A stretch of DNA of 64,000 nt, from positions 6,869-70,868 of the forward strand of contig CAIKRV010000084.1 in assembly GCA_903829945.1 (NCBI GenBank), given 5' to 3'. The notes under the pieces were generated by a model. The model ran no database searches, was not told the origin of the DNA, and was given only the letters and a program-made list of their open reading frames with translations. Positions 1 through 64,000 of this stretch are shown here, piece after piece. A program made the translations under genes and the position numbers. Source of the DNA: an uncultured bacterium (GTDB lineage Bacteria > Bacteroidota > Bacteroidia > CAILMK01). Numbering within the stretch: position 1 is the first letter of the stretch; every line of letters starts with the position of its first letter.

Positions 1-124
1 TAATCGCGGCAATTTGAAAGAAATTTTAAAAGATATGGACGGGGCGATGAAGGATTGGAAAATGGCTTGCAGCTTAGGTAAAACAGAGGCATGTGCCAAA
101 CTTAAGAAAAAATAATGATATAGC

Positions 125-2620
125 TTAAAACGGATCCACATCAATGACCAGGCGGACTTTTCTAAATTCTTTTTGAGAACGAAAATGATGTGCCTCCATT
201 AAAATATGTTTTTTTATTTCTTCGATATTAATACCGGTACGTTCCAGCTTAATTAAAATATTCATCAAATATTGATTTCGGATTCTGCCGATGCTGGGTA
301 TTTCCGGCCCCAATACACGAGGGCCTAATTCATCCTTTAGGCGTTGGGCAAAATAATCTGCGGCCACTTTTACCTTTTCTAAATCGGCATCCTTAAATGT
401 GATTTTAATTAATTTGTAAAAGGGAGGATATTTGTAATATAAACGTTCGGAAATTTCTGCTTCGTAGAAGCCTTCATAATTATTTTCCAATAAAAATTTA
501 AATACCGGATGCTCAATGGAAAATGTTTGTATCACTACTTTTCCTCTTACGCCCCTCCTGCCGGCGCGGCCACTTACTTGGCTCATTAATTGATAAGATC
601 TTTCTACGGCTCTAAAATCCGGATAACGCAATAATTGGTCAGCACTGAGGATACCCACTAATCGAACTTTCTCAAAATCCAATCCTTTGGTGACCATTTG
701 CGTACCTACCAGAATCTGTGCATCACCATCTTCCAAAGCTTGGATAATGGCATTGAAGGCATACTTCTTTTGCGTAGTATCCTGGTCCATTCTCAAACTT
801 TTATTGTTCGGGAAAAATATCTGCAATTCATCTTCTATTTTTTCAGTACCAAAGCCGAGCATTTTTAAACTGGGCTGACCGCAAGCCTTGCATTTTTTCG
901 GAATCGATTCTTTATATCCGCAATAGTGACATATAACATGTTTAAAACTTTGATGGTAGGTTAAACTAATATCACAATTTATACAGGTTGGCACCCAACC
1001 GCAATTTTGACATTCCAAGAGTGGTGCATAACCCCTCCTGTTTTGAAATAAAATAACCTGTCCGTCGGATGCCAAGGTATTTTGCATTTGTGTAAATAGC
1101 AAAGAACTTAAATGACTTTTCGCTGTCTTTTTACGATGCTCTTCCCGCATATCTGCCAATAACATTTCGGGCAATTGAATATTTCCGAATCTGCTTTGCA
1201 ATTTTACGAGGCCGTATTTATTTCGCAAGGCATTGAAATAACTTTCAAACGATGGCGTGGCCGTGCCTAATATTGTTTTACCACCGTGTAGCGTACTTAA
1301 ATAAATGCCGGCATCACGCGCATGGAAGCGAGGAGCAGCATCAAATTGCTTATACGTACTTTCATGTTCTTCATCTATAATTAGTAGTCCTAATTCTTTA
1401 AATGGCAAAAACAATGCAGAACGAACTCCCAGTACTACCTGATAATCCCCTTTCAGTACCTTATTCCAAATTTCTACTTGTTCATTATTATTAAATTTAG
1501 AATGATAAATACCAATTTTATTACCAAACTTTTTTCGCAAGCGCTGGACCAATTGAGCAGTTAAAGCAATTTCCGGAACCAGATATAGTGCTTGCTTACC
1601 TTCGGAAATACATGAATTAATTAAATCCATATAAACATGTGTTTTTCCGCTTCCGGTGATGCCATGCAATAACACCACATTTTTCTCCAATTGATATTGC
1701 TTTATTTCTTCCAGTGCCTTGGCTTGATCTTCATTTAATTGATAATTTTCAAGCACCTCATTTTGATTTTCTTGAATTCGATCCACTTCTTCCTCATAAA
1801 CTTCAAGAATATCCTTTTTCACCAAGGCATCCAATGCCGCAGCGGCAGCACCACTGGTATTGAGTAATTTCTTTTTACTGACAAAAGAACCTTGTTTATA
1901 AAGCCATAAGTAAGTCAATATTATATCTGCTTGCTTGGGGGCTGCTTCCAATTTTTCTAAAAGTTGTTTCTTTTCTTCAGCATCCTCAATATTAAAATTA
2001 TGTTTTACATAATTTTCCTTTTTAGGCCTGTAAGCATCCAATAATTCATCTTGCAATACAATATACCCTTTTTCATAAAGAGACTTAATAAAAACTAAAA
2101 CCGATTTTTCTTGTAAAAGCTCACTGATTTCAGCAATGCTCAGTACTTTAGTACTATCCAAAGCTTCAAGAATTAAATATTCTTCATCTGAAATTTTATC
2201 ATGGTCAATTTCAGTATCGGGATGACGCAGGATTTTAGTTTCGCTTTCCATTTTTAAGTGCGCAGGAAAGGCAGCGGCCATGACTTCACCGATGGAACTG
2301 CAATAGTATTTTGCAATCCAATCCCAGAATGTAATTTGCCATTCGTGAATCACAGGATTTTGATCCAATAAGCCAATAATATACTTAGCCTGATAAGCGG
2401 CGGGAGGCGTTTCATGCACAGCTCGAATTAAAGCCGTATAAATTTTTTTAGCCCCAAATTGAACTATGACTCTTTTCCCGATGCTTACTTCATGAATTAG
2501 TTTTTGTGGAACCCGATAAGTAAAACTTTGATGCAAAGGCAAGGGCAATAGTACTTCTACAAACAGCGCCTGATAGGAACCATCTTCAATTATTTCCTGA
2601 AATAATAACTTATTACTCAT
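125..2620 (-). CDS. priA: Primosomal protein N' (PriA), replication-restart helicase
   Basis: 831 aa. Walker A reads LHGITGSGKT and the DEEH box reads LIIDEEH. A Cys4 zinc-finger pair (CQNCGWVPTCINCD...CHYCGYK...CKACG) is typical of PriA. Confidence 0.9.
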   Translation of the reverse strand: MSNKLLFQEIIEDGSYQALFVEVLLPLPLHQSFTYRVPQKLIHEVSIGKRVIVQFGAKKIYTALIRAVHETPPAAYQAKYIIGLLDQNPVIHEWQITFWDWIAKYYCSSIGEVMAAAFPAHLKMESETKILRHPDTEIDHDKISDEEYLILEALDSTKVLSIAEISELLQEKSVLVFIKSLYEKGYIVLQDELLDAYRPKKENYVKHNFNIEDAEEKKQLLEKLEAAPKQADIILTYLWLYKQGSFVSKKKLLNTSGAAAAALDALVKKDILEVYEEEVDRIQENQNEVLENYQLNEDQAKALEEIKQYQLEKNVVLLHGITGSGKTHVYMDLINSCISEGKQALYLVPEIALTAQLVQRLRKKFGNKIGIYHSKFNNNEQVEIWNKVLKGDYQVVLGVRSALFLPFKELGLLIIDEEHESTYKQFDAAPRFHARDAGIYLSTLHGGKTILGTATPSFESYFNALRNKYGLVKLQSRFGNIQLPEMLLADMREEHRKKTAKSHLSSLLFTQMQNTLASDGQVILFQNRRGYAPLLECQNCGWVPTCINCDISLTYHQSFKHVICHYCGYKESIPKKCKACGQPSLKMLGFGTEKIEDELQIFFPNNKSLRMDQDTTQKKYAFNAIIQALEDGDAQILVGTQMVTKGLDFEKVRLVGILSADQLLRYPDFRAVERSYQLMSQVSGRAGRRGVRGKVVIQTFSIEHPVFKFLLENNYEGFYEAEISERLYYKYPPFYKLIKITFKDADLEKVKVAADYFAQRLKDELGPRVLGPEIPSIGRIRNQYLMNILIKLERTGINIEEIKKHILMEAHHFRSQKEFRKVRLVIDVDPF

Positions 2621-2981
2621 GCGTCAATTTGGCAGAAATCATATTTCGTCAATTTTATGGAAAGTTTTTTATCTTTGATTAAGAAATAGAGCTTGGTATT
2701 ACAAGCTTATTTCCTTATAATACATGATATTACTTTTTAAATCCGTAAAAATATGGCATTCCTAAATAAAATACTCTCCTACCTTAATATTTTTAGCAAG
2801 GAGAATAAGACTACAAATATAAACCTCAAGTTAATGCATGGCATCAATCGGATATCAATCTTTCTATTCCTGATGGCAATGGTATTAATGTTGGTAAGGT
2901 TTTTGAAGCACTAAGGCGGAAATAATTATTAGCGGAATTGTTGAAAATATGTGCAAGGTGCTACCTTAAAACCCTTTAAAT

Positions 2982-3653
2982 ATGTATTTATTATTACCTC
3001 TCTTAGTCATGTTAGCCTCCTGGGCCGTCAGCTCACGCTTTAAAAGTAAATTTAAATTATATACTGAAACTTTATCTGCTTCCGGACTAAGCGGAAAAGA
3101 AATTGCTGAAAAGATGCTCCATGACCATGGTATTTTTGATGTAAATGTGGTAACGGTCGATACCATGCTTGGAGATCATTACAATCCGGTAAATAAAACA
3201 GTAAATTTAAGTTCCGAGGTATATTATGGAAGGACCGTGGCAGCTTGCGCCGTGGCAGCGCATGAATGTGGCCATGCGGTACAACATGCCCGCGCTTATG
3301 CCTGGCTCAATATAAGAAGCAGTTTGGTGCCCTTTGTAAGCCTTACCGGCAATTATATCTCCTGGATTATATTGGCCGGAATTTTAACCATAGGTATCTT
3401 TCCGTACTTATTATTGTTCGGCATTTTATTATTTGCACTGACTACTTTATTCAGTTTTATTACCCTTCCGGTAGAAATGGATGCCAGCAGGCGTGGATTG
3501 GCTTGGCTGGAAAGCAGCAGACTTAGCAGCGGTAATGAATTAAATATGGCGAAAGATGCTTTATATTGGGCAGGTATGACCTATGTGGTTGCGGCATTAG
3601 GTTCCTTAGCAACTTTAATATATTATATAAATACCTTCTTACGCAGAAGCTAA
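2982..3653 (+). CDS. Membrane zinc metallopeptidase, YugP-like (putative neutral zinc metallopeptidase family)
   Basis: 223 aa with an HExxH motif (HECGH). It has an N-terminal signal-anchor and two C-terminal TM helices. Size and layout match the Zn_peptidase_2/YugP family. Confidence 0.65.
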   Translation: MYLLLPLLVMLASWAVSSRFKSKFKLYTETLSASGLSGKEIAEKMLHDHGIFDVNVVTVDTMLGDHYNPVNKTVNLSSEVYYGRTVAACAVAAHECGHAVQHARAYAWLNIRSSLVPFVSLTGNYISWIILAGILTIGIFPYLLLFGILLFALTTLFSFITLPVEMDASRRGLAWLESSRLSSGNELNMAKDALYWAGMTYVVAALGSLATLIYYINTFLRRS

Positions 3654-3670
3654 TAAAGAAGTTATAAAAA

Positions 3671-3704
3671 GACAGCCCGCCAAAATTGACGGGCTGTTTT
3701 TTTA
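3671..3704. terminator. Bidirectional rho-independent terminator between convergent genes
   Basis: ACAGCCCG - 10-nt loop - CGGGCTGT, followed by TTTTTTT. It sits between the metallopeptidase stop (3653) and the POT transporter stop (3721). Confidence 0.6.
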
Positions 3705-3720
3705 TTATATTTCAAAGACC

Positions 3721-5667
3721 TTATTTAATGCCATGCATTCTTCCTAAGAGCCATTTATGAATGGCAAATAAGATAATAGATGCGGCACCGGCCATATACA
3801 CGAATATCATAAAGAAATCAAACAAATTATTGATGGACTTACCTAAGAACTTAGGCTTGACCGGAGCTAAATTCCACAATTCAATTTTTTGAGAAACTTT
3901 CACGCCTTCCAATGTTTTCTGTTCGTCCTTTTTATAGCTGTATAGGTATTTACCATCTTCACTTACATAAGCTTTGGAGAACTTACTATTGAGCGTTCGG
4001 ATGAGTTTTAAATGATAAACAGAAATACTTCTTTTGGTACCTGTTGGTTCAAAAGAAGTAACCACGCTATCATCACCTTTCTCAGATTTGGTTTTATTTA
4101 ATTTCGCAGTTTCAATATTTACAAATTTATCGGCGGTCATTTTCCAAACCCCGGCGGTATCAAAACTTCCTTTGGTAATAACATTAGAAGCATCCATACC
4201 TGAAAGGTACATTTTTTCCATTTTTACTTCTTCAGGATATAAACCGCCTAAGCTTCCCGCAAATTTATTTGCCGTAGCCGTTGACATAAACCAAACGCCC
4301 ATTAGTAAAGATGTAAAACGTAGCGGTGATAATTTTACCACCATTGATAATCCAATAGGCGAAAGGCAAAGCTCACCAATGGTATGGATAAGGTATAAAC
4401 CTACCAACCAAACCATGCTAACTTTAGTCCAAGGTTGAACATCATGTACCCCCCAAGCAATATATAAATAACCCAAGGCGAGGAATGCCAATCCGAAGGA
4501 TTGTTTTACCGGGGAAGCAGGCTCCATATTTCTTTTACTTAAAGCCGTCCAAACTGCAACCGCTACCGGGGCCAGAATTACGATAAATGCTGCATTAAAT
4601 ATTTGGAACAAGCTGGCAGGCATATTCCAACCAAATATATGTCTATCGGTTTGTTCTTGTGCAAAGAAGGTTAATGATGCCCCGGCTTGCTCAAATGCCG
4701 ACCAGAAAAATATAACGAAAAATGCAATAACATAAATTACTAAAATACGATCCTTTTCAATTTTAGTCAGTGATCCATCCGTAATAATAATGGTTGGCAA
4801 TACGATACATGACGAAAAGATGACTGCACCAATGACATCAAAATCGAGCACCATATTAAATAAGAAGTATAAACCAACTAATCCAAGCAAGCCACCGATA
4901 ATTTTTGCCGGGCTCATGGCACTGGATTTGGTTGCTGCATCCGTACTTTTTGGAGCTGCCGCTTTTTGAGGAGGCATACCCACTGCTTTGCCGTCAGGCG
5001 TATGTACATATTTATTTTTAAGCCAAATAAATGCAATTAAACTAATCACCATACCTATACCTGCTGCAAGGAAACCATATTTAAATGCAGTTGGAATCGG
5101 ATTATCCATGGCATCGTATTTTTCACCTAAGGTACCGCATACCAAAGGAGCGATTAATGCTCCAAGATTAATCCCTTGATAAAAGATAGTAAATGCAGAA
5201 TCCACACGATGGTCACCATCGCGATAAAGTTGACCAACCATGGTGGAAATATTCGGTTTAAAGAAACCATTTCCTAAAATCAAAAATCCTAAACCGCCGA
5301 ACATAATTAATTTAGCAGTTGCCGGATCGGTGTACATGGTACCACTGGTAAACATTAAAAATTGTCCCATCGCCATGAGTATGCCACCCACGATAATGGA
5401 ACGTCTATTGCCCCAGTATTTATCAGAAATAAATCCGCCTAATAATGGAGTTAAGTAAACTAAACCGGTGTAACTACCATAAATTTGGGAAGCAAATGCT
5501 TTATCAAATAACAAAGCATTAACCATATAAAGGGTAAAAATGGCCCTCATTCCATAATAGCTGAAACGTTCCCACATTTCAGTAAAATAGAGCAGGTACA
5601 ATCCTTTTGGATGGCCCTTATCACTGTGTTCTTCACCGTGCATTACCGTTGTTGTTTCTTCTGTCAT
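3721..5667 (-). CDS. Proton-dependent oligopeptide transporter (POT/PTR2 family di/tripeptide permease) with a C-terminal soluble insertion
   Basis: The POT signature is present (ERFSYYGMRAIFTLYM) along with about 14 TM segments. The track start at 5733 is a TTG, and the first ATG (MTEETTT...) is at about 5667. A ~150-aa hydrophilic insertion precedes the last TM. Confidence 0.85.
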   Translation of the reverse strand: MTEETTTVMHGEEHSDKGHPKGLYLLYFTEMWERFSYYGMRAIFTLYMVNALLFDKAFASQIYGSYTGLVYLTPLLGGFISDKYWGNRRSIIVGGILMAMGQFLMFTSGTMYTDPATAKLIMFGGLGFLILGNGFFKPNISTMVGQLYRDGDHRVDSAFTIFYQGINLGALIAPLVCGTLGEKYDAMDNPIPTAFKYGFLAAGIGMVISLIAFIWLKNKYVHTPDGKAVGMPPQKAAAPKSTDAATKSSAMSPAKIIGGLLGLVGLYFLFNMVLDFDVIGAVIFSSCIVLPTIIITDGSLTKIEKDRILVIYVIAFFVIFFWSAFEQAGASLTFFAQEQTDRHIFGWNMPASLFQIFNAAFIVILAPVAVAVWTALSKRNMEPASPVKQSFGLAFLALGYLYIAWGVHDVQPWTKVSMVWLVGLYLIHTIGELCLSPIGLSMVVKLSPLRFTSLLMGVWFMSTATANKFAGSLGGLYPEEVKMEKMYLSGMDASNVITKGSFDTAGVWKMTADKFVNIETAKLNKTKSEKGDDSVVTSFEPTGTKRSISVYHLKLIRTLNSKFSKAYVSEDGKYLYSYKKDEQKTLEGVKVSQKIELWNLAPVKPKFLGKSINNLFDFFMIFVYMAGAASIILFAIHKWLLGRMHGIK

Positions 5668-5711
5668 CTTATAAATTGTTTGTTTTGGATTATAATCAGG
5701 GGGCAAATTAA

Positions 5712-5719
5712 CAAAAATA
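5712..5719 (-). promoter_or_regulatory. -7 box TATTTTTG ~44 nt upstream of the first ATG of the POT transporter
   Basis: Reverse complement of CAAAAATA. It supports the corrected start at 5667. Confidence 0.35.
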
Positions 5720-5905
5720 CCAATGAGTATCAAAACTTAGTCTAAAAATGCCAAGGTCTAATAATCAAATTATTGATTTTCAATATATTGAATTTAATTA
5801 TCCGCCTATATTTTGAAAATTAAGTGAGAATATTGACGGTAAAACACAATCCTTGGCTTTAATTTTCACCTAATAAATTGATATTCAATATTTAAATTAA
5901 TATTC

Positions 5906-8134
5906 CTATAAGTTTTCTACTATATATTTACTGATGCGATTATATAAATGCAATCTGGTATTCCCCCCACTGATGCCATGGCTTTTATTGGGATAAAATT
6001 CAGAATCATACTTTTTATTAAGTCGAATCATTTCATTTATAAACATATAAGAATTTTGTGGGTGCACATTATCATCAAAGGTTCCATGAATGAGTAAGAG
6101 CTTACCTTTTAAGCGATCTACATAACTCAACACAGAGCTTTTATCATAATTATCTTTATTATCTATCGGCCTTTGCATATATCGTTCGGTATAAATATTA
6201 TCATAATACCGCCAATCGGTTACCGGTGCCACGGCTACGGCCAATTTAAAAACATCTGCTCCTTTCGTAATACACATGGAGGACATATATCCGCCAAAAC
6301 TCCATCCATAAATTCCAATTCGAGCAGCATCCACATAGGATTGGGTAGCCAACCACTGTGCCGCCGCCATTTGGTCATCACTTTCTATTTGCCCTAATTT
6401 TTTATAGGTTACTTTTTTAAAGTCCACCCCTCTGCCACCGGTACCTCTATTATCTACCACTACTACGATAATGCCCTGATTGGCTAAATAACGATACCAC
6501 ATTTCTAAACGATCCCATGCATCATTTACCATTTGACTACCCGGTCCGCCATAAATACTAAACATTACCGGATACTTTTTGTCCTTATTAAAATCTGTAG
6601 GCTTAATCATGGATGCATTTAAATAAACATCATTACCGATAGGTATTTTTAAAAATTCTCTTTCCGGAAAATGAAAAGATGCCACCTTGTTTTTTAAAGC
6701 TGAATTATCTTCTAAAGTTTTTATTCGCTTGCCACTGGTTTCATAAATATGAACATTCAATGGTGTATTATAAGAAGAATTGCTCAACACAAAATAATTG
6801 TAATCTGCACTGAATGTTGCACTATTTTGTCCGCTCTGATTTTTAAGTAATGGTTTTAAATCTTTCCCGTCCAGTTTTACGGAATAAATAAATTTAACCA
6901 GAGGACTGGGATTTTCTGATTGAAAATAAATAATTCCTTTGCTTTCATCCATCCCTAAAATTGAAGTTACCTCAAATGGTGCAGGAGTTAATTTCTTCAT
7001 TAATTTACCCTCTTTTGAAAAATGATAAATTTGTGAATAGCCCTCGGATTCGGAAGTCATAACAAAGGAATTATCCTTAAGAAAAAACAAATTATCCGTA
7101 ATATCAATATAGGTACTACTCTTTTCGGTATAAATTGTAGTTATCACAGGACTTGCTGCATTTCTTTTATCCATGGCAGGCGGAGGAATGACTGCAGGCC
7201 AGGTCACCAATAATAATTCCAATTCATTTTGCATCCGATTCAATCGTTGTACTGATAAAATATTATTATCGTTGGTCCATTTTATTCTTGGAATATATTG
7301 ATCCTTTTCTTCATGCAAGTACAATTTTTCCTGCATGGCTCTATCAATATGATATACCCAAATACTAACTACAGAATTATCTTCCCCGCTTTTAGGATAT
7401 TTGTATTTATATTGGGTAAAATAAGTACTGTCATATCGAGGTAATTCTACCTCCTTTACCTTGCTTTCATCAAATTTGTAAAATGCAATTTTATCTCCTT
7501 TAGGGGACCAGGCAAAAGCTTGGACCACCACCAATTCTTCTTCATAAACCCAGTCAGATTTGCCGTTAATAATATGATTCATTTCTCCATCCATCGTTAT
7601 CTGCTGAATGGCATCATTACTCAAGTCTTGAATAAATAAATTATTTTTATAAACAAAGGCAATTCTTTTTTCATCCGGGGAAAGCGTTGGATAAAATACT
7701 TTTTTACCTTCATTAATTTGATGCATTTTATTATTCTGTAAATCCATTAAATAATATTCCGCTTCACTGGAATGGCGATAAATATGATTGCTATTGGTGC
7801 CTAAAAGTACTTTAGTGCAAGTAGGACTAAAATGATATTCTTCCAAATTAAACCCTTTAGGAAACATGTTACCACTGCATTTGAGTAAAGTATCGCTTGC
7901 TCCATTTTTAAAGGCATGCTTTACGATGGCATTTATTTTACTTTGCGGATTAAATTCATTGGTGGTATAATATCCGCCTTTAGGATACATTTGCATATCC
8001 GGTACGTATTTGGTGGCAAATTCCGAACTGCCGAAAATTCTTTCCAATGTAAGATTATTGTCCTGCGCATGTAGGGATAAACTTACCAGTAATAAAATGC
8101 AAAAGAATGTATTTCTCATTTGATTCATTGTCAT
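5906..8134 (-). CDS. S9 family serine peptidase, dipeptidyl-peptidase IV-like (prolyl dipeptidyl aminopeptidase)
   Basis: 742 aa with a signal peptide. An N-terminal DPP-IV-type beta-propeller region is followed by a C-terminal alpha/beta hydrolase with the GWSFGGYM nucleophile elbow and a Ser/Asp/His (HG) arrangement. Confidence 0.85.
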   Translation of the reverse strand: MTMNQMRNTFFCILLLVSLSLHAQDNNLTLERIFGSSEFATKYVPDMQMYPKGGYYTTNEFNPQSKINAIVKHAFKNGASDTLLKCSGNMFPKGFNLEEYHFSPTCTKVLLGTNSNHIYRHSSEAEYYLMDLQNNKMHQINEGKKVFYPTLSPDEKRIAFVYKNNLFIQDLSNDAIQQITMDGEMNHIINGKSDWVYEEELVVVQAFAWSPKGDKIAFYKFDESKVKEVELPRYDSTYFTQYKYKYPKSGEDNSVVSIWVYHIDRAMQEKLYLHEEKDQYIPRIKWTNDNNILSVQRLNRMQNELELLLVTWPAVIPPPAMDKRNAASPVITTIYTEKSSTYIDITDNLFFLKDNSFVMTSESEGYSQIYHFSKEGKLMKKLTPAPFEVTSILGMDESKGIIYFQSENPSPLVKFIYSVKLDGKDLKPLLKNQSGQNSATFSADYNYFVLSNSSYNTPLNVHIYETSGKRIKTLEDNSALKNKVASFHFPEREFLKIPIGNDVYLNASMIKPTDFNKDKKYPVMFSIYGGPGSQMVNDAWDRLEMWYRYLANQGIIVVVVDNRGTGGRGVDFKKVTYKKLGQIESDDQMAAAQWLATQSYVDAARIGIYGWSFGGYMSSMCITKGADVFKLAVAVAPVTDWRYYDNIYTERYMQRPIDNKDNYDKSSVLSYVDRLKGKLLLIHGTFDDNVHPQNSYMFINEMIRLNKKYDSEFYPNKSHGISGGNTRLHLYNRISKYIVENL

Positions 8135-8236
8135 CTAGACTAAAATTTCACGCAATTTAATATTTTACGGAATACTTTTGCATGAAATATCATAAGTATC
8201 TAATATTCTGATTTTTAAATTTTTTACAAATTATAG

Positions 8237-8244
8237 TATCTTTG
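8237..8244 (+). promoter_or_regulatory. -7 box TATCTTTG 4 nt before the ATG of the FAD-oxidase gene (leaderless arrangement)
   Basis: Seen in the sequence. Coordinates are +/-1. Confidence 0.45.
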
Positions 8245-8248
8245 CCCT

Positions 8249-9652
8249 ATGCAAGCAAATTATAAGGTTGTTTCTTCTGAAGATATTAATTATTTAAGTG
8301 CCATTGTCGGTTCAGATTATTCCTTAACGGATACTGAAAATAAATTAAAATATGGCTCTGATTATACCGGTGATTTTTATTTTGAACCTGCCTTAATTCT
8401 TATTCCATCCAATACTGAAGAAATAAGTAAAATTGTAAGCTACTGCTATCGGGAAAGTATTCCTGTTACGGTAAGGGGTGCCGGAACCAGTTTAAGTGCG
8501 GCTACCGTTCCGGTATATGGTGGTATTATTATAGCCATGGAGCGCTTTAATAAAATAATTTTACTGGATCAAAGAAATTTGCAAGCTATAGTTGAACCGG
8601 GGGTCATCAATGATGTTTTGCAGGCAGCGGCCATTGCGGAAGGGCTATATTATCCGCCTGATCCGGCCTCTAAAGGCTCTTGTTTTTTAGGAGGTAATAT
8701 TGCACATAGTTCCGGAGGACCCAAGGCGGTAAAATACGGAACCACCAAAGAATATATTTTAAATCTGGAAGTAGTTTTGCCCAATGGCGTCATTTTTCAA
8801 ACCGGCGCCAATACCTTAAAGAATTCCACGGGATATAATCTCACACAATTAATGATTGGCAGTGAAGGAACACTTGGAATAATTACAAAAATAACGGTAA
8901 AACTTATTCCCTATCCTGCGCATCGTTTATTGCTACTGGCCTATTTTGAAAACATTGAACAAGCATGTACCGGTGTGGCATCGATATTTCATCATGGCAT
9001 TACACCTTCTGCGCTTGAATTTGTAGAAAGAGCGGCATGGGAATATACCATATCTTATACCGGTCTTCACAGAGAAATACCCGAATGGGCACAAGCATTA
9101 TTAATTATAGAAGTAGATGGCAATTATCTGGAAGGGCTGCAACAGGATTGTGAAAAAATATATGAGGTTTTAGAATCCCATCATTGCAGAGAAGTCCTCT
9201 ATGCTGAAAGTGATTTTGAGAAAGAACAAATATGGGCTATCCGCAGAAAAGTTGGGGAGGCTATGAAATCCATTTCTGCATTTAGAGAGGAGGACGCTAC
9301 GGTACCCAGAGCTGAATTACCGCAATTATTAAAACGCGTAAAAGAAATTGGCGAGCAATATAAGTTTCGTTCCTTTTGTTATGGACATGCCGGAGATGGG
9401 AATGTACATATTAACATTTTAAGAGAAAACTTAAATGATCGTGAATGGGAAGCCGTTATACATCAAGGAGCCAGAGAGATTTTTGAGGTGTGTAAAGAAT
9501 TAAATGGTACCATTAGCGGAGAGCATGGCATCGGTTATATTCAAAAAGAATATATGGATATTATTTTTCCGCAAGAGCATTTATTGCTTTTAAAAAATAT
9601 AAAGCTGGCATTTGATCCAAAATATATTATGAATCCGGGGAAAATATTTTGA
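8249..9652 (+). CDS. FAD-linked oxidase (GlcD / D-lactate dehydrogenase-like)
   Basis: 467 aa. FAD_binding_4-like N-terminus (RGAGTSLSAATVP) and FAD-oxidase C-terminal domain (GHAGDGNVHINIL, SGEHGIG). Confidence 0.8.
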   Translation: MQANYKVVSSEDINYLSAIVGSDYSLTDTENKLKYGSDYTGDFYFEPALILIPSNTEEISKIVSYCYRESIPVTVRGAGTSLSAATVPVYGGIIIAMERFNKIILLDQRNLQAIVEPGVINDVLQAAAIAEGLYYPPDPASKGSCFLGGNIAHSSGGPKAVKYGTTKEYILNLEVVLPNGVIFQTGANTLKNSTGYNLTQLMIGSEGTLGIITKITVKLIPYPAHRLLLLAYFENIEQACTGVASIFHHGITPSALEFVERAAWEYTISYTGLHREIPEWAQALLIIEVDGNYLEGLQQDCEKIYEVLESHHCREVLYAESDFEKEQIWAIRRKVGEAMKSISAFREEDATVPRAELPQLLKRVKEIGEQYKFRSFCYGHAGDGNVHINILRENLNDREWEAVIHQGAREIFEVCKELNGTISGEHGIGYIQKEYMDIIFPQEHLLLLKNIKLAFDPKYIMNPGKIF

Positions 9653-10396
9653 TTAATTATTAGGTGCTCCGTCACTAATCCACTTACGAATTTTGCCAAT
9701 ATCGCAGCCTGAAAGTGCGGTACCGTATTTTGGCATCCGGGAAAGATTTCCAATTAGGCTACCCATCAATTGTCCGTTATTCACTGCACTCACTACTCCG
9801 GCATAGGTATCTAATTGCGTACTTCCGGAAATAACCGATGCATTATGACAACCGGTACAATTGGCGCTTAATAATGGCGCAATGGTCGTAGAATATTTTA
9901 CATTGATGCTATCGCAAGCGGAATTATCAGTACATTTATTTTGCAAGGCATTTTGCAAAATCCAAGTATAAATGGCTAAACGCTGTGGTGCCGTTAGCGC
10001 ATTCTTAGGAGGCATTCTTTTCTTAGACTGCGTTAATACCAAATACAATACGCTGGACATAGGTTTCCCGGGACTTGTTAATGCATGAATACCGGCATAG
10101 GTCGTTAAATCATGTCCGGAATGATGGGTGATGGCATCATGGCAACCGGTGGTAGCACAACTGGAAACAACAAGAGGAAAGATGGTATTGGCAAAATAGA
10201 CGGTATCCTTACTGCAAGGGCTTTTAGGAATGGGATGAGAGGTATCAATATTATTCGCACCGGAATCAATTACTTTTGAAACTTGAAGTGCAGGAAAAGG
10301 CTCATGTGTACAAGAAATAATCAATACTAATCCGACAAGGCAAAGGCCTTTAAAAACATCTTTCATATTAACAGTTGCTAGCAATAAAGGCTGCAA
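9653..10396 (-). CDS. Lipoprotein with two tandem cytochrome-c-like (Planctomycete-type PSCyt1-like) domains
   Basis: Lipoprotein signal (LVLIISC). There are two internal repeats. The first carries CATTGCH (CX4CH) and the second CTGCH (canonical CXXCH). Each is followed ~45 aa later by an RMP(P/K) motif that could supply the Met axial ligand. Confidence 0.5.
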   Translation of the reverse strand: MQPLLLATVNMKDVFKGLCLVGLVLIISCTHEPFPALQVSKVIDSGANNIDTSHPIPKSPCSKDTVYFANTIFPLVVSSCATTGCHDAITHHSGHDLTTYAGIHALTSPGKPMSSVLYLVLTQSKKRMPPKNALTAPQRLAIYTWILQNALQNKCTDNSACDSINVKYSTTIAPLLSANCTGCHNASVISGSTQLDTYAGVVSAVNNGQLMGSLIGNLSRMPKYGTALSGCDIGKIRKWISDGAPNN

Positions 10397-10536
10397 ATTA
10401 ATGTATATACATTTAAAATTAAGTCAACCTATAAAAATTCACATAAACTTAACACTACTGATATTCAAATAAATAGCTTACAACATAGCAAGTGGATTGA
10501 TTACCAAATACATGATAAAAATATGTCTCATTTTAG

Positions 10537-10544
10537 TAATTTTG
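10537..10544 (+). promoter_or_regulatory. -7 box TAATTTTG 4 nt before the ATG of the Gfo/Idh/MocA gene (leaderless arrangement)
   Basis: Seen in the sequence. Confidence 0.45.
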
Positions 10545-10548
10545 CCGT

Positions 10549-11544
10549 ATGATTAAAATAGGAGTATTAGGTGCAGGTCACTTAGGAAAGATTCATATCA
10601 AATTATTAAAGGAAATTTCCGATTTCCAATTAGTGGGCTTTTATGATGCGGATGATGCAAATGCTGAAAAGGTTGCATTGGAATTTGGAATTCCTGCCTT
10701 TGAAAGCATTGATGCACTTTTAGAAGTTGTAGATGCTGTTGATATTGTTACTCCTACTATTTCTCATTTTGATTGTGCTTTAAAAGCCATCCAAGCAGGA
10801 AAACATTTTTTTATAGAGAAACCGCTCACCAATACGATTGAAGAGGGAGCAACACTTTTAAAATTAGTGGAAAGCTCCGGATTAAAAGCACAAGTTGGCC
10901 ATGTAGAAAGGTTTAATCCTGCATTTATTGCAGCCCAACCATTTGGCTTATCCCCCATGTTTGTAGAAGCCCATCGTTTGGCAGAATTTAAACCTCGCGG
11001 CACAGATGTATCAGTAGTATTGGATTTAATGATTCATGATATTGATATTTTATTAAGTATGGTTAAGAGTCCTGTTTATCAAGTTAGTGCTTCAGGAGTT
11101 GCAGTAATAAGTGATACGATTGATATTGCCAATGCACGCATAGAATTTGAAAACGGATGCGTAGCCAACCTAACGGCAAGCAGAGTATCTTTGAAAACAG
11201 AACGTAAAATGCGCATTTTTCAAAAAAATGCCTACATCACGATGGACTTTCATAAAAAGGAAGTTAATGTTATAAAAATCAAAGAATTGCAACCGGATGA
11301 AATACCAAGTTCCTTTTTAGTCATAGATCCGGGAGAAGGAAAACCAAGAAAAGAATTATTTTACAGTGCCCCTCCTATTCCTGAAATAAATTCTATAAAA
11401 AGAGAGTTAGAGTTGTTTGCTAATGCTATACAAAGTAACCAAGATACAGCAGTGAGCGTTAAAGACGGGTATGATTCCATGGTATTGGCAAAAATGATTT
11501 TAGATAAAATTGACGAACTAACTCAACGCTCATTAAAACAATGA
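10549..11544 (+). CDS. Gfo/Idh/MocA family NAD(P)-dependent oxidoreductase
   Basis: N-terminal Rossmann fold (IGVLGAGHLGKIH) plus the EKP motif (FIEKPL). Confidence 0.85.
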   Translation: MIKIGVLGAGHLGKIHIKLLKEISDFQLVGFYDADDANAEKVALEFGIPAFESIDALLEVVDAVDIVTPTISHFDCALKAIQAGKHFFIEKPLTNTIEEGATLLKLVESSGLKAQVGHVERFNPAFIAAQPFGLSPMFVEAHRLAEFKPRGTDVSVVLDLMIHDIDILLSMVKSPVYQVSASGVAVISDTIDIANARIEFENGCVANLTASRVSLKTERKMRIFQKNAYITMDFHKKEVNVIKIKELQPDEIPSSFLVIDPGEGKPRKELFYSAPPIPEINSIKRELELFANAIQSNQDTAVSVKDGYDSMVLAKMILDKIDELTQRSLKQ

Positions 11545-12434
11545 AAAAAATATATTTATTAATTGCTATAGTATTACTCGGGGTAAGCGCATGCAAACCT
11601 TCCGAAGATATTACCGGGGTACCTTCTTATGTGCATATCCAAAAGGCAGATGTACATATACCCGGCAATAATTTTTTGGTTCAGGGAGATTCTTTTCAAA
11701 ACATCACAGATATATGGCTTAGTGTGAGTGGTTCCGCTTTGGGAGCTTATGAATTACCCGCCACCATACCTGCATTATTTGACGGCAACCAAAATTTAGG
11801 GATCCAAGCAGGAATTAAAGAAAATGGCACCGGCGCCACCCGAGCTATTTATCCATTTTATACCTATATTATAAAAAATGTGAATCTGCAAAGAACAAAA
11901 ACATTAGATGTACATCCTATTTTTCAATATGACCCAAAAACCAAGTTTATTTTTAATGAAAGGTTTGAAAACTCTAATCCAACCATACAACCTTTTGTAG
12001 GAAATAATACGGCTAAAATAAGCTATCCGAAATTTACTGATCCAAATTATGCCTTGTATGGAGAAAACAGGTGCATGGAAGCACAATTAATAAATAGTGA
12101 TAGCGGGACATTTTATGCTTCGGATTTAAAATCCAGAACAGGTTTTACCATCGGCAATCCGGTATGGATGGAAATATCTTTTAATACTGAAGTACCGCTA
12201 ACAGTGGGAATGTTTGTTGTGCAAGCAGGCACGGGATCCTCCTATTCCAGTGATTTGGTAACCCTAAATACCACGGGGGGATTATGGAAAAAAGTTTATA
12301 TTAATTTTACCGACCTCATATATAACGAAGCAGCCGGTTCAGGATATTCTTTTTATATTGAAGGATTTAAAGCTGCGGGTAACCAAATTGACCATATTTA
12401 TATAGATAATATCAAACTACTGTGCTTTGAATAA
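11541..12434 (+). CDS. Hypothetical lipoprotein
   Basis: Lipobox LLGVSAC. It has a 4-nt ATGA overlap with the upstream oxidoreductase and an 8-nt overlap with the downstream sugar transferase, so it is operon-embedded. Confidence 0.5.
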   Translation: MKKIYLLIAIVLLGVSACKPSEDITGVPSYVHIQKADVHIPGNNFLVQGDSFQNITDIWLSVSGSALGAYELPATIPALFDGNQNLGIQAGIKENGTGATRAIYPFYTYIIKNVNLQRTKTLDVHPIFQYDPKTKFIFNERFENSNPTIQPFVGNNTAKISYPKFTDPNYALYGENRCMEAQLINSDSGTFYASDLKSRTGFTIGNPVWMEISFNTEVPLTVGMFVVQAGTGSSYSSDLVTLNTTGGLWKKVYINFTDLIYNEAAGSGYSFYIEGFKAAGNQIDHIYIDNIKLLCFE

Positions 12435-13845
12435 GAAATTAGGTCAAATCCAATATATATTAAATGATGTCCTTGGCTCTGTATTGGCATGGACCTTATT
12501 TTATATTTATAGAAAAGCAGTAATTGAGCCGATGCGCTATGGCTATAAAATTCCTATTTGGGAACCTGACAGAAATTATTATTTAGCCATTATTATTATT
12601 CCCATATTTTGGGTACTTGTGTTTTGGGTTTTTGGGAGCTATCGTGATGTATTTCGTAAATCACGCGTTAAGGAATTAACCCAAACTTTTGTAATTACTT
12701 TTTTAGGCGTAATTTTTATTTTCTTCACCTTGCTCATTGATGATGTAGTAAGTTCCTACGAAGCATTTCGTCATACATTTGCAGCATTATTATGTTTGCA
12801 GTTTTTTATTGTATTTGGATTAAGATTACTTTACTTAAGCACCATTAAAAGAAAGCTGAAGACAGGTAAAATCGGTTTTAATACCATCCTGGCAGGAAGT
12901 AATACCAAAGCACTGGAATTGTATAAGGAATTAACTTCCCAAAAATATTCCCAAGGATACTTCTTTAAAGGCTATGTCAGCATTGAAAACGGGAACAACG
13001 TACAGATGGATGAAAAACTCAATTTCTTAGGGAAATATGATGCTTTACCCGCCTTAATTAAGGAATATAAAATTCAGGAAGTCATTTTAGCAGTTGAAAG
13101 TTCGGAACACCATCTTATTAATACCATATTAAGTAAATTGGAAGAACTGAATGTAATTATTAAGGTATTGCCTGATATGTATGATATCTTGACCGGAGGT
13201 GTAAAAATGAATTATATTTTCGGCACTGCCTTAGTAGAAGTTCGCAATGAAATAATGCCCCAATGGCAGAAAAATTTCAAACGCCTATTTGATCTTTTCT
13301 TTGCAAGTACGGCAATGTTGCTTTTATCTCCTATTTATGGAATTTTAGCAATTGGAGTTCGTTTATCCTCGAAAGGGCCTATTTTTTATAGTCAGGAACG
13401 TATAGGCATCCATGGCAAACCTTTTAAAATTTATAAATTTAGAAGCATGTTTACCGATGCAGAAAAATTAGGGCCGCAATTAAGTTCTGAGGATGACCCG
13501 CGAATTACACCTTTTGGTGGTTTTCTGCGTAAATATCGTTTAGATGAATTTCCGCAATTTTGGAATGTATTTATCGGGGATATGAGTATTGTGGGTCCGC
13601 GACCGGAAAGACAATTTTTTATTGAACAATTATTAGTAGTTGCACCCAATTATCGCCATTTGCATAAGGTGCGCCCCGGCATTACTTCATGGGGACAGAT
13701 TAAATACGGCTATGCAGAAAATATTGAACAAATGGTAGAACGTATGAAATTCGATATTCTTTATATCGAAAACATGTCCATTGCCATGGATTTTAAAATC
13801 ATATTTTATACCGTCGTCATTATGCTGCAAGGCAGAGGCAAATAA
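12427..13845 (+). CDS. Polyprenyl-phosphate sugar phosphotransferase (WbaP / exopolysaccharide priming glycosyltransferase family)
   Basis: 472 aa with N-terminal TM helices. The C-terminal bacterial sugar transferase domain reads KFRSM...DEFPQF...VGPRPE. Confidence 0.85.
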   Translation: MNKKLGQIQYILNDVLGSVLAWTLFYIYRKAVIEPMRYGYKIPIWEPDRNYYLAIIIIPIFWVLVFWVFGSYRDVFRKSRVKELTQTFVITFLGVIFIFFTLLIDDVVSSYEAFRHTFAALLCLQFFIVFGLRLLYLSTIKRKLKTGKIGFNTILAGSNTKALELYKELTSQKYSQGYFFKGYVSIENGNNVQMDEKLNFLGKYDALPALIKEYKIQEVILAVESSEHHLINTILSKLEELNVIIKVLPDMYDILTGGVKMNYIFGTALVEVRNEIMPQWQKNFKRLFDLFFASTAMLLLSPIYGILAIGVRLSSKGPIFYSQERIGIHGKPFKIYKFRSMFTDAEKLGPQLSSEDDPRITPFGGFLRKYRLDEFPQFWNVFIGDMSIVGPRPERQFFIEQLLVVAPNYRHLHKVRPGITSWGQIKYGYAENIEQMVERMKFDILYIENMSIAMDFKIIFYTVVIMLQGRGK

Positions 13846-13847
13846 TA

Positions 13848-14369
13848 TTATTTTAATTGGAAAGAATTCAAAATATCAATGGCAGTTGCTGCATATTTTG
13901 GATACAGTGTTTGTAAGGATCTAAAAGTTAAAATATAAGATTTCTTATTTTTCAACCATAAGTATTGCGTACACTCAATAGGAAATTGTGCAATATCAGC
14001 TTTAAAATGCAACTTATAATATGATTGGTTTCCAGACTTTATAGTCACTGATTCAATAATAGTAATACCGGGTACTTTTGATTTAAATTCATCGACACTT
14101 ATTTCGCCAAATTTTTGCACATCCAATTTACTGTCATCAGCAGCTCTGACAGTTAAATTTACTGCTTGAATATGCATTTTATTATTGGCAGTATCTCCCG
14201 GTTCAATAATAAATGCTGTTTCAGCCCTGCCACTGGTATCCAAAATCCATGCTTTCGGATATTGAATTAAATAATCTGCTTTATCCAAGGTATTCCAATC
14301 GGCATGTTTCAGTTTAGTGCAAGAGGCTAAAACCAAAATAAAACAAAATAATGCAATTAACTTTTTCAT
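13848..14369 (-). CDS. Hypothetical lipoprotein
   Basis: Signal plus lipobox (LVLASC). It directly abuts the stop/start of the upstream TrpF-like gene. Confidence 0.5.
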   Translation of the reverse strand: MKKLIALFCFILVLASCTKLKHADWNTLDKADYLIQYPKAWILDTSGRAETAFIIEPGDTANNKMHIQAVNLTVRAADDSKLDVQKFGEISVDEFKSKVPGITIIESVTIKSGNQSYYKLHFKADIAQFPIECTQYLWLKNKKSYILTFRSLQTLYPKYAATAIDILNSFQLK

Positions 14370-15005
14370 TTATATTTCTAATAAATCAATAATACTATTC
14401 AAATCTGCAAAGTCTTTTACGCCCGGTCTTTCTTCGGCACTGCCGGAAATATTTATTCCAAAAGGATGAAATTCTTCTAGGGTAGAAAGAACATTTTTGC
14501 TTGTCCAAACAAAATTAAATATTACCGGATAAGACCTGCAAAACTCTATTAATAATAATTTGGCATGCGGATCATTCAAAAAAGACAATTGTTTGTCATA
14601 ATCAGTAAAGCTCAGCAAATAATATTTGGTATGTTTCTGAACGGCATCTACCATTAATATTATTTCATTAAAATGTTTACAATGGTCTAAATCGAAATTT
14701 TGTATTAAAGTAAAATGAGACAAAGCTTCAGATAATTCCTGATTAAAAGCATTGAGCTGAATATAATCCAAACCTAAAGACTCCGTTTCACTACGTATAT
14801 AGGAAGCGGGAAGATCATCCCATTCTGCAACCATCATTGGGCCATCAATCCATCCGGCAATTTCTTTAAACTTTTCCGTATCCAAATATTGGGGATGTTC
14901 AGGATTAAAATTAAAACCTAAAAAAGAAGCCCCACAACCGGCAGCATACCGTGCATCGGATAAATTATTAACGGCACCGAATTTAATATTTACTTTAGTA
15001 TTCAT
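14370..15005 (-). CDS. Phosphoribosylanthranilate isomerase-like (TrpF family) TIM-barrel protein
   Basis: N-terminus KFGAVNNLSDARYAAGCGASFLGFNF and C-terminus GSAEERPGVKDFADL align with the TrpF core (KVCG...GAD..G.IF ... PGIKD). The middle region is divergent. Confidence 0.55.
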   Translation of the reverse strand: MNTKVNIKFGAVNNLSDARYAAGCGASFLGFNFNPEHPQYLDTEKFKEIAGWIDGPMMVAEWDDLPASYIRSETESLGLDYIQLNAFNQELSEALSHFTLIQNFDLDHCKHFNEIILMVDAVQKHTKYYLLSFTDYDKQLSFLNDPHAKLLLIEFCRSYPVIFNFVWTSKNVLSTLEEFHPFGINISGSAEERPGVKDFADLNSIIDLLEI

Positions 15006-15257
15006 GTTATAAAACTTAAATGAAACTCAATTTATGATTTTCAAATTTTCGAGGGCAAATTTAACATTATAAATGCTTACTTTCTTAAATTACTTAATTA
15101 AGAAGCAATAGTAACATTAAGCAAGAAATTGCGTCATGCGATAAAATATATTTATTAATTAAAGTATTATACAATTACATCTAAATGCTTTAATTATATT
15201 TGAATACTTAAAAACACCATAATTTACGTTACAATTTCACCTATATAAATAATAATC

Positions 15258-16142
15258 ATGGAATTAACAATTTCAAACTTAAGTAAAACCTATGCTAATG
15301 GCACCCAGGCAATGATTAACATAAATTTAAACATACCTGCAGGCATGTTTGGATTATTGGGGCCGAATGGCGCAGGAAAATCCACTTTAATGCGTACCAT
15401 AGCTACCCTGCAAGAGGCAGATCACGGGAGCATTGTAATGGATGGTTTAGATGTCCTTAAAGAAAAAGATGAAGTTCGGAAGGTACTTGGATATTTACCT
15501 CAGGATTTCGGGGTTTATCCTAAGGAAAGCGCCATCAATATGCTCAATCATTTTGCGGTACTTAAGGGAATAACCAATAGCAGTACAAGAAAAGAAATTG
15601 TATCAGGATTATTACAATTTGTAAATTTATATGAGGACAGGAACAAAAAGTTAGGCTCCTTTTCCGGAGGGATGAAACAAAGATTTGGTATTGCACAAGC
15701 TTTATTGGGCAATCCTAAATTAATCATAGTTGATGAGCCTACGGCAGGATTAGACCCTGCGGAACGGAATCGCTTCTTAAATTTATTAAGTGAAATTGGA
15801 GAAAAAAGCATAGTTATTTTATCTACCCATATAGTAGATGATGTTACAGATTTATGTCCGAACATGGCGATCATTTTTAAAGGTGAAGTATTATTAAGCG
15901 GAAAACCAATGGACGCCATTAGAACCTTTGAAAACAAAATATGGGAAAAGTCCATTGAAAAGGATACTTTGGAATCCTATCAAAACCAGTATCATGTGAT
16001 TTCATTTAAAAGTGTGGCGGGCAAATCAAATATCCATGTATTGAGCAATACTGCACCCGATGAAGGTTTTACTATGATTGCACCTACTTTAGAGGATGTA
16101 TATTTTGCTGAAATAACGAAAAAAACATCCAAACTCAATTAA
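15258..16142 (+). CDS. ABC transporter ATP-binding protein (ABC-2 type)
   Basis: Walker A GPNGAGKST, signature FSGGMKQR, Walker B IIVDEPTAGLD. Confidence 0.9.
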   Translation: MELTISNLSKTYANGTQAMININLNIPAGMFGLLGPNGAGKSTLMRTIATLQEADHGSIVMDGLDVLKEKDEVRKVLGYLPQDFGVYPKESAINMLNHFAVLKGITNSSTRKEIVSGLLQFVNLYEDRNKKLGSFSGGMKQRFGIAQALLGNPKLIIVDEPTAGLDPAERNRFLNLLSEIGEKSIVILSTHIVDDVTDLCPNMAIIFKGEVLLSGKPMDAIRTFENKIWEKSIEKDTLESYQNQYHVISFKSVAGKSNIHVLSNTAPDEGFTMIAPTLEDVYFAEITKKTSKLN

Positions 16143-16174
16143 GGCTCTTTTCACATTTATAAAATCATTCAATT

Positions 16175-19100
16175 ATGTTTAAGTCTATTTTTACATATGA
16201 GCTGCATTATAATTCCAGAAAAGTAGTCAACCTTATTTTCTTCCTACTTTTCCTTGGGATTTCCTATTTAATAGCACTCGTCATAGGAGGAACCTTTACC
16301 AGTGCCACCAGTGATATCGGCAAACTGCATATGAATTCCTCTTTGCTTATCAGTAGTCTCTTTTCAATTATTATATATTGGACCTTGCTCCTATTCCCAT
16401 CCATAGTAGGTGATGCCATTTATAGAGACTTCCGAACGGAGAGTTACTCCTTGTTTTTCACTAAGCCCATCAGCAAATTCGGTTATTTAGCCGGTAGGTT
16501 TTTAGGCTCCATAGCTACTTTGGCTATTATTTTATTGGGATTTGAATTGGGATTTCTCATAGGCACCCTGATGCCTTGGATCAATCAAGATTTAAAAGGG
16601 CCCTTAAATTTATTGTACTATATAAATGATTATTTTCTTTTTTTACTTCCCAATGTTATTTTAATGGGGAGCATAGTATTTTGTGCAGCTACCCTGAGTA
16701 GGAATATTTTATTTACCTACATTGTATGTATTTTATTTTACGTAATTAAAGCAGTAGCGGCTAGTTTATTATCCAAAATTGATAATCATACTTTATCTGC
16801 ATTATTGGATCCTTTCGGCTCCGAGGCGATAAGTATTTACACCAGGTATTGGTCAGTTGCCGAACAAAACAATAATTTATTACCCCTAAAAGGCATTATT
16901 TTATACAATAGATTATTGTGGTTGGGTATATCGGCAATATTATTTTTATTCACTTATTTAAGATTTGAGCTAAAATATGCTGACGGAATTTCATGGTTCA
17001 GAAAAAGAAAAGCTTCACTTAATGAAGAATTTACTCCGATAGTAAAAAATAAAATCACTGAAAGTTCATTAAGTAAGTCCTCCAATAATATTTGGAGTCA
17101 ATTTAAGTTTGAATTAAAATTTGAATATTTATCCATTGTTAAAAGTATTCCGTTCATCATTTTCTTATTAATTGGAATAGGACTCATCATACTTACTTCT
17201 ACGCAATTGGACGATATGTACGGCACCAGTATTTATCCGTTAACTTCCAGAATTATACCATTAACGCAAGGCGCATTTAATTTGGTCTTAGTTATTTTCA
17301 TCATCTATTTTAGCGGTGAAATAGTTTGGAAAGAAAGAAGCTTACGCATCAATCAAGTTTATGATGCCATGCCTTTTCCATCCTGGTTGCCTTTAATTTC
17401 AAAATTAAGTGCTTTTTTCTTAGTGCAACTAAGCATCTTGGGCTGTGCTGGATTATGCGGCATCGGTATTCAGTTATTTCATGGATTTTATCAAATTGAA
17501 TTTGATTTATACTTTAAGATGCTATTATTAGAATCATGGTATTTTATCTTATTCTCTGCTTTGGCATTTAGCACACAAGTTTTAGTAAATAATAAGTATA
17601 TAGCTTATGTTTTTGTGATCGGAATCTTTGTGTTTCTTCAGTTTGCAGGATTGATGGGGCTAAATCAACCCATATATTTATATGGAGCGGATAGCGGCTA
17701 CCTCTATTCTGATATGAATAAATTCGGTCATTTTATGTATTCCTTATTTATTCATAAAATTTATTGGACATCCTTTGCAGGAATTTTAGTGGTCATTGCC
17801 ATTTTATTTTGGCAAAGAGGCATGGATACTCGTTTCTCTATCCGCCGGAAAATTGCAGTTGCTCGTTTAAATAAAAAGTTAGGATTAGTCATTGTTTTAT
17901 GTACCATATTATTTCTGGCATTTGGCAGTTTTATATTTTATAATACTCATATTTTACATGCTTATAAAACAAATTTTGAATCAGAAGAACAAATTGCACA
18001 ATTTGAAAAAAAATATAAAAAATATGAGCAATTGGTACAACCTAGAATTACGGATGTGGTTTTAGATGCGGCTATTTATCCCAAAGAAAGAGCTGCCACT
18101 TTCATTGGATATTATTGGATGAAAAATAAAAGTAAAAGTCCGATCAATGAAGTACATTTAAATTTGAATGCTTACGAACGCATAGTAAAATTACAATTTT
18201 CAAAACCATGCGATTTGAGCCTAAATGATACAGACAACGGATATCGAATTTATAAACTCAAACAATCCATGATGCCGGGGGATTCTATGCGTTTGGATTT
18301 TGATCTGAGACTGGCTGTAAAAGGATTTAAATATAGCGGTGGAAGCAGCGCAAGCGTTTTATACAATGGCACCTTCATTAATAACCAATCATCTTTGCCA
18401 AGCATTGGCTATCCGGAAGCCGGCGAACTCAGTGATGATAAAACAAGAATCAAGCACGGACTAAAACCGAAAGACTTATTGCCACCTGCTACCGATACCA
18501 ATGGCGCTAAAATGAATTATATTGCCAATGATGCCGATTGGATAAATTTTGAAGCAACCGTGAGTACTACGGAAGATCAAATTGGCATTGCTCCGGGATA
18601 TCTGCAAAAAGAATGGACCAAAGAAGGACGCAAATATTTCCATTATAAAATGGATACGAAAATCTTAAATTTTTACTCCATATTATCTGCCAACTATACT
18701 GTCCTGAATGATTCTTGGACTTCCCCGGAAGGTAAAAAAGTTAAGATTCAAATCTTTTATCAGGAAGGACAAACTTATGATTTAGATATGATGGTAAAGG
18801 GAATAAAAAAGACTTTAGCCTATTGCAGTAAAAATTTCAGTCCGTATCAATACCATCAGGTAAGGATTATAGAATTCCCGCGATATGCAAGTTTTGCACA
18901 ATCTTTCCCGAATACGATTCCATTTTCTGAAAGCATTGGTTTTATTGCAAAGGTGGATCCAAATAATCCTAATGATATTGCCTATCCGTTTTATGTTACC
19001 TGTCACGAGGTGGCACATCAATGGTGGGGACACCAGGTAATTGGTGCCATGGTAAAAGGCTCTACGCTGATGTGCGAATCCATGGCACAATATACATCCT

Positions 19101-19810
19101 TGATGGTGATGGAAAAGGAATATGGCAGGAATATGATTGAAAAGTTTCTGAAATATGAAATGGATATTTATTTAAGATCAAGAGGGATGGAGAAAAAAGG
19201 GGAAGAATCCTTGGAAGATGTGGAGCAACAATCCTATGTGTATTATCAGAAGGGCGGTATTGCCATGTATGCCTTGCGCGATTATATTGGTGAAGATTCC
19301 TTAAATCAAGCTTTGAAAAGATATGTTGCAGCAGTGGCCTTCCACGGACCGCCTTATACTAATAGTCGTGAATTTTTAAAATATATTCGATCCGCCTGTC
19401 CGGATTCTCTACAATATTTAATTAGTGATATGTTTGAGAAAATTACTTTCTACGAAAATAGAACCGTGAAAGCTGAATCCGTAAAACTCCCCAATGGGAA
19501 ATACAGAGTTGACCTTGAAGTAAAAATTGCTAAAAAATATTCCGATAAACTGGGAAATGAGAAAAGTGCTAAAGTTGATGATTATATAGAAGTTGGGGTT
19601 TACGGAGTAAGCAAGGACCCCATTCATCCGGTATTCTTGAGTTTAAAAAAGATGAAATTAACGGATAAGACAAGCAAATTATCCATCATCGTGGATGCAA
19701 AACCAAGCGAAGCAGGCTTAGATCCAAGACATTTATTAATTGACCGAGATATTGATGATAATGTTATTCAAGTAACAGATCATGCAGAAATCGTAAGTAA
19801 AAATAAATAA
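16175..19810 (+). CDS. Fusion protein: ABC-2 family permease (N-terminal, ~560 aa, ~12 TM) + M1 family zinc aminopeptidase domain (C-terminal)
   Basis: 1211 aa. The N-terminal half is polytopic membrane. The C-terminal half carries the gluzincin motif HEVAHQWWGH with a downstream Glu. It immediately follows the ABC ATPase. Confidence 0.8.
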   Translation: MFKSIFTYELHYNSRKVVNLIFFLLFLGISYLIALVIGGTFTSATSDIGKLHMNSSLLISSLFSIIIYWTLLLFPSIVGDAIYRDFRTESYSLFFTKPISKFGYLAGRFLGSIATLAIILLGFELGFLIGTLMPWINQDLKGPLNLLYYINDYFLFLLPNVILMGSIVFCAATLSRNILFTYIVCILFYVIKAVAASLLSKIDNHTLSALLDPFGSEAISIYTRYWSVAEQNNNLLPLKGIILYNRLLWLGISAILFLFTYLRFELKYADGISWFRKRKASLNEEFTPIVKNKITESSLSKSSNNIWSQFKFELKFEYLSIVKSIPFIIFLLIGIGLIILTSTQLDDMYGTSIYPLTSRIIPLTQGAFNLVLVIFIIYFSGEIVWKERSLRINQVYDAMPFPSWLPLISKLSAFFLVQLSILGCAGLCGIGIQLFHGFYQIEFDLYFKMLLLESWYFILFSALAFSTQVLVNNKYIAYVFVIGIFVFLQFAGLMGLNQPIYLYGADSGYLYSDMNKFGHFMYSLFIHKIYWTSFAGILVVIAILFWQRGMDTRFSIRRKIAVARLNKKLGLVIVLCTILFLAFGSFIFYNTHILHAYKTNFESEEQIAQFEKKYKKYEQLVQPRITDVVLDAAIYPKERAATFIGYYWMKNKSKSPINEVHLNLNAYERIVKLQFSKPCDLSLNDTDNGYRIYKLKQSMMPGDSMRLDFDLRLAVKGFKYSGGSSASVLYNGTFINNQSSLPSIGYPEAGELSDDKTRIKHGLKPKDLLPPATDTNGAKMNYIANDADWINFEATVSTTEDQIGIAPGYLQKEWTKEGRKYFHYKMDTKILNFYSILSANYTVLNDSWTSPEGKKVKIQIFYQEGQTYDLDMMVKGIKKTLAYCSKNFSPYQYHQVRIIEFPRYASFAQSFPNTIPFSESIGFIAKVDPNNPNDIAYPFYVTCHEVAHQWWGHQVIGAMVKGSTLMCESMAQYTSLMVMEKEYGRNMIEKFLKYEMDIYLRSRGMEKKGEESLEDVEQQSYVYYQKGGIAMYALRDYIGEDSLNQALKRYVAAVAFHGPPYTNSREFLKYIRSACPDSLQYLISDMFEKITFYENRTVKAESVKLPNGKYRVDLEVKIAKKYSDKLGNEKSAKVDDYIEVGVYGVSKDPIHPVFLSLKKMKLTDKTSKLSIIVDAKPSEAGLDPRHLLIDRDIDDNVIQVTDHAEIVSKNK

Positions 19811-19838
19811 GCTTAACTTTGCCGGAGAAAATATAATT

Positions 19839-20705
19839 ATGCAGGCGCCAGATTGGGAAGATTATGAATTGATAGATTGCGGAGCATTTAAAAAGCTGGA
19901 AAGATTTGGTGCGTATATTTTAATACGCCCTGAACCACAAGCATTATGGGATCCTAAATTGAGCTTTAAGGAATGGAGAGCGAAAGCTCATGCAGAGTAT
20001 GAAGCTACCAGCAGTACCACCGGTGAATGGAAAAAATTTAAACCTATTCCTTTTCAATGGTTTATTCAATGGAAGAGCAAGGATTTTAATTTGAAGTTTC
20101 AATTAAAATTTACTTCTTTTAAGCATTTGGGCATTTTCCCGGAACAGGCGGCCAATTGGACTTATCTGTTTAATTATTTAAAGAACTGCGGAATACGAGA
20201 GCCAAAAGTATTAAATCTATTTGCCTATACGGGTGGTGCGTCTTTAGCAGCCAAAGCAGCCGGAGCAGATGTGATCCACTTGGACTCGGTAAAACAAGTA
20301 GTTAGTTGGGCAAAAGAAAATATGGAAGTTTCCGGATTAAAAGATATCCGATGGGTGGTGGAGGATGCGGCCTTATTTGCAGCACGTGAATTTAAAAGAG
20401 CACATTTATACAATGCCATCATAATGGACCCTCCATCGTATGGTTTAGGGCCTAAAGGAGAACGATGGAAATTAGAAGAACACCTAAACCAAATGCTCAA
20501 AAACGTATTGCCTTTATTGGATCCGGATAATCATTGTTTTATTATTAATACCTATTCTCTCAACTTATCACCGCTTATTTTAAATAATCTTGTCAGATCC
20601 ATTCTGCCGAATGCCAAAGGCATAGAACATGGTGATTTGTACATTATGAGCAGTCAAAAACAAGAAATGCCTTTAGGCGCTTATCTTCGTTTTCAAAAAC
20701 ATTAG
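19839..20705 (+). CDS. Class I SAM-dependent methyltransferase (RlmI/RlmK-like, DPPxY motif)
   Basis: IIMDPPSYG catalytic motif and a Rossmann-like fold (AYTGGASLAAKAAGA). Confidence 0.65.
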   Translation: MQAPDWEDYELIDCGAFKKLERFGAYILIRPEPQALWDPKLSFKEWRAKAHAEYEATSSTTGEWKKFKPIPFQWFIQWKSKDFNLKFQLKFTSFKHLGIFPEQAANWTYLFNYLKNCGIREPKVLNLFAYTGGASLAAKAAGADVIHLDSVKQVVSWAKENMEVSGLKDIRWVVEDAALFAAREFKRAHLYNAIIMDPPSYGLGPKGERWKLEEHLNQMLKNVLPLLDPDNHCFIINTYSLNLSPLILNNLVRSILPNAKGIEHGDLYIMSSQKQEMPLGAYLRFQKH

Positions 20706-20732
20706 TATGACCTTCTATTTAGCACTTTACCT

Positions 20733-21191
20733 ATGAAAAAATATATTATCTTAACCTTACTTATTTTTGGAATGCACCAAGCTTTTGGTTGCAAACCTAA
20801 GTTAGTAATGAGTATAAAACATACGCCTTGTTTTGGTAAATGCCCTGATTATGAGTTGCAGATTTATTCCAATGGTATGGTATATTATGATGGGGGAAGA
20901 TTCTCAGCCCGTTTGGGTAAAATGCATAAGAAAATAACTAAAAAGGAAGTCAAGGATTTGATAGCAAAATTTAACAATGCAAAATTCTTTGAATTTAATG
21001 ATAAATATACTGCACAGGTAACCGATATGCCCACTACTTATATCAGCTTTTATGACCACGGAAAAAGCAAAACCATCACTGATTATTATGATGCTCCACC
21101 GGCACTAAGGCATTTGGAAATGTTATTAAATGCCTACGCAGACAATGACGAAGGTTGGATTTTAGAGAAGGATTCAGCTCCTAAGAAATAG
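20733..21191 (+). CDS. Hypothetical small lipoprotein
   Basis: Signal peptide (FGMHQAFGC). Conserved Cys pattern TPCFGKCPDYEL. Confidence 0.45.
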   Translation: MKKYIILTLLIFGMHQAFGCKPKLVMSIKHTPCFGKCPDYELQIYSNGMVYYDGGRFSARLGKMHKKITKKEVKDLIAKFNNAKFFEFNDKYTAQVTDMPTTYISFYDHGKSKTITDYYDAPPALRHLEMLLNAYADNDEGWILEKDSAPKK

Positions 21192-21320
21192 TTGCTTTTA
21201 GCTGTAAAATATCCTAAGATTTTGCCAATAGCCTGACATTATTTTTTTTATCAGCTCAAAATCAAAGCTTTAGGCAAATAAAATCTTAGGAGAAATGTAT
21301 AATTATTCCAAAAAAATCAC

Positions 21321-21328
21321 TATCTTTG
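21321..21328 (+). promoter_or_regulatory. Bacteroidota sigma-A -7 box (TAnnTTTG) upstream of rplY
   Basis: TATCTTTG lies ~27 nt before the rplY ATG. The ORF-track start codon is the TTG inside this box. Confidence 0.5.
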
Positions 21329-21355
21329 CACCACTTTTTTTTAAATCAATATCAA

Positions 21356-21931
21356 ATGAAAACGATAGACCTTAAAGGGTATTACAGAAATCAAACAGGT
21401 AAAGAAGCAAATGGCCGTATTCGTAAAGACGGTTGGGTACCATGCGAACTTTATGGAGGTGGCGAAAACGTACACTTTGCCGCATTTATTGCTGATTTCA
21501 AACAAATCGTGTATACGCCTAATACTTATACAGTTAAAATTGACATTGAAGGCACTACCCACGCTGCGGTAATCAAGGAAGTACAATTCAATCCTTTAAA
21601 TGAGGAAATTATTCACGTTGATTTTGTACGCGTTCAAGAAGATAAGCCAATGAAAATCAAATTACCAATTCACTACGTGGGTAATTCCATAGGTGTTCGT
21701 GAAGGTGGTAAATTAATTAAAAAGCTAAGATTTTTAAATGTAAAAGGTTTGGCTAAAAATATGCCGGCTGCCATTGAAGTGGACATTTCTGAAATCGGCT
21801 TAGGAAAATCTATCCGCGTATCTGATATTAAGGTAGAAAATTTAGAAGTTTTAAACGCTCCTGCTATTCCGGTGGCTTCTGTAAGTGTACCTCGTAGCTT
21901 GAAAGGTGATGAAACTCCTGCCAAGAAGTAA
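21356..21931 (+). CDS. rplY: 50S ribosomal protein L25 / general stress protein Ctc
   Basis: MKTIDLKGYYRNQTGKEANGRIRKDGWVPCELYGG is a typical L25/Ctc N-terminus. The start is corrected to the ATG at 21356; the track began at a TTG at 21326. Confidence 0.85.
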   Translation: MKTIDLKGYYRNQTGKEANGRIRKDGWVPCELYGGGENVHFAAFIADFKQIVYTPNTYTVKIDIEGTTHAAVIKEVQFNPLNEEIIHVDFVRVQEDKPMKIKLPIHYVGNSIGVREGGKLIKKLRFLNVKGLAKNMPAAIEVDISEIGLGKSIRVSDIKVENLEVLNAPAIPVASVSVPRSLKGDETPAKK

Positions 21932-21963
21932 TTCTTTTCAGATTTTAAAATATATATGTTGTA

Positions 21964-21986
21964 GGGTAGGTTTAAATAACCTACCC
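21964..21986 (+). terminator. Stem-loop (9-bp perfect stem GGGTAGGTT/AACCTACCC) after rplY, followed by a T-rich tract
   Basis: Seen directly in the sequence. The T-run is interrupted (TATTTATTTG). It could be a weak terminator or attenuator between rplY and pth. Confidence 0.4.
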
Positions 21987-22015
21987 TATTTATTTGATAA
22001 TCTTTTGTAAAGCTT

Positions 22016-22576
22016 ATGAAATATCTTATCACTGGTTTGGGAAATCCAGGTGCTGAATATGAATTTACTCGGCATAATATCGGTTTCTTGGTCTTAGATG
22101 CCTTAGCAGCTGAAGCAGGTATTTCTTTTATGCCTGATCGATTTGGATTAATTGCCGAAGGGCGCTTAAAAAACAAACAAATTGTTTTGCTAAAACCTGA
22201 CACATACATGAACCTCAGTGGAAAAGCAGTTAGGTATTGGATGCAAGCCAAGGATATTCCTTTAGAACAAACCATTGTAGTAACTGATGATTTGGCCTTA
22301 CCCCTGGGCAAACTAAGAATGAAAACTAAAGGAAGTGCCGGGGGCCACAACGGACTAAAAAGTATTGCCGAACTTTTACAAACGGAAAATTATCCTCGTT
22401 TACGTTTTGGCATTGGTGATAATTTTTCTAAAGGCAAGCAAGTTGATTTTGTATTAGGGACTTGGAATAAATCAGAACAAGAAATTATAAAAAATCAAAT
22501 TCCAATGGCTGTTGATGCCTTAAAAAGCTTTATTTTTGTCGGCATATCAAAGACTATGGAATTACATAATCGCTAG
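22016..22576 (+). CDS. pth: Peptidyl-tRNA hydrolase
   Basis: LITGLGNPGAEYEFTRHNIGF and the GGHNG motif. Confidence 0.9.
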   Translation: MKYLITGLGNPGAEYEFTRHNIGFLVLDALAAEAGISFMPDRFGLIAEGRLKNKQIVLLKPDTYMNLSGKAVRYWMQAKDIPLEQTIVVTDDLALPLGKLRMKTKGSAGGHNGLKSIAELLQTENYPRLRFGIGDNFSKGKQVDFVLGTWNKSEQEIIKNQIPMAVDALKSFIFVGISKTMELHNR

Positions 22577-22667
22577 GATTACTAATAAAATTCAGGGCTG
22601 CGTGTTAAAAGTTTGGAGGGTTTTTATGGTTTTTTTTGCCCCACAGATTTTTTAACCGCAGCTTTTT

Positions 22668-23168
22668 TTATTGTTCAAATTCTCCTGCTAAATATCTTTT
22701 GGACAGGTTTACATATACTTCGGCATTCTTTCGCACTTTTGCTATTTGCGATTCCGTTAAGGTTTTTACAATTTTTGCTGGTGAACCAATAACTAAACTG
22801 TAATCAGGTATTTCCATACCTTCCGTCACCAGTGCATGTGCACCAATAATACACCAATTACCTATTTTAGCCCCATTGAGTACCGTAGAACGCATTCCTA
22901 TCAAGGTATGGTTACCAACAGAGGCACCATGAATAATAGCAGCATGGCCAACAATTACATCGTGTCCGATATGCACCGGAAATCCCGGGTCCACATGGAT
23001 AATAGCCCCATCCTGAATATTGGTTCGTTCCTCAATCGTAATAACATCAGCATCTGCCCGCAAAACTGCATTAAACCAAACGGAACAATCCTTGGCCAGT
23101 TTAACCTGACCTATAACTGTTGCATTAGGTGCTATAAAAAGCTCCGATTCTTTACTTACATTTGCCAT
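22668..23168 (-). CDS. Gamma carbonic anhydrase family / hexapeptide-repeat protein (YrdA/PaaY-like)
   Basis: Left-handed beta-helix hexapeptide repeats, with His residues in the IHVDPG and HGASVG contexts. Confidence 0.8.
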   Translation of the reverse strand: MANVSKESELFIAPNATVIGQVKLAKDCSVWFNAVLRADADVITIEERTNIQDGAIIHVDPGFPVHIGHDVIVGHAAIIHGASVGNHTLIGMRSTVLNGAKIGNWCIIGAHALVTEGMEIPDYSLVIGSPAKIVKTLTESQIAKVRKNAEVYVNLSKRYLAGEFEQ

Positions 23169-23227
23169 AATTATTTATTTAAATACTCAATAGAAGCCCT
23201 TAACTCCTTGAAGTGCGAAATTAACTA

Positions 23228-24466
23228 ATGCAATTTATAATTAAGAATATTAAAGGTTTAATCCAAGCAGCTGAAAATATAAATAATAAAGTTTGCGGGA
23301 AAGAAATGAGCGTATTGCCCATTATTGAAAATGCTTATTTAATCATTCAAGACGGACTTATTTACGATTATGGCAGCATGGAGCATTGTCCTCAGATAGA
23401 TGGAGAAAGCATTGATGCTTCCGGTAAATATGTATTTCCATCTTATATTGATGCGCATACCCATTTGGTATTTGCGGGTAGTAGGGAAAAAGAATTTGAA
23501 TTAAGAATTAAAGGAGCCTCTTATGAAGAAATAGCGGCTGCCGGCGGCGGAATTTTAAATTCTGCTCATAAACTAAAAGATGCTTCTTTTGAATCCTTAT
23601 ATGATGCCGCTTATCAACGAATCATGGACTTAGTAAAGCTGGGTACCGGAGCTATTGAAATAAAAAGTGGCTACGGACTTAACCTTGCCTCTGAAATTAA
23701 AATGCTTCGTGTAATAAAGGAGTTGAAAAAAAATAGTCCGATAAAAATTAAATCCACCTTTTTAGGTGCTCATGCTTATCCTTTAGCCTATAAAAATAAT
23801 CACGAAGCGTATTTGGATGAAATAATCCAAAAAATGCTTCCTCAAATAGCTGAAGAAGATTTGGCCGATTATATTGATGTATTTTGTGATCGTGGTTTTT
23901 TTAGTCCGGAAGAAACAGATAAAATTTTAAAGGCAGGAATTAGTTATGGCTTAAAGCCAAGAATACATGCCAATGAATTGGATTATTCCGGCGGCATTCA
24001 AGTCGGTGTAAAAAATAATGCTTTATCAGTAGATCACTTAGAATATACCGGAGATGAAGAAATAAAATGCTTATTGCAAGGCAATACCATGCCTATCCTG
24101 CTCCCAAGCACCGCATTCTTTTTAGGCTTGCACTATCCTCCTGCACGCAAAATAATTGATTCAGGACTACCCTTGGCTCTGGCCAGCGATTATAATCCGG
24201 GGTCCTCTCCTTCCGGAAATATGAATTTTGTGCTTTCTTTAGCTTGTATTAAACTAAAAATGACACCTGAAGAAGCCATCAATGCGGGCACTATTAATGC
24301 TGCTTGTGCATTGGAATTGGAAAATTCTCATGGAAGTATCAGTAAAGGAAAAGTGGCAAATTTATTTATCACTAAAGAAATTAATTCCTATCAATATATT
24401 CCCTATAATTTTGGGCATAACAATATATCAAGTATTATTTTAAACGGTCGCGTGCTAAACATTTAA
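23228..24466 (+). CDS. hutI: Imidazolonepropionase
   Basis: Amidohydrolase fold (IDAHTHLVFAGSR, HANEL, ASDYNPGSSP), characteristic of HutI. Confidence 0.85.
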   Translation: MQFIIKNIKGLIQAAENINNKVCGKEMSVLPIIENAYLIIQDGLIYDYGSMEHCPQIDGESIDASGKYVFPSYIDAHTHLVFAGSREKEFELRIKGASYEEIAAAGGGILNSAHKLKDASFESLYDAAYQRIMDLVKLGTGAIEIKSGYGLNLASEIKMLRVIKELKKNSPIKIKSTFLGAHAYPLAYKNNHEAYLDEIIQKMLPQIAEEDLADYIDVFCDRGFFSPEETDKILKAGISYGLKPRIHANELDYSGGIQVGVKNNALSVDHLEYTGDEEIKCLLQGNTMPILLPSTAFFLGLHYPPARKIIDSGLPLALASDYNPGSSPSGNMNFVLSLACIKLKMTPEEAINAGTINAACALELENSHGSISKGKVANLFITKEINSYQYIPYNFGHNNISSIILNGRVLNI

Positions 24467-24470
24467 TTAT

Positions 24471-25343
24471 ATGAGCTTATTTAAAAATGTAATTATTTTT
24501 TCAATTTTCATTTTTGCAAGTTTCAAATCTTTCGGGCAAACCGAAATAGATACCTCAGCTACGTATGAAGTAATTAAATCGGATGGAGGTAAATTTTTAG
24601 GCAAAATCATTTCCAAAAATGAAAAGGAAATTGTGATTGTTACCAAAAATTTAGGCAGCATCAATATACCTATGTATGTTATTAAGGAAATACGTAAGCT
24701 GAGTAAAAATGATTTTAATGCTAAAGGCGATGCCATCAATCCTCCATTTTATACAAGATATTTTTTTACCACCAATGGCTTTCCCTTACATAAGGAGGAC
24801 GGATACCTCATATACAATTGGTTTGGATTGGATTATGAAACGGGTTTTACGGAGCATTTAAGTGGAGGAATCATGACTTCATGGATAGCCGTGCCAATTA
24901 TCGGCTCCATAAAATATGCCACCGATATATCACCGTATGCACATGTTTCCGTGGGCGTATTGGCAGGCTTTGGTTCCTATTTAATTCCAAGGACAGTAAT
25001 GGGATTGCCATATGCAGCGCTGACCTTTGGAAATAAGGAAAGAAATATTACCTTTAGTGGAGGCTACGGTGCAATATCAATAGCAGGTACAGCCAGTGGA
25101 AAAGTTTTAGGATCCGTTTCGGGCTTATTAACCATTACCAAAAAAATTGGTTTGGTTTTTGATTCCTTTATTTTCAGCAATGATAACTCCGATAACGTTA
25201 ATTTAATTGGCGTATTTATGCCGGGATTAAGAGCCTATACCGGCGAAAATAAAATTTTTCAATTTGGTCTGGCTGAAATTTATTATAATCATCAATTTGT
25301 TCCATTTCCATTCCCGTTAATACAATGGCATCAAAAAATTTAA
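24471..25343 (+). CDS. Hypothetical secreted protein
   Basis: Signal peptide (FIFASFKSFGQ). Located between hutI and the formiminotransferase gene. Confidence 0.45.
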   Translation: MSLFKNVIIFSIFIFASFKSFGQTEIDTSATYEVIKSDGGKFLGKIISKNEKEIVIVTKNLGSINIPMYVIKEIRKLSKNDFNAKGDAINPPFYTRYFFTTNGFPLHKEDGYLIYNWFGLDYETGFTEHLSGGIMTSWIAVPIIGSIKYATDISPYAHVSVGVLAGFGSYLIPRTVMGLPYAALTFGNKERNITFSGGYGAISIAGTASGKVLGSVSGLLTITKKIGLVFDSFIFSNDNSDNVNLIGVFMPGLRAYTGENKIFQFGLAEIYYNHQFVPFPFPLIQWHQKI

Positions 25344-25390
25344 TTTCTACAAATAAATAATAACTTTGAAACAGATTTCGAATTTAAATT

Positions 25391-27076
25391 ATGAATAAGC
25401 AATTAATTGAATGCGTCCCAAATTTTAGCGAAGGACGCAATATGGAAATTATTGAAAAAATCGCAGCGGCCATCCGCAGTGTGGATGGTGTTAAACTTCT
25501 TAATATAGACCCGGGTAAGGCTACCAATAGAACGGTAATAACTTTTGTTGGTGAACCGGATGCAGTGGTGGAAGCAGCTTATTTAGCCATTGCAAAAGCT
25601 GCAGAACTGATAGATATGACACAACATAGCGGTGAACATCCCAGGATGGGCGCTACGGATGTTTGTCCTTTTATTCCAATTGCTAATATAACGATGGAAG
25701 AAACGGCAACTTATGCCAAAAAGCTTGGAGAACGCGTAGGAAATGATTTAAATATTCCCGTGTATTTATACGAAGCAGCTGCGAGTAATCCGCAACGCAA
25801 AAACTTAGCTGTAATTCGAGAAGGAGAATACGAAGGATTTGCTAAAAAAATAACTTTACCGGAATGGAAACCTGATTATGGTAAAGCTGAATTTAACAAG
25901 CGTTCAGGTGCAACCGTCATCGGTGCACGTGATTTTTTAGTTGCCTATAATATTAATCTGAATACTAAATCAACCAGAATCGCCAATGCCATCGCATTTG
26001 ATATTCGTGAACAAGGCAGAGTAAAACGCAAAGACAATTCATTATTAGGGGAAATAGAACGCGACCAAGAAGGAAACGCCATTAGAATACTCGGTAAATT
26101 AAAATCAGTAAAAGCCATTGGTTGGTACATAGAGGAATATGGCATTGCACAAATTTCAATGAACCTGACCAATATTAATGAAACTTCAGTGCACATTGCT
26201 TTTGATGAAGTTATTAATGCTGCCATGGATAGAGGCGTACGCGTGACCGGTTCTGAAATTGTTGGGATGGTTCCTAAAAAAGTACTTTTAGATGCTGGCA
26301 AATATTTTTTAAACAAACAAAACAGATCAATCGGTATTCCGGAGGAAGAAATAATTAATATTGCCATTAAATCTTTAGGCTTAGATGAAATTTCAACATT
26401 CAAAGTAGAAGAAAGAATTATTGAGTATATGCTGGATAGTGGAAATGAATATCCATTAAATCAATTAAGCATTAAAGAATTCGCCAATCTTACTTCCAGT
26501 GAAGCGCCGGCACCCGGCGGCGGTTCCATTGCTGCGTATGTGGGAGCTTTAGGCAGCAGCTTGATGACCATGGTAGCCAATTTATCCGCGAATAAACGAG
26601 GTTGGGAATCACAAATTTCCTACTTTTCAAAAGTAGCTGAAAGTGGTCAGGCAATAAAAGATACTTTATTAAAATTAGTGGATGAAGACACTCAAGCGTT
26701 TGATAAAGTTATGCTTGCCTATGGAATGCCGAAAGAAACGGAGGAAGAAAAATCCAAAAGAAAAGCTGCCATTCAAGCGGCCAATACTTATGCAGCCAGA
26801 GTCCCTTTACGCGTGATGCAAACAGCCTATAAAGCATTTCCGCTCATTAAAGAAATGGCTGAAAAGGGCAATCAAAATTCCATCACAGACGGAGGTGTAG
26901 GCGCCTTGTGTACCCGCACTGCCATAGAAGGTGCTTATTTGAATATTAGAGTAAACATTAGCGGACTTACCGATTTGGAAGTAAAAAACGCGATTTTAAA
27001 TGAAGCGGAAACCATTTTGAATAATGCCAAAATTGCAGAAAAAGAAATTATCGATTTTATATTAACGAAGATTTAA
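25391..27076 (+). CDS. Glutamate formimidoyltransferase / formimidoyltetrahydrofolate cyclodeaminase (bifunctional FTCD)
   Basis: Formiminotransferase N-terminus (ECVPNFSEGRN). At 561 aa it has room for a C-terminal cyclodeaminase domain. Confidence 0.8.
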   Translation: MNKQLIECVPNFSEGRNMEIIEKIAAAIRSVDGVKLLNIDPGKATNRTVITFVGEPDAVVEAAYLAIAKAAELIDMTQHSGEHPRMGATDVCPFIPIANITMEETATYAKKLGERVGNDLNIPVYLYEAAASNPQRKNLAVIREGEYEGFAKKITLPEWKPDYGKAEFNKRSGATVIGARDFLVAYNINLNTKSTRIANAIAFDIREQGRVKRKDNSLLGEIERDQEGNAIRILGKLKSVKAIGWYIEEYGIAQISMNLTNINETSVHIAFDEVINAAMDRGVRVTGSEIVGMVPKKVLLDAGKYFLNKQNRSIGIPEEEIINIAIKSLGLDEISTFKVEERIIEYMLDSGNEYPLNQLSIKEFANLTSSEAPAPGGGSIAAYVGALGSSLMTMVANLSANKRGWESQISYFSKVAESGQAIKDTLLKLVDEDTQAFDKVMLAYGMPKETEEEKSKRKAAIQAANTYAARVPLRVMQTAYKAFPLIKEMAEKGNQNSITDGGVGALCTRTAIEGAYLNIRVNISGLTDLEVKNAILNEAETILNNAKIAEKEIIDFILTKI

Positions 27077-27092
27077 ATACCCCAATATTATT

Positions 27093-27764
27093 TTGATTAA
27101 AGGGCCCGAATTAATTATTTCTGAAGATGGTTCCCATACCTTATATGTTGCCAATCTGGATGAACATTATCATTCTATTCACGGTGCTATTCAGGAATCG
27201 AAACATGTATATATTGATGCTGGTTTGAAACTTGTAGGCGCTCAACTTGAAGAAATAAATATTTTTGAAGTAGGCTTTGGCACCGGATTAAATGCATTAT
27301 TGAGTTATCAATATGCTTTGGAAAACAATAAAAAGCTACTTTATCATACTGCGGAGCTCTACCCTATTTCAATGGAAATAGCAGCACAATTAAATTATAC
27401 TGATTTATTAGGTAAAGATTTTCAAGAATTCTTTTTATCATTACATGAAAGCGAATGGAACGAAAAAATAGTTTTAAATAATTATTTCAGCTTATACAAA
27501 CACTTGGGAAATATATATGAAATTATACCCGGCAAAAAGTTTGATATAATTTATTTTGATGCCTTTGCTCCTGAAAAGCAAGAATCCTTATGGAGTTTAA
27601 TTATTTTTAAAACCATGTTCGAATTATTAGCTTCCGGCGGAATATTGCTTACCTATTGCGCCAAAGGTAGTGTACGTAGAATCATGCGTGAAGCCGGCTT
27701 TTATGTAGAGCGCATCCCGGGGCCGCCCGGAAAAAGACAGATGATGCGTGCCACAAAATTTTAA
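27093..27764 (+). CDS. MnmD-like SAM-dependent methyltransferase (tRNA mnm5s2U methyltransferase domain)
   Basis: EVGFGTGLN and DAFAPEKQESLWS motifs. The start is a TTG (the track call) and the exact start is uncertain. Confidence 0.6.
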   Translation: MIKGPELIISEDGSHTLYVANLDEHYHSIHGAIQESKHVYIDAGLKLVGAQLEEINIFEVGFGTGLNALLSYQYALENNKKLLYHTAELYPISMEIAAQLNYTDLLGKDFQEFFLSLHESEWNEKIVLNNYFSLYKHLGNIYEIIPGKKFDIIYFDAFAPEKQESLWSLIIFKTMFELLASGGILLTYCAKGSVRRIMREAGFYVERIPGPPGKRQMMRATKF

Positions 27765-28714
27765 TGCTGTAAAAATTCTAAAGCTCTTATTGCCGCCCAA
27801 TTTTCTTTATTGCTCAATGGGAATCCTACATGCCCTCCTTGCTTAGGACATTCTAAATATAAATTTGGATTCACGAGTGCTTCTTCTTTTGGAAAACAAT
27901 TCTCTCCCAGAAAAGGATCATTGAGGGCATTTACAATCAAGGTCGGTATTTTTATAAATGGAAGATAAGGCCTTGAACTTGCCTTGGCATAATAATCATA
28001 TACATCTTTAAATCCATACATGGGTGCAGTATATAATTGATCAAATTCAAAGAAGTTTTTAATGGTTTTAAAATGCGATAAATTGTAAGTGCCGGGATAT
28101 AATTTTTCTTTTTCAGCAAATTTCGTTTTAAAGGATTTTAAAAATCTTTGCATATATATACTTCTTGAAGGTTTGGCTAATTCTTTAGCACCACTTTCAA
28201 GATCTAAGGGTACTGAAAAAACAACTGCATTTTTAATTTTTGCATTGATGTTTTCGCCCTGCTCACCTAAGTATTTCAATGTAATATTCCCCCCGATGCT
28301 GAAGCCTATTAAATTAATTTCTTTGTAGTCATTTAAGGAGTCAATATATTTTAAAACTTCATCTAAATCGTCAGTAAACCCACTATGATAAAATGTACTT
28401 TTTAAGTTCAAGGTTCCGGAACAGGATCTAAAATTCCAGGCCAAAACATCATAACCCGATTTACTCAGCGCTGAGGCCATGCTCAGCATATAGGTAGAGT
28501 GAGCACTGCCTTCCAAGCCATGAGTTAATACCACTAATTTATCATGACCCTTTTTTATTAAATCCAAATCTAAGAAATCATGATCCGAAGTATTTATTCT
28601 TTCTCGGGTATAAATATTTGTAGCAGGCCTATTCAATACGGCAGGAATAATAGTCTGCAAATGACCATTAAATAAATACCAAGGCGCTTGGTAATGTGAA
28701 GGTAAAATTGGCAT
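27761..28714 (-). CDS. Alpha/beta hydrolase, YheT-like
   Basis: HGLEGS motif, GFSIGGN nucleophile elbow, C-terminal His. Confidence 0.8.
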   Translation of the reverse strand: MPILPSHYQAPWYLFNGHLQTIIPAVLNRPATNIYTRERINTSDHDFLDLDLIKKGHDKLVVLTHGLEGSAHSTYMLSMASALSKSGYDVLAWNFRSCSGTLNLKSTFYHSGFTDDLDEVLKYIDSLNDYKEINLIGFSIGGNITLKYLGEQGENINAKIKNAVVFSVPLDLESGAKELAKPSRSIYMQRFLKSFKTKFAEKEKLYPGTYNLSHFKTIKNFFEFDQLYTAPMYGFKDVYDYYAKASSRPYLPFIKIPTLIVNALNDPFLGENCFPKEEALVNPNLYLECPKQGGHVGFPLSNKENWAAIRALEFLQH

Positions 28715-28716
28715 AG

Positions 28717-29940
28717 CTATAAGGTCAGGTATTTAAAATCCAAATGGGAAATTGTATTTAAAAACGCGGGGAATGATTTATTAACATGTGCTACGCCGTC
28801 TATTAAAATATTTTGATTTTTAATCGCCAATAAGAAAAAGCTCATCACTAAACGATGATCGGAATACGTGTGTAAAATTACTTCTTTGGTGCAAAGCATG
28901 GCGCCACCCTCATAATACATTGTATTCTCAGTGCAAATAATAGAAACACCAAGCTTGGCAAGTTCTACTTTTAATGCTTCTGCCCTATTGGTTTCTTTAT
29001 ATTTTAAAGTACTTATACCCTCAATCTTAAAAGGAATTTCTAAGGCCACACAAAGGCAAACCAATGTTGGGATAAGATCCGGTGTATGAATTAAATTGGC
29101 ATAGAACTTTTCAGGATAAATACCCTTTGATTGAATATGTACCTCATTTTTTAAATAAACGCTAGCCACACCAAAGCTTTCCAAATAAGTAGCAATTGCA
29201 GCATCACCTTGAATGCTATTTTCGCCTAAGCCCTTTAAAAGAATATCACTTCCCGGCATTAGCGCTACCATGGCATACATATAGGCAGCAGATGACCAAT
29301 CCGATTCAATGAGGATTGATTTCCCTTGATAGGTAGCAAAGTTAATGTTAATACCATCTTCATGCATATTAAAACTTGCACCAAAATATTGCAGGAGTGC
29401 AGCCGTCATTTTTATATAGCTAGCGGAAACTTTTTCCTTAGGCCAATTTATTTTTAAGCCTTCCGGCAAATTCGGGGCGATAAGCATGAGCGCGGAAATA
29501 TATTGACTGCTGATACCTGCATCTATATAAATCTCTCCACCGTGAATTTGTGAAGGGCTCAAGCTAAGCGGTGGATAATTTTCCTTTTCCAGATAATTAA
29601 TTTTTGCTCCTAATTGATGGAGTGCATCTACCAAAATACCAATGGGTCTTTCATGCATTTGCGGACTACCCTTTAATGTTTTTTTTGCGCCTCGAATGGT
29701 ATAATAGGCCAATAAAAAACGCATAGCTGTTCCGGCATTCCCTAAATATATTTCTTCATCATTATTAGCTAAGGCTTGTTGAAGTAAAACTGTATCCTCT
29801 GCGTCAGATAAATTTTCAACTTGAATATCACTTTGTAAAGCCTTAATAATTAAAACCCTATTGCTTATACTTTTAGAAGCAGGCAATAATACTGATCCAT
29901 TTAAAACATCAGGTAATGCAGTAATTTTTAAAGTAGCCAT
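28717..29940 (-). CDS. aroA: 3-phosphoshikimate 1-carboxyvinyltransferase (EPSP synthase)
   Basis: LPASKSISNRVLIIKAL N-terminal signature. 407 aa. Confidence 0.9.
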   Translation of the reverse strand: MATLKITALPDVLNGSVLLPASKSISNRVLIIKALQSDIQVENLSDAEDTVLLQQALANNDEEIYLGNAGTAMRFLLAYYTIRGAKKTLKGSPQMHERPIGILVDALHQLGAKINYLEKENYPPLSLSPSQIHGGEIYIDAGISSQYISALMLIAPNLPEGLKINWPKEKVSASYIKMTAALLQYFGASFNMHEDGININFATYQGKSILIESDWSSAAYMYAMVALMPGSDILLKGLGENSIQGDAAIATYLESFGVASVYLKNEVHIQSKGIYPEKFYANLIHTPDLIPTLVCLCVALEIPFKIEGISTLKYKETNRAEALKVELAKLGVSIICTENTMYYEGGAMLCTKEVILHTYSDHRLVMSFFLLAIKNQNILIDGVAHVNKSFPAFLNTISHLDFKYLTL

Positions 29941-30962
29941 TAAAGGATATTTTTAATAAAATCCAATGCCAAATTAATTTCTTCAGGTTGGACAATTACA
30001 TCATAAACCGCCGAGCCTATATCTTTCAATAAAACCATCCTAATATTGCCATAGGCATTCTTCTTGTCCTGATACAAGTACTTTATGATCTCCTCCTTAT
30101 TATAATTTGCCAAAGAAACAGGCGAACAAAGCTTGTTAATTTTATTTACAATATTTTGAAAGGAAGCAAAGGGCAAGCCTGATTTTACAGTGGAAAGATA
30201 AGATGCAATTATTATTCCGCTAGCTATGGCATCCCCATGAAGTATTTCATTTCCTTGATCCAAGGCAATACTTTCTAAGGCATGTCCAAAGGTATGACCG
30301 AAATTTAATAATTTGCGTTCGGCCTTTTCCAATGGATCTTTCCAAGTTATTTCTTCTTTAATATAAATGCATTTTTCAATAAGCCTTTTCATTTCCGGAA
30401 TTTTCGGTTTTTCATTTAAGCTATGATAAAAAGCTTCATCTATAATTAATCCATATTTTAAAATTTCTGCAAAAGCTGCATCCAATTCTTCTTGGGGAAG
30501 TGACTCTAAAAATTTTTCATTAATAATAATACTTTTGGCTTTGCAAAAAGCACCTACCTGATTTTTATAATCCTCAAAATTTACTCCTGTTTTACCGCCA
30601 ATGGCAGCATCCACCATACCCAATAATGAAGTAGGTATATTTACAAAATCAATTCCACGTTTGTAGGCAGATGCAGCAAAGCCGCCTAAATCAGTAATCA
30701 TTCCCCCACCTAAGTTGATAAGTAAACAATGTCTGTCTGCGTTTTTATCGGAAAGGAATTTCCAAATAATTTGACAAGAAGATAAGGATTTATTTTTTTC
30801 ACCACTATCAATGACCAAATGATCCAATAACTGAATTTTCCCGGGTAATTTAGGAAAACATTTTTGATAGGTATTGGAATCGCATAAAATATAAGCAGCT
30901 GAATAAGCCTCGCAAATGGGCAGAAGCTCTAATAAATCATTGCTGTATATTATGGCACTCAC
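29940..30962 (-). CDS. aroB: 3-dehydroquinate synthase
   Basis: LINLGGGMITDLGGFAASAYKRGIDFVNIPT and GGKTG motifs. Confidence 0.9.
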   Translation of the reverse strand: MSAIIYSNDLLELLPICEAYSAAYILCDSNTYQKCFPKLPGKIQLLDHLVIDSGEKNKSLSSCQIIWKFLSDKNADRHCLLINLGGGMITDLGGFAASAYKRGIDFVNIPTSLLGMVDAAIGGKTGVNFEDYKNQVGAFCKAKSIIINEKFLESLPQEELDAAFAEILKYGLIIDEAFYHSLNEKPKIPEMKRLIEKCIYIKEEITWKDPLEKAERKLLNFGHTFGHALESIALDQGNEILHGDAIASGIIIASYLSTVKSGLPFASFQNIVNKINKLCSPVSLANYNKEEIIKYLYQDKKNAYGNIRMVLLKDIGSAVYDVIVQPEEINLALDFIKNIL

Positions 30963-30993
30963 AAATATTTTTTCATGCCGCCCTGAGCGGTAA

Positions 30994-31680
30994 TTAAATC
31001 AAACTTTCTACCTGAGTTAAAACCCAATTGACTTGCTCTTCCTGAGTAAGGTGGGAATTATCTAAAACAATGGCATCATCAGCTTTTCGTAATGGACTTT
31101 CTTCTCTATTCGAATCCATATAATCTCTCTTCTGCAAATTACTTAAAACTTCTTCCAAGGATAAAACGATTCCATTGCCTTGTAATTCCGCAAATCTTCT
31201 TTGCGCACGAATTTGTTCATCCGCCGTTAAAAATAATTTAAGCTCCGCTTGTGGAAAAACAACCGTACCGATGTCTCTACCATCCATTACGATGCCTTTT
31301 TCGAGCCCTAGTGCTTGTTGTTGCTTGACCAAAAATACTCGAACATTTTTAATGGCACTTACCGCACTTACTTGGTCAGCAACGGCGGGAGAGCGTATTT
31401 CTGATTCTACATTCTCATCATTTAAAATAGTTATTTGCTTCCCGGTGATTTTATCGTAATCAAAATCAATTTTTATTTCCGATGCCAATGCCTTATCTAT
31501 AGCCTCCAGGTCGGATAACGCGATGCCTTTTCTTAATAAATATAAAGTAACGGCTCTATACATCGCTCCGGTATCAATATATCGGTAATTAAGTTTCTTA
31601 GCCAAGTCTTTTGCCAAAGTACTCTTCCCGCAGGATGAAAAACCATCAATAGTAATGATTATTTTTTTTGTCATCAGCAT
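30994..31680 (-). CDS. cmk: (d)CMP kinase
   Basis: P-loop IITIDGFSSCGKST. Size matches. Confidence 0.85.
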   Translation of the reverse strand: MLMTKKIIITIDGFSSCGKSTLAKDLAKKLNYRYIDTGAMYRAVTLYLLRKGIALSDLEAIDKALASEIKIDFDYDKITGKQITILNDENVESEIRSPAVADQVSAVSAIKNVRVFLVKQQQALGLEKGIVMDGRDIGTVVFPQAELKLFLTADEQIRAQRRFAELQGNGIVLSLEEVLSNLQKRDYMDSNREESPLRKADDAIVLDNSHLTQEEQVNWVLTQVESLI

Positions 31681-31684
31681 AAGT

Positions 31685-33226
31685 TTAAAGCGGAATATTG
31701 CCGTGTTTTTTTCTCGGCATATTATCTACTTTATTTTCTAACATTTTAAAACCGGCAATTACTTTAGTTCTGGTTTCGGACGGTAGGATTACTTCATCTA
31801 TAAATCCACGCTCGGCAGCTTTATAAGGATTAGCAAACATTTCCGTGTATTCATCCACCTTTTCTTGAAGTTTTGCTTCTTTATTATCCGCCGATAAAAT
31901 TTCTTTTCTGAAAATAATTTCTGCGGCACCCTTAGCACCCATCACTGCAATTTCAGCACTTGGCCAAGCAAAATTCAAATCACATCCAATATGTTTGGAG
32001 TTCATTACATCATACGCACCGCCGTAAGCTTTTCTGGTAATCACCGTAATTCTTGGAACGGTTGCTTCAGAAAATGCATATAATAATTTAGCTCCGTTTT
32101 TAATGATGCCGTTCCATTCCTGGTCAGTTCCCGGAAGAAAACCCGGCACATCTTCAAATACCAATAATGGAATATTAAAAGCATCGCAAAATCTTACAAA
32201 TCGTGCGCCTTTCATGGAGGAATTATTATCTAATACGCCGGCTAAATAGGCCGGCTGATTGGCAACAACACCAATACTTCTTCCGGCAATTCTGGCAAAT
32301 CCTACGACTATATTTTCCGCATAGTCTTTATGCACTTCTAAGAAACTGCCTTTATCGATGGTGCCTTCAATAACCTCCCGCATATCATAGGGCTGATTGG
32401 GATTTTGCGGGATAATAGCATTTAATTCCGCTCTACTTTCATCCTCGGAAGGATAATAATCCAAATTAGGAGCAGTTTCTTCGCAATTTTGAGGAACGTA
32501 GGATAATAACTTTTTGATATTTTCAATACATTCAATTTCATTGGCACAGCTGAAATGCGTCACCCCGCTTTTGGTTGCATGCGTAGATGCCCCGCCAAGT
32601 TCCTCGGAACTTACTTCCTCATGCGTTACTGTCTTGACCACATTTGGCCCGGTAACAAACATATAAGAAGTATTTTCCACCATCATGATAAAGTCCGTAA
32701 TCGCAGGGGAATAAACTGCACCGCCCGCACAAGGACCTAATATGGCAGAAATTTGAGGAATAACACCGGATGCGCGAACATTCCTGTAAAAGATATCTGC
32801 ATATCCTCCTAGGGAAACTACGCCTTCCTGAATACGTGCGCCGCCGGAATCATTTAATCCGATAAGCGGTGCTCCATTTTTCATGGCCATATCCATGATT
32901 TTTACAATTTTTTCAGCGAAAGTTTCTGATAGGGAACCTCCAAAAACAGTAAAATCCTGGGAAAAAACATATACCAATCTACCATGGATGGTACCGTATC
33001 CGGTAACTACTCCATCTCCCAATACTTTTTGTTTTTCCATGCCAAAATCAGAAGAACGATGCATTACAAATGCACCAATTTCTTGAAAGGAACCTTCATC
33101 TAAAAGAAAATGAATTCGCTCACGCGCCGTTAATTTTCCTTTTTTATGTTGATCCTCCAACCTGGCTGCACCACCGCCTTCTAAGGATTTGGCACGCAGT
33201 TGAATTAATTTTTCTATTTTATCCAT
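31685..33226 (-). CDS. Acyl-CoA carboxylase carboxyltransferase subunit (propionyl-CoA carboxylase beta / methylmalonyl-CoA decarboxylase alpha family)
   Basis: 513 aa with a duplicated crotonase-like carboxyltransferase fold (GGARIQEG ... GGAYDVM). Confidence 0.85.
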
Positions 33227-33250
33227 GGGTATATTTTTCTTAAAATGTTA

Positions 33251-34000
33251 TTAAGCATTTTCATAAATGCTTGCAATCTCTTCCGTCATTTCTAAATTGT
33301 GATAAATATTTTGAACATCCTCATCTTCTTCCAAAGCATCGATCACTTTTAGTGCTTTTCTGGCTTCTTCCAATTCTAATTTTTTGAGAATTTTTGGAAT
33401 TCTTTGCAAACTGGCACTGTCTATTTCTATTTTTAATTCTCTCAACTTTTTTTGAACAGAACCAAAATTTTCACGCGAGGTACTAAGTGTGACAAGGGTA
33501 TCTTCAATATCAATTTCTTCAGCACCGGCATCAATCAATTCCAATTCCCATTCGTCACGATTTATTTTCGGTTCCGGAAATGTAATAATTCCTTTTTGAT
33601 CAAAAATAAATTCATGCGTTCCGGGAGGAACCAATTGTCCATTGTATTTGCCTAAAATATGTCTGATATTCGCAACGGAGCGATTGGTATTATCAGTGGT
33701 ACATTCAATAACTAAGGCTACTTTATTCCCGGTAAGGCCTTCATAGGTTATTTCAGTGAAATTTTCAGCATCAGCACCACTTGCCTTTTTAATGGAGCGC
33801 TCAATATTTTCTTTCGGCATATTATTGCTTTTAGCAGCTTGTATGGCTGCATAAAGCCTGGCATTACCATCAGTATCCGGCCCTCCAAGCTTTACTGAAA
33901 CTTGAATTTCCTTCAATAGCTTGGTATAAATTGCCGAACGTTTATTATCGTTTGCGCCTTTTTGCCTTTTTATTTTCGACCACCTTGAATGTCCCGACAT
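33251..34000 (-). CDS. YebC/PmpR family DNA-binding transcriptional regulator
   Basis: MSGHSRWSKIKRQKG N-terminus. Confidence 0.85.
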   Translation of the reverse strand: MSGHSRWSKIKRQKGANDNKRSAIYTKLLKEIQVSVKLGGPDTDGNARLYAAIQAAKSNNMPKENIERSIKKASGADAENFTEITYEGLTGNKVALVIECTTDNTNRSVANIRHILGKYNGQLVPPGTHEFIFDQKGIITFPEPKINRDEWELELIDAGAEEIDIEDTLVTLSTSRENFGSVQKKLRELKIEIDSASLQRIPKILKKLELEEARKALKVIDALEEDEDVQNIYHNLEMTEEIASIYENA

Positions 34001-34034
34001 AATTTAAATTAGGGTATCAAATTAAAAAAACAAA

Positions 34035-35423
34035 TTACAAATGGATCACTTCACCATAGGCGGCCGCAGCAGCTTCCATGATGGCTTCACTCATGGTTGG
34101 ATGCGGATGTACTGCCTTGATAATTTCATGGGCAGTGGTTTCCAATTTGCGCGCCAAAACAATTTCAGCAATCATTTCCGTAACGCCGGCACCGACCATG
34201 TGGGCGCCTAAACATTCACCGTATTTTGCATCAAAAATTAGTTTTACGAAGCCATCCTTATTACCGGCGGCACTGGCTTTACCGGAAGCGGAGAATGGAA
34301 ATTTTCCAACCTTGATATCATAACCTGCATCCTTCGCCGCTTTTTCGGTATAGCCAACAGAGGCTACTTCCGGTTGCGCATAAGTACAGGCAGGGATATT
34401 ATTATAATCTAAAGGCTCTACATGTTGGCCCGCAATTTTCTCTACACAAATAATACCTTCGGCAGAAGCCACATGCGCCAAAGCCGGGCCTTTCACAATA
34501 TCACCGATGGCATAAATGCCCTTTACACTGGTATTATAATAATCATCGGTGACCACAATGCCTTTTTCAACCTTTACGCCGGCTTCTTCCAAACCTAAAT
34601 TTTCAAGATTTGGCGTAATGCCTACTGCGGATAAAACGACATCGCATTCTATCACTTCCACACCTTTTTTAGTTTTGACGGAAACTTTACATTTTGGTCC
34701 GCCGGTATCAACACTTTCTACAGAAGATTCCGTCATAATAGTGATGCCTTGCTTTTTGAAAGAACGAGACATTTGCTTGCTCACTTCTTCATCCTCTCTT
34801 GGAAATATTTCAGGCATAAATTCAACGATGGTTACTTTTGTTCCCAAGGAATTATAAAAATAACCGAACTCACTGCCTATGGCTCCACTACCAATCACTA
34901 CCATGCTTTGAGGCAAGGTAGGCAAAGTCATGGCTTCACGATAACCGATAATTTTTTTACCGTCAATTTTAATATTCGGAAGGTCACGAGAACGTGCTCC
35001 GGTGGCCAACATAATATGGGCAGCTTCATATATTTTCTTAGAACCATCAGCGGCTAATACTTCTACTTTTTTATCCTTGGTCAATTTTGCAGTGCCGGTA
35101 ATGACTTCAATTTTATTTTTTTTAAATAAAAAGTCAATCCCTTTACTCATACCGTTAGCAACATCCCTGCTTCTTTTAATTACCGCCGGGAAATCCGCAT
35201 GGGCCCCTGAAGTAGTTATTCCATAATCCGCTGAATGATTAATATATTCAAATACTAGGGCAGATTTCAAAAGTGCTTTGGTAGGAATACATCCCCAGTT
35301 TAAGCAAATCCCTCCAAGAGATTCTCTTTCTATAACTCCCACTTTCATACCAAGTTGCGATGCGCGAATGGCAGCTACATAACCGCCGGGTCCGCTGCCA
35401 ATTACTAAAAGGTCGTATGCCAT
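34035..35423 (-). CDS. lpdA: Dihydrolipoyl dehydrogenase
   Basis: FAD-binding GSGPGGY and the redox-active disulfide GGICLNWGCIPTK. Confidence 0.9.
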   Translation of the reverse strand: MAYDLLVIGSGPGGYVAAIRASQLGMKVGVIERESLGGICLNWGCIPTKALLKSALVFEYINHSADYGITTSGAHADFPAVIKRSRDVANGMSKGIDFLFKKNKIEVITGTAKLTKDKKVEVLAADGSKKIYEAAHIMLATGARSRDLPNIKIDGKKIIGYREAMTLPTLPQSMVVIGSGAIGSEFGYFYNSLGTKVTIVEFMPEIFPREDEEVSKQMSRSFKKQGITIMTESSVESVDTGGPKCKVSVKTKKGVEVIECDVVLSAVGITPNLENLGLEEAGVKVEKGIVVTDDYYNTSVKGIYAIGDIVKGPALAHVASAEGIICVEKIAGQHVEPLDYNNIPACTYAQPEVASVGYTEKAAKDAGYDIKVGKFPFSASGKASAAGNKDGFVKLIFDAKYGECLGAHMVGAGVTEMIAEIVLARKLETTAHEIIKAVHPHPTMSEAIMEAAAAAYGEVIHL

Positions 35424-35616
35424 TTTATTTTTTTAGTTTTATAATTATGGGTGCAAAGATATAAAAAAGACTCGAGTAGAAAATCCCTCCTTACTTAGCA
35501 AAAACGATAGGTATTTCTTATGAAAATAATTTACTAAATGTAACCAAATAACATGGCTTAAATCCTCATAATCAAATAATCACAATTATTATTGCAGGAA
35601 TTTAATTTTAAATCGA

Positions 35617-35624
35617 TAGTTTTG
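35617..35624 (+). promoter_or_regulatory. -7 box TAGTTTTG 8 nt before the ATG of the DMT transporter gene
   Basis: Seen in the sequence. Confidence 0.4.
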
Positions 35625-35632
35625 TACCAGCA

Positions 35633-36532
35633 ATGCAGGAACAAAAAAAAGCCTATCTCCTTCTCCATTTGTCGGTTTTCTTATGGGGCTTTACTGCAAT
35701 TTTGGGCAAATTAATCTCTATTCGTGAAGTTCCTTTGGTATGGTTCAGAATGATGCTTACCTGCGGAATGATGTTATTTCTCCCCATACTTTGGAAGGCT
35801 TTCAAAACATTAAATAAAAAAAATATCGCCCAATTGCTGGGCATCGGATTTTTAGTTTGTTTCCATTGGTTATGCTTTTATGGGAGTATCAAATATGCAA
35901 ATGCATCCATAGCATTGTGTTGTTTGGCAACTACCTCATTGATTACTTCCTTTTTAGAACCGCTTATCAATCGTTCTAAACTCAAAAAACATGAAATATT
36001 TTTAGGCCTGCTCATCATTCCTGCTATTGGCATGGTGGTGTATTATACCAAATTTTATTTTACCGGAATTATTTTAGGTTTAGGGGCTGCATTTTTTGCT
36101 TCCTTTTTCACCATACTTAATCATAAAATGGTTCAAAAAACTAATCCCGTAGGAATGACATTTATAGAGTTATTAGGCGGATTTTTATTTTTGAGTCTGT
36201 TTCTTCCTTTGTTTTTTTATTTACATCCGGAGGCAGCATTTATCCCTTCGCAAGCAGATTGGTATTATTTATTTATTTTGTCAGGCGCTTGCACCATACT
36301 ACCCTTCATTATTTCTCTACAAGCACTGAAACATATTTCTGCCTTTGCATCTGTACTTACGGTTAATTTAGAACCTGTATACGGGATTTTATTAGCCATC
36401 CCGTTTTTTCATGAAAACAGGGAATTGAATCCACAATTTTATATTGGGACCGCAATCATTATAGCCATTGTATTTATCCATCCATTTTTGGATAAAAAAA
36501 GAGAAAAAGAAATAGTTGAAATAAAAAATTAA
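35633..36532 (+). CDS. DMT superfamily (EamA-like) transporter
   Basis: 10 TM segments and a duplicated EamA pattern. Confidence 0.7.
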   Translation: MQEQKKAYLLLHLSVFLWGFTAILGKLISIREVPLVWFRMMLTCGMMLFLPILWKAFKTLNKKNIAQLLGIGFLVCFHWLCFYGSIKYANASIALCCLATTSLITSFLEPLINRSKLKKHEIFLGLLIIPAIGMVVYYTKFYFTGIILGLGAAFFASFFTILNHKMVQKTNPVGMTFIELLGGFLFLSLFLPLFFYLHPEAAFIPSQADWYYLFILSGACTILPFIISLQALKHISAFASVLTVNLEPVYGILLAIPFFHENRELNPQFYIGTAIIIAIVFIHPFLDKKREKEIVEIKN

Positions 36533-37749
36533 ATAGTACCCATGCTATTCCCGGCAATATAAGAAGTAGTCCATGCCGCTTGAAAATTAAAACCTCCGGT
36601 GATGGCATCAATATCCAAAACCTCTCCGGCAAAATACATTCCTTTGCATTTTTTACTTTCCATCGTTTTAAAATCTACATCCTTTAAACTGATTCCGCCG
36701 GCCGTGACAAATTCTTCTTTAAAGGTACTTTTACCGTCAACTTTCAAAGTATTTCTTAGTAATATTTCTATTAAAATATTATTTTGCTTTTTAGAAATAT
36801 CCGCCCATTTTAATTGATCAGTAATACCCGCTTGTTCATACATCCATTTCCATAAGCGCGAAGGAATTTCACGAAAAGGAGATTGAGTTCCGATCAATTT
36901 CTTATTATTTTCAGTTTTAAATTTTTCTAAATATGCACGCAAAGATTCTTCCTTAAATTCCGGTAGCCAATTGATGGAAACATCAAACAAATAATTCAAA
37001 TCATGCAATGTTCTGGCACCCCATGCGGATAAACGCAAAATTACCGGACCGCTTAAACCCCAATGAGTAATCAGCAGAGGTCCTTGTTGAATAAGTTTAG
37101 TGCCTAAAATTTTAACTTCGGCTTTTTCCACAGAAATGCCGGATAAATGTGCTAAGGGATGTTGCTTTAAATTAAAAGTAAAAAGGGATGGAACAGGTGG
37201 AATTATATCATGTCCTAAGGCCTGTAACCATTTAAAATTTTCAATTTGAGGTGCCCCGCCGGTAGCGATCAGAATTTTATCAAAAATAAAACTGTTTCCA
37301 TCCTTGTCCTGCACGTTAAAACCGGGTGCTAAATAGTGTACTTTAATTTGCTGCAAATTGGTATAAATTTTAACTTTTGCCAATTTAGCTGCTTCCGTCA
37401 AAGCCTGAATTATGGTTTCGGATTTATTGGTATCAGGAAACATTCGTCCATCAGCTTCCGTTTTTAAAGTTACTCCTTGAGTAGCAAACCATGCAATGGT
37501 ATCATTTACACTAAAGCGTTCAAATGCAGAACGTAACTCTTTGGCTCCCCGCGGATAATGCTGTACTAAGCGAGCATTATCAAGGCAATGGTGGGTAACA
37601 TTACAGCGTCCACCACCGGAAATAAGTACTTTAGCTAAAAGTTTTGTGCTCTTTTCCAATAAAATAACTTCAGCATTGGGATTGGCTTGAGCTGCTTGGA
37701 TAGCACCAAAAAAGCCGGCAGCGCCTGCACCCAGTATCCCAATTTTCAT
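36529..37749 (-). CDS. NAD(P)/FAD-dependent oxidoreductase, BaiN/HI0933 family
   Basis: IGILGAGAAGFFGAI, GGGRCNVTH and C-terminal GGFNFQ motifs. Confidence 0.8.
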   Translation of the reverse strand: MKIGILGAGAAGFFGAIQAAQANPNAEVILLEKSTKLLAKVLISGGGRCNVTHHCLDNARLVQHYPRGAKELRSAFERFSVNDTIAWFATQGVTLKTEADGRMFPDTNKSETIIQALTEAAKLAKVKIYTNLQQIKVHYLAPGFNVQDKDGNSFIFDKILIATGGAPQIENFKWLQALGHDIIPPVPSLFTFNLKQHPLAHLSGISVEKAEVKILGTKLIQQGPLLITHWGLSGPVILRLSAWGARTLHDLNYLFDVSINWLPEFKEESLRAYLEKFKTENNKKLIGTQSPFREIPSRLWKWMYEQAGITDQLKWADISKKQNNILIEILLRNTLKVDGKSTFKEEFVTAGGISLKDVDFKTMESKKCKGMYFAGEVLDIDAITGGFNFQAAWTTSYIAGNSMGTI

Positions 37750-37822
37750 TTTTTTATTATTATTTTACGGGACAACAAAAGTCTGTATTTTCTCTTACAT
37801 ATGAAACACCTAATTTTGTAGG

Positions 37823-38659
37823 ATGAAAAATTACATTAACACCCTATTTTTTATTGGCCTAGTTATATTAAGTTCCTGTGTTGTAGGTAAGAAAAATTTC
37901 ACTTCTGAATTAACCGCCCGTCAGGATTGTGAGGCCAAAAATAAAATTTTGACAGAAAGGACTGCCAGTTTGGAACATGATACCACTGAATACGGCATTA
38001 AATACAGATCACTGGAAAATGCTAAAAATTATCTGGAACAAGTCAGTTCTTCAGAAAAGGAGCATTTAAGTTCAGAATTAAATGAAAAAGGCAAGCAATT
38101 AAGTGCTAAAGAACAATTGCTATTGGATCGTGAAAAAAAGCTGAAAGAGATGCAGGATTTAATGGCAAAAAAGGATGCCGCCGTCAATGCTCTCAGAACC
38201 AAAGTTGCTGAAGCCATGATGGGTTTTAAATCTGATGATTTAACCGTACAAATGAAAAATGGCAAGGTATATGTTTCCATGCAGGAAAAATTATTATTTA
38301 AATCAGGCAGTGCCAAGGTAGACCCTAAAGGCATAGAAGCTTTACAAAAGCTGGCAGATGTCCTTCAAAAAAACTTAGATATTGATATTATGATTGAAGG
38401 ACATACCGATAATATTCCGCTGAAACGGGAAAAATATAAAGATAATTGGGATTTATCTGCAGCCAGGGCATTATCTATAGTACGAATTTTAACCGAAGGC
38501 AATGGTATAGATCCCAAAAGAATTACTGCCGCCGGAAGAAGTCAATTTATGCCTATCGCCTCAAATGAAACGCCGGAAGGCAGGGCAAAAAATAGAAGGA
38601 CTGAAATAATACTTTCCCCTAAATTGGATGAGTTAATGAAAATCCTCGAAGAAAAATAA
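37823..38659 (+). CDS. OmpA-family lipoprotein (MotB/Pal-like C-terminal peptidoglycan-binding domain) with coiled-coil linker
   Basis: Lipobox LSSC. Coiled-coil region. OmpA-like C-terminus (GHTDNIP, NRRTEI). Confidence 0.75.
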   Translation: MKNYINTLFFIGLVILSSCVVGKKNFTSELTARQDCEAKNKILTERTASLEHDTTEYGIKYRSLENAKNYLEQVSSSEKEHLSSELNEKGKQLSAKEQLLLDREKKLKEMQDLMAKKDAAVNALRTKVAEAMMGFKSDDLTVQMKNGKVYVSMQEKLLFKSGSAKVDPKGIEALQKLADVLQKNLDIDIMIEGHTDNIPLKREKYKDNWDLSAARALSIVRILTEGNGIDPKRITAAGRSQFMPIASNETPEGRAKNRRTEIILSPKLDELMKILEEK

Positions 38660-38666
38660 ATATAAG

Positions 38667-39365
38667 ATGCATTATTATTTCCATGAAGACATTGATCCGC
38701 AGACCAGCCGCTTTGAATTAAATGCGGATGAATCTCATCATGCCGTTAAAGTTTTGCGACAAAATAAGGGAGATATACTTAATCTTCTAAATGGGAAAGG
38801 AGGGATTTTTGAGGCTCAAATAATAGAGGCCCATCCCAAAGGATGCCTCATGGAAATTATCAAAGCAAGCTTTAATGCGGCCTTTGAACCTAAAATACAT
38901 ATTGCATTATCTTTTTTAAAAAACAGGGATCGCATGGAGTGGTTTCTAGAAAAGGCCATTGAAATCGGAGTTTCGGAAATCAGCTTTTTTACGTCCAAAC
39001 ACAGTGAAAAAAAATCAAGTAATGAGGAAAGATTATTGAAAATCGGCATTAGTGCCTTAAAGCAATCCGGGAATACCTGGTTGCCTAAAATAAATGCGCA
39101 TGTCAGTTTTGAAGGTCTTTTAAACGAAGCGATGACTCATAAATATATCGCTTATTGTCCGGTGGAAAGCAGCCAACATTTAACGCATTTTGCCAATCAT
39201 TCTGATGCGCTGGTTCTTATTGGGCCTGAAGGCGATTTTACGGAGGAAGAAGTTGCACAAGCCCATGCAAAAGGATTTATTTCAGTTAGTTTAGGTGAAC
39301 AAAGATTGCGTGCGGAAACTGCTGCATTGGTATCTTTATTAACTTTGAAACTCAAAAATGCATAA
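38667..39365 (+). CDS. rsmE: 16S rRNA (uracil1498-N3)-methyltransferase
   Basis: RsmE-family N-terminus and the SPOUT motif GPEGDFT. Confidence 0.85.
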   Translation: MHYYFHEDIDPQTSRFELNADESHHAVKVLRQNKGDILNLLNGKGGIFEAQIIEAHPKGCLMEIIKASFNAAFEPKIHIALSFLKNRDRMEWFLEKAIEIGVSEISFFTSKHSEKKSSNEERLLKIGISALKQSGNTWLPKINAHVSFEGLLNEAMTHKYIAYCPVESSQHLTHFANHSDALVLIGPEGDFTEEEVAQAHAKGFISVSLGEQRLRAETAALVSLLTLKLKNA

Positions 39366-39389
39366 TTTTTGTTAGAAGAGATTATATAA

Positions 39390-40061
39390 ATGCTTAGCAT
39401 GAAAAAAACACTATTTATATTTGTCCTCGGGATTCTGGTCAGTGGGGTAATATACGGACAAAAAAAAGGCGTAAAAATCGGACTATTAAAATACAATGGA
39501 GGGGGAGATTGGTATGCCAACCCAACTTCATTGCCCAATTTAATTGCCTTTTGCAATAAACAAATTGGCACCTCCATAGCACCTGAGGCTGATGAGGTAG
39601 AAGTAGGCAGTAAAGAAATTTTTAATTACCCGTTTTTGCACATGACCGGGCATGGTAATGTGGTATTTTCAGCCTCCGAACAACAAAACCTAAGAGCTTA
39701 CCTTTTGGGTGGCGGTTTTTTACATATTGATGATAATTATGGAATGGATCAATATATCCGACCTGAATTGAAAAAATTATTTCCTGAACTTCAGTTAATA
39801 GAAATCCCTTATAATCATCCTATTTTTCATCAAAAATATAGTTTCCCCAATGGGGTACCGAAAATACATGAACATGATGGGAAACCTGCCCAAGCCTTTG
39901 GTTTAGTTTATGAAGGACGCCTGATTTTAATGTACACCTATCAATGTGATTTAGGCGATGGATGGGAAGATTATGAAGTACATAAGGACCCTCCTGCCAT
40001 TCATGAAAAAGCCTTGGAAATGGGGTCAAATATAATTCAGTATGTATTTATGCAGAATTAG
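39390..40061 (+). CDS. DUF4159 domain protein
   Basis: LKYNGGGDWYANPTSLPNL motif. Confidence 0.6.
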   Translation: MLSMKKTLFIFVLGILVSGVIYGQKKGVKIGLLKYNGGGDWYANPTSLPNLIAFCNKQIGTSIAPEADEVEVGSKEIFNYPFLHMTGHGNVVFSASEQQNLRAYLLGGGFLHIDDNYGMDQYIRPELKKLFPELQLIEIPYNHPIFHQKYSFPNGVPKIHEHDGKPAQAFGLVYEGRLILMYTYQCDLGDGWEDYEVHKDPPAIHEKALEMGSNIIQYVFMQN

Positions 40062-40063
40062 AA

Positions 40064-40411
40064 CTATTTAGTTCGTGCTTCCATGGAACTCAAACTATCA
40101 ATAACGGTTTGCATAACTTCCCCATAAATAATAGGATGTTTGAAATAATATTCCATGCTTTTAAGCATTTGCTTGCGATCTACTTTATTTTTCAATGCAA
40201 TTTGCTGATATCTTAATTGCATTAATTTTTTAGCAGAATCCTGAGCAAGATGTAAATCAGTAACCGCTGATTCAGCAATAAAAACATCAAGATATATTTC
40301 TTTCATCCTATCTTCGCTCAGGATATTGGCAGGTATAGTCTTAGCAGGATCAGAGGAACAAGCCGAAAGAACCAATAAACATAAAACAAAATTAAGAAGC
40401 CAATTACGCAT
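40064..40411 (-). CDS. Small hypothetical lipoprotein (DUF4296-like)
   Basis: Lipobox LSAC. 115 aa. Confidence 0.45.
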   Translation of the reverse strand: MRNWLLNFVLCLLVLSACSSDPAKTIPANILSEDRMKEIYLDVFIAESAVTDLHLAQDSAKKLMQLRYQQIALKNKVDRKQMLKSMEYYFKHPIIYGEVMQTVIDSLSSMEARTK

Positions 40412-40422
40412 TTCTATTTACT

Positions 40423-41112
40423 ATGAGGATATTACAAGAAAATCTAAGCGAACTTAAAAAATCAATTGATGAGGACAAAATTACATTGGTAGCCGTTACC
40501 AAAACCCATCCTGTTGAAAAAATTATGGAAATATATCAATTGGGGCAAAGAGATATGGGGGAAAATCGTGTACAAGAGCTCTTAGAAAAGAAAGATCATT
40601 TGCCTTCGGATATCAAATGGCACCTCATCGGCCATTTGCAAAGGAATAAGGTTAAGTACATTGCATCCTTTGTTCACCTCATCCATTCAGTAGATAGTTT
40701 AAAGCTTTTAGAAGAAATAAATAAGGAAGCCCAAAAGGTGGATCGTGTGATCCCTGTTTTATTGCAAGTATATATAGCACAAGAGGAAACAAAATTCGGC
40801 TTAGAGGAGCAAGAGATTGAAGTAATACTTCAATCAGAGGCCTATAAATCTATGAATAACATTAATATAGTAGGATTAATGGGCGTGGCTACTTTGACCG
40901 AGGATGAAGAACAAATCCGAACTGAATTTAAAGTATTGCACCATATTTTTAATTTTATAAAGACAAAGTATTTTAGTGATAAGTCCTCTTTCGAAACCCT
41001 TTCTATGGGAATGTCCGCAGATTATAAAATAGCCATTGAAGAAGGCAGTACCCTCATCCGGGTCGGTTCCATTTTATTCGGTGAAAGAAATTATAAAGAC
41101 ATCAATTTATAA
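40423..41112 (+). CDS. YggS family pyridoxal-phosphate homeostasis protein
   Basis: LVAVTKTHP Lys motif and an alanine-racemase N-terminal-like fold. Confidence 0.85.
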   Translation: MRILQENLSELKKSIDEDKITLVAVTKTHPVEKIMEIYQLGQRDMGENRVQELLEKKDHLPSDIKWHLIGHLQRNKVKYIASFVHLIHSVDSLKLLEEINKEAQKVDRVIPVLLQVYIAQEETKFGLEEQEIEVILQSEAYKSMNNINIVGLMGVATLTEDEEQIRTEFKVLHHIFNFIKTKYFSDKSSFETLSMGMSADYKIAIEEGSTLIRVGSILFGERNYKDINL

Positions 41113-41191
41113 ACTGACAAAATTTCAGTTTATTGATTTTGGCAACAATCTTGATAAGCTTTTCCTGTAAAAATTAAAAAATTTAATCTCC

Positions 41192-43006
41192 ATGTCAAAA
41201 CAAGGTACCTTAAGTATTCATACAGAGAATATTTTCCCAATTATTAAAAAATTCCTGTATTCTGACCATGAAATATTTCTCAGAGAATTGGTTGCCAATG
41301 CAGTAGATGCTTCTCAAAAACTCAAAATGCTTGCTTCATCCTCTGAATTTGATGGTGAAATGGGCGATATGACCATTAAAATAAGTATCGATAAAGAGCA
41401 TAAAACACTTAGTATTTCGGATGGTGGGATTGGCATGAATGAAGAAGAGGTTGAAAAATACATCAATCAAATTGCATTTTCCAGTGCTGAAGAATTTGTT
41501 CAAAAATATTCCGACAAATCTGAAGGGACCAATATTATCGGGCATTTCGGATTAGGATTTTATTCGGCCTTTATGGTGGCCAACAAAGTTGAATTTAATA
41601 CTAAAAGCTATCGTGCAGCAGATCCGGCGGTGCATTGGGAATGCGAAGGTCAAACCAGTTTTTCCATGGCAGCTTCGGATAAGGCAGATCGCGGCACAAC
41701 CATTACTTTATATATTAATGAAGATTCAGAAGAGTTTTTAGAAGCTTCACGTATTGAAGGCATTTTAAAGAAGTATTGTTCCTTCATGCCGGTAGAAATT
41801 TCATTTGATGGTAAAACCATTAATAATACCAAACCATTATGGTTGAAAAAACCTTCAGACATTAAAGTGGAAGAGTACCAAGAATTTTATAAGGAGCTTT
41901 ATCCATTTGCAGAAGATCCTTTATTCTGGATTCATTTAAATGTTGATTATCCATTTAATCTTACCGGTATTTTATATTTCCCTAAGGTTTCCAATACTTT
42001 TGAAGTTCAAAAAAATAAGATACACCTTTATTCCAACCAAGTTTTTATTACCGATGAAGTAAAGGAAATAGTCCCTGAATTTTTAACCTTATTACATGGT
42101 GTCATCGATTCTCCGGATATCCCGCTAAATGTATCACGTTCCTATTTGCAAAGTGATGCTAATGTTAAAAAAATTAGCACCTATATTGTAAAGAAAGCTG
42201 CTGAGAAATTGGCAGAACTTTTTAAAGATGACAGGAAAAGTTTTGAAGATAAATGGGAAGATATCGGGTTCTTCATTAAATACGGTATGCTAACCGATGA
42301 TAAGTTTTATGACAAGGCCAAAGACTTTGTTTTATTAAATGATATCGACGACAAGTTCTATACCTTGGAGGAATATACGGCCAAGGTTAAGCCATTACAA
42401 ACAGACAAAAATGATCGAATGGTTTGGTTATATACCTTCCATCACGAAATACAAGATAGTTTTGTTCAGAGCGCTATTAAACGGGGGTATAATGTATTAA
42501 AATTCCCGCACCCTATTGATAATCATTTTATGCAGCAGTTAGAAACCAAATTGGATAAAGTGAGCATTAAACGTGTGGATTCTGATACCATCGATCGTCT
42601 GATTGATAAAGATGAAAAAACAGAATCAGTATTATCTGCTGATGAACAAAAAGAGGTTTCTGATTTATATATTGCCGCTGTTAATGACACAAAATATACG
42701 ATCAAAACTGAAGCATTATCACCTGATGAGGCTCCGGTAATGATCACTCAGAGCGAATGGATGCGCAGAATGATGGATATGCAGCGCATGAATGGTATGA
42801 ATGTGGGGGATAATTTCCCGGGCGGATATGATGTGATTGTTAATACTAATCATCCTTTGGCCAAAAAATTAGTAGGTATGCGCAAGGATGAAAAGAAGAA
42901 AGATTTTGCAAAACATCTTTTTAATTTAGCACGTCTTACTCAAAATATGCTGGCCGGAAAAGATATGACTGAGTTTGTTCAAAGAAGTATCGAATTTTTA
43001 GATTAA
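41192..43006 (+). CDS. htpG: Molecular chaperone HtpG (Hsp90)
   Basis: GHKL ATPase motifs LRELVANAVDA and GHFGLGFYSAFMVA. Confidence 0.9.
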   Translation: MSKQGTLSIHTENIFPIIKKFLYSDHEIFLRELVANAVDASQKLKMLASSSEFDGEMGDMTIKISIDKEHKTLSISDGGIGMNEEEVEKYINQIAFSSAEEFVQKYSDKSEGTNIIGHFGLGFYSAFMVANKVEFNTKSYRAADPAVHWECEGQTSFSMAASDKADRGTTITLYINEDSEEFLEASRIEGILKKYCSFMPVEISFDGKTINNTKPLWLKKPSDIKVEEYQEFYKELYPFAEDPLFWIHLNVDYPFNLTGILYFPKVSNTFEVQKNKIHLYSNQVFITDEVKEIVPEFLTLLHGVIDSPDIPLNVSRSYLQSDANVKKISTYIVKKAAEKLAELFKDDRKSFEDKWEDIGFFIKYGMLTDDKFYDKAKDFVLLNDIDDKFYTLEEYTAKVKPLQTDKNDRMVWLYTFHHEIQDSFVQSAIKRGYNVLKFPHPIDNHFMQQLETKLDKVSIKRVDSDTIDRLIDKDEKTESVLSADEQKEVSDLYIAAVNDTKYTIKTEALSPDEAPVMITQSEWMRRMMDMQRMNGMNVGDNFPGGYDVIVNTNHPLAKKLVGMRKDEKKKDFAKHLFNLARLTQNMLAGKDMTEFVQRSIEFLD

Positions 43007-43028
43007 GGTGTATATTTTCAAAAAAAAA

Positions 43029-43056
43029 GGAGCAGTACTTACTGCTCTTTTTTTTG
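43029..43056. terminator. Bidirectional rho-independent terminator between htpG and kup
   Basis: GGAGCAGT-ACTT-ACTGCTC hairpin flanked by an A-run upstream and TTTTTTTT downstream. Confidence 0.65.
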
Positions 43057-43071
43057 TCTTTATATTTAATA

Positions 43072-45021
43072 CTAATTTACGCGTTTTAAATCCACTTGAC
43101 TTACCGGTACGGTAATCATAGGCACCGTTTCAGTAGTGACCGAACTGGTATCTAATCCAAATGCTTTTTCCTCTGATAAACTTAAACTTTTTAATACCGA
43201 ATACACGGACATTAAAAATTCCTCAAAAGTGGAAAGCTTATAATCATAATTTAAAATTCGTTCAATAACAATAAATCTAAAATCCCCGACTACATGATGC
43301 TTCTTTAAGCTATCATAGCGGCTGATTACATCCACTTCTCTTTTTAAAGAAAGATCCTCTACTACCTTTCTAAAATATAAATTTACCCTAGGTGCTACCC
43401 TGAAACCTAAACGGAATTCAATTTTAAATACTTTTTCAGGCACTAAAACTTTTACTTTGTATTCCTGGGTATGCGGGTCGTCCAATACATCTACATGGAC
43501 GAACCAATATATATCAGCCCGCTTTGGTGACTTATTGAAAATAGAATAAATAATTTTAGTTTCAATTTCATTCGGAAAATCAGCACTGGTTAAATAAACC
43601 AAATTGGTAGAATACTTAGGAATGGAATGGTCTTCACTAAGCTCTTTCAGCATGGGTAAATACTGGTCTAATTTTACAAATTCAGTAAATCTGTTTTTAA
43701 TTTTTCTGGCTCGGAACCAGATTAACATAATGCAAATTAAGAAGGAGCTAATCGCCACCGTCACCCAGCCGCCATGTTCTAATTTTTCCAAATTTGCAAT
43801 TAAAAAAACAATTTCGATGGTTAAATAAATGAGCAAAGTCATTGCAATTAAAACGAAATTGATCCTTTTAAATCTTAAGTAAAAACTTAATAAAATCGTA
43901 GTGGAAAGCATGGTGAGCGTAATGGCTAAACCATAGGCTCCTTCCATATGACTGGATTCTTTAAATAACAATACTATACCAATACAGCCTGCGCATAACA
44001 GCCAATTAATACTGGGAATATATACCTGCCCCCTTTGATTGGACGGGTACATCATTTTAACTTTCGGCCAGATATTTAATCGAATGGCCTCACTGATTAA
44101 AGTATAAGAGCCGGTAATGAGCGCCTGGCTGGCAATGATAGTGGCCAAAGTGGCAATGATAATACCCGGCAAACGAAACCATTCAGGCATCATTAAATAA
44201 AAAGGACTGGGATTATTTACATTAATCTGCGCTAAAGTATGTCCGGAATGGGTCAATAGCCATGCCCCTTGACCGAAATAATTAAGCAGTAAAGTAATTT
44301 TTACAAATATCCAACTGATTTGAATATTGGGCCTACCACAATGGCCTAAATCAGAATATAATGCCTCAGCACCGGTGGTGCAAAGGAATACAGACCCCAA
44401 AAGCCAAAAGGCGTTGGGATAATGTGCTAAGAAATCATACACATAAAAGGGGCTTATGGCCTTCAATACGCCCGGTTCACGAATGATCCAAGGCAAGCCT
44501 ACTACGGCAATCATTAAAAACCACAACATCATGACCGGCCCGAAGGAATTACCAACAACCTGTGTGCCAAATCTTTGGAATATAAATAAGGCAATAATTA
44601 TAGTAATTACGATCGGTACTACATATATATTGGGGTCAATCAATTTTAAACCTTCTATAGCAGAAGTGACTGAAATAGGAGGCGTAATAATTCCATCTGC
44701 CAGTAGTGAACTTCCCCCAATAATAGCGGGTATTACTAAATATTTAGCATGGCGCCTGACCAAGGCATACAAAGAAAATATACCGCCTTCCCCCCTATTA
44801 TCTGCTCTTAAAGTTAAGACCACATACTTCAAGGTTGTTTGAAAAGTAAGTGTCCAGAAAATACAGGAAATACCGCCAAGAATTAAATTTGGGCTGATGG
44901 TTTGGGTATTGATAATAGCAGACAATACATATAATGGTGAAGTCCCAATATCCCCAAATACTATACCTAAGGTAATTAATACCCCGGCTGCCGATAGTTT
45001 AGTAAAATGACTATTACTCAC
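43072..45021 (-). CDS. kup: KUP/HAK/KT family potassium transporter
   Basis: GDIGTSPLYV motif, 12 TM segments and a C-terminal cytoplasmic domain. Confidence 0.9.
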   Translation of the reverse strand: MSNSHFTKLSAAGVLITLGIVFGDIGTSPLYVLSAIINTQTISPNLILGGISCIFWTLTFQTTLKYVVLTLRADNRGEGGIFSLYALVRRHAKYLVIPAIIGGSSLLADGIITPPISVTSAIEGLKLIDPNIYVVPIVITIIIALFIFQRFGTQVVGNSFGPVMMLWFLMIAVVGLPWIIREPGVLKAISPFYVYDFLAHYPNAFWLLGSVFLCTTGAEALYSDLGHCGRPNIQISWIFVKITLLLNYFGQGAWLLTHSGHTLAQINVNNPSPFYLMMPEWFRLPGIIIATLATIIASQALITGSYTLISEAIRLNIWPKVKMMYPSNQRGQVYIPSINWLLCAGCIGIVLLFKESSHMEGAYGLAITLTMLSTTILLSFYLRFKRINFVLIAMTLLIYLTIEIVFLIANLEKLEHGGWVTVAISSFLICIMLIWFRARKIKNRFTEFVKLDQYLPMLKELSEDHSIPKYSTNLVYLTSADFPNEIETKIIYSIFNKSPKRADIYWFVHVDVLDDPHTQEYKVKVLVPEKVFKIEFRLGFRVAPRVNLYFRKVVEDLSLKREVDVISRYDSLKKHHVVGDFRFIVIERILNYDYKLSTFEEFLMSVYSVLKSLSLSEEKAFGLDTSSVTTETVPMITVPVSQVDLKRVN

Positions 45022-45189
45022 TGACCCGAATTAAGGTTGCAAACTTACATTATTTTAGTGGCTGAATGTATTAAATCTAAAGGATTCATTTTTTAGCATC
45101 GCAATAATTTAGAACCAATCAAAATACCTATTCTTTAGGCACAAAAATATTGAAGTCCTTTTGTATCTTTGCTAGGCAAAATTACCCTT

Positions 45190-45987
45190 ATGTTATTAAC
45201 CCAAGAACAGTTAAAGGAGTTAAAAATCAACGGCTACCTCATCATTAGAAACGTATTGACCGCTCAAGAAATTGAGCAATTGCGTAAAGTAAGCATAGAT
45301 TTTTTTACCAACGAAAGCAATCCCATTATTTATATTTTTTCAGGGAAAACCAAATCCAATGCCATGAATGCCATTCCGGGTTTGCGTTTTTTATTGAAAA
45401 ACGAAAAAATTGCACAAATCATGAAAGATGTGTGCGGACCGGACGTAAGATATGCACATCATAGTGATGCCCATTATAATATGCTTAGCGGATGGCATAA
45501 GGATAATTATGGGGATGATGATTGGGCAGTAGGTCCAGAAGGAGAAACCTACCATGCTTATAAAATGGCTTTTTACTTGCAGGACCATTCCAATAATAAC
45601 TATGGTTTAACCGTAAGGAAAGGCTCTCATTTATTACGCGAACTTAATAAAGGAGAAGTAATTGATTTACATTCCAAACCGGGGGATGCTGTAGTTTTTG
45701 ACATGCGCATTTCGCATATTGGAAAAGAACCGGACTTGTTTGAAAAGATTTTAAAATTCATCTTTAGAGATCCTAAAACCCAAGCTAAATTATTTGAAAG
45801 ATATCGTAAAATGATGGGGATTCCGGACAAAATCTCTGTATTTTTCGGATTCGGAGTTCCTAATAGATTTACCCAAGAACATATAGATAAGACTATTGCC
45901 AGACAAAACAAACAAAACAAAGCCAGTAATTATACCATAGATCCGGAAGTGGTGAAAAACCTGGAAGAAGTCGGATTACATTATTAA
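45190..45987 (+). CDS. Phytanoyl-CoA dioxygenase (PhyH) family Fe(II)/2-oxoglutarate oxygenase
   Basis: HxD...H facial triad context (GWHKDNYG, RISHIG). The start is corrected to the ATG at 45190; the track TTG at 45169 lies inside a TATCTTTG -7 box. Confidence 0.7.
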   Translation: MLLTQEQLKELKINGYLIIRNVLTAQEIEQLRKVSIDFFTNESNPIIYIFSGKTKSNAMNAIPGLRFLLKNEKIAQIMKDVCGPDVRYAHHSDAHYNMLSGWHKDNYGDDDWAVGPEGETYHAYKMAFYLQDHSNNNYGLTVRKGSHLLRELNKGEVIDLHSKPGDAVVFDMRISHIGKEPDLFEKILKFIFRDPKTQAKLFERYRKMMGIPDKISVFFGFGVPNRFTQEHIDKTIARQNKQNKASNYTIDPEVVKNLEEVGLHY

Positions 45988-45991
45988 GCTT

Positions 45992-47944
45992 TTAAAAAGC
46001 CTCTTTCCAGGGTATATCAGGATTTTCATCCAATGGAATATCAAGGGAATCCGAGGCTATTTTTAAATATTTTTGAGCTCTTCCATTAAGCTTTACATCA
46101 AACTGCGCAGTATCTACTAAATCCTTATCCAACTTAGTATATGCAACGAGTTTAGAAGTGATAAGCTTATAATAATTATTGGCATGTTTCTTTAAATGTC
46201 CCTTTTTATCAAAATAGTACATAAAGCTTTTAGGAGATGGAATAATCATTCCTAAAAACACGCATTCCTGTAAGTTTAATTGTGAAGGATGTTTATTAAA
46301 ATAGAAGCGTGAAGCTTCTCCAATACCATAAACATCGGGGCCCCATTCAATAATATTTAAATACACTTCATAGATTCTTTTCTTAGAGGCAATATGCAAG
46401 TTTTCAATCATCCAAGTCATCAAAGCTTCTTCCAATTTACGGTCAATGGTTTTCTTCCTGGATAAAAACACATTTTTAACCAATTGCTGAGTAATGGTAC
46501 TTCCCCCTTTTTTAAAACTATGGGTTTTTAAATTTTCAACAATTGATTTGGCAAATGCATCCTGATTAAACCCTTTGTTCCAAAAGAAATCACCATCTTC
46601 GGAATTTACCACCACATCTTTTAAGTATTTAGCAATCGTATCATAATGGGCATATAATGGATTGTCTTCACCTACCGTGATATGCCTATTGCTGCCAAAA
46701 GGAATATAGGTGAAATCGTTATTGAGTTTATTTAAGTTACAAAGTCCAAAATCCAAAACTTTTAAATGCTCACCCGTAAATGTGGAATTAAAATACACAC
46801 TATCATATTTTGGAAGGGATAAATAAAAGCCCAGATGATAATTTAGTTGACCGCTAAGCTTCATGGTTTTTACCTTATCAAAAGTAGCATCCGGCAAGGC
46901 ATTGAGAAACTTTTGTGCTTCCATCGGTGCCATATTCATGCAAATTTTCAAGTCCTTAGGTTCCTTAATTCTGGAATAAATTCCAATATTGGCTAACAAA
47001 CCATTAATGCTGATATAACTACTGCTGTCTATGGCAATTTGATCCTTATTAATATCCAAACGATAATCCAAAATGCCATCATTCACCACAATGGTATCTT
47101 TGGAAATTTTAGGATTATATATTTCTAAACCTTTACCCTCAATTTTACCTTCAATCTTTATATCACTAGAGCCATTATCAAACTTACGCAGCTCAAGATT
47201 AAATTCATGGAATGCAAAATCAAAATGTAAATTTCTTTTTATTTTATTTATATTTACATATCCCGACTGATTGGTTTTAAATGTAAAATTTCCGGTGATG
47301 TCATTTTTATTAAACACACCCGATAAATTCCATACCTGTTGATCACCATTTAAATTGGCAGAAAAATCACCTTTCAATTGTTCATCAACATAAGAAAGAG
47401 AACGCATGGTAATAAAAATATTATCCGCCTTGGTTTTATAAACAAAATTAATATTGTGCATTTGCAATTGCTCCGGAAGGAAATCTGTTACAGATTCCAC
47501 AATACCGCTAATTCTTTTAAAGCGTAAAAATTTATCTGCCGAATCAATTGGAGCAGTTGTTTTTTTCTTTTTAAGTAAACGCAGATATTGCAATTTAAAA
47601 ATTCCATTTTCGGCATTTACATCGGATAAGGCAATGCTACCCGTTAACAAATGAAAAATATGGATTTTTAATTGGGCTTTGTTTAGATAAACAAAAGTAT
47701 CCTTGCTTTCCGTAGCGCACAATAAATTTTCAGTAGTTATTTCCGAAAAGCCGCTTAAATTGAATTTACTGTAGCTTAATTCGAGATGATATTGATTTTT
47801 TAATTTGGTTTTAGCTTTGGCAATCGCTAAATCCAACAACCAACCTTTCAATAAAAACAATAAAACAAATGCAAGTAAAAAAAGGATCAAGGTCCATTTA
47901 ATTACCTTGGGCAGCGTCTTATTTCGTTGGGGAGGATAATGCAT
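45992..47944 (-). CDS. Peptidoglycan glycosyltransferase (GT51 transglycosylase domain) with ~400-aa N-terminal extension
   Basis: C-terminal GT51 motifs EDGDFFWNKGF, GGSTITQQLVKN and RKLEEA. It has an N-terminal signal-anchor (LILFLLAFVLLFLL) and a large domain of unknown function. Confidence 0.75.
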   Translation of the reverse strand: MHYPPQRNKTLPKVIKWTLILFLLAFVLLFLLKGWLLDLAIAKAKTKLKNQYHLELSYSKFNLSGFSEITTENLLCATESKDTFVYLNKAQLKIHIFHLLTGSIALSDVNAENGIFKLQYLRLLKKKKTTAPIDSADKFLRFKRISGIVESVTDFLPEQLQMHNINFVYKTKADNIFITMRSLSYVDEQLKGDFSANLNGDQQVWNLSGVFNKNDITGNFTFKTNQSGYVNINKIKRNLHFDFAFHEFNLELRKFDNGSSDIKIEGKIEGKGLEIYNPKISKDTIVVNDGILDYRLDINKDQIAIDSSSYISINGLLANIGIYSRIKEPKDLKICMNMAPMEAQKFLNALPDATFDKVKTMKLSGQLNYHLGFYLSLPKYDSVYFNSTFTGEHLKVLDFGLCNLNKLNNDFTYIPFGSNRHITVGEDNPLYAHYDTIAKYLKDVVVNSEDGDFFWNKGFNQDAFAKSIVENLKTHSFKKGGSTITQQLVKNVFLSRKKTIDRKLEEALMTWMIENLHIASKKRIYEVYLNIIEWGPDVYGIGEASRFYFNKHPSQLNLQECVFLGMIIPSPKSFMYYFDKKGHLKKHANNYYKLITSKLVAYTKLDKDLVDTAQFDVKLNGRAQKYLKIASDSLDIPLDENPDIPWKEAF

Positions 47945-47996
47945 TTAAGCTTTCAAAATTATTTTATTAAGAGAATTATAATTCATTTATAAGCAA

Positions 47997-48899
47997 TTAT
48001 TTTGATCGTGGATGAAAGGTGGTGATCACTTCTTTCAAGTAACCGGAATCCATATGGGTATAAATTTCGGTGGTAATAATGGAGGCATGGCCCAACATTT
48101 CCTGAACCGCCCTTAAATCAGCACCGGCTTCTACTAGATGTGTAGCAAACGAATGTCTGAAAGTATGCGGACTAATATCTTTTTCAATCCCTGCTTTTTT
48201 AGCTAAATCCTTAATAATTAAAAAAACCATGACCCTGGATAGATTTTTGCCAAATTTGTTTAAAAAGACAAAATCCTCAAATCCGTGTTTAATGTCCAGA
48301 TGATTTCTGACAGTATTAATGTATTTTTTTAATTGCTTACGAGCCACCTTGCCTATGGGCACCAATCGTTCTTTATTACCCTTACCAATAACACTGACAA
48401 TCTCCTCCTCAAAATCAATTTTGCTGAGCTTTAAATCTACCAATTCGGATACCCGCAAACCGCATGCATAAAGCGTTTCCAACATGGCGGCATTTCGCTC
48501 ACCATCGGGTTTGCTCCTATCTATTTGTGCGATCATAGCCTCAATTTCCTCACGGGATAAAACCTCAGGCAAGGCACGTTTTAAGCGCGGGGTAGATAAT
48601 AATTCTGCCGGATTGCTTTGCAGGATGCCTTCAGCAATTAAATAAATAAAAAATCCTTTAATGCCGGAAATAATTCGTGCTTGAGAGGTAGCGGTCATAC
48701 CCAATTCTGCAATCCAATCTACAAATGTGGTCAAATGTTTTAAGCTAAGCTTGGAAAGCGGTAGTTCGGGATGTGCTAAATCCAGATATTGAAAAAGCTT
48801 TTCAATATCTCTGATATACGCTTCAATGCTATTATCTGAAAGATTTTTTTCTACTTTCAGGTAAATAGAAAATGGGCGTATATGTGCATTGAAATTCAA
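47997..48899 (-). CDS. Tyrosine recombinase XerC/XerD family
   Basis: R..HxxR..Y catalytic residues (HTFRHSFATHL, GHASIITTEIYTH). It sits in a housekeeping context next to lysA. Confidence 0.8.
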   Translation of the reverse strand: MNFNAHIRPFSIYLKVEKNLSDNSIEAYIRDIEKLFQYLDLAHPELPLSKLSLKHLTTFVDWIAELGMTATSQARIISGIKGFFIYLIAEGILQSNPAELLSTPRLKRALPEVLSREEIEAMIAQIDRSKPDGERNAAMLETLYACGLRVSELVDLKLSKIDFEEEIVSVIGKGNKERLVPIGKVARKQLKKYINTVRNHLDIKHGFEDFVFLNKFGKNLSRVMVFLIIKDLAKKAGIEKDISPHTFRHSFATHLVEAGADLRAVQEMLGHASIITTEIYTHMDSGYLKEVITTFHPRSK

Positions 48900-48955
48900 A
48901 AACTATTGTGCTAATTTTTAGTGGAAAATGTACTTAAATATTTCCAATGAGTAAA

Positions 48956-50194
48956 CTATAAAAAATCAACTTGCGGCTGATGTAATAGTAAATCTTCAAA
49001 TACTTGACGTTGACGAATGAGGTGCGCTTTGCCTTTATAAACCATAATCTCTGCCGGTTTCAAACGTGAGTTATAATTACTACTCATACTAAATCCATAA
49101 GCACCTGCATTCAAAATTGCCAAGGTATCACCCATCCTTACTTCACTTAAAAGTCTATCCGTACCAAAGGTATCTGTTTCGCAGATATTCCCCACTACAG
49201 AATAAGGATGTTTTTCTAAAGACGGATTAGAAATATTGACAATTTCATGATACGCATCATACATCATTGGTCGAATCAAATGATTTAAACCGGAATCCAC
49301 TCCTGCTATAGTAATATTCGCTGCTGTTGCTTTTAACACATTTACGTTGACCAGTAAATACCCTGAGCGGCTAACTAAATACTTGCCGGGTTCACACCAT
49401 AATTCCAAAGTTTTGCCATAATTTTTACAAAAAGCATTAAATCTAGCACATACTTCTTTGCCCAACTGCTCTATATCCGTGGAAGCATCATCCTCTTTAT
49501 AGGCTACTTTAAATCCGGAACCGAAGTCTAAATAATTTAGTTGTGAAAAATACTTAGCCGTATCAAACAAAACTTCCAATCCTTTTAAAAATGAATTTAC
49601 GTCTTTAATATCAGAGCCGGAATGCATATGCAAACCTTCAATTACAATTTCATGCTTTTGGCAAATGGCAATAATATCATCAATCTGATGAATGGAAATG
49701 CCAAATTTAGACCCTAAATGTGCTGTCTGAATTTTAATATTTCCTCCTGCTACGATATGCGGATTTAAACGAATACAAACCGGTTTGGTATTACCGTATC
49801 GGATGCCAAATTCATTTAAAATATGTAAATTATCAATATTTAGCCTTACACCCAAGGCTGCTGCTTCCACGATTTCGTCAATAGAAACACTATTCGGCGT
49901 AAAAATAATATTATCCGGAGCAAATCCGGCCAGAATACCCAGCTTTACCTCTTGGATAGAAACCGTATCTAATCCGCAACCTAAGTGAAGAATAAATTTT
50001 AATATACTGAGATTGGTATTTGCTTTACAAGCATATTTAGGCTTAAAATTAAGTTCTGAAAATGCCGACATTAAGCGATGGTATTGTGCTTCGATAATAT
50101 TGGCATCATAGACATATAGGGGCGTCCCGAATTTTTCTGCAATACTTAATGCAGGCATTCCGCCGATAAGAAATGGGTGGGAAAATGTTTCCAT
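48956..50194 (-). CDS. lysA: Diaminopimelate decarboxylase
   Basis: Fold-III PLP decarboxylase (YACKAN Lys motif, GSGF, EPGKYLV). Confidence 0.9.
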   Translation of the reverse strand: METFSHPFLIGGMPALSIAEKFGTPLYVYDANIIEAQYHRLMSAFSELNFKPKYACKANTNLSILKFILHLGCGLDTVSIQEVKLGILAGFAPDNIIFTPNSVSIDEIVEAAALGVRLNIDNLHILNEFGIRYGNTKPVCIRLNPHIVAGGNIKIQTAHLGSKFGISIHQIDDIIAICQKHEIVIEGLHMHSGSDIKDVNSFLKGLEVLFDTAKYFSQLNYLDFGSGFKVAYKEDDASTDIEQLGKEVCARFNAFCKNYGKTLELWCEPGKYLVSRSGYLLVNVNVLKATAANITIAGVDSGLNHLIRPMMYDAYHEIVNISNPSLEKHPYSVVGNICETDTFGTDRLLSEVRMGDTLAILNAGAYGFSMSSNYNSRLKPAEIMVYKGKAHLIRQRQVFEDLLLHQPQVDFL

Positions 50195-50309
50195 TGGGCA
50201 AAGTTAAGAAATTGACATCTAAATAGGTCTGTCGGGTTAAACTTTGCTTAATGCCTATTCATTATGCCTGAAAAAATACAGCCTTACGCTATACTCAAAA
50301 TAAATTATT

Positions 50310-51680
50310 TTAATCTTTTTCCAGTGTTTTTCGAATCCGCCATTCAGCGGGATAATGATTATTAATACGATTACCGATATTCTTGGCCCAGCCTAGCGCT
50401 ACGCCTTGATAGGTATATAAAAACCATCCCTTAGCTAAGCCTTCAACGGGGGGCATTGCCTGCCTTTGTTGATATTCCAAAGCCTTTCTCTGGTCTAATG
50501 CTACACAAGGAATGGACAAATCATATAATCCTGACATCGCTAAATCATGGTCAGGAATAAAAACGCCGCGTATTAAAACCCCGGCCTGAATACCCAGTTT
50601 TTTAATTTCCAATTTGGATCTTAAAAACAACATATCTACCTCCAAGTGTTTGGGCAATAAATAGACTTGTTCGTGGTCTATATAAATATTAAAACTGATC
50701 GCTTCCCCAATAAATTGATTAATAATTTCTAATTCGGATGCATTGGGCTTGCGCAATGAAGTTTTGGCCGGTTTCCCATGATATACATTCGAATTAAATT
50801 GAGAACGTAAGGCGGCTACAAATAAACCCTCTCCTTTAACCTTATGAGGAAAACAATAATAGCCCTTCTGGATTTTATCATCCTCAATTACTTCAATTTC
50901 AGTCATACCCCAATCCGCTGCTGATGAAATTTCCAAGGGCATTAAGGCGTCTCCATGGCTCTGATATAATTTTTGAAAATGATTTTCATTCTCATCGGCT
51001 TCAAATGTACAGGTAGAATATACCAATATCCCATCCGGCGCTAATAATGGAATAGCCTGTTCTAAAATATGCTCCTGAATAGCGCTGCATTGTGCTACTA
51101 AGCCTTCCGACCATTGTGCAATGGCATCCTGATCTTTACGGAACATACCTTCGCCGGAACAAGGTGCATCCACTAAAATAACATCAAAAAATCCAATTAA
51201 TCCCGAAAAATCCTCCGCCTTATTTTTAGTAATAATAAGATTAGGATATCCCCATTTAATGAGGTTCTCCTGCAAAATGGAATTGCGTTTGCCCACCATT
51301 TCATTACTGACCAATAAACTTCCTTTACTGAGGAAAGAAAGAAGTAATGAGCTTTTTCCGCCGGGTGCAGCACATAAATCTAAAACTTTTAAATCCTTTG
51401 AAAAATCAATCACATTTGCAAAAAACATGGATGATGCTTCCTGTGCATAATAAGCACCTGCGTGATATAAAGGATCAAAAACAAATGCCGGCCTTTCTTT
51501 TAAATATTTACCATATTCGCACCAAGGCACCGGCTCTTCGTCTGAAAAAAGATGCTTGCCTTTGCGCGGATTAATCCGAATGGAAACAGGAACTTTATTA
51601 TTTAAGGCATTGAAGAAGGCCGGTGCCTCTTCCCCTAAACGTGCTTCGATTTTTGAAATAAATATTTTTGGTAATGACAT
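50310..51680 (-). CDS. RsmB/NOP-family RNA m5C methyltransferase (RsmF-like, no NusB domain)
   Basis: DLCAAPGGKS and DAPCSGEGMFRK motifs. Confidence 0.8.
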   Translation of the reverse strand: MSLPKIFISKIEARLGEEAPAFFNALNNKVPVSIRINPRKGKHLFSDEEPVPWCEYGKYLKERPAFVFDPLYHAGAYYAQEASSMFFANVIDFSKDLKVLDLCAAPGGKSSLLLSFLSKGSLLVSNEMVGKRNSILQENLIKWGYPNLIITKNKAEDFSGLIGFFDVILVDAPCSGEGMFRKDQDAIAQWSEGLVAQCSAIQEHILEQAIPLLAPDGILVYSTCTFEADENENHFQKLYQSHGDALMPLEISSAADWGMTEIEVIEDDKIQKGYYCFPHKVKGEGLFVAALRSQFNSNVYHGKPAKTSLRKPNASELEIINQFIGEAISFNIYIDHEQVYLLPKHLEVDMLFLRSKLEIKKLGIQAGVLIRGVFIPDHDLAMSGLYDLSIPCVALDQRKALEYQQRQAMPPVEGLAKGWFLYTYQGVALGWAKNIGNRINNHYPAEWRIRKTLEKD

Positions 51681-51682
51681 TT

Positions 51683-52693
51683 TTATTCGTAAAGTAAACT
51701 ACAACCCCTTAAGTCAGAATTATCAAAACGACCAAGTACTTCAAAGGTATCTTCATTATGTAATTTACCCAAATCTTTTACTGCAATAAAACTACATGAA
51801 AATAAATTAGCGAGATCAATAATATTAATACCCCCGGTTTGCCCTTGGGGAACATAAGAAAAAGGATCATTCACTTCCCTGATTAATATACGCATCCAAG
51901 GACTACTGTGGTATATGCCATTCCCTTTGGAATAGGCTTGCGAAAGTAATTCAGTCATTCCATATTCCGAATGAATGGTATTTACCTTAAATTTATCCAT
52001 CAAGATGGCATGAAGTTCCTCACGTATTAATTCAGTTCTTCGACCCTTCATGCCCCCGGTTTCCATGACAATTACATCACTCAAATCTATTTGAAATTGC
52101 TCCGCAAAATCCAACAAAGCAAAGCTGACGCCCATTAAAAATTTCTTCTTAGTGCTTTTTATGACTAAGGCATTTGCCAATGCTTCATGATTATATAAAT
52201 ACCAGTGATTATTTCCATTTCCGCTTTCAGCCATCAAAAAATGCATCATATAAACCAAGGAAGAATTTTCTCTTTCTGCATAAGCCGGTAAAAGTGCATA
52301 AAAAATATAATCTTTTACAGATCCGTAAGCATCTTCAAAAGCTTTTAAAATGGCTTGCTGATAAATTTCTTCCTCTGCTAAATAGTGCTTTGCATGATTG
52401 ATTCCGGTAGTGCCGCTGCTTTGAAAATACCGGCCTACTTCCATATTTTCCGTTATTATCGGTTCATTTTTAAAAAATTCTACCGGTAAAAATGGAATTT
52501 CTTCAACTTTTTTGATTGAAGAAGGGTTTATATCCAAGTATTCAAGATATTTGCGATATAAGTTAACATGCCTAGCCTGAAATTGAAATACTTCCAAAGC
52601 AAGTTCGTTAAAAGCTTCAGGAGCAGAATAAAAAATTCTGTTCTTCAGGCTGTTTATTTCGGAAGTAGTCATAGCTTGAGAAAAATCTTGCAA
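51683..52693 (-). CDS. LuxE-like acyl-protein synthetase / adenylate-forming (ANL-type) enzyme
   Basis: SSGTTG adenylation-core motif. The ~340-aa size and the motif spacing resemble the LuxE/F390-synthetase family. Confidence 0.5.
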   Translation of the reverse strand: MQDFSQAMTTSEINSLKNRIFYSAPEAFNELALEVFQFQARHVNLYRKYLEYLDINPSSIKKVEEIPFLPVEFFKNEPIITENMEVGRYFQSSGTTGINHAKHYLAEEEIYQQAILKAFEDAYGSVKDYIFYALLPAYAERENSSLVYMMHFLMAESGNGNNHWYLYNHEALANALVIKSTKKKFLMGVSFALLDFAEQFQIDLSDVIVMETGGMKGRRTELIREELHAILMDKFKVNTIHSEYGMTELLSQAYSKGNGIYHSSPWMRILIREVNDPFSYVPQGQTGGINIIDLANLFSCSFIAVKDLGKLHNEDTFEVLGRFDNSDLRGCSLLYE

Positions 52694-53194
52694 ATATCTA
52701 TTTTTTTCATCGGATGTACACTACTTATAGCAGGATGTTATAAACGGGAAATTTTTTCAATTGTTCCTGAAATAAGCTTAGGGAGTTACAATATGGTTCA
52801 TGTAGGTGATGGCATTGACTCCTTTTCATTTACGCTTAACTATAAAGATGGTGACGGAGATATAGGGTACAAACCGACCGATACGTATAAACCCTATGAT
52901 ACCGGAAGCTATTTTTATTCTTGTTTATTTATCCAGTACCTGGAATTGCAAAATGGTCACTATGTATATGTAAAGGATCCTTTATACAATATTGACACGA
53001 TCCAATATTCATTTCGATTGCCGGCTTTAAACAATTTAAACAGACCTCAGCCCATCAGCGGCAATATAAATTTCGGAATTTATTTGAATCATAAAACTAT
53101 TTATAAAACATTTAAATTCAGAATATTACTTTTTGATAAGGCCCTCCATGAAAGCAATATTATTGAAACCCCTCCTATGCAGCGCGGCAATTAA
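52688..53194 (+). CDS. Hypothetical lipoprotein
   Basis: Probable TTG start giving LQISIFFIGCTLLIAGCYK (lipobox). The track ORF begins 120 nt earlier and overlaps the LuxE-like gene. Confidence 0.4.
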   Translation: MQISIFFIGCTLLIAGCYKREIFSIVPEISLGSYNMVHVGDGIDSFSFTLNYKDGDGDIGYKPTDTYKPYDTGSYFYSCLFIQYLELQNGHYVYVKDPLYNIDTIQYSFRLPALNNLNRPQPISGNINFGIYLNHKTIYKTFKFRILLFDKALHESNIIETPPMQRGN

Positions 53195-54415
53195 TTATTC
53201 ATAACGCAATGCCTCGATAGGACGCATATGGGCGGCTTTTCGTGCCGGTAAATATCCAAATATAATACCGATAAAGGTTGCCGATCCAAAGGCAAATATG
53301 ACGGAATTAGTAGTAATGATTATGGGCCATCCGGCAAAAAGTCCTACTAAATTTGAAAATAACACACCTAATCCCAATCCGATAAAGCCACCGATTAAGC
53401 TTAAAAATACGGCTTCTATCAGGAATTGTAATAAAATATCTTTCCCTTTTGCGCCAATGGCCATTCTTAGTCCTATTTCACGGGTACGCTCGGTAATGGA
53501 AACCAACATGATATTCATAATTCCAATACCGCCAACGATTAAAGAAATAAAGGCCATAATGGTTAATAATACGCCCAAAACAGTACTGATGGAGCCAAAT
53601 ATATTACTGATTTCTGATTGTGTACGAATAGTAAAATCGGCATCCTCGGGATCCAAAATTTTATGCCTTTGCATCAAAATTTCAGTAATTTCATCCACTG
53701 CTTTATTGGTCACTTTTTCATTGGTAGAAGAAGCAATTATTTGTCCTACATTAGTGGTTCCCAACATTCTTTTCTGAACGGTATAAAATGGGCCGAGAAT
53801 AACATCATCTTGGTCCTGCCCAAAGCTATTTTGCCCTTTTTTCTCTAAAATACCAATCACTCTAAAAGGAATTTTATTAATTCGTATGGTTTGTCCTAAG
53901 GCATTGGCCCCGGCACCAAATAAATTGGTAACGACCGTTTCACCGATGATGCAAACTTTAGCACTGCTTTTATTTTCGGCCATGGTAAAGCAAGTACCCT
54001 TTGGGATTTTAAGATTCCTAACGGTAAAATATTCAGTATTGACGCCGAAAATTGAAGTATGCCAGTTTTGAGAACCATAAACTGTTTGTGCGGAAGTTCG
54101 TACAATTGGAGAAAGTGCAGAAATATCCGGACAAAACTCTCGGATGGCATCAGCATCTTCAACCGTCATATTTTGACCGGTACCGGCATCCGAACGTACG
54201 CCGCCGTTATTTTGAGCGCCCGGCATAATCATAATTGCATTTACACCCAAACTTGAAAAGGATGATTTAATACTTGAACTCGATCCTTCACCGATGCCCA
54301 TCATGGTAACAATCGAGGCCACGCCTATAATAATACCAATCATGGTAAGAATGGTTCTCAATTTGTTCTTCATTAAAGAACGATAGGCTATTTTTATCAG
54401 ATTGGAAAATCGCAT
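53195..54415 (-). CDS. MacB-type ABC transporter permease (N-terminal TM + periplasmic MacB_PCD + FtsX 3-TM C-terminus)
   Basis: 406 aa. It has 1 N-terminal TM, a ~220-aa periplasmic domain and a C-terminal FtsX-like 3-TM bundle. Confidence 0.85.
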   Translation of the reverse strand: MRFSNLIKIAYRSLMKNKLRTILTMIGIIIGVASIVTMMGIGEGSSSSIKSSFSSLGVNAIMIMPGAQNNGGVRSDAGTGQNMTVEDADAIREFCPDISALSPIVRTSAQTVYGSQNWHTSIFGVNTEYFTVRNLKIPKGTCFTMAENKSSAKVCIIGETVVTNLFGAGANALGQTIRINKIPFRVIGILEKKGQNSFGQDQDDVILGPFYTVQKRMLGTTNVGQIIASSTNEKVTNKAVDEITEILMQRHKILDPEDADFTIRTQSEISNIFGSISTVLGVLLTIMAFISLIVGGIGIMNIMLVSITERTREIGLRMAIGAKGKDILLQFLIEAVFLSLIGGFIGLGLGVLFSNLVGLFAGWPIIITTNSVIFAFGSATFIGIIFGYLPARKAAHMRPIEALRYE

Positions 54416-54416
54416 A

Positions 54417-55169
54417 TCAAATAGTAATTTCTTTAGGTGGTAGTTTTTTTAATTCTTCAGTAGCATTTCGAGGATTTGCAACCATTTCATCTTTAAAGAT
54501 ACTACCATCTCTAAAATGGACATTACGTTTAGTAAATTCTGCAATGTCCGGTTCATGAGTTACCAAAGCAATTGTTTTTCCTAAGGCATTCATTTTTTGA
54601 AATATTTCCATTACTTCAAAGGAAGTTCGGGTGTCCAAATTACCGGTAGGTTCATCCGCAAGTATTAAAACCGGATCATTAACAATAGCTCGGGCAATGG
54701 CAACCCGCTGTTGCTGTCCACCTGATAATTGATTCGGCATAGAGGCGGCTCTTTCTAATAATCCAACCGATCTTAAGGCCTCCAAAGCACGTTCACGTCT
54801 TTCCTTAGCATTTATGTTCGGATTATAAAGCATAGGCAATTCTACATTTTCAATGGCGGGTGTCCTAGGCAATAAATTGTATGCTTGAAATACAAATCCG
54901 ATTTTTTGATTTCTTAAATCTGCCAATTGATTGGCGGTATTTTTTTTCACATCGATGCCATCTAAGAAATAGTCCCCGGAAGTAGCTACATCCAAGCATC
55001 CCAAAATATTCATAATAGTACTTTTCCCGGAACCGCTCGGTCCCATGATAGCTACAAATTCATTTTCATAAATTTTAAGACTAGTCCCTCTAAGCGCCTT
55101 GACCACAATATCACCCATGGTATAGGTCTTGGTTAAATCTCTGGTTTCTATGACCGGCTTATCATTCAT
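54417..55169 (-). CDS. ABC transporter ATP-binding protein (MacB/LolD type)
   Basis: Walker [10 protein letters not shown], signature [14 protein letters not shown], Walker [13 protein letters not shown]. The start is taken as the internal ATG (MNDKPVIE). The track start overlaps the upstream MFP gene. Confidence 0.9.
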
Positions 55170-55170
55170 G

Positions 55171-56364
55171 TTATTTTTTCTTTGCGCCGAATTTAGGCAT
55201 GAAAGGACTTCTGGCCGGACCTGCATGGCCTATCACTTCTGATTCTGTTACTACATCATCTCCTTCCTTTATTGGTCCCATTATTTCAGTATAGTTACCA
55301 TCAGAAATACCTAAAGTAACCTCTACTGCTGAAACTTTATTATCCTTGTTTTTAATCCAAATATTTTGTTTTGAACCCGGTAAATAATAATTCGGTGCAG
55401 ATGATTTCTTAGAAGAATCAGGAGCAGGGATATTATTAATTAAATAATATTCAGTAGGAGGAACATATTTTATGGCTTTGCTTTGAATTTTCAAAACATT
55501 CTTATGATTCTTGACATGAATGGTAATATTGGTCGTCATTCCCGGCATTAATTTTAAATCCTTATTCGGAACGTCAATGACCACAGTATAAGTAACTACA
55601 TTTTGAACAGTGGTGGGCTGTAATCGTATTTGGGTAACTTTACCGTCAAATACATCCGTTTGATAGGCATCTACCGTAAAGGTTACTTCTTGGTTTAACT
55701 GTACATCTCCTATATCAGCTTCGTCAACACTGGCTAAAACCTGCATTTTGGTAAGATCATTGGCAATGGTAAATAATGTAGGTGTACTAAAACTAGCAGC
55801 CACTGTTTGTCCCACATCCACAGCCCTGGAAATGACCACCCCGTCAATTGGGGCATAAATGGTAGCATAATTAAGATTAATTTGAGCTCTGTTGAGCTGC
55901 GCAATGGCTGAACGCTCTACTGCTACTGCCGTTTCATAATTAGAAACTGACATATCATAATCGGATTGTGCAATGGCTTTTGCAGCCAGCAATTTTGTAT
56001 TTCTTTCATAATCCCTCGTAGTTTGGGTAACTGCTGCATGCGCTTTGGCTAAATTAGCTTTAGCATCTTCTAAAGCAGCTATTAAAGGAGTTTTATCCAA
56101 TTCAGCTACGATTTGACCTTTTTTAACATGGGAATTAAAATCAACATTTAGTTTATTAATAATACCGGATACCTGCGTACCCACTTGTACTGTGGTTACT
56201 GCACTCAATGTTCCGGTTGCCGTTACATTCAAGTTTACATCGCCGCGCTGTACCTTTGCAGTGGTCCAATTAATGCTTAACTTATTATTGCACGAATAAG
56301 AAATTAAGCTTAGGGCAATTATACTGAGCAGTGAAATGCCGGATAAAAATTTATTTTTAATCAT
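55171..56364 (-). CDS. Efflux transporter periplasmic adaptor (MFP, HlyD/MacA family)
   Basis: Signal-anchor/lipoprotein-like N-terminus (SLLSIIALSLISYSC), a coiled-coil hairpin, and beta-barrel/MP domains. The start is chosen at the internal ATG to avoid overlap with the tolC-like gene. Confidence 0.8.
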   Translation of the reverse strand: MIKNKFLSGISLLSIIALSLISYSCNNKLSINWTTAKVQRGDVNLNVTATGTLSAVTTVQVGTQVSGIINKLNVDFNSHVKKGQIVAELDKTPLIAALEDAKANLAKAHAAVTQTTRDYERNTKLLAAKAIAQSDYDMSVSNYETAVAVERSAIAQLNRAQINLNYATIYAPIDGVVISRAVDVGQTVAASFSTPTLFTIANDLTKMQVLASVDEADIGDVQLNQEVTFTVDAYQTDVFDGKVTQIRLQPTTVQNVVTYTVVIDVPNKDLKLMPGMTTNITIHVKNHKNVLKIQSKAIKYVPPTEYYLINNIPAPDSSKKSSAPNYYLPGSKQNIWIKNKDNKVSAVEVTLGISDGNYTEIMGPIKEGDDVVTESEVIGHAGPARSPFMPKFGAKKK

Positions 56365-56374
56365 TGTATTTTTC

Positions 56375-57811
56375 TTAGAGTGATATTGGTTTTCCAAGAT
56401 AGAAATCAAGTACTTTTTGTTTGAAGATAAAATCATATTTGGCTTGAATCAAGGCAGATTTTGCTTGAATATAATTACTATTCTCTATAAATAAATCATT
56501 TGCAGTGGAGAATCCTTGGTTAAACCTCGCCAAAATATTATTATATGAAATTTGAGAATAATCTACTTGTTCTTGCGTAGCAATATATTTTTTGCCGGCA
56601 GCTTTTAAATCGGTATAGGCTTGTTCTACGCTTTTGCGTAAATCATTCATGGTGCTTTTTTGATTTAACTGCACTTGTTCAATATTTACTTTAGCACGAT
56701 CCACGCCGGCCTTGGTTTGTAAATTTGTAAATATAGGTACGCTCAAGGAAAACAATAAAGCTTGTCCAAAATTATCACCTACTTGACGCGTAAAAGAATA
56801 AGGGCTTGAAATAGGTGTTAAAGTGCTGGTATTAACAGTTACTATTTCAGTAGGATTACTTTTTAAAAAGGCAATATCCCGGGGGGTGATGACAGGCTCG
56901 TAAGAAATTAAATTACGAGCACTAGAATAACTTGAAGTTAAGCTGCCGCCTAAGGTTAATTTTGGGAGATAGGCTCCTTTACTGATATTATAACTCATTG
57001 CAGCGCTTTGAACTTGCAAATCTGCGCCTTTTATTTGAGGCTGATTGCCTAAGGCCACTTTATAAATCTGATCTGTTGTAGAAGAAGTATCGATTAACGG
57101 AATTCCGTTTAATACCGGAATTTCTATTGTAAAATCATCAGAAGCAGGCAATTCCATCAATTGTTCCAAGGTTAGCTTTGCCAGGGCAATTTGATTTTCC
57201 GCTGTTATTTCTTGTGATTTATACCCGGCTAATTGCGACTTTAATTGGTACAAGTTAGCTTCCGCCAATTTGCCCACGTCCACCATTATTTTTGTTTTGT
57301 CAACATTTATTTGTGCAGCAGCCACCTGACTTTGGGCCACTGCTAATTGTTCTTGTGCCAGAAGAATTTGTAAATAGGCACCGGCAACATTTAAAGCAAT
57401 ATCATTTTTGGTTTTTTCTATTTGCTGTTTTCCGGCATCTACATCCAGACCATATTTTTTAATGGTATTGCGGTATTGAAAACCGTTAAATAAAACAACA
57501 TTTGAATTGAGTCCAAAATTATTACTTCTAACCGACTCATTTACATACTGATAAGTAGATGGATCCAAGGAACGACCAAAATTAAATCCTTGTGATGCAC
57601 TTCCATTTAAATTGGGATACAGCGCAGCTTTGGATTGATATTCATTAATGCTATTTAAGGAGTTGTTGGAAATAGTCAATTTTAATTGAATATTTTCTTG
57701 CCAAGCCCTATCAATACATTCTCTTAGATTCCAAACTTTTTTTTGTGCGTATGTGCCTGTACTGAAAAGCAATACAAAGAATAGGCTTATTTTTAAGTTT
57801 CGCATAGGCAA
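56375..57811 (-). CDS. TolC-family outer membrane efflux protein
   Basis: 478 aa with a signal peptide. Duplicated coiled-coil/beta repeats are typical of outer-membrane factors. Confidence 0.8.
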   Translation of the reverse strand: MPMRNLKISLFFVLLFSTGTYAQKKVWNLRECIDRAWQENIQLKLTISNNSLNSINEYQSKAALYPNLNGSASQGFNFGRSLDPSTYQYVNESVRSNNFGLNSNVVLFNGFQYRNTIKKYGLDVDAGKQQIEKTKNDIALNVAGAYLQILLAQEQLAVAQSQVAAAQINVDKTKIMVDVGKLAEANLYQLKSQLAGYKSQEITAENQIALAKLTLEQLMELPASDDFTIEIPVLNGIPLIDTSSTTDQIYKVALGNQPQIKGADLQVQSAAMSYNISKGAYLPKLTLGGSLTSSYSSARNLISYEPVITPRDIAFLKSNPTEIVTVNTSTLTPISSPYSFTRQVGDNFGQALLFSLSVPIFTNLQTKAGVDRAKVNIEQVQLNQKSTMNDLRKSVEQAYTDLKAAGKKYIATQEQVDYSQISYNNILARFNQGFSTANDLFIENSNYIQAKSALIQAKYDFIFKQKVLDFYLGKPISL

Positions 57812-57999
57812 AGTTTACATTTTATTACAGAATAAAAAACTGATTTTCAACAAAGATTGAAATTATTCTTTTTACTGTAAACGATTCAATAGTTTGCTTA
57901 GAAACGATTGAGTCATAATAATGTTACAATTGGCTATGACGTTTGAAGCTTAAAAAAATTGTATCGAATTAAAGATAAATATTTAGTTCCGATAATAAC

Positions 58000-59823
58000 T
58001 TATTTACCGAGTTTTTTTAGGATTCTGATTTTCCTTTCAAAACTCATTCCGCTGATTAATCCATATTCGGAAACTGCTGCAATTTCAAAGGTATATTCCT
58101 TGCCGTACTCCATGGGCGGAGATACCCATTTTCTTGCATCCTTCGTCAGTGTTTTCTCGGTAACAATCAGTTTTTTGTTTTGGTAAACCTGAAATCCTTT
58201 TAAATCAGGAATATTTTCATAACGCCATTCCAAGACTACCCTATTGCTATCTACCTTGATTGGCCATAAATTCGGAAATGGCATCACGCGGGTCGGGGAA
58301 AAGACTTCTATTACTTTACAAGGCTCACTTTCATATTTATACTTACTTTGTGCAGACACCTGAAATTTGTACTTTGCCCCTATGGAATTATATACTTCGT
58401 ATCGATATTGATTATCTTTAATTAAAGGAATAGAAGCCTCCATTAATAATTTTTCGGACGGAGGAAAATTTGCATAAATATGATAGCCCAAAGTCAAAGT
58501 ATCTTCCATTGATTTTCCATCCCAGGCCAAACTGATGTATTGATGTCCTTTTTCTGAAATGAATTTACCTGTTAAATTCTTAGGCACCGGAGGATTAATA
58601 ATAGGATTATAAACAAATAATACTTCATTACTCCAACCTACAAATGAAGGATCATCAGTAATCACCGTTACACGATAAGCATAATAGCCCATTACATCTT
58701 TAGGTCCGATATCGGAAAATGATCTTGTAGCAACAGGCAATACTTCAGAAATTTTCTTAAAGACATAATTTTTATCCGCACGTTCCACAATAAAGCCTTT
58801 TAAAAAAGGTTCTTCTTCCTTTTTAAACTCCCAATTAACCACTACTTCCGGGGGTACACCGGGACTAATCATGGTTTTAAATTCTTTTAAATTAGGTAAA
58901 ACGTATTTGTGGTATGCTTTCACAGGATCAAATATGGCACTTATCCGTTGACCTTCTGAACCGAAAAGATTTATAGGTGCAACGGCATAGGTATAAAGTT
59001 TACCTTCCTCGGCGGTCATATCATAGTAATAAAGTTCTGCCTTTTCTTTTTCAGTACCAATCCAAACCGGACTTTTATTTAGCTTTTCAAAAGCACCGTC
59101 ACCCTTTTGACGATAAACATTAAAGCCATTTAAATTCAATTTATTGTATTCTTTTACATCCACATTCCAAACCACTTCAATTTTAGTTTTTTTATCGGTT
59201 GCCCGCGTAGTAATTTCAATGGGTATAGACAAATTCAATTTTTCACCATAGGTCCAAATAAAGCTCTGTACCGGCTCCTCGGAAGTTTTACCATTAATAA
59301 CTGTAAATAAACCATACTCATATACTTCATCAAAGGGCATATTTTTATCTATTAAAGCAAATCCGGATAATAATGCAATATTATAATCCAAGCCAAATGC
59401 CAATCGCAAATTTTGCAAGGTATTGGGATCATTTTTAACTTGATTATAAAACTCCTTTTTTGAAAATAGCTTTAGACTAAAAAAGGATTTTTTATCCTTT
59501 GTGGTGTAGTTATTCAGTGTTTCTTTTAGTTGGGCAATACTTTCTTTATCGCTCAGTATATTGTCATAATCTTTAGATAAGCTTATTTCAGGATATATTA
59601 ATGATTTACTAAGATCCACCCATTTGGATTGTTTGCCTTCCGTAATAATTCGACGTTTAACGATAAAGCCTTCCAATTTATCCTGCCAAACATCAGCGTA
59701 CCATAATAATTTGACGGTATTTTTATTTCCTTCACCGTATAAATGGTAAGCATTATTTTGTTGTCCGTGAATTGTAAAAACACTGGTTAATGTTATTATA
59801 AAAATGAGATAAATTCTATGCAT
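58000..59823 (-). CDS. Secreted protein with ~5 fibronectin-type-III-like repeats
   Basis: Signal peptide (TSVFTIHGQ). The repeated pattern LxW...(L/K)GFxVYR occurs 5 times (VKLLWYAD...GFIVKRR, IEVVWNVD...GFNVYRQ, VVVNWEF...GFIVERA, ISLAWDG...GYHIYAN, VVLEWRY...GFQVYQN). Confidence 0.55.
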   Translation of the reverse strand: MHRIYLIFIITLTSVFTIHGQQNNAYHLYGEGNKNTVKLLWYADVWQDKLEGFIVKRRIITEGKQSKWVDLSKSLIYPEISLSKDYDNILSDKESIAQLKETLNNYTTKDKKSFFSLKLFSKKEFYNQVKNDPNTLQNLRLAFGLDYNIALLSGFALIDKNMPFDEVYEYGLFTVINGKTSEEPVQSFIWTYGEKLNLSIPIEITTRATDKKTKIEVVWNVDVKEYNKLNLNGFNVYRQKGDGAFEKLNKSPVWIGTEKEKAELYYYDMTAEEGKLYTYAVAPINLFGSEGQRISAIFDPVKAYHKYVLPNLKEFKTMISPGVPPEVVVNWEFKKEEEPFLKGFIVERADKNYVFKKISEVLPVATRSFSDIGPKDVMGYYAYRVTVITDDPSFVGWSNEVLFVYNPIINPPVPKNLTGKFISEKGHQYISLAWDGKSMEDTLTLGYHIYANFPPSEKLLMEASIPLIKDNQYRYEVYNSIGAKYKFQVSAQSKYKYESEPCKVIEVFSPTRVMPFPNLWPIKVDSNRVVLEWRYENIPDLKGFQVYQNKKLIVTEKTLTKDARKWVSPPMEYGKEYTFEIAAVSEYGLISGMSFERKIRILKKLGK

Positions 59824-59853
59824 TGTATAGGGGTGCTATAAAATTATTGGGAC

Positions 59854-62733
59854 TTATAATCCAATATTAAAATCAAATGATTGTGTTGTACCGAAAGGTA
59901 AATGTAATGTAGCATTGCCGTAAAAACTAGATTTACCATTTTTTAAATTAATATAACCCCTGCCTACACCATTTACATTCAGATTAGTTTCAAAAAAGAA
60001 AGTATTTAATTTTATTGTTCCATCAGCAACTACAATTAATTCGATTGGCCTTTTGAACCCATCCTGACTAAAAATTTCCTTAAATGACCCGGTGCTATTT
60101 AAATGCATGGGGCCAATGGTCTCCACACCGGAATTATTTGGTGACTGATAAATAAAACTTACAATACAGGTTCCATCAATTTCACCTAAATAGGTATTTG
60201 GTTTATCGCTATTACCAGACATATAAAAATTTGTGGTATTAATGGCAACTAATGATAATTCTCCTGCAATTCTACACAAACTTACACCCCACGTTTTACC
60301 GCTATTTCCGTAGTTAATTACACAATTATTAATTACTAGCAAACCGCCGTAACTATCCAAGATAAAGGTTGCCCCCGCTTTTGTACCAACTGACGGATTT
60401 CCTAAATTAATGGTGGTCGTAAATTCACCCTTTAGATTTGGCTTTTTTGACGAAAAACCTATGTACCCATTCATGGTCATACTTGGTATGGTTATTAAAT
60501 TATCATCACTTAATTCACCACTCATAGACATAGATTTCAAGTAGTCGCTCATACCTAATTTCAAATAAATGGAATTTGATTTATTGTTGGCATTATTTGC
60601 ACTGATGGTGGTTTTATCCTTATCCACCTTATAGTTTAACCCTAGTACACCTTGAATATTATCAACATTAAAACCGGAGCTTAATGCAATATTCGATTTA
60701 TTGGCAATATTTAATAAGGCATAATTAAATGCATTGGCAGTTGCTGCTCCAATTTCAATATTCCCATCAATTGGCAATTGCCCCAAATTACCTGTGAAGG
60801 TACCGGAGAAATTCTGATTAGCATCTAAAATCGCCTTATAGTCTACATTTACAAAAGGAGTAAGTAAATTTCCTGATATTGCAATAGCACTTATATTACC
60901 GGCATCATTAATGCTCATATTATTAATAGGAATAACAATATCCGTATTTATAAATAATTCCAATTTTGCATTAATGAGCAAATTACCTGCAGTATATTGG
61001 GTATTTATTAAATTAAAATTATATCCGTTATAAAGCACTTTCCCGGCACCTGAAAATTGTGTTAATGCCCCATTCCTAATTTCAAAGGCATTGATGTAAA
61101 TTCCTTGGTCAAATAAAGGATGCTTTGCCATTAAGGAACCTCTAATTATTGAAATATCAAAATTTTGATTAAAATCCGTCATCAGATTTTGATTTGAGAA
61201 AGTCATCCCCAGTGCAAATAAATTATTGGAATGAATATTTGCGTTGCAATTCCCGGCGCCGAATTCCAAATCCAATGCAATACTTCCTTGTGTATGTCCT
61301 ATTTGATCAATAGTAGCGGTACCGCTACCGTCAGAAAAAACCAAGCCGTTTAAAATACTCAATTCCATTCCTAAATTGAGCGTATTCAAGGTAACATTAA
61401 AACCATTAACATTATAAAATGCGCCTCCTATCCCTGTAAAATTTCCTTTATAGGAACCACTGGCATTTAAGCTTGCATTATAAATACTGGCAAGAATTGT
61501 TTGAGGACTGCCCTTTACCAAATCCAAATGAATATTTTTTACGCCGGAAAAGTTAAAGTTTCCATTCCACCCATTAACGTTGTTATAGGCAAAACCAATG
61601 GGCCCGCTGATGCCTTGTTTGAGTAGCACCAGTCCGCCTGATAATGCTTTATCTTGATTCATGATTACATTCATGGCAATTGCCCCGCCTAAGGCTCCGG
61701 AAGGACTTACTTTTAAATTAACATTGTTAATATGTGCATCCAAAAATCCGATTTCGCCTATATCAGCATCACCATTCCAAAGAATAACTACATCCTTAAA
61801 TTTTCCATTTTGACAATTTTTCTTAAAACTTACAGAAGCTCCATTGATGGGAACTTGTTTTTGAGCAATACCGCCATCCATCACTAAATCAAAGGAAGCA
61901 TTACCGGAAGTGTAGAGACAATATCCTTGTCCATCCGGTTCAGCAGCGGTAGCGGCAGTATTAAATTTTACTTGCAACGGACCAAAATTCATATTTGTAA
62001 TCGCCGGGTCGCAATGACAAGAAACCCTGCAATATTTTACCATGGCCACAGCAGAATAAGATACCCCTTGAATGACAAAAACCACCTTAATCGGCGTTAA
62101 ACTTGTGGTATCATTTAGTTTTATAGTTACTGTTTTTGAATTGGTATTGGATAAACTAACGGCAGTTCCGCTAAGTACAGACCATGAGAATGAGCCTCCG
62201 TCATTTTCAGGATAAGGCAAAGCATCTACTTCTCCTGTTTTGGATTGTCCGATACAAATGGTATCAGGAATACTGACTTTAATACTATAAACATTAAAAT
62301 CAAAAGGCACATCACCGCTTTGATCGCTTACCTTGCCTTCTTGTACCCATCTATTTTCTTCAGCATCCCAAATACCGCCGGATTTAAAATGTACTTGAAA
62401 ATGACCATTCAGTTTTGCCGGTGCACTCAATCCTGGTGCAGGACTATTACTGACATCCGGATAGACCTTACCTACCCATGTTTTGGTTTCATTTGGTCCG
62501 ATGGTAAAATCATTGGGGGTGACAGAATATAAAATTGGTCCTTGGGTAGTAATGGTAACAGTGCCATTCTCATTCTTATCGGTGGTTTTAGATTGAGAAC
62601 CCGTATAGCTGGAATATTCTCCTGTTTGTTTACTTACATATAGCTTTTGGGCATGCAGCACGGATACGCTACTAAGCAAACTGAGGACAATTCCGGAAAT
62701 ACAAATTTTATATTGTTGTAAAATTCTTTTCAT
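59854..62733 (-). CDS. Large (959 aa) secreted Asn/Gly/Ser/Thr-rich beta-protein of unknown function
   Basis: Signal peptide (SVSVLHAQ). ~700 aa of low-complexity sequence with alternating hydrophobic residues and repetitive, strand-like character. No recognizable catalytic motif. Confidence 0.5.
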   Translation of the reverse strand: MKRILQQYKICISGIVLSLLSSVSVLHAQKLYVSKQTGEYSSYTGSQSKTTDKNENGTVTITTQGPILYSVTPNDFTIGPNETKTWVGKVYPDVSNSPAPGLSAPAKLNGHFQVHFKSGGIWDAEENRWVQEGKVSDQSGDVPFDFNVYSIKVSIPDTICIGQSKTGEVDALPYPENDGGSFSWSVLSGTAVSLSNTNSKTVTIKLNDTTSLTPIKVVFVIQGVSYSAVAMVKYCRVSCHCDPAITNMNFGPLQVKFNTAATAAEPDGQGYCLYTSGNASFDLVMDGGIAQKQVPINGASVSFKKNCQNGKFKDVVILWNGDADIGEIGFLDAHINNVNLKVSPSGALGGAIAMNVIMNQDKALSGGLVLLKQGISGPIGFAYNNVNGWNGNFNFSGVKNIHLDLVKGSPQTILASIYNASLNASGSYKGNFTGIGGAFYNVNGFNVTLNTLNLGMELSILNGLVFSDGSGTATIDQIGHTQGSIALDLEFGAGNCNANIHSNNLFALGMTFSNQNLMTDFNQNFDISIIRGSLMAKHPLFDQGIYINAFEIRNGALTQFSGAGKVLYNGYNFNLINTQYTAGNLLINAKLELFINTDIVIPINNMSINDAGNISAIAISGNLLTPFVNVDYKAILDANQNFSGTFTGNLGQLPIDGNIEIGAATANAFNYALLNIANKSNIALSSGFNVDNIQGVLGLNYKVDKDKTTISANNANNKSNSIYLKLGMSDYLKSMSMSGELSDDNLITIPSMTMNGYIGFSSKKPNLKGEFTTTINLGNPSVGTKAGATFILDSYGGLLVINNCVINYGNSGKTWGVSLCRIAGELSLVAINTTNFYMSGNSDKPNTYLGEIDGTCIVSFIYQSPNNSGVETIGPMHLNSTGSFKEIFSQDGFKRPIELIVVADGTIKLNTFFFETNLNVNGVGRGYINLKNGKSSFYGNATLHLPFGTTQSFDFNIGL

Positions 62734-62738
62734 GCGTT

Positions 62739-64000
62739 TTAGAAAATAAAATTCAGATTTGCCGTTCCATAATAATCATTATACTTATTGGCCGGATTGG
62801 CATCTCTATAGTTTGAATTTCCTGTTTCTATATAAAAATTAATGTGTGTGTTTATTTCTTGTCTGTATTGTAAAACTAATGAATTTCTTGAATTGGAAGT
62901 AGTATATAAAGTGGCTTCATTTTTATTGGAATTATAACCTGCGGTGACGGTAATTTTTGGTTTTTTAAAATTATATGCGATCGCTCCTCCAAAGGTATTA
63001 AGTTTTTGCAAGGAACCACCTGCTTTGGTGATGGTATTATAATTTGAATATTGCCCGGTGATCGACAATGGGATATTCAGATTTTGTTGCACCGTAGCAA
63101 ATATAACACTTGAGTTGCTGTTATTATCAGGTAGGGCCGTATTATTTCTTACAGTTCCGCTATACATCATATTAAAATTAGTTGCTGCTTTACCTTCTTG
63201 CAATCTATAATTTAAACCGGCATTATAGGTAAGTAGCTTATCATTAATTTTAAAATCCTGTTCAATATAACTTGTTGTTATTCTGTCATTTTCCCTAAAT
63301 CCTGCAAAAGCTTGCGGCCATCTTGGATGGGGACTAAAACTTAAATTTGCGATATAATAATTATTAATAACCTTATTGGTAAGCTGATTGTACAAGTTAT
63401 TATCATTAGTAACGTACTTTAACTGAAGGCCTATTCTGCGTTTCCAAAAATTCATATTATCGCCAATGCTTACTTCTTCAATATCATTTCTCATAAAAGG
63501 ATTACCAAAGGATTCATATGCCGGACCAACCCTATGATAATCAAATGCAAATTTATTAAAACCCCATTTCAAATTAGCTTTTACAAACCAAGTTGCAGAG
63601 GCTAATTTTTGAATTAATAAAGGAGAAGTGGAAGGATTAATAATAATTAAGTTTTTAAAGAAGGAAGGATCAATAGGAAGACTTTGCTTTAGGGTAGTAT
63701 CTAATTCCAATCGGGTAAATGGGGCTCTGGTATAATCGTTGGTCGTCATGCTCATGGCAAATCCGGCAGATTCTCTGAATACACCATTTTGAGAAAGGAT
63801 GGATTGATCAAACGATACCGCCAGGTTTTGCTTGGGAGCCGTACCCAACTTTATTGAATTGGTATCATCTTGGGCTCGCAATAAAGTCAATCCAAAAATA
63901 GAACCTTCCTGCTCCTTTCCGGCATTAATACGTACTGCAGTCATAGTCCTTCGATAAACCCCCGGATTAACATAAAAGGAATCACGTAAAGCATCATGGC
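62739..64000 (-). CDS. Outer-membrane beta-barrel protein (partial; ORF continues beyond window end)
   Basis: C-terminal ...GTANLNFIF ending with an aromatic residue. The body is Asn/Tyr/Gly-rich with alternating strands. There is no stop codon upstream of the first in-window Met, so the N-terminus is missing. Confidence 0.5.
   Translation of the reverse strand, partial: HDALRDSFYVNPGVYRRTMTAVRINAGKEQEGSIFGLTLLRAQDDTNSIKLGTAPKQNLAVSFDQSILSQNGVFRESAGFAMSMTTNDYTRAPFTRLELDTTLKQSLPIDPSFFKNLIIINPSTSPLLIQKLASATWFVKANLKWGFNKFAFDYHRVGPAYESFGNPFMRNDIEEVSIGDNMNFWKRRIGLQLKYVTNDNNLYNQLTNKVINNYYIANLSFSPHPRWPQAFAGFRENDRITTSYIEQDFKINDKLLTYNAGLNYRLQEGKAATNFNMMYSGTVRNNTALPDNNSNSSVIFATVQQNLNIPLSITGQYSNYNTITKAGGSLQKLNTFGGAIAYNFKKPKITVTAGYNSNKNEATLYTTSNSRNSLVLQYRQEINTHINFYIETGNSNYRDANPANKYNDYYGTANLNFIF

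What the first reader, a model, noticed from the sequence alone, without database searches (positions are those of the whole stretch)
15258..19810. ABC ATPase followed by a 1211-aa ABC-2 permease fused to an M1 zinc aminopeptidase domain
The N-terminal ~560 aa are a polytopic ABC-2 type permease. The C-terminal ~600 aa carry the gluzincin HEVAHQWWGH motif of M1 aminopeptidases. The gene lies 33 nt after a cognate ABC ATPase. Fusing a transport permease to an exopeptidase implies coupled peptide processing and translocation, possibly export or trimming of a specific peptide or protein N-terminus at the membrane. Fusions of this kind occur in Bacteroidota but have, to my knowledge, no experimentally assigned function. 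The topology of the peptidase domain (periplasmic or cytoplasmic) would determine the model.
Basis: partly seen in the sequence, partly recalled or inferred. Interest (0 to 1): 0.6.

Follow-up and report, generated by a model that had tools for sequence, protein, structure and literature searches.

The report
ABC-2 permease fused to periplasmic M1-like peptidase
This is a real two-gene module, an ABC ATPase plus a 13-helix ABC-2 membrane protein fused to a zinc peptidase that most likely faces the periplasm; it belongs to a large, already catalogued bacterial family whose function nobody has tested.

Summary
An ABC ATPase gene (15258-16142) lies 32 nt upstream of a 1211-aa ORF (16175-19810).

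The ORF encodes two tandem 6-TM ABC-2 repeats, a 13th TM helix, and a three-domain M1-fold zinc peptidase. It is not a frameshift. At least 597 species genomes and about 1,977 protein clusters carry the same ~1,200-aa protein. The cognate ATPase sits directly upstream in 78 of 78 testable loci, and no third gene is conserved.

The family is far broader than Bacteroidota: also Acidobacteriota, Gemmatimonadota, Beta- and Gammaproteobacteria, Myxococcota. It is already catalogued as TCDB 3.A.1.145 (M. xanthus Q1D520, 2013) and named by NCBI "ABC transporter permease/M1 family aminopeptidase". I found no functional study.

New points:
- The positive-inside rule places the peptidase in the periplasm.
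- The zinc site and catalytic Tyr are invariant or nearly so (at least 374 of 375 sequences).
- The GxMEN exopeptidase motif is replaced by FAQSF, and the M1 helical lid domain is missing. The "aminopeptidase" label is therefore unsupported.

Best guess, at low confidence: ATP-driven export or extraction of peptide-like substrates that are handed to the fused periplasmic peptidase. The main rival is NosDFY/FtsEX-like mechanotransmission.

This is a new member of a known but uncharacterised kind, of moderate interest.

The parts
15195..15202 (+). Candidate Bacteroidota-type -7 promoter box TATATTTG (TAnnTTTG), 56 nt before the ATPase start codon. Weak evidence.
   Evidence: Read directly from the sequence. 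The consensus is from my own knowledge. No TTG at 19-nt spacing was found. Not tested further.
15258..16142 (+). ABC transporter ATP-binding subunit, 294 aa, DrrA/GldA-like ABC-2-type ATPase. Walker A is at nt 15360-15383, signature SGG at 15663-15671, Walker B LIIVDE at 15720-15737, and H-loop at 15822-15830.
   Evidence: ORF. PF00005 at E 2.5e-28. The best NCBIfam hits are GldA (174.7 bits, cut-off 402.6) and DrrA (171.1 bits, cut-off 312), both below cut-off. Motifs. An orthologue at 54-70% identity lies directly upstream of the fusion gene in 78 of 78 loci.
16143..16174 (+). 32-nt intergenic spacer between the ATPase and the fusion gene, suggesting co-transcription.
   Evidence: Short spacers or overlaps are also seen in related loci.
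16175..19810 (+). Fusion gene, 1211 aa: ABC-2 repeat 1, linker, ABC-2 repeat 2, TM13, then an M1-fold zinc peptidase (domains I-III).
16175..16978 (+). ABC-2 membrane repeat 1 (aa 1-268): N-terminal amphipathic helix 2-15 and TM1-TM6. It carries a conserved cytoplasmic YRDF(E) after TM2 and conserved periplasmic motifs DPFG (212-215) and YW..E.N (225-232).
   Evidence: Hydropathy, DSSP of the AF2 model, conservation, Pfam ABC2_membrane_4/_3/_2/_5 on homologues, and a NosY profile hit over positions 6-135 at E 0.02.
16979..17080 (+). K/R-rich, poorly conserved, low-confidence linker (aa 269-302), predicted cytoplasmic.
   Evidence: pLDDT below 50 at 269-276 and 281-297. The family mean is 11 K+R in loop 264-324. 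This is the lowest-conservation region.
17081..17872 (+). ABC-2 membrane repeat 2 (aa 303-566): amphipathic helix 303-322, TM7-TM12 and cytoplasmic helix 554-564. It carries conserved VW(K/R)ER after TM8 and periplasmic motifs YGT.TYP.T (349-357) and YSDMN..GH (511-519).
   Evidence: hhalign of repeat 1 against repeat 2 gives probability 85.8%, E 5.4e-6 over 230 columns, indicating an internal duplication.
17873..17956 (+). TM13 (aa 567-594), an extra helix preceded by a K/R-rich loop. It carries the chain to the periplasmic side.
   Evidence: KD hydropathy peak 2.70 at 569-587. Helix 567-594 in the model. The family mean is 6.0 K+R in loop 546-566. The helix is hydrophobic in all 116 aligned members.
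17972..18769 (+). M1-like N-terminal beta domain (domain I, aa ~600-865), including linker helix 600-617 and a family-specific conserved insertion at about 747-787 (EL.DD..RKKYGL.PK.RM).
   Evidence: DSSP. Foldseek alignments of ~600 columns to ERAP1, ERAP2 and PepN. Conservation. That the insertion is family-specific is my own reading of the alignment against remembered M1 motifs, not a tool result.
18770..19441 (+). Thermolysin-like catalytic domain (domain II, aa ~866-1089). FAQSF (aa 907-911, nt 18893-18907) occupies the GxMEN position. HEVAH is at aa 944-948 (nt 19004-19018). E968, the third zinc ligand, is at nt 19076-19078 (HExxH-X19-E). Y1024, the catalytic Tyr in Y.KG, is at nt 19244-19246.
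   Evidence: PF01433 over 878-1073. HMMER alignments to ERAP2. Motif conservation in 116 and 375 sequences. This is the most conserved region, with 25% of positions at 0.9 or above.
19442..19807 (+). C-terminal beta-sandwich (domain III-like, aa 1090-1211). No helical domain IV follows.
   Evidence: DSSP shows strands only from 1090 to 1199. The protein ends at 1211.

Best explanation
The two genes encode one machine. A homodimer of the 294-aa ATPase would dock on a single polypeptide that supplies both ABC-2 membrane halves. A 13th helix takes the chain across the inner membrane, so the fused, catalytically competent M1-fold zinc peptidase sits in the periplasm on top of the transporter.

Most likely, ATP hydrolysis drives the ABC-2 module to expel or extract a peptide-like, probably hydrophobic or membrane-associated, substrate. 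Candidates are signal-peptide remnants, membrane-active antimicrobial peptides and lipopeptides. The substrate would be delivered directly to the peptidase, which cleaves it. Because the amine-anchoring GxMEN motif and the lid domain IV are missing, the enzyme probably acts as an endopeptidase or broad peptidase, or on N-blocked substrates, rather than as a strict aminopeptidase.

Shown: gene pair, fusion, domain order, conservation of catalytic residues, absence of GxMEN and domain IV, strict ATPase linkage.
Predicted: 13 TM helices, periplasmic location, rigid docking of the peptidase on the membrane domain.
Inferred only: direction of transport, substrate class, coupling.
For: Architecture:
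- ORFs.
- AF2 model pLDDT 88.3 and pTM 0.85 for residues 1-1200, which implies a defined inter-domain arrangement.
- C-terminal model pLDDT 92.2.
- Foldseek hits to ERAP2, ERAP1, PepN, IRAP and EryP, E 1e-17 to 1e-25, ~600 aligned columns.

Topology:
- 13 hydrophobic helices.
- Family-averaged K+R is 25.8 in predicted cytoplasmic loops against 6.8 in predicted periplasmic loops.

Active enzyme:
- H944, E945, H948, E968 and Y1024 are kept in 374-375 of 375 members, and the catalytic domain is the most conserved part.

Not a classical aminopeptidase:
- GAMEN of ERAP2 aligns with FAQSF, and none of 375 members has GxMEN.
- No domain IV.
- PepN equivalog score is 20.8 bits against a cut-off of 591.

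Functional coupling:
- The ATPase is upstream in 78 of 78 loci and no third gene is conserved.
- Length and architecture are uniform in the 150 best of 1,977 clusters.
- Periplasmic loops of the membrane domain hold more near-invariant positions (13%) than TM segments (5%) or cytoplasmic loops (8%).

ABC-2 type:
- Pfam hits on homologues, NosY hit, internal duplication.

Precedent, from my own knowledge and not tested here: ABC-2-type systems such as LanFEG, PmtCD and EcsAB/PptAB expel membrane-active or signal-peptide-derived peptides.
Against: - No substrate, transport direction or peptidase activity is known for any member.
- I could not inspect model coordinates, so the position of the active site relative to the membrane-domain exit is unknown.
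- The only solved membrane-domain relative detectable by sequence is NosY (E 0.02). It works as a mechanotransducer rather than a classical exporter, which favours the rival.
- Invariant family-specific acidic residues (E900, E919, and E751 in the insertion) might substitute for the GxMEN glutamate, so aminopeptidase activity is not excluded.
- There are no conserved neighbours such as precursor peptides, regulators or outer-membrane partners to hint at a substrate.
Confidence: 0.4

Rival explanations
1. Mechanotransmission without translocation. The ABC-2 module does not move a substrate across or out of the membrane. It uses cytoplasmic ATP hydrolysis to switch the periplasmic peptidase between open and closed or active and inactive states, with the periplasmic face of the membrane domain replacing the missing M1 lid domain IV. 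This would work like NosFY acting on NosD, or FtsEX acting on EnvC, PcsB or RipC.
For: - The only solved membrane-domain relative found by profile search is NosY of NosDFY.
- M1 domain IV, which gates ERAP1-type enzymes, is absent.
- High pTM (0.85) suggests the peptidase is packed against the membrane domain.
- Periplasmic loops are enriched in near-invariant residues.
- That NosDFY and FtsEX act as mechanotransducers is from my own knowledge.
Against: - The NosY match is marginal (E 0.02) and covers only about 130 residues.
- Nothing here distinguishes gating from delivery.
- ABC-2 families matched by the homologues (PF12730, PF12698) are mostly annotated as exporters.
Confidence: 0.25
2. 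One reading: a specific cytoplasmic peptide or protein is exported by the ABC-2 module, and its N-terminus is trimmed by the fused domain acting as a true M1 aminopeptidase (coupled maturation and export).
For: - M1 fold and intact zinc site and Tyr.
- PCATs are a precedent for peptidase-ABC fusions (own knowledge; PCAT1 paper PMC8794836 listed).
- M1 enzymes EryP/AplP process lanthipeptide leaders; EryP 7v9p matches at TMq 0.64.
Against: - The GxMEN motif that anchors the substrate alpha-amino group is absent in all 375 members.
- No precursor-peptide or biosynthetic gene is conserved next to the pair in 86 loci.
- A housekeeping-like spread over at least 597 species in six or more phyla argues against one dedicated secreted peptide.
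Confidence: 0.15
3. Nutritional role: the periplasmic peptidase digests imported environmental peptides, and the ABC module either merely anchors it or takes up the products.
For: - Hosts are largely proteolytic soil and aquatic heterotrophs (Bacteroidota, Acidobacteriota, Myxococcota).
- One locus has a TonB-dependent receptor just upstream (L002).
Against: - Strict conservation of a dedicated ATPase (78 of 78) is unnecessary for an anchor.
- ABC-2 folds are not known importers, and no substrate-binding protein is conserved nearby.
- The TonB-dependent receptor neighbour is not conserved.
Confidence: 0.1
4. Artefact or dead domain: a frameshift or assembly error joined two genes, or the M1 part is a non-catalytic remnant.
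For: None found. The only sequence difference from the public contig inside the gene that changes the protein is P890 (window) against L890.
Against: - The same continuous ORF of ~1,170-1,260 aa occurs in independent genomes and metagenomes.
- The junction (TM13, helix 600-617) is conserved and confidently modelled.
- Catalytic residues are invariant or nearly so (at least 374 of 375).
Confidence: 0.01

Closest known systems
TCDB family 3.A.1.145 (peptidase-fused ABC-2 family; founding member Myxococcus xanthus Q1D520) = NCBI 'ABC transporter permease/M1 family aminopeptidase'
   Same: [quoted passage not shown] NCBI gives this name to homologues at 40-44% identity over 99% of the query (P0020, P0057, P0061). 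Myxococcota members are 38% identical over the full length (L047, L069).
   Different: None in architecture. Q1D520 itself was not aligned here. The family has no assigned function. The 2013 paper guessed export of an amino acid or derivative.
M1 aminopeptidases (E. coli PepN, human ERAP1/ERAP2/IRAP, APN)
   Same: The fold of domains I-III matches (Foldseek E down to 1.5e-25, ~600 columns, TMq 0.58-0.62). HExxH plus a distal Glu zinc site and the catalytic Tyr in Y.KG are shared.
   Different: - Only 10-13% identity.
- GxMEN is replaced by FAQSF.
- The spacer is HExxH-X19-E instead of X18.
- There is no helical domain IV.
- A conserved insertion sits in domain I.
- The domain is tethered to an ABC-2 membrane domain.
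- PepN equivalog model score is 20.8 bits against a cut-off of 591.
NosDFY (NosY permease, PDB 7o0y)
   Same: NosY is the only solved membrane-domain sequence hit by the family profile (E 0.02). It is an ABC-2 6-TM permease with a separate ATPase and a large periplasmic partner sitting on it (partner role from my own knowledge).
   Different: NosY is a separate 276-aa chain acting as a homodimer, and its partner NosD is a beta-helix copper-handling protein, not a peptidase (own knowledge). The match is marginal.
PCATs (peptidase-containing ABC transporters, e.g. PCAT1)
   Same: A peptidase is fused to an ABC transporter, coupling cleavage and export.
   Different: In PCATs the peptidase is a cytoplasmic N-terminal C39 cysteine peptidase on a type IV exporter with a fused NBD (own knowledge; PMC8794836 listed). 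Here a periplasmic C-terminal zinc peptidase sits on an ABC-2 membrane domain with a separate NBD.
FtsEX with EnvC, PcsB or RipC
   Same: An ABC ATPase in the cytoplasm controls a hydrolase outside the membrane (own knowledge).
   Different: FtsX has a different 4-TM fold, the hydrolase or activator is a separate protein, and the targets are peptidoglycan amidases or endopeptidases.
EryP/AplP-type M1 metallopeptidases of class III lanthipeptide maturation (PDB 7v9p)
   Same: This is the highest TM-score among the listed PDB hits (TMq 0.64). It is an M1 fold known to have endopeptidase as well as aminopeptidase activity (own knowledge).
   Different: It is a soluble, full four-domain M1 enzyme at 13% identity, and it is not linked to an ABC-2 permease.

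Membership tests
ABC transporter ATPase (NBD) | Walker A, Q-loop, LSGGQ-type signature, Walker B with catalytic Glu, H-loop | tested here: met
   GPNGAGKS 35-42, LPQ 80-82, SGG 136-138, LIIVDE 155-160, STH 189-191. PF00005 at 99.8 bits against a cut-off of 25.
GldA (gliding motility ABC ATPase) | Score at or above the TIGR03522 equivalog cut-off | tested here: not met
   174.7 bits against a cut-off of 402.6. The family also occurs in Proteobacteria and Acidobacteriota.
ABC-2 type permease (Pfam clan of ABC2_membrane families) | Significant match to an ABC2_membrane Pfam model | tested here: inconclusive
   The query itself has no hit, even at E up to 10 on sub-fragments. Of 36 orthologous N-terminal regions, 28 match PF12730 (best E 9.6e-12), 22 match PF12698, 13 match PF13346 and 12 match PF12679.
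ABC-2 type permease | 6-TM unit with an N-terminal amphipathic helix, a cytoplasmic N-terminus and a partner NBD encoded alongside | tested here: met
   There are two 6-TM repeats, each preceded by an amphipathic helix. The repeats are homologous (hhalign E 5.4e-6). The K+R bias is 25.8 against 6.8. The ATPase is adjacent in 78 of 78 loci. Fold comparison of the membrane domain alone could not be run.
MEROPS M1 / Pfam Peptidase_M1 | HExxH plus a distal Glu zinc-binding motif and the catalytic Tyr | tested here: met
   H944, E945, H948, E968 (X19 spacer, one residue longer than the canonical X18) and Y1024 are conserved in 374-375 of 375 members. PF01433 at 54.2 bits against a cut-off of 27.7.
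MEROPS M1 / Pfam Peptidase_M1 | M1 fold (beta domain I plus thermolysin-like domain II) | tested here: met
   Foldseek against ERAP1, ERAP2 and PepN gives E 1e-17 to 1e-25 over ~600 columns.
M1 aminopeptidase (exopeptidase activity) | GxMEN motif whose Glu binds the substrate alpha-amino group | tested here: not met
   GAMEN of ERAP2 aligns with F907-A-Q-S-F911. Family variants are FAQSF, FAQAF, FAQSL, YAQSF and FAESF, and none of 375 members has GxMEN.
M1 aminopeptidase (PepN/ERAP type) | C-terminal helical domain IV capping the active site | tested here: not met
   After catalytic helices ending at ~1088 there is only a ~120-aa beta-sandwich before the stop codon.
PepN equivalog (TIGR02412) | Score at or above the curated cut-off | tested here: not met
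   20.8 bits against a cut-off of 591.2.
TCDB 3.A.1.145 (peptidase-fused ABC-2) | [quoted passage not shown] | tested here: met
   1211 aa, 13 predicted TM helices and an M1 domain, matched to the description in PMC3924187.
TCDB 3.A.1.145 (peptidase-fused ABC-2) | Direct sequence homology to Q1D520 | not tested
Myxococcota homologues are 38% identical over the full length, and a search from one of them did not list M. xanthus among its 120 best hits.
PCAT (peptidase-containing ABC transporter) | N-terminal C39 cysteine peptidase and a fused NBD | tested here: not met
   No C39 or ABC_tran domain is found in the 1211-aa protein. The NBD is a separate gene.
Known anti-phage defence systems (PADLOC) | Match of the fusion protein to a defence-system model | tested here: not met
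   Zero families matched the fusion protein. The ATPase gives only generic P-loop hits.

The most novel reading that the evidence does not exclude
The family could be an ATP-dependent extracytoplasmic protease. Cytoplasmic ATP hydrolysis would be transmitted through a duplicated ABC-2 membrane domain to extract, unfold or gate substrates for a fused periplasmic zinc endopeptidase. This would give diderm bacteria energy-dependent proteolysis or peptide clearance on the ATP-free side of the inner membrane, a principle not described for any characterised protease as far as I know.
Probability: 0.25. Interest if true: 0.75.

Novelty: new member of a known kind. Interest (0 to 1): 0.4.

Why it matters
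The module is abundant. There are about 1,977 clusters at 50% identity and at least 597 species, spread across Bacteroidota, Acidobacteriota, Gemmatimonadota, Proteobacteria, Myxococcota and Rhodothermota. Its architecture is strikingly uniform, yet no member has a tested function.

If the ABC-2 engine really powers or feeds a periplasmic metallopeptidase, it would be a new way of coupling ATP to proteolysis outside the cytoplasm. Possible roles include signal-peptide clearance, envelope quality control, and resistance to membrane-active peptides.

There is also a practical point. The database label 'aminopeptidase' is not supported by the motif evidence and should be read as 'M1-fold metallopeptidase'.

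Tried and rejected
1. Frameshift or assembly artefact: rejected. The single ORF recurs everywhere.
2. Degenerate pseudo-peptidase: rejected. Catalytic residues are invariant or nearly so (at least 374 of 375).
3. Gliding-motility GldA or PepN orthology: rejected. Both score below the curated cut-offs.
4. Anti-phage defence system: no PADLOC hit for the fusion.
5. A third conserved partner gene (outer-membrane, periplasmic, precursor peptide or regulator): none. Clustering ORFs from 86 loci recovered only the fusion, the ATPase and their antisense shadow ORFs. Neighbours differ in every locus inspected.
6. A second copy in the window: none. There is only an unrelated ABC ATPase at 54633-55139.
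7. Direct Pfam detection of ABC-2 in the query: failed. The assignment rests on homologues.
9. Model coordinates are not exposed, so the geometry between active site and membrane could not be examined.
10. Literature: ten searches found only the 2013 TCDB cataloguing paper. The main text of the M. xanthus ABC mutant survey does not mention this protein.
11. Bacteroidota -33/-7 promoter with fixed spacing: no match. Only a lone TAnnTTTG box was seen by eye.
12. tRNA and Rfam scans of the window: empty.

Full report
**Observation**

The window has an ATG-started ORF at 15258..16142 (+, 294 aa). After a 32-nt spacer comes a second ORF at 16175..19810 (+, 1211 aa).

The first product is a standard ABC ATPase. 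It matches PF00005 at E 2.5e-28. Walker A, Q-loop, signature, Walker B (LIIVDE, E160) and H-loop are all present. Its best curated matches are GldA- and DrrA-type ABC-2 ATPases, but both score well below the family cut-offs.

The second product carries HEVAHQWWGH at residues 944-953. It matches Pfam Peptidase_M1 over residues 878-1073 (54.2 bits against a cut-off of 27.7).

**The fusion is real, and the family is large and uniform**

- A word-indexed search returned full-length homologues at 37-69% identity and 99-100% coverage, almost all 1,180-1,260 aa.
- An exhaustive HMMER scan of 1.84 billion cluster representatives found 1,977 clusters at E <= 1e-30. Nearly all of the best 150 match as a single stretch spanning residues ~1-1200.
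- The named organisms include Hymenobacter, Adhaeribacter, Tenacibaculum, Polaribacter, Taibaiella, Ekhidna, Emticicia, Massilia, Janthinobacterium, Undibacterium, Rudaea and Enhygromyxa. Many MAGs also appear, from Acidobacteriota, Gemmatimonadota, Myxococcota, Rhodothermota (Salinivenus), Burkholderiales and others.
- The frameshift scenario is refuted. The junction (TM13 and the following helix) is conserved and confidently modelled.
- The window is nearly identical to ENA metagenome scaffold ERZ19027195 scaffold_355. It differs by a few SNPs and one homopolymer length. One SNP gives the family-conserved P890 in the window against L890 in the public contig.

**Gene context**

In 78 of 78 related loci with enough upstream DNA, an orthologue of the ATPase (54-70% identity) lies directly upstream on the same strand. 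The same holds for the six contigs with called genes.

I clustered all ORFs from 86 loci. Only the fusion, the ATPase and their antisense shadow ORFs recurred. The unit is therefore a self-contained two-gene module. In the window, the downstream methyltransferase gene begins 28 nt after the fusion stop, but it is not conserved elsewhere. Some Myxococcota contigs carry two or three paralogous pairs.

**Membrane part**

- Hydropathy shows 13 hydrophobic segments.
- The AlphaFold2 model of residues 1-1200 has mean pLDDT 88.3 and pTM 0.85. It shows an amphipathic helix (2-15) and TM1-6, then a disordered K/R-rich linker (269-302). A second amphipathic helix (303-322) and TM7-12 follow, then a short cytoplasmic helix (554-564) and a 13th TM helix (567-594).
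- The two 6-TM units are homologous (hhalign probability 85.8%, E 5.4e-6, 230 columns). One chain therefore supplies both membrane halves, and the ATPase would act as a homodimer (inference).
- No ABC-2 Pfam model hits the query itself. Of 36 orthologous N-terminal regions, 28 hit ABC2_membrane_4, and others hit ABC2_membrane_3, _5 or _2.
- A family profile hits only one solved chain, NosY of NosDFY, and only marginally (E 0.02).
- Averaged over 116 members, predicted cytoplasmic loops hold 25.8 K+R and predicted periplasmic loops 6.8. By the positive-inside rule the N-terminus is cytoplasmic. After 13 crossings the peptidase is then periplasmic. This is a prediction, not a measurement.
- Within the membrane domain, near-invariant positions are most frequent in the periplasmic loops (13%, against 5% in TM segments and 8% in cytoplasmic loops). 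The motifs are DPFG, YW..E.N, YGT.TYP.T and YSDMN..GH.
- That pattern, together with the high pTM, suggests a conserved interface or pathway between the outer face of the transporter and the peptidase (inference).

**Peptidase part**

- The separate model of residues 588-1211 has pLDDT 92.2 and pTM 0.91. It shows a beta domain, a thermolysin-like helical catalytic domain and a final beta-sandwich.
- Foldseek against the PDB returns ERAP2, ERAP1, IRAP, PepN, APN and puromycin-sensitive aminopeptidase. It also returns the lanthipeptide protease EryP. E-values run from 1e-17 to 1e-25 over ~600 columns at 10-13% identity.
- No solved structure of the fusion appears among the listed hits.
- H944, E945, H948, E968 (HExxH-X19-E) and Y1024 (Y.KG) are conserved in 374-375 of 375 full-length members. 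The catalytic domain is the most conserved region. The domain is therefore almost certainly an active zinc hydrolase.
- Two hallmarks of M1 aminopeptidases are missing.
- First, both the single-sequence and the profile alignments to ERAP2 place GAMEN opposite F907-A-Q-S-F911. The family uses (F/Y)A(Q/E)(S/A)(F/L), and none of 375 members has GxMEN.
- Second, the helical domain IV that caps the M1 active site is absent.
- Family-specific invariant residues (E900, S918, E919, H953, Q954) and a conserved insertion around 747-787 surround the site. I could not test whether one of them replaces the amine-anchoring Glu, because model coordinates are not exposed.
- The cautious description is 'M1-fold metallopeptidase, exopeptidase motif absent', not 'aminopeptidase'.

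**What is already known**

The architecture is catalogued. Getsin et al. 2013 (PMC3924187) assigned Myxococcus xanthus Q1D520 (1200 aa, 13 TMS) to a new family, TC 3.A.1.145.1. [quoted passage not shown]

NCBI names homologues 'ABC transporter permease/M1 family aminopeptidase'. Ten full-text searches found no functional, genetic or structural study. The main text of the M. xanthus ABC mutant survey does not mention the protein. PADLOC has no model for it.

**Mechanism**

I commit to a coupled machine, at confidence about 0.4. The ATPase dimer would drive the duplicated ABC-2 domain to expel or extract a peptide-like, probably hydrophobic or membrane-associated, substrate. That substrate would pass to the fused periplasmic peptidase, which cleaves it as an endopeptidase or broad-specificity peptidase.

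Support:
- the strict gene linkage;
- the periplasmic placement;
- the intact catalytic centre;
- the open active site lacking an N-terminus anchor;
- the conserved periplasmic loops;
- from my own knowledge, the precedent of ABC-2-type exporters of membrane-active peptides (LanFEG, PmtCD, EcsAB/PptAB).

Rivals:
- Pure mechanotransmission, as in NosDFY or FtsEX, with the transporter face acting as the missing lid (about 0.25). The NosY hit and the missing domain IV favour it.
It is weakened by the absent GxMEN and by the lack of any conserved precursor gene.
- A nutritional role (about 0.1).
- An artefact (about 0.01).

None of these is tested. The decisive experiments are listed separately.

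**Verdict**

The gene pair is a new member of a known, catalogued but functionally uncharacterised family.

The added value here is fourfold:
- the predicted periplasmic placement;
- the loss of GxMEN and domain IV despite a fully conserved catalytic centre;
- the internal duplication of the membrane domain;
- the strict two-gene modularity and the very broad distribution.

Interest is moderate (0.4). If the family proves to be an ATP-powered extracytoplasmic protease, it would deserve much more.

Noticed in passing
window 10175-25810 compared with L001 (ENA ERZ19027195 scaffold_355): The window is not identical to the public contig. There are six SNPs and one T8/T9 homopolymer difference near 21334. 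The SNP at 18843 gives P890 (family-conserved) in the window and L890 in the public contig. The SNP at 19690 is synonymous.
   Followed up: yes
L003 (JGI Ga0315912_10000030, 411,660-bp contig), 4070-8570 and 9970-13570: Two tandem ATPase-plus-fusion pairs are separated by one gene. A third paralogue (P0144) lies on the same contig. This suggests paralogue expansion, and perhaps substrate diversification, in some Myxococcota.
   Followed up: partly
window 15195-15202 and about 21318-21325: TAnnTTTG boxes (the Bacteroidota -7 promoter consensus, from my own knowledge) lie upstream of the ATPase gene (TATATTTG) and of the L25 gene (TATCTTTG). This is consistent with a Bacteroidota origin for the window. 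No TTG at fixed 19-nt spacing was found.
   Followed up: partly
window 54633-55139 (-): A second, unrelated ABC ATPase is present (33% identity to the ATPase of the finding over 169 aa).
   Followed up: no
window 5906-8134 (-): A 742-aa ORF with a signal-peptide-like N-terminus and a GWSFGGY motif looks like a DPP-IV/S9 family peptidase. This was judged by eye only.
   Followed up: no
window 19839-20705 (+): A SAM-dependent methyltransferase gene (PF10672 on the identical public gene) starts only 28 nt after the fusion stop codon, so it may be co-transcribed here. It is not a conserved neighbour in other loci.
   Followed up: partly
window 1-64000: No tRNA genes and no Rfam family reach threshold anywhere in the 64-kb window.
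   Followed up: yes
fusion protein aa 747-787 (window 18413-18535): A highly conserved segment, EL.DD..RKKYGL.PK.RM, lies within the M1-like domain I. It appears to be an insertion relative to classical M1 enzymes. Its role is unexplained, and it may shape the substrate pocket.
   Followed up: no

Follow-up and report, generated by a model that had tools for sequence, protein, structure and literature searches.

Do seven co-directional genes, running from a partial outer-membrane barrel gene to a complete ABC exporter, encode one surface-protein system with a pump of its own? This question is raised by positions 53195-64000 of the 64,000-nucleotide stretch of DNA analyzed here (hereafter, the window), in which ORF calling placed seven genes in the same direction on the minus strand. 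A preliminary description of the locus had reported this layout, and the re-called ORFs agreed with it in gene sizes and in spacing, with 5, 30, and 188 nt between the upstream genes and the exporter and near-zero gaps (~1-10 nt) within the exporter itself. No tRNA or Rfam matches were found anywhere in the window.

The four downstream genes have been described as a complete MacB-type ABC/MFP/TolC exporter, and searches against Pfam and NCBIfam bore this out, with all of the expected components found in one operon. More specifically, the permease gene (53195-54415, minus strand) encodes MacB_PCD (PF12704, E 6e-48) and FtsX (PF02687, E 1.5e-20) domains and matches the MacB model at E 2.4e-85. 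The ATPase gene (54417-55226, minus strand; 54417-55169 from the called start) matches ABC_tran (E 1.3e-31), and its best NCBIfam models are the N-terminal half of MacB (E 5.4e-73) and LolD. The periplasmic adaptor (MFP) gene (55171-56436, minus strand; called as 55171-56364) matches HlyD_D23 (E 3.9e-26), TIGR01730 (198 bits, above the cut-off), and the MacA model (E 1.4e-41), and the gene for a TolC-family outer-membrane efflux protein (56375-57811, minus strand, with an ATG at 57805) matches OEP (E 2.6e-49) and TIGR01844 (E 3e-41). There was no equivalog-level match in NCBIfam, as all MacA, MacB, and TolC scores fell below the equivalog cut-offs. The composition is exactly that of MacAB-TolC and DevCA-HgdD exporters, except that the ATPase and permease are fused in E. 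coli MacB, whereas the window encodes them as separate polypeptides, as in LolCDE and DevCA. Thus, 53195-57811 is predicted to encode a generic MacAB-TolC-type tripartite ABC efflux pump.

Upstream of the pump, beyond a gap at 57812-57999 (188 nt, or 194 nt from the tolC-like ATG), lie the genes that we call D, C, and B, all on the minus strand. Gene D (58000-59823) encodes a Sec-exported protein of 607 aa, for which the FN3 repeats previously noted were recovered by Pfam (fn3, E 3.6e-5; 24.3 bits against a cut-off of 25) and by a PDB profile search, in which positions 304-590 matched titin FN3 arrays at E 1.8e-7. Gene C encodes the 959-aa protein, which is indeed rich in Asn (11.1%) and Gly (10.7%). 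Its N-terminal part (61999-62733) comprises a signal peptide (aa 1-28) and a conserved N-terminal domain (aa ~29-245) with Cys residues and a PKD/Ig-like domain, and the remainder (59854-61998; aa ~246-959 and the stop codon) is a ~700-aa all-beta domain rich in Asn, Gly, Ser, and Thr. The last gene, B (62739-64000), is open to the window end; its full product is an outer-membrane beta-barrel protein of 701 aa, of which only the last 419 residues are encoded here. On the extended contig (L001) gene B starts at about position 64844, and a fourth co-directional gene, A (484 aa), follows upstream of B, just past the window end; the cluster therefore does not begin at the barrel, as had been supposed. 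The N-terminal signal sequences of the module proteins can be read directly. The earlier claim that all three upstream proteins carry Sec signal peptides needs correction for the barrel protein, whose N-terminus, and with it the signal peptide, lies outside the window and is visible only on the longer contig.

Comparison with other loci revealed orthologues of all four genes in at least nine independent loci (L001, L002, L004, L005, L006, L009, L010, L011, and L013) from Bacteroidota metagenome-assembled genomes, where they occur in the order A-B-C-D or A-C-D-B. Within ±10 kb of the module, these four are the only conserved genes. As side observations, the module adjoins gldL, gldM, and gldN in L005, and Por_Secre_tail genes lie upstream of it in L001 and L002. 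Collectively, B, C, and D, together with A, form a genuine, conserved unit of function whose products are exported by Sec, and they most plausibly act in surface display or export. The surface-protein export or assembly module that had been proposed for the barrel, beta-rich, and FN3 proteins thus survives as a conserved operon, with A as an additional member and with no pump of its own.

It was the pump that had given the locus its appeal, since in the model first put forward it would be a dedicated exporter or assembly motor that takes B, C, and D from the periplasm and expels them through TolC. MacB-type systems are able to act on periplasmic substrates, and the two sets of genes are adjacent and co-directional both in the window and in L002/L003. 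However, the pump lies next to the module in no loci but L001 and L002/L003. Because synteny there extends to the wider neighborhood (QRPTase, thioredoxin, RsmF), the pairing is explained by common descent. No pump was found within ±10 kb of the module in L004, L005, L006/L007, L009, L011, or L013, in the available sequence of the shorter contigs L010 and L016, or in any of the TANFOR-type loci examined (see below). The seven-gene order, whose conservation had been suggested as a check, is therefore kept only in the closest lineages, and what persists elsewhere is the linkage of B, C, and D with A. In addition, the gap between D and the tolC-like gene is large (188-194 nt in the window, 492 nt in L002); genes of the module itself lie 1-54 nt apart, and 57812-57999 is likely, judging from this spacing, to be the boundary of two transcription units; a scan of the region for promoters and terminators gave results at chance level with a sigma-70 consensus, which is unsuited to Bacteroidota promoters. 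To our knowledge, folded beta-rich proteins of 600-960 aa are not among the substrates of MacB/TolC. Coupling of pump and module, an attractive but wrong inference that these comparisons correct, is thus unsupported and largely refuted by the non-conserved synteny, and we regard a dedicated pump as very improbable.

What, then, is the A-B-C-D operon? [quoted passage not shown] A profile search with C retrieved 302 representative homologues and placed the ~700-aa domain at the C-terminal end of long proteins (1,300-3,300 aa), including TANFOR proteins of 1,700 aa; among the best 150 of the 302, 29 have a TANFOR-like N-terminus. TIGR02542 matched 14 of 22 proteins that combine such an N-terminus with the ~700-aa domain (best E 1.1e-11, below the NCBI cut-off of 67 bits), and it matched neither A nor C even at E<=10. 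Nonetheless, a profile of A aligned to the TANFOR N-terminal region of 17 proteins with the C-terminal domain (hhalign 98.8%, E 4.3e-17), and A is thus predicted to carry a TANFOR-like region. B aligned (hhalign 99.3%, E 4e-20) to unannotated barrels of 574-584 aa (B') whose genes directly precede TANFOR genes. For Chitinophaga TANFOR toxins, Supplemental Data 1 of PMC7073777 lists unannotated signal-peptide proteins of 574-593 aa encoded just ahead of the toxin. A candidate B' homologue in Chitinophaga pinensis DSM 2588 is the 581-aa WP_044218632.1, encoded upstream of the deaminase toxin WP_012790431.1. All module loci have an orthologue of D, and a homologue of D lies downstream of the gene carrying the ~700-aa domain in 16 of the 16 loci with downstream sequence, including TANFOR-type and toxin-bearing ones, which makes it an obligate neighbor of that gene.

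From these homologies, we consider it reasonably probable (about 0.6 for the reading as a whole) that the region consists of two unrelated units, the pump and the A-B-C-D operon, and that the latter (58000 to beyond 64000, with gene A) is a split, toxin-less, distant relative of TANFOR-class loci that encodes a barrel-dependent surface-display scaffold. The preliminary description had not recognized a described system here; it was right as far as two-partner secretion (TPS), the TAM, and T9SS substrates are concerned, and it missed the distant kinship to TANFOR loci. Both kinds of loci are Bacteroidota-restricted and encode proteins with Sec signal peptides near FN3 proteins; A aligns with the N-terminal region of TANFOR proteins, the ~700-aa domain of C forms the C-terminal body of many TANFOR proteins, and homologues of B and D flank TANFOR genes. 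The window differs in that separate genes, A and C, take the place of the single TANFOR gene, with A escaping detection by TIGR02542, in the extra N-terminal domain of C and the extra Ig-like domain of B, and in the lack of a toxin, an immunity gene, an SprB-type gene, an X gene, and a D' gene. The X proteins of TANFOR-type loci (~1,090-1,555 aa) are unrelated to A-D.

Some members of the TANFOR family, and some relatives of the module, do carry toxins and immunity-like ORFs. In P0054, a PT-HINT module follows the ~700-aa domain (E 4.9e-17), and in P0068 an EndoU module does (E 5.2e-7), with a 104-aa ORF downstream. In L030 the C-terminus has diverged; next come an overlapping ORF of 181 aa and then small duplicated ORFs in an array; small immunity-like ORFs are present in L024 as well, and in toxin-bearing loci the D homologue comes after the inserted immunity-like ORFs. 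The C-terminal extensions of P0034 and P0066 and the tail of P0054 gave faint TNT/Hint matches (E 0.03-0.13), from which no toxin assignment is claimed. In the window, C ends with the ~700-aa domain and D begins 30 nt further on, with no small ORF between them that could be an immunity gene. Most relatives are likewise toxin-less, and toxin delivery may therefore be a secondary use of the scaffold.

The structure of C bears on another possibility raised earlier, namely that the barrel and the 959-aa protein form a TamA/TamB-, AsmA-, or LptD-like device that spans the envelope and assembles lipids or outer-membrane proteins. A large barrel is indeed encoded beside a long, beta-rich, amphipathic protein, as in the TamA/TamB and AsmA-like systems, and the AF2 model of C is all-beta (pLDDT 80-90 over residues 140-590) with weak Foldseek matches to the ApoB100 beta-belt (prob 0.82-0.90, TM 0.14-0.15). 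However, neither Pfam nor NCBIfam gave an AsmA, TamB, DUF490, Omp85, POTRA, or LptD match even at E<=10. The signal peptide of C is cleavable, no other hydrophobic segment is present, and an inner-membrane anchor is missing; fold searches with C returned neither TamB nor AsmA, and the relatives bear secreted toxin modules. An assembly device of this kind is accordingly the reading to which we give the least credence. The ~700-aa domain had no convincing PDB fold match, and profile searches against PDB returned nothing below E 0.3 for A, B, or C. It also showed no internal repeats (segment-versus-segment hhalign probabilities all <4%), by which an RHS/YD-like or Ig-array architecture was ruled out.

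B is predicted to be a large beta-barrel of the outer membrane, and its Ig-like N-terminal domain would lie in the periplasm or at the cell surface. Its AF2 model, built from an alignment of only four close sequences, is of low confidence (pLDDT 39.7), and for this reason we call B an outer-membrane barrel at most, and not an export pore. The same model is too poor to tell barrel families apart. In a further reading, the module is a nutrient-capture system, with B resembling a TonB-dependent transporter and A, C, and D serving as binding proteins at the surface. This reading is highly unlikely given that no Plug or TonB_dep_Rec match was found in Pfam or NCBIfam and no SusD-like partner is encoded, and that relatives carry toxin and immunity cassettes, which speak for export rather than import. 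For lack of HMM matches at relaxed thresholds, we rejected membership in the TamB, AsmA, LptD, TPS, T9SS-CTD, and TonB-dependent transporter families.

The neighborhoods of related loci point in part to the T9SS. If the module were an accessory of the T9SS or of gliding, A, C, and D would be exported by the T9SS or ride with a T9SS adhesin, and B would be a PorP/SprF-like anchor and not a channel. SprB-repeat T9SS substrates flank TANFOR-type loci, the last gene of which encodes a protein with SprB repeats and Por_Secre_tail, and L027 has a PorP/SprF-OmpA gene upstream; the paper that put forward the T9SS hypothesis also reported that genes for SprB and T9SS CTDs are enriched around those for TANFOR proteins (PMC7073777). 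The gld genes beside the L005 module and the Por_Secre_tail genes near L001 and L002 fit this reading too. Against it, Pfam and NCBIfam found no T9SS C-terminal domain on A, C, or D, one A homologue reached only E 0.14 against TIGR04131, and B and B' have no PorP/PorV family match. Window-type loci share no conserved SprB or PorP gene within ±10 kb, and the toxin occupies the C-terminus in toxin-bearing relatives, which leaves no room for a canonical T9SS CTD. We therefore view dependence on the T9SS as rather doubtful, while granting it some weight.

Returning to the display scaffold, we propose the following route. All four proteins would cross the inner membrane by Sec, and B would then insert in the outer membrane as a dedicated export pore and/or anchor, at which A and the N-terminal domain of C may dock. 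In fused TANFOR proteins this docking contact would be covalent, and the barrel would do without the extra N-terminal domain. C would be the cargo, made up of its conserved N-terminal docking domain and the ~700-aa all-beta domain, with D as the FN3-repeat partner of the latter; the ~700-aa domain and D might be displayed on the cell surface as a scaffold for contact or adhesion. In relatives, the same domain serves as a platform for attached PT-HINT or EndoU toxin modules, and the toxin-less copy in the window could be an adhesin-like or "unarmed" version. Gene content, orthology, synteny, the homology links to TANFOR loci, and the toxin-bearing relatives are what the comparisons show; from them we infer where the proteins are located, that B acts in export, and that the module functions at the surface.

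This arrangement recalls TPS and contact-dependent inhibition (TpsB-TpsA and CdiB-CdiA-CdiI), in which a dedicated outer-membrane barrel is likewise encoded beside a large Sec-exported, beta-rich exoprotein whose signal peptide leads straight into a conserved N-terminal domain; in some versions a variable toxin forms the end of the exoprotein, and an immunity gene comes next. No sequence or family relation exists, however; B lacks Omp85/POTRA domains, C lacks the TPS domain (Haemagg_act) and FHA repeats, and nothing in TPS corresponds to the additional partners A and D, with the export role of B in this comparison drawn by inference only. We tentatively suggest, as a possibility short of an even chance, that the B/B' barrels define a new and dedicated outer-membrane pathway of Bacteroidota, analogous to TPS/CDI and evolutionarily unrelated to it, for the export or display of TANFOR-type proteins and their split relatives (the ~700-aa domain, D, and C-terminal toxins when present), with the window holding the minimal four-gene, toxin-less form. 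The module thus points to a dedicated barrel as a candidate for the missing export partner of TANFOR loci. If the barrel is the exporter, it would represent a new secretion route and a tractable handle on interbacterial antagonism in Bacteroidota.

Three recurrent companions of TANFOR proteins, namely the upstream barrel (B/B'), the ~700-aa all-beta domain that precedes the toxin, and the downstream FN3 partner (D), are thus brought to light here, being unannotated and neither described nor discussed in PMC7073777 or in other searchable literature that mentions TANFOR. Finally, the minimal split form displays A, the N-terminal domain of C, its ~700-aa domain, and D as separable parts, which may help in the design of interaction experiments.

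The preliminary description had coupled three surface-type proteins to a MacB-type ABC/MFP/TolC exporter encoded directly downstream of them, and its account of the local architecture was borne out. The ORF listing of the window returned seven co-directional minus-strand ORFs from 53195 to the window end, the seventh of which (the barrel) runs open past that end. On the module side, the genes are separated by 188 nt (194 from ATG), 30 nt, and 5 nt. Asn and Gly each make up 11% of the 959-aa protein (C), and FN3-like repeats are present in the 607-aa protein (D). Pfam and NCBIfam searches identified the exporter genes (53195-57811) as encoding an OEP/TolC protein, an HlyD-type adaptor, an ABC ATPase, and a MacB_PCD+FtsX permease, with intergenic gaps of 1-10 nt when called starts are used; the pump is an ordinary one. 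The same HMM searches assigned the barrel (B), C, and D to no family, apart from a sub-threshold fn3 match. On the plus strand, a 208-aa ORF at 52568-53194 (133 aa as called on the source contig) is convergent with the permease gene, running up to its end, and matched no Pfam or NCBIfam family.

Using an exact-sequence match, we located the window within a 109-152 kb metagenomic contig (L001). There, full-length B, whose start lies past the window end, has 701 aa, and a co-directional gene for a 484-aa protein (A) is found 54 nt upstream of it, outside the window. A word-indexed search for homologues of C gave only nine 90%-identity clusters. Across the contigs of these homologues and our genome and metagenome scans, all four genes, A to D, are represented by orthologues in L001, L002(/L003/L008), L004, L005, L006/L007, L009, L010, L011, and L013, and L016 and L017 are partial module loci. 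The modules read A-B-C-D or A-C-D-B, consecutive genes lie 1-54 nt apart, and an all-against-all ORF comparison found no other gene conserved among the module loci within ±10 kb. MacAB-TolC genes occur downstream of the module only in L001 and L002/L003 (492 nt away in L002), where the flanking housekeeping genes are syntenic too; L004, with the A-B-C-D order and a 42% identical C, has unrelated metabolic genes downstream of the module, not the pump. Because adjacency and flanks are shared only in L001 and L002/L003, the pump is a neighbour by descent rather than a conserved partner; its proposed coupling to the module failed the check for conserved synteny and is now very improbable.

Just upstream of A, the two closest lineages carry a thioredoxin-like gene as well as Por_Secre_tail (T9SS substrate) genes, namely one small gene in L001 (5236-5643) and three in L002 (1499-5401); neither type is conserved in the other module loci. 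The same applies to L005 (A-C-D-B), in which a CotH/Por_Secre_tail protein and the T9SS/gliding core genes gldN, gldM, and gldL lie at 19710-23003, ~3 kb from the module and on the opposite strand.

C comprises a cleavable signal peptide, an N-terminal domain of PKD-like fold that carries invariant cysteines (NTD, residues ~29-245), and a ~700-aa all-beta C-terminal domain (CTD); its predicted model has a pLDDT of 74 overall and 80-90 for residues 140-590. In the CTD, we found no internal repeats, no match in a PDB sequence search, and no convincing match in a fold search. Profile comparison with the PDB identified D as an FN3-repeat protein, and A contains Ig-like modules and a conserved C-terminal FGLP[KQ] motif.

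Used as the query of an exhaustive HMMER search, the C profile gave 302 representatives at 50% clustering. The NTD and CTD occur independently of each other, the NTD alone in proteins of 450-680 aa and the CTD as the C-terminal end of 1,300-3,300-aa proteins. Among the best 150 of the 302 representatives, a TANFOR-like N-terminus accompanies the CTD in 29; TIGR02542 matches 14 of 22 such proteins, the best match (E = 1.1e-11) being below NCBI's cut-off. Five such proteins lie on L024, L026, L027, L029, and L030, which share the order B'-TANFOR(-fn3-)CTD-D homologue-X-D', with TANFOR and CTD fused or in two genes; B' is a 574-584-aa barrel, X has ~1,070-1,555 aa, and D' is an FN3 protein of ~700 aa. 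X and D' might correspond to SprC/SprD-type accessory proteins. In L027, the gene directly upstream of B' (3-1268) encodes a fusion of a PorP/SprF-family barrel with an OmpA-like domain.

Profile-profile comparison showed homology between B and B' (99.3%, E = 4e-20), the latter being without the N-terminal domain of B, and matched residues 109-363 of A to the TANFOR N-terminal region (98.8%, E = 4.3e-17). In addition, the CTD gene has a D homologue downstream in each of the 16 loci with downstream sequence available. Given these homology and gene-order links, we read the window operon as a split TANFOR-type protein (A + C) with a barrel and an FN3 partner. It is well supported, and highly probable, that the module belongs to the TANFOR lineage and is a unit of its own, independent of the pump; a TAM/AsmA relationship of B and C, raised in the preliminary description, has very little likelihood, and so does a nutrient-uptake role for the module.

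In variant modules (L020, L022, and L023), A is followed by an NTD-only protein of 508-511 aa whose C-terminal half is rich in Cys and Gly, an unrelated 307-aa protein (read in L020, with a signal peptide), and then B; A has 487 aa and B 685 aa in L020 (8543-14540), and these modules contain neither the 700-aa domain nor D. From this, the NTD of C looks portable, a targeting or docking module usable with different cargos, and two rules follow from the variants: A, B, and an NTD-bearing protein co-occur, and D accompanies the CTD. Where A and the CTD are fused, both the NTD and the extra N-domain of B are missing, which suggests that the NTD and parts of A and B replace the covalent link by docking. 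Stand-alone NTD-only proteins of 560-626 aa are also encoded in L005 (6623-8479), L014, L015, and L018; that of L005 lies directly upstream of A, and the remaining ones, with neither A nor B within ±10 kb, are orphans.

Some CTD-bearing relatives of C carry toxin domains. In P0054, the CTD is followed by a PT-HINT domain and a further C-terminal region, and P0068 has an added EndoU nuclease and a 104-aa ORF downstream. P0066 (in L030) is 36% identical to P0068 across ~1,190 residues, whereas their C-termini differ; its gene overlaps a 181-aa ORF downstream, after which comes an array of small ORFs, partly duplicates, ahead of D. A conserved body, a variable C-terminus, and downstream cassettes are the polymorphic-toxin signature, in agreement with the work of Jana, Salomon & Bosis 2020 (PMC7073777), who defined TANFOR proteins as polymorphic toxins with Sec signals. 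They found Fn3 and SprB genes enriched near TANFOR genes and left the export route open, hypothesizing the T9SS. Their Supplemental Data 1 lists domain-less 574-, 581-, and 593-aa proteins encoded just upstream of Chitinophaga TANFOR toxins, two of which (574 and 593 aa) have a predicted signal peptide; judged from this listing, not from sequences, these proteins fit B'. New here is a split, toxin-less version of this known but mechanistically obscure kind.

In our preferred account (probability roughly 60%), Sec would export A, C, and D, B-dependent export or anchoring would follow, and the three proteins would end as a surface scaffold, unarmed in the window and toxin-armed in some relatives. 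The weaker claim that B is itself the export pore is tentative, at somewhat less than even odds; if true, the barrel would represent a dedicated secretion pathway, which would be of greater significance. The main rival, T9SS-dependent export with B as the anchor, seems unlikely to us, though less so than the other alternatives. A large SprB-repeat, Por_Secre_tail T9SS substrate follows D' in L026 (23919-25133), L027 (16740-18199), and L029 (22921-23821). In all A proteins (L001 6381-7835 for A itself), the (V/L)FGLP(K/Q) motif stands a few residues from the C-terminus; to our knowledge, it is unlike the T9SS CTD or any familiar sorting signal. Since the analysis reveals a conserved barrel, a 700-aa domain, and an FN3 partner, the question of TANFOR export becomes directly testable.

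A long antisense ORF lies within the C gene (62245-62532, plus strand), and antisense ORFs inside C genes recur in 8 loci and group by similarity across loci; most likely, they are shadow ORFs of a conserved, compositionally biased coding strand, not genes. The L030 array, between the toxin-bearing gene and D (10516-14677), has the typical make-up of orphan toxin/immunity cassettes. Two of its ORFs (172 aa and 134 aa) are near-duplicates with 89% identity over 126 aa, and another, of 345 aa, resembles in its C-terminal half the 181-aa ORF overlapping the toxin gene stop.
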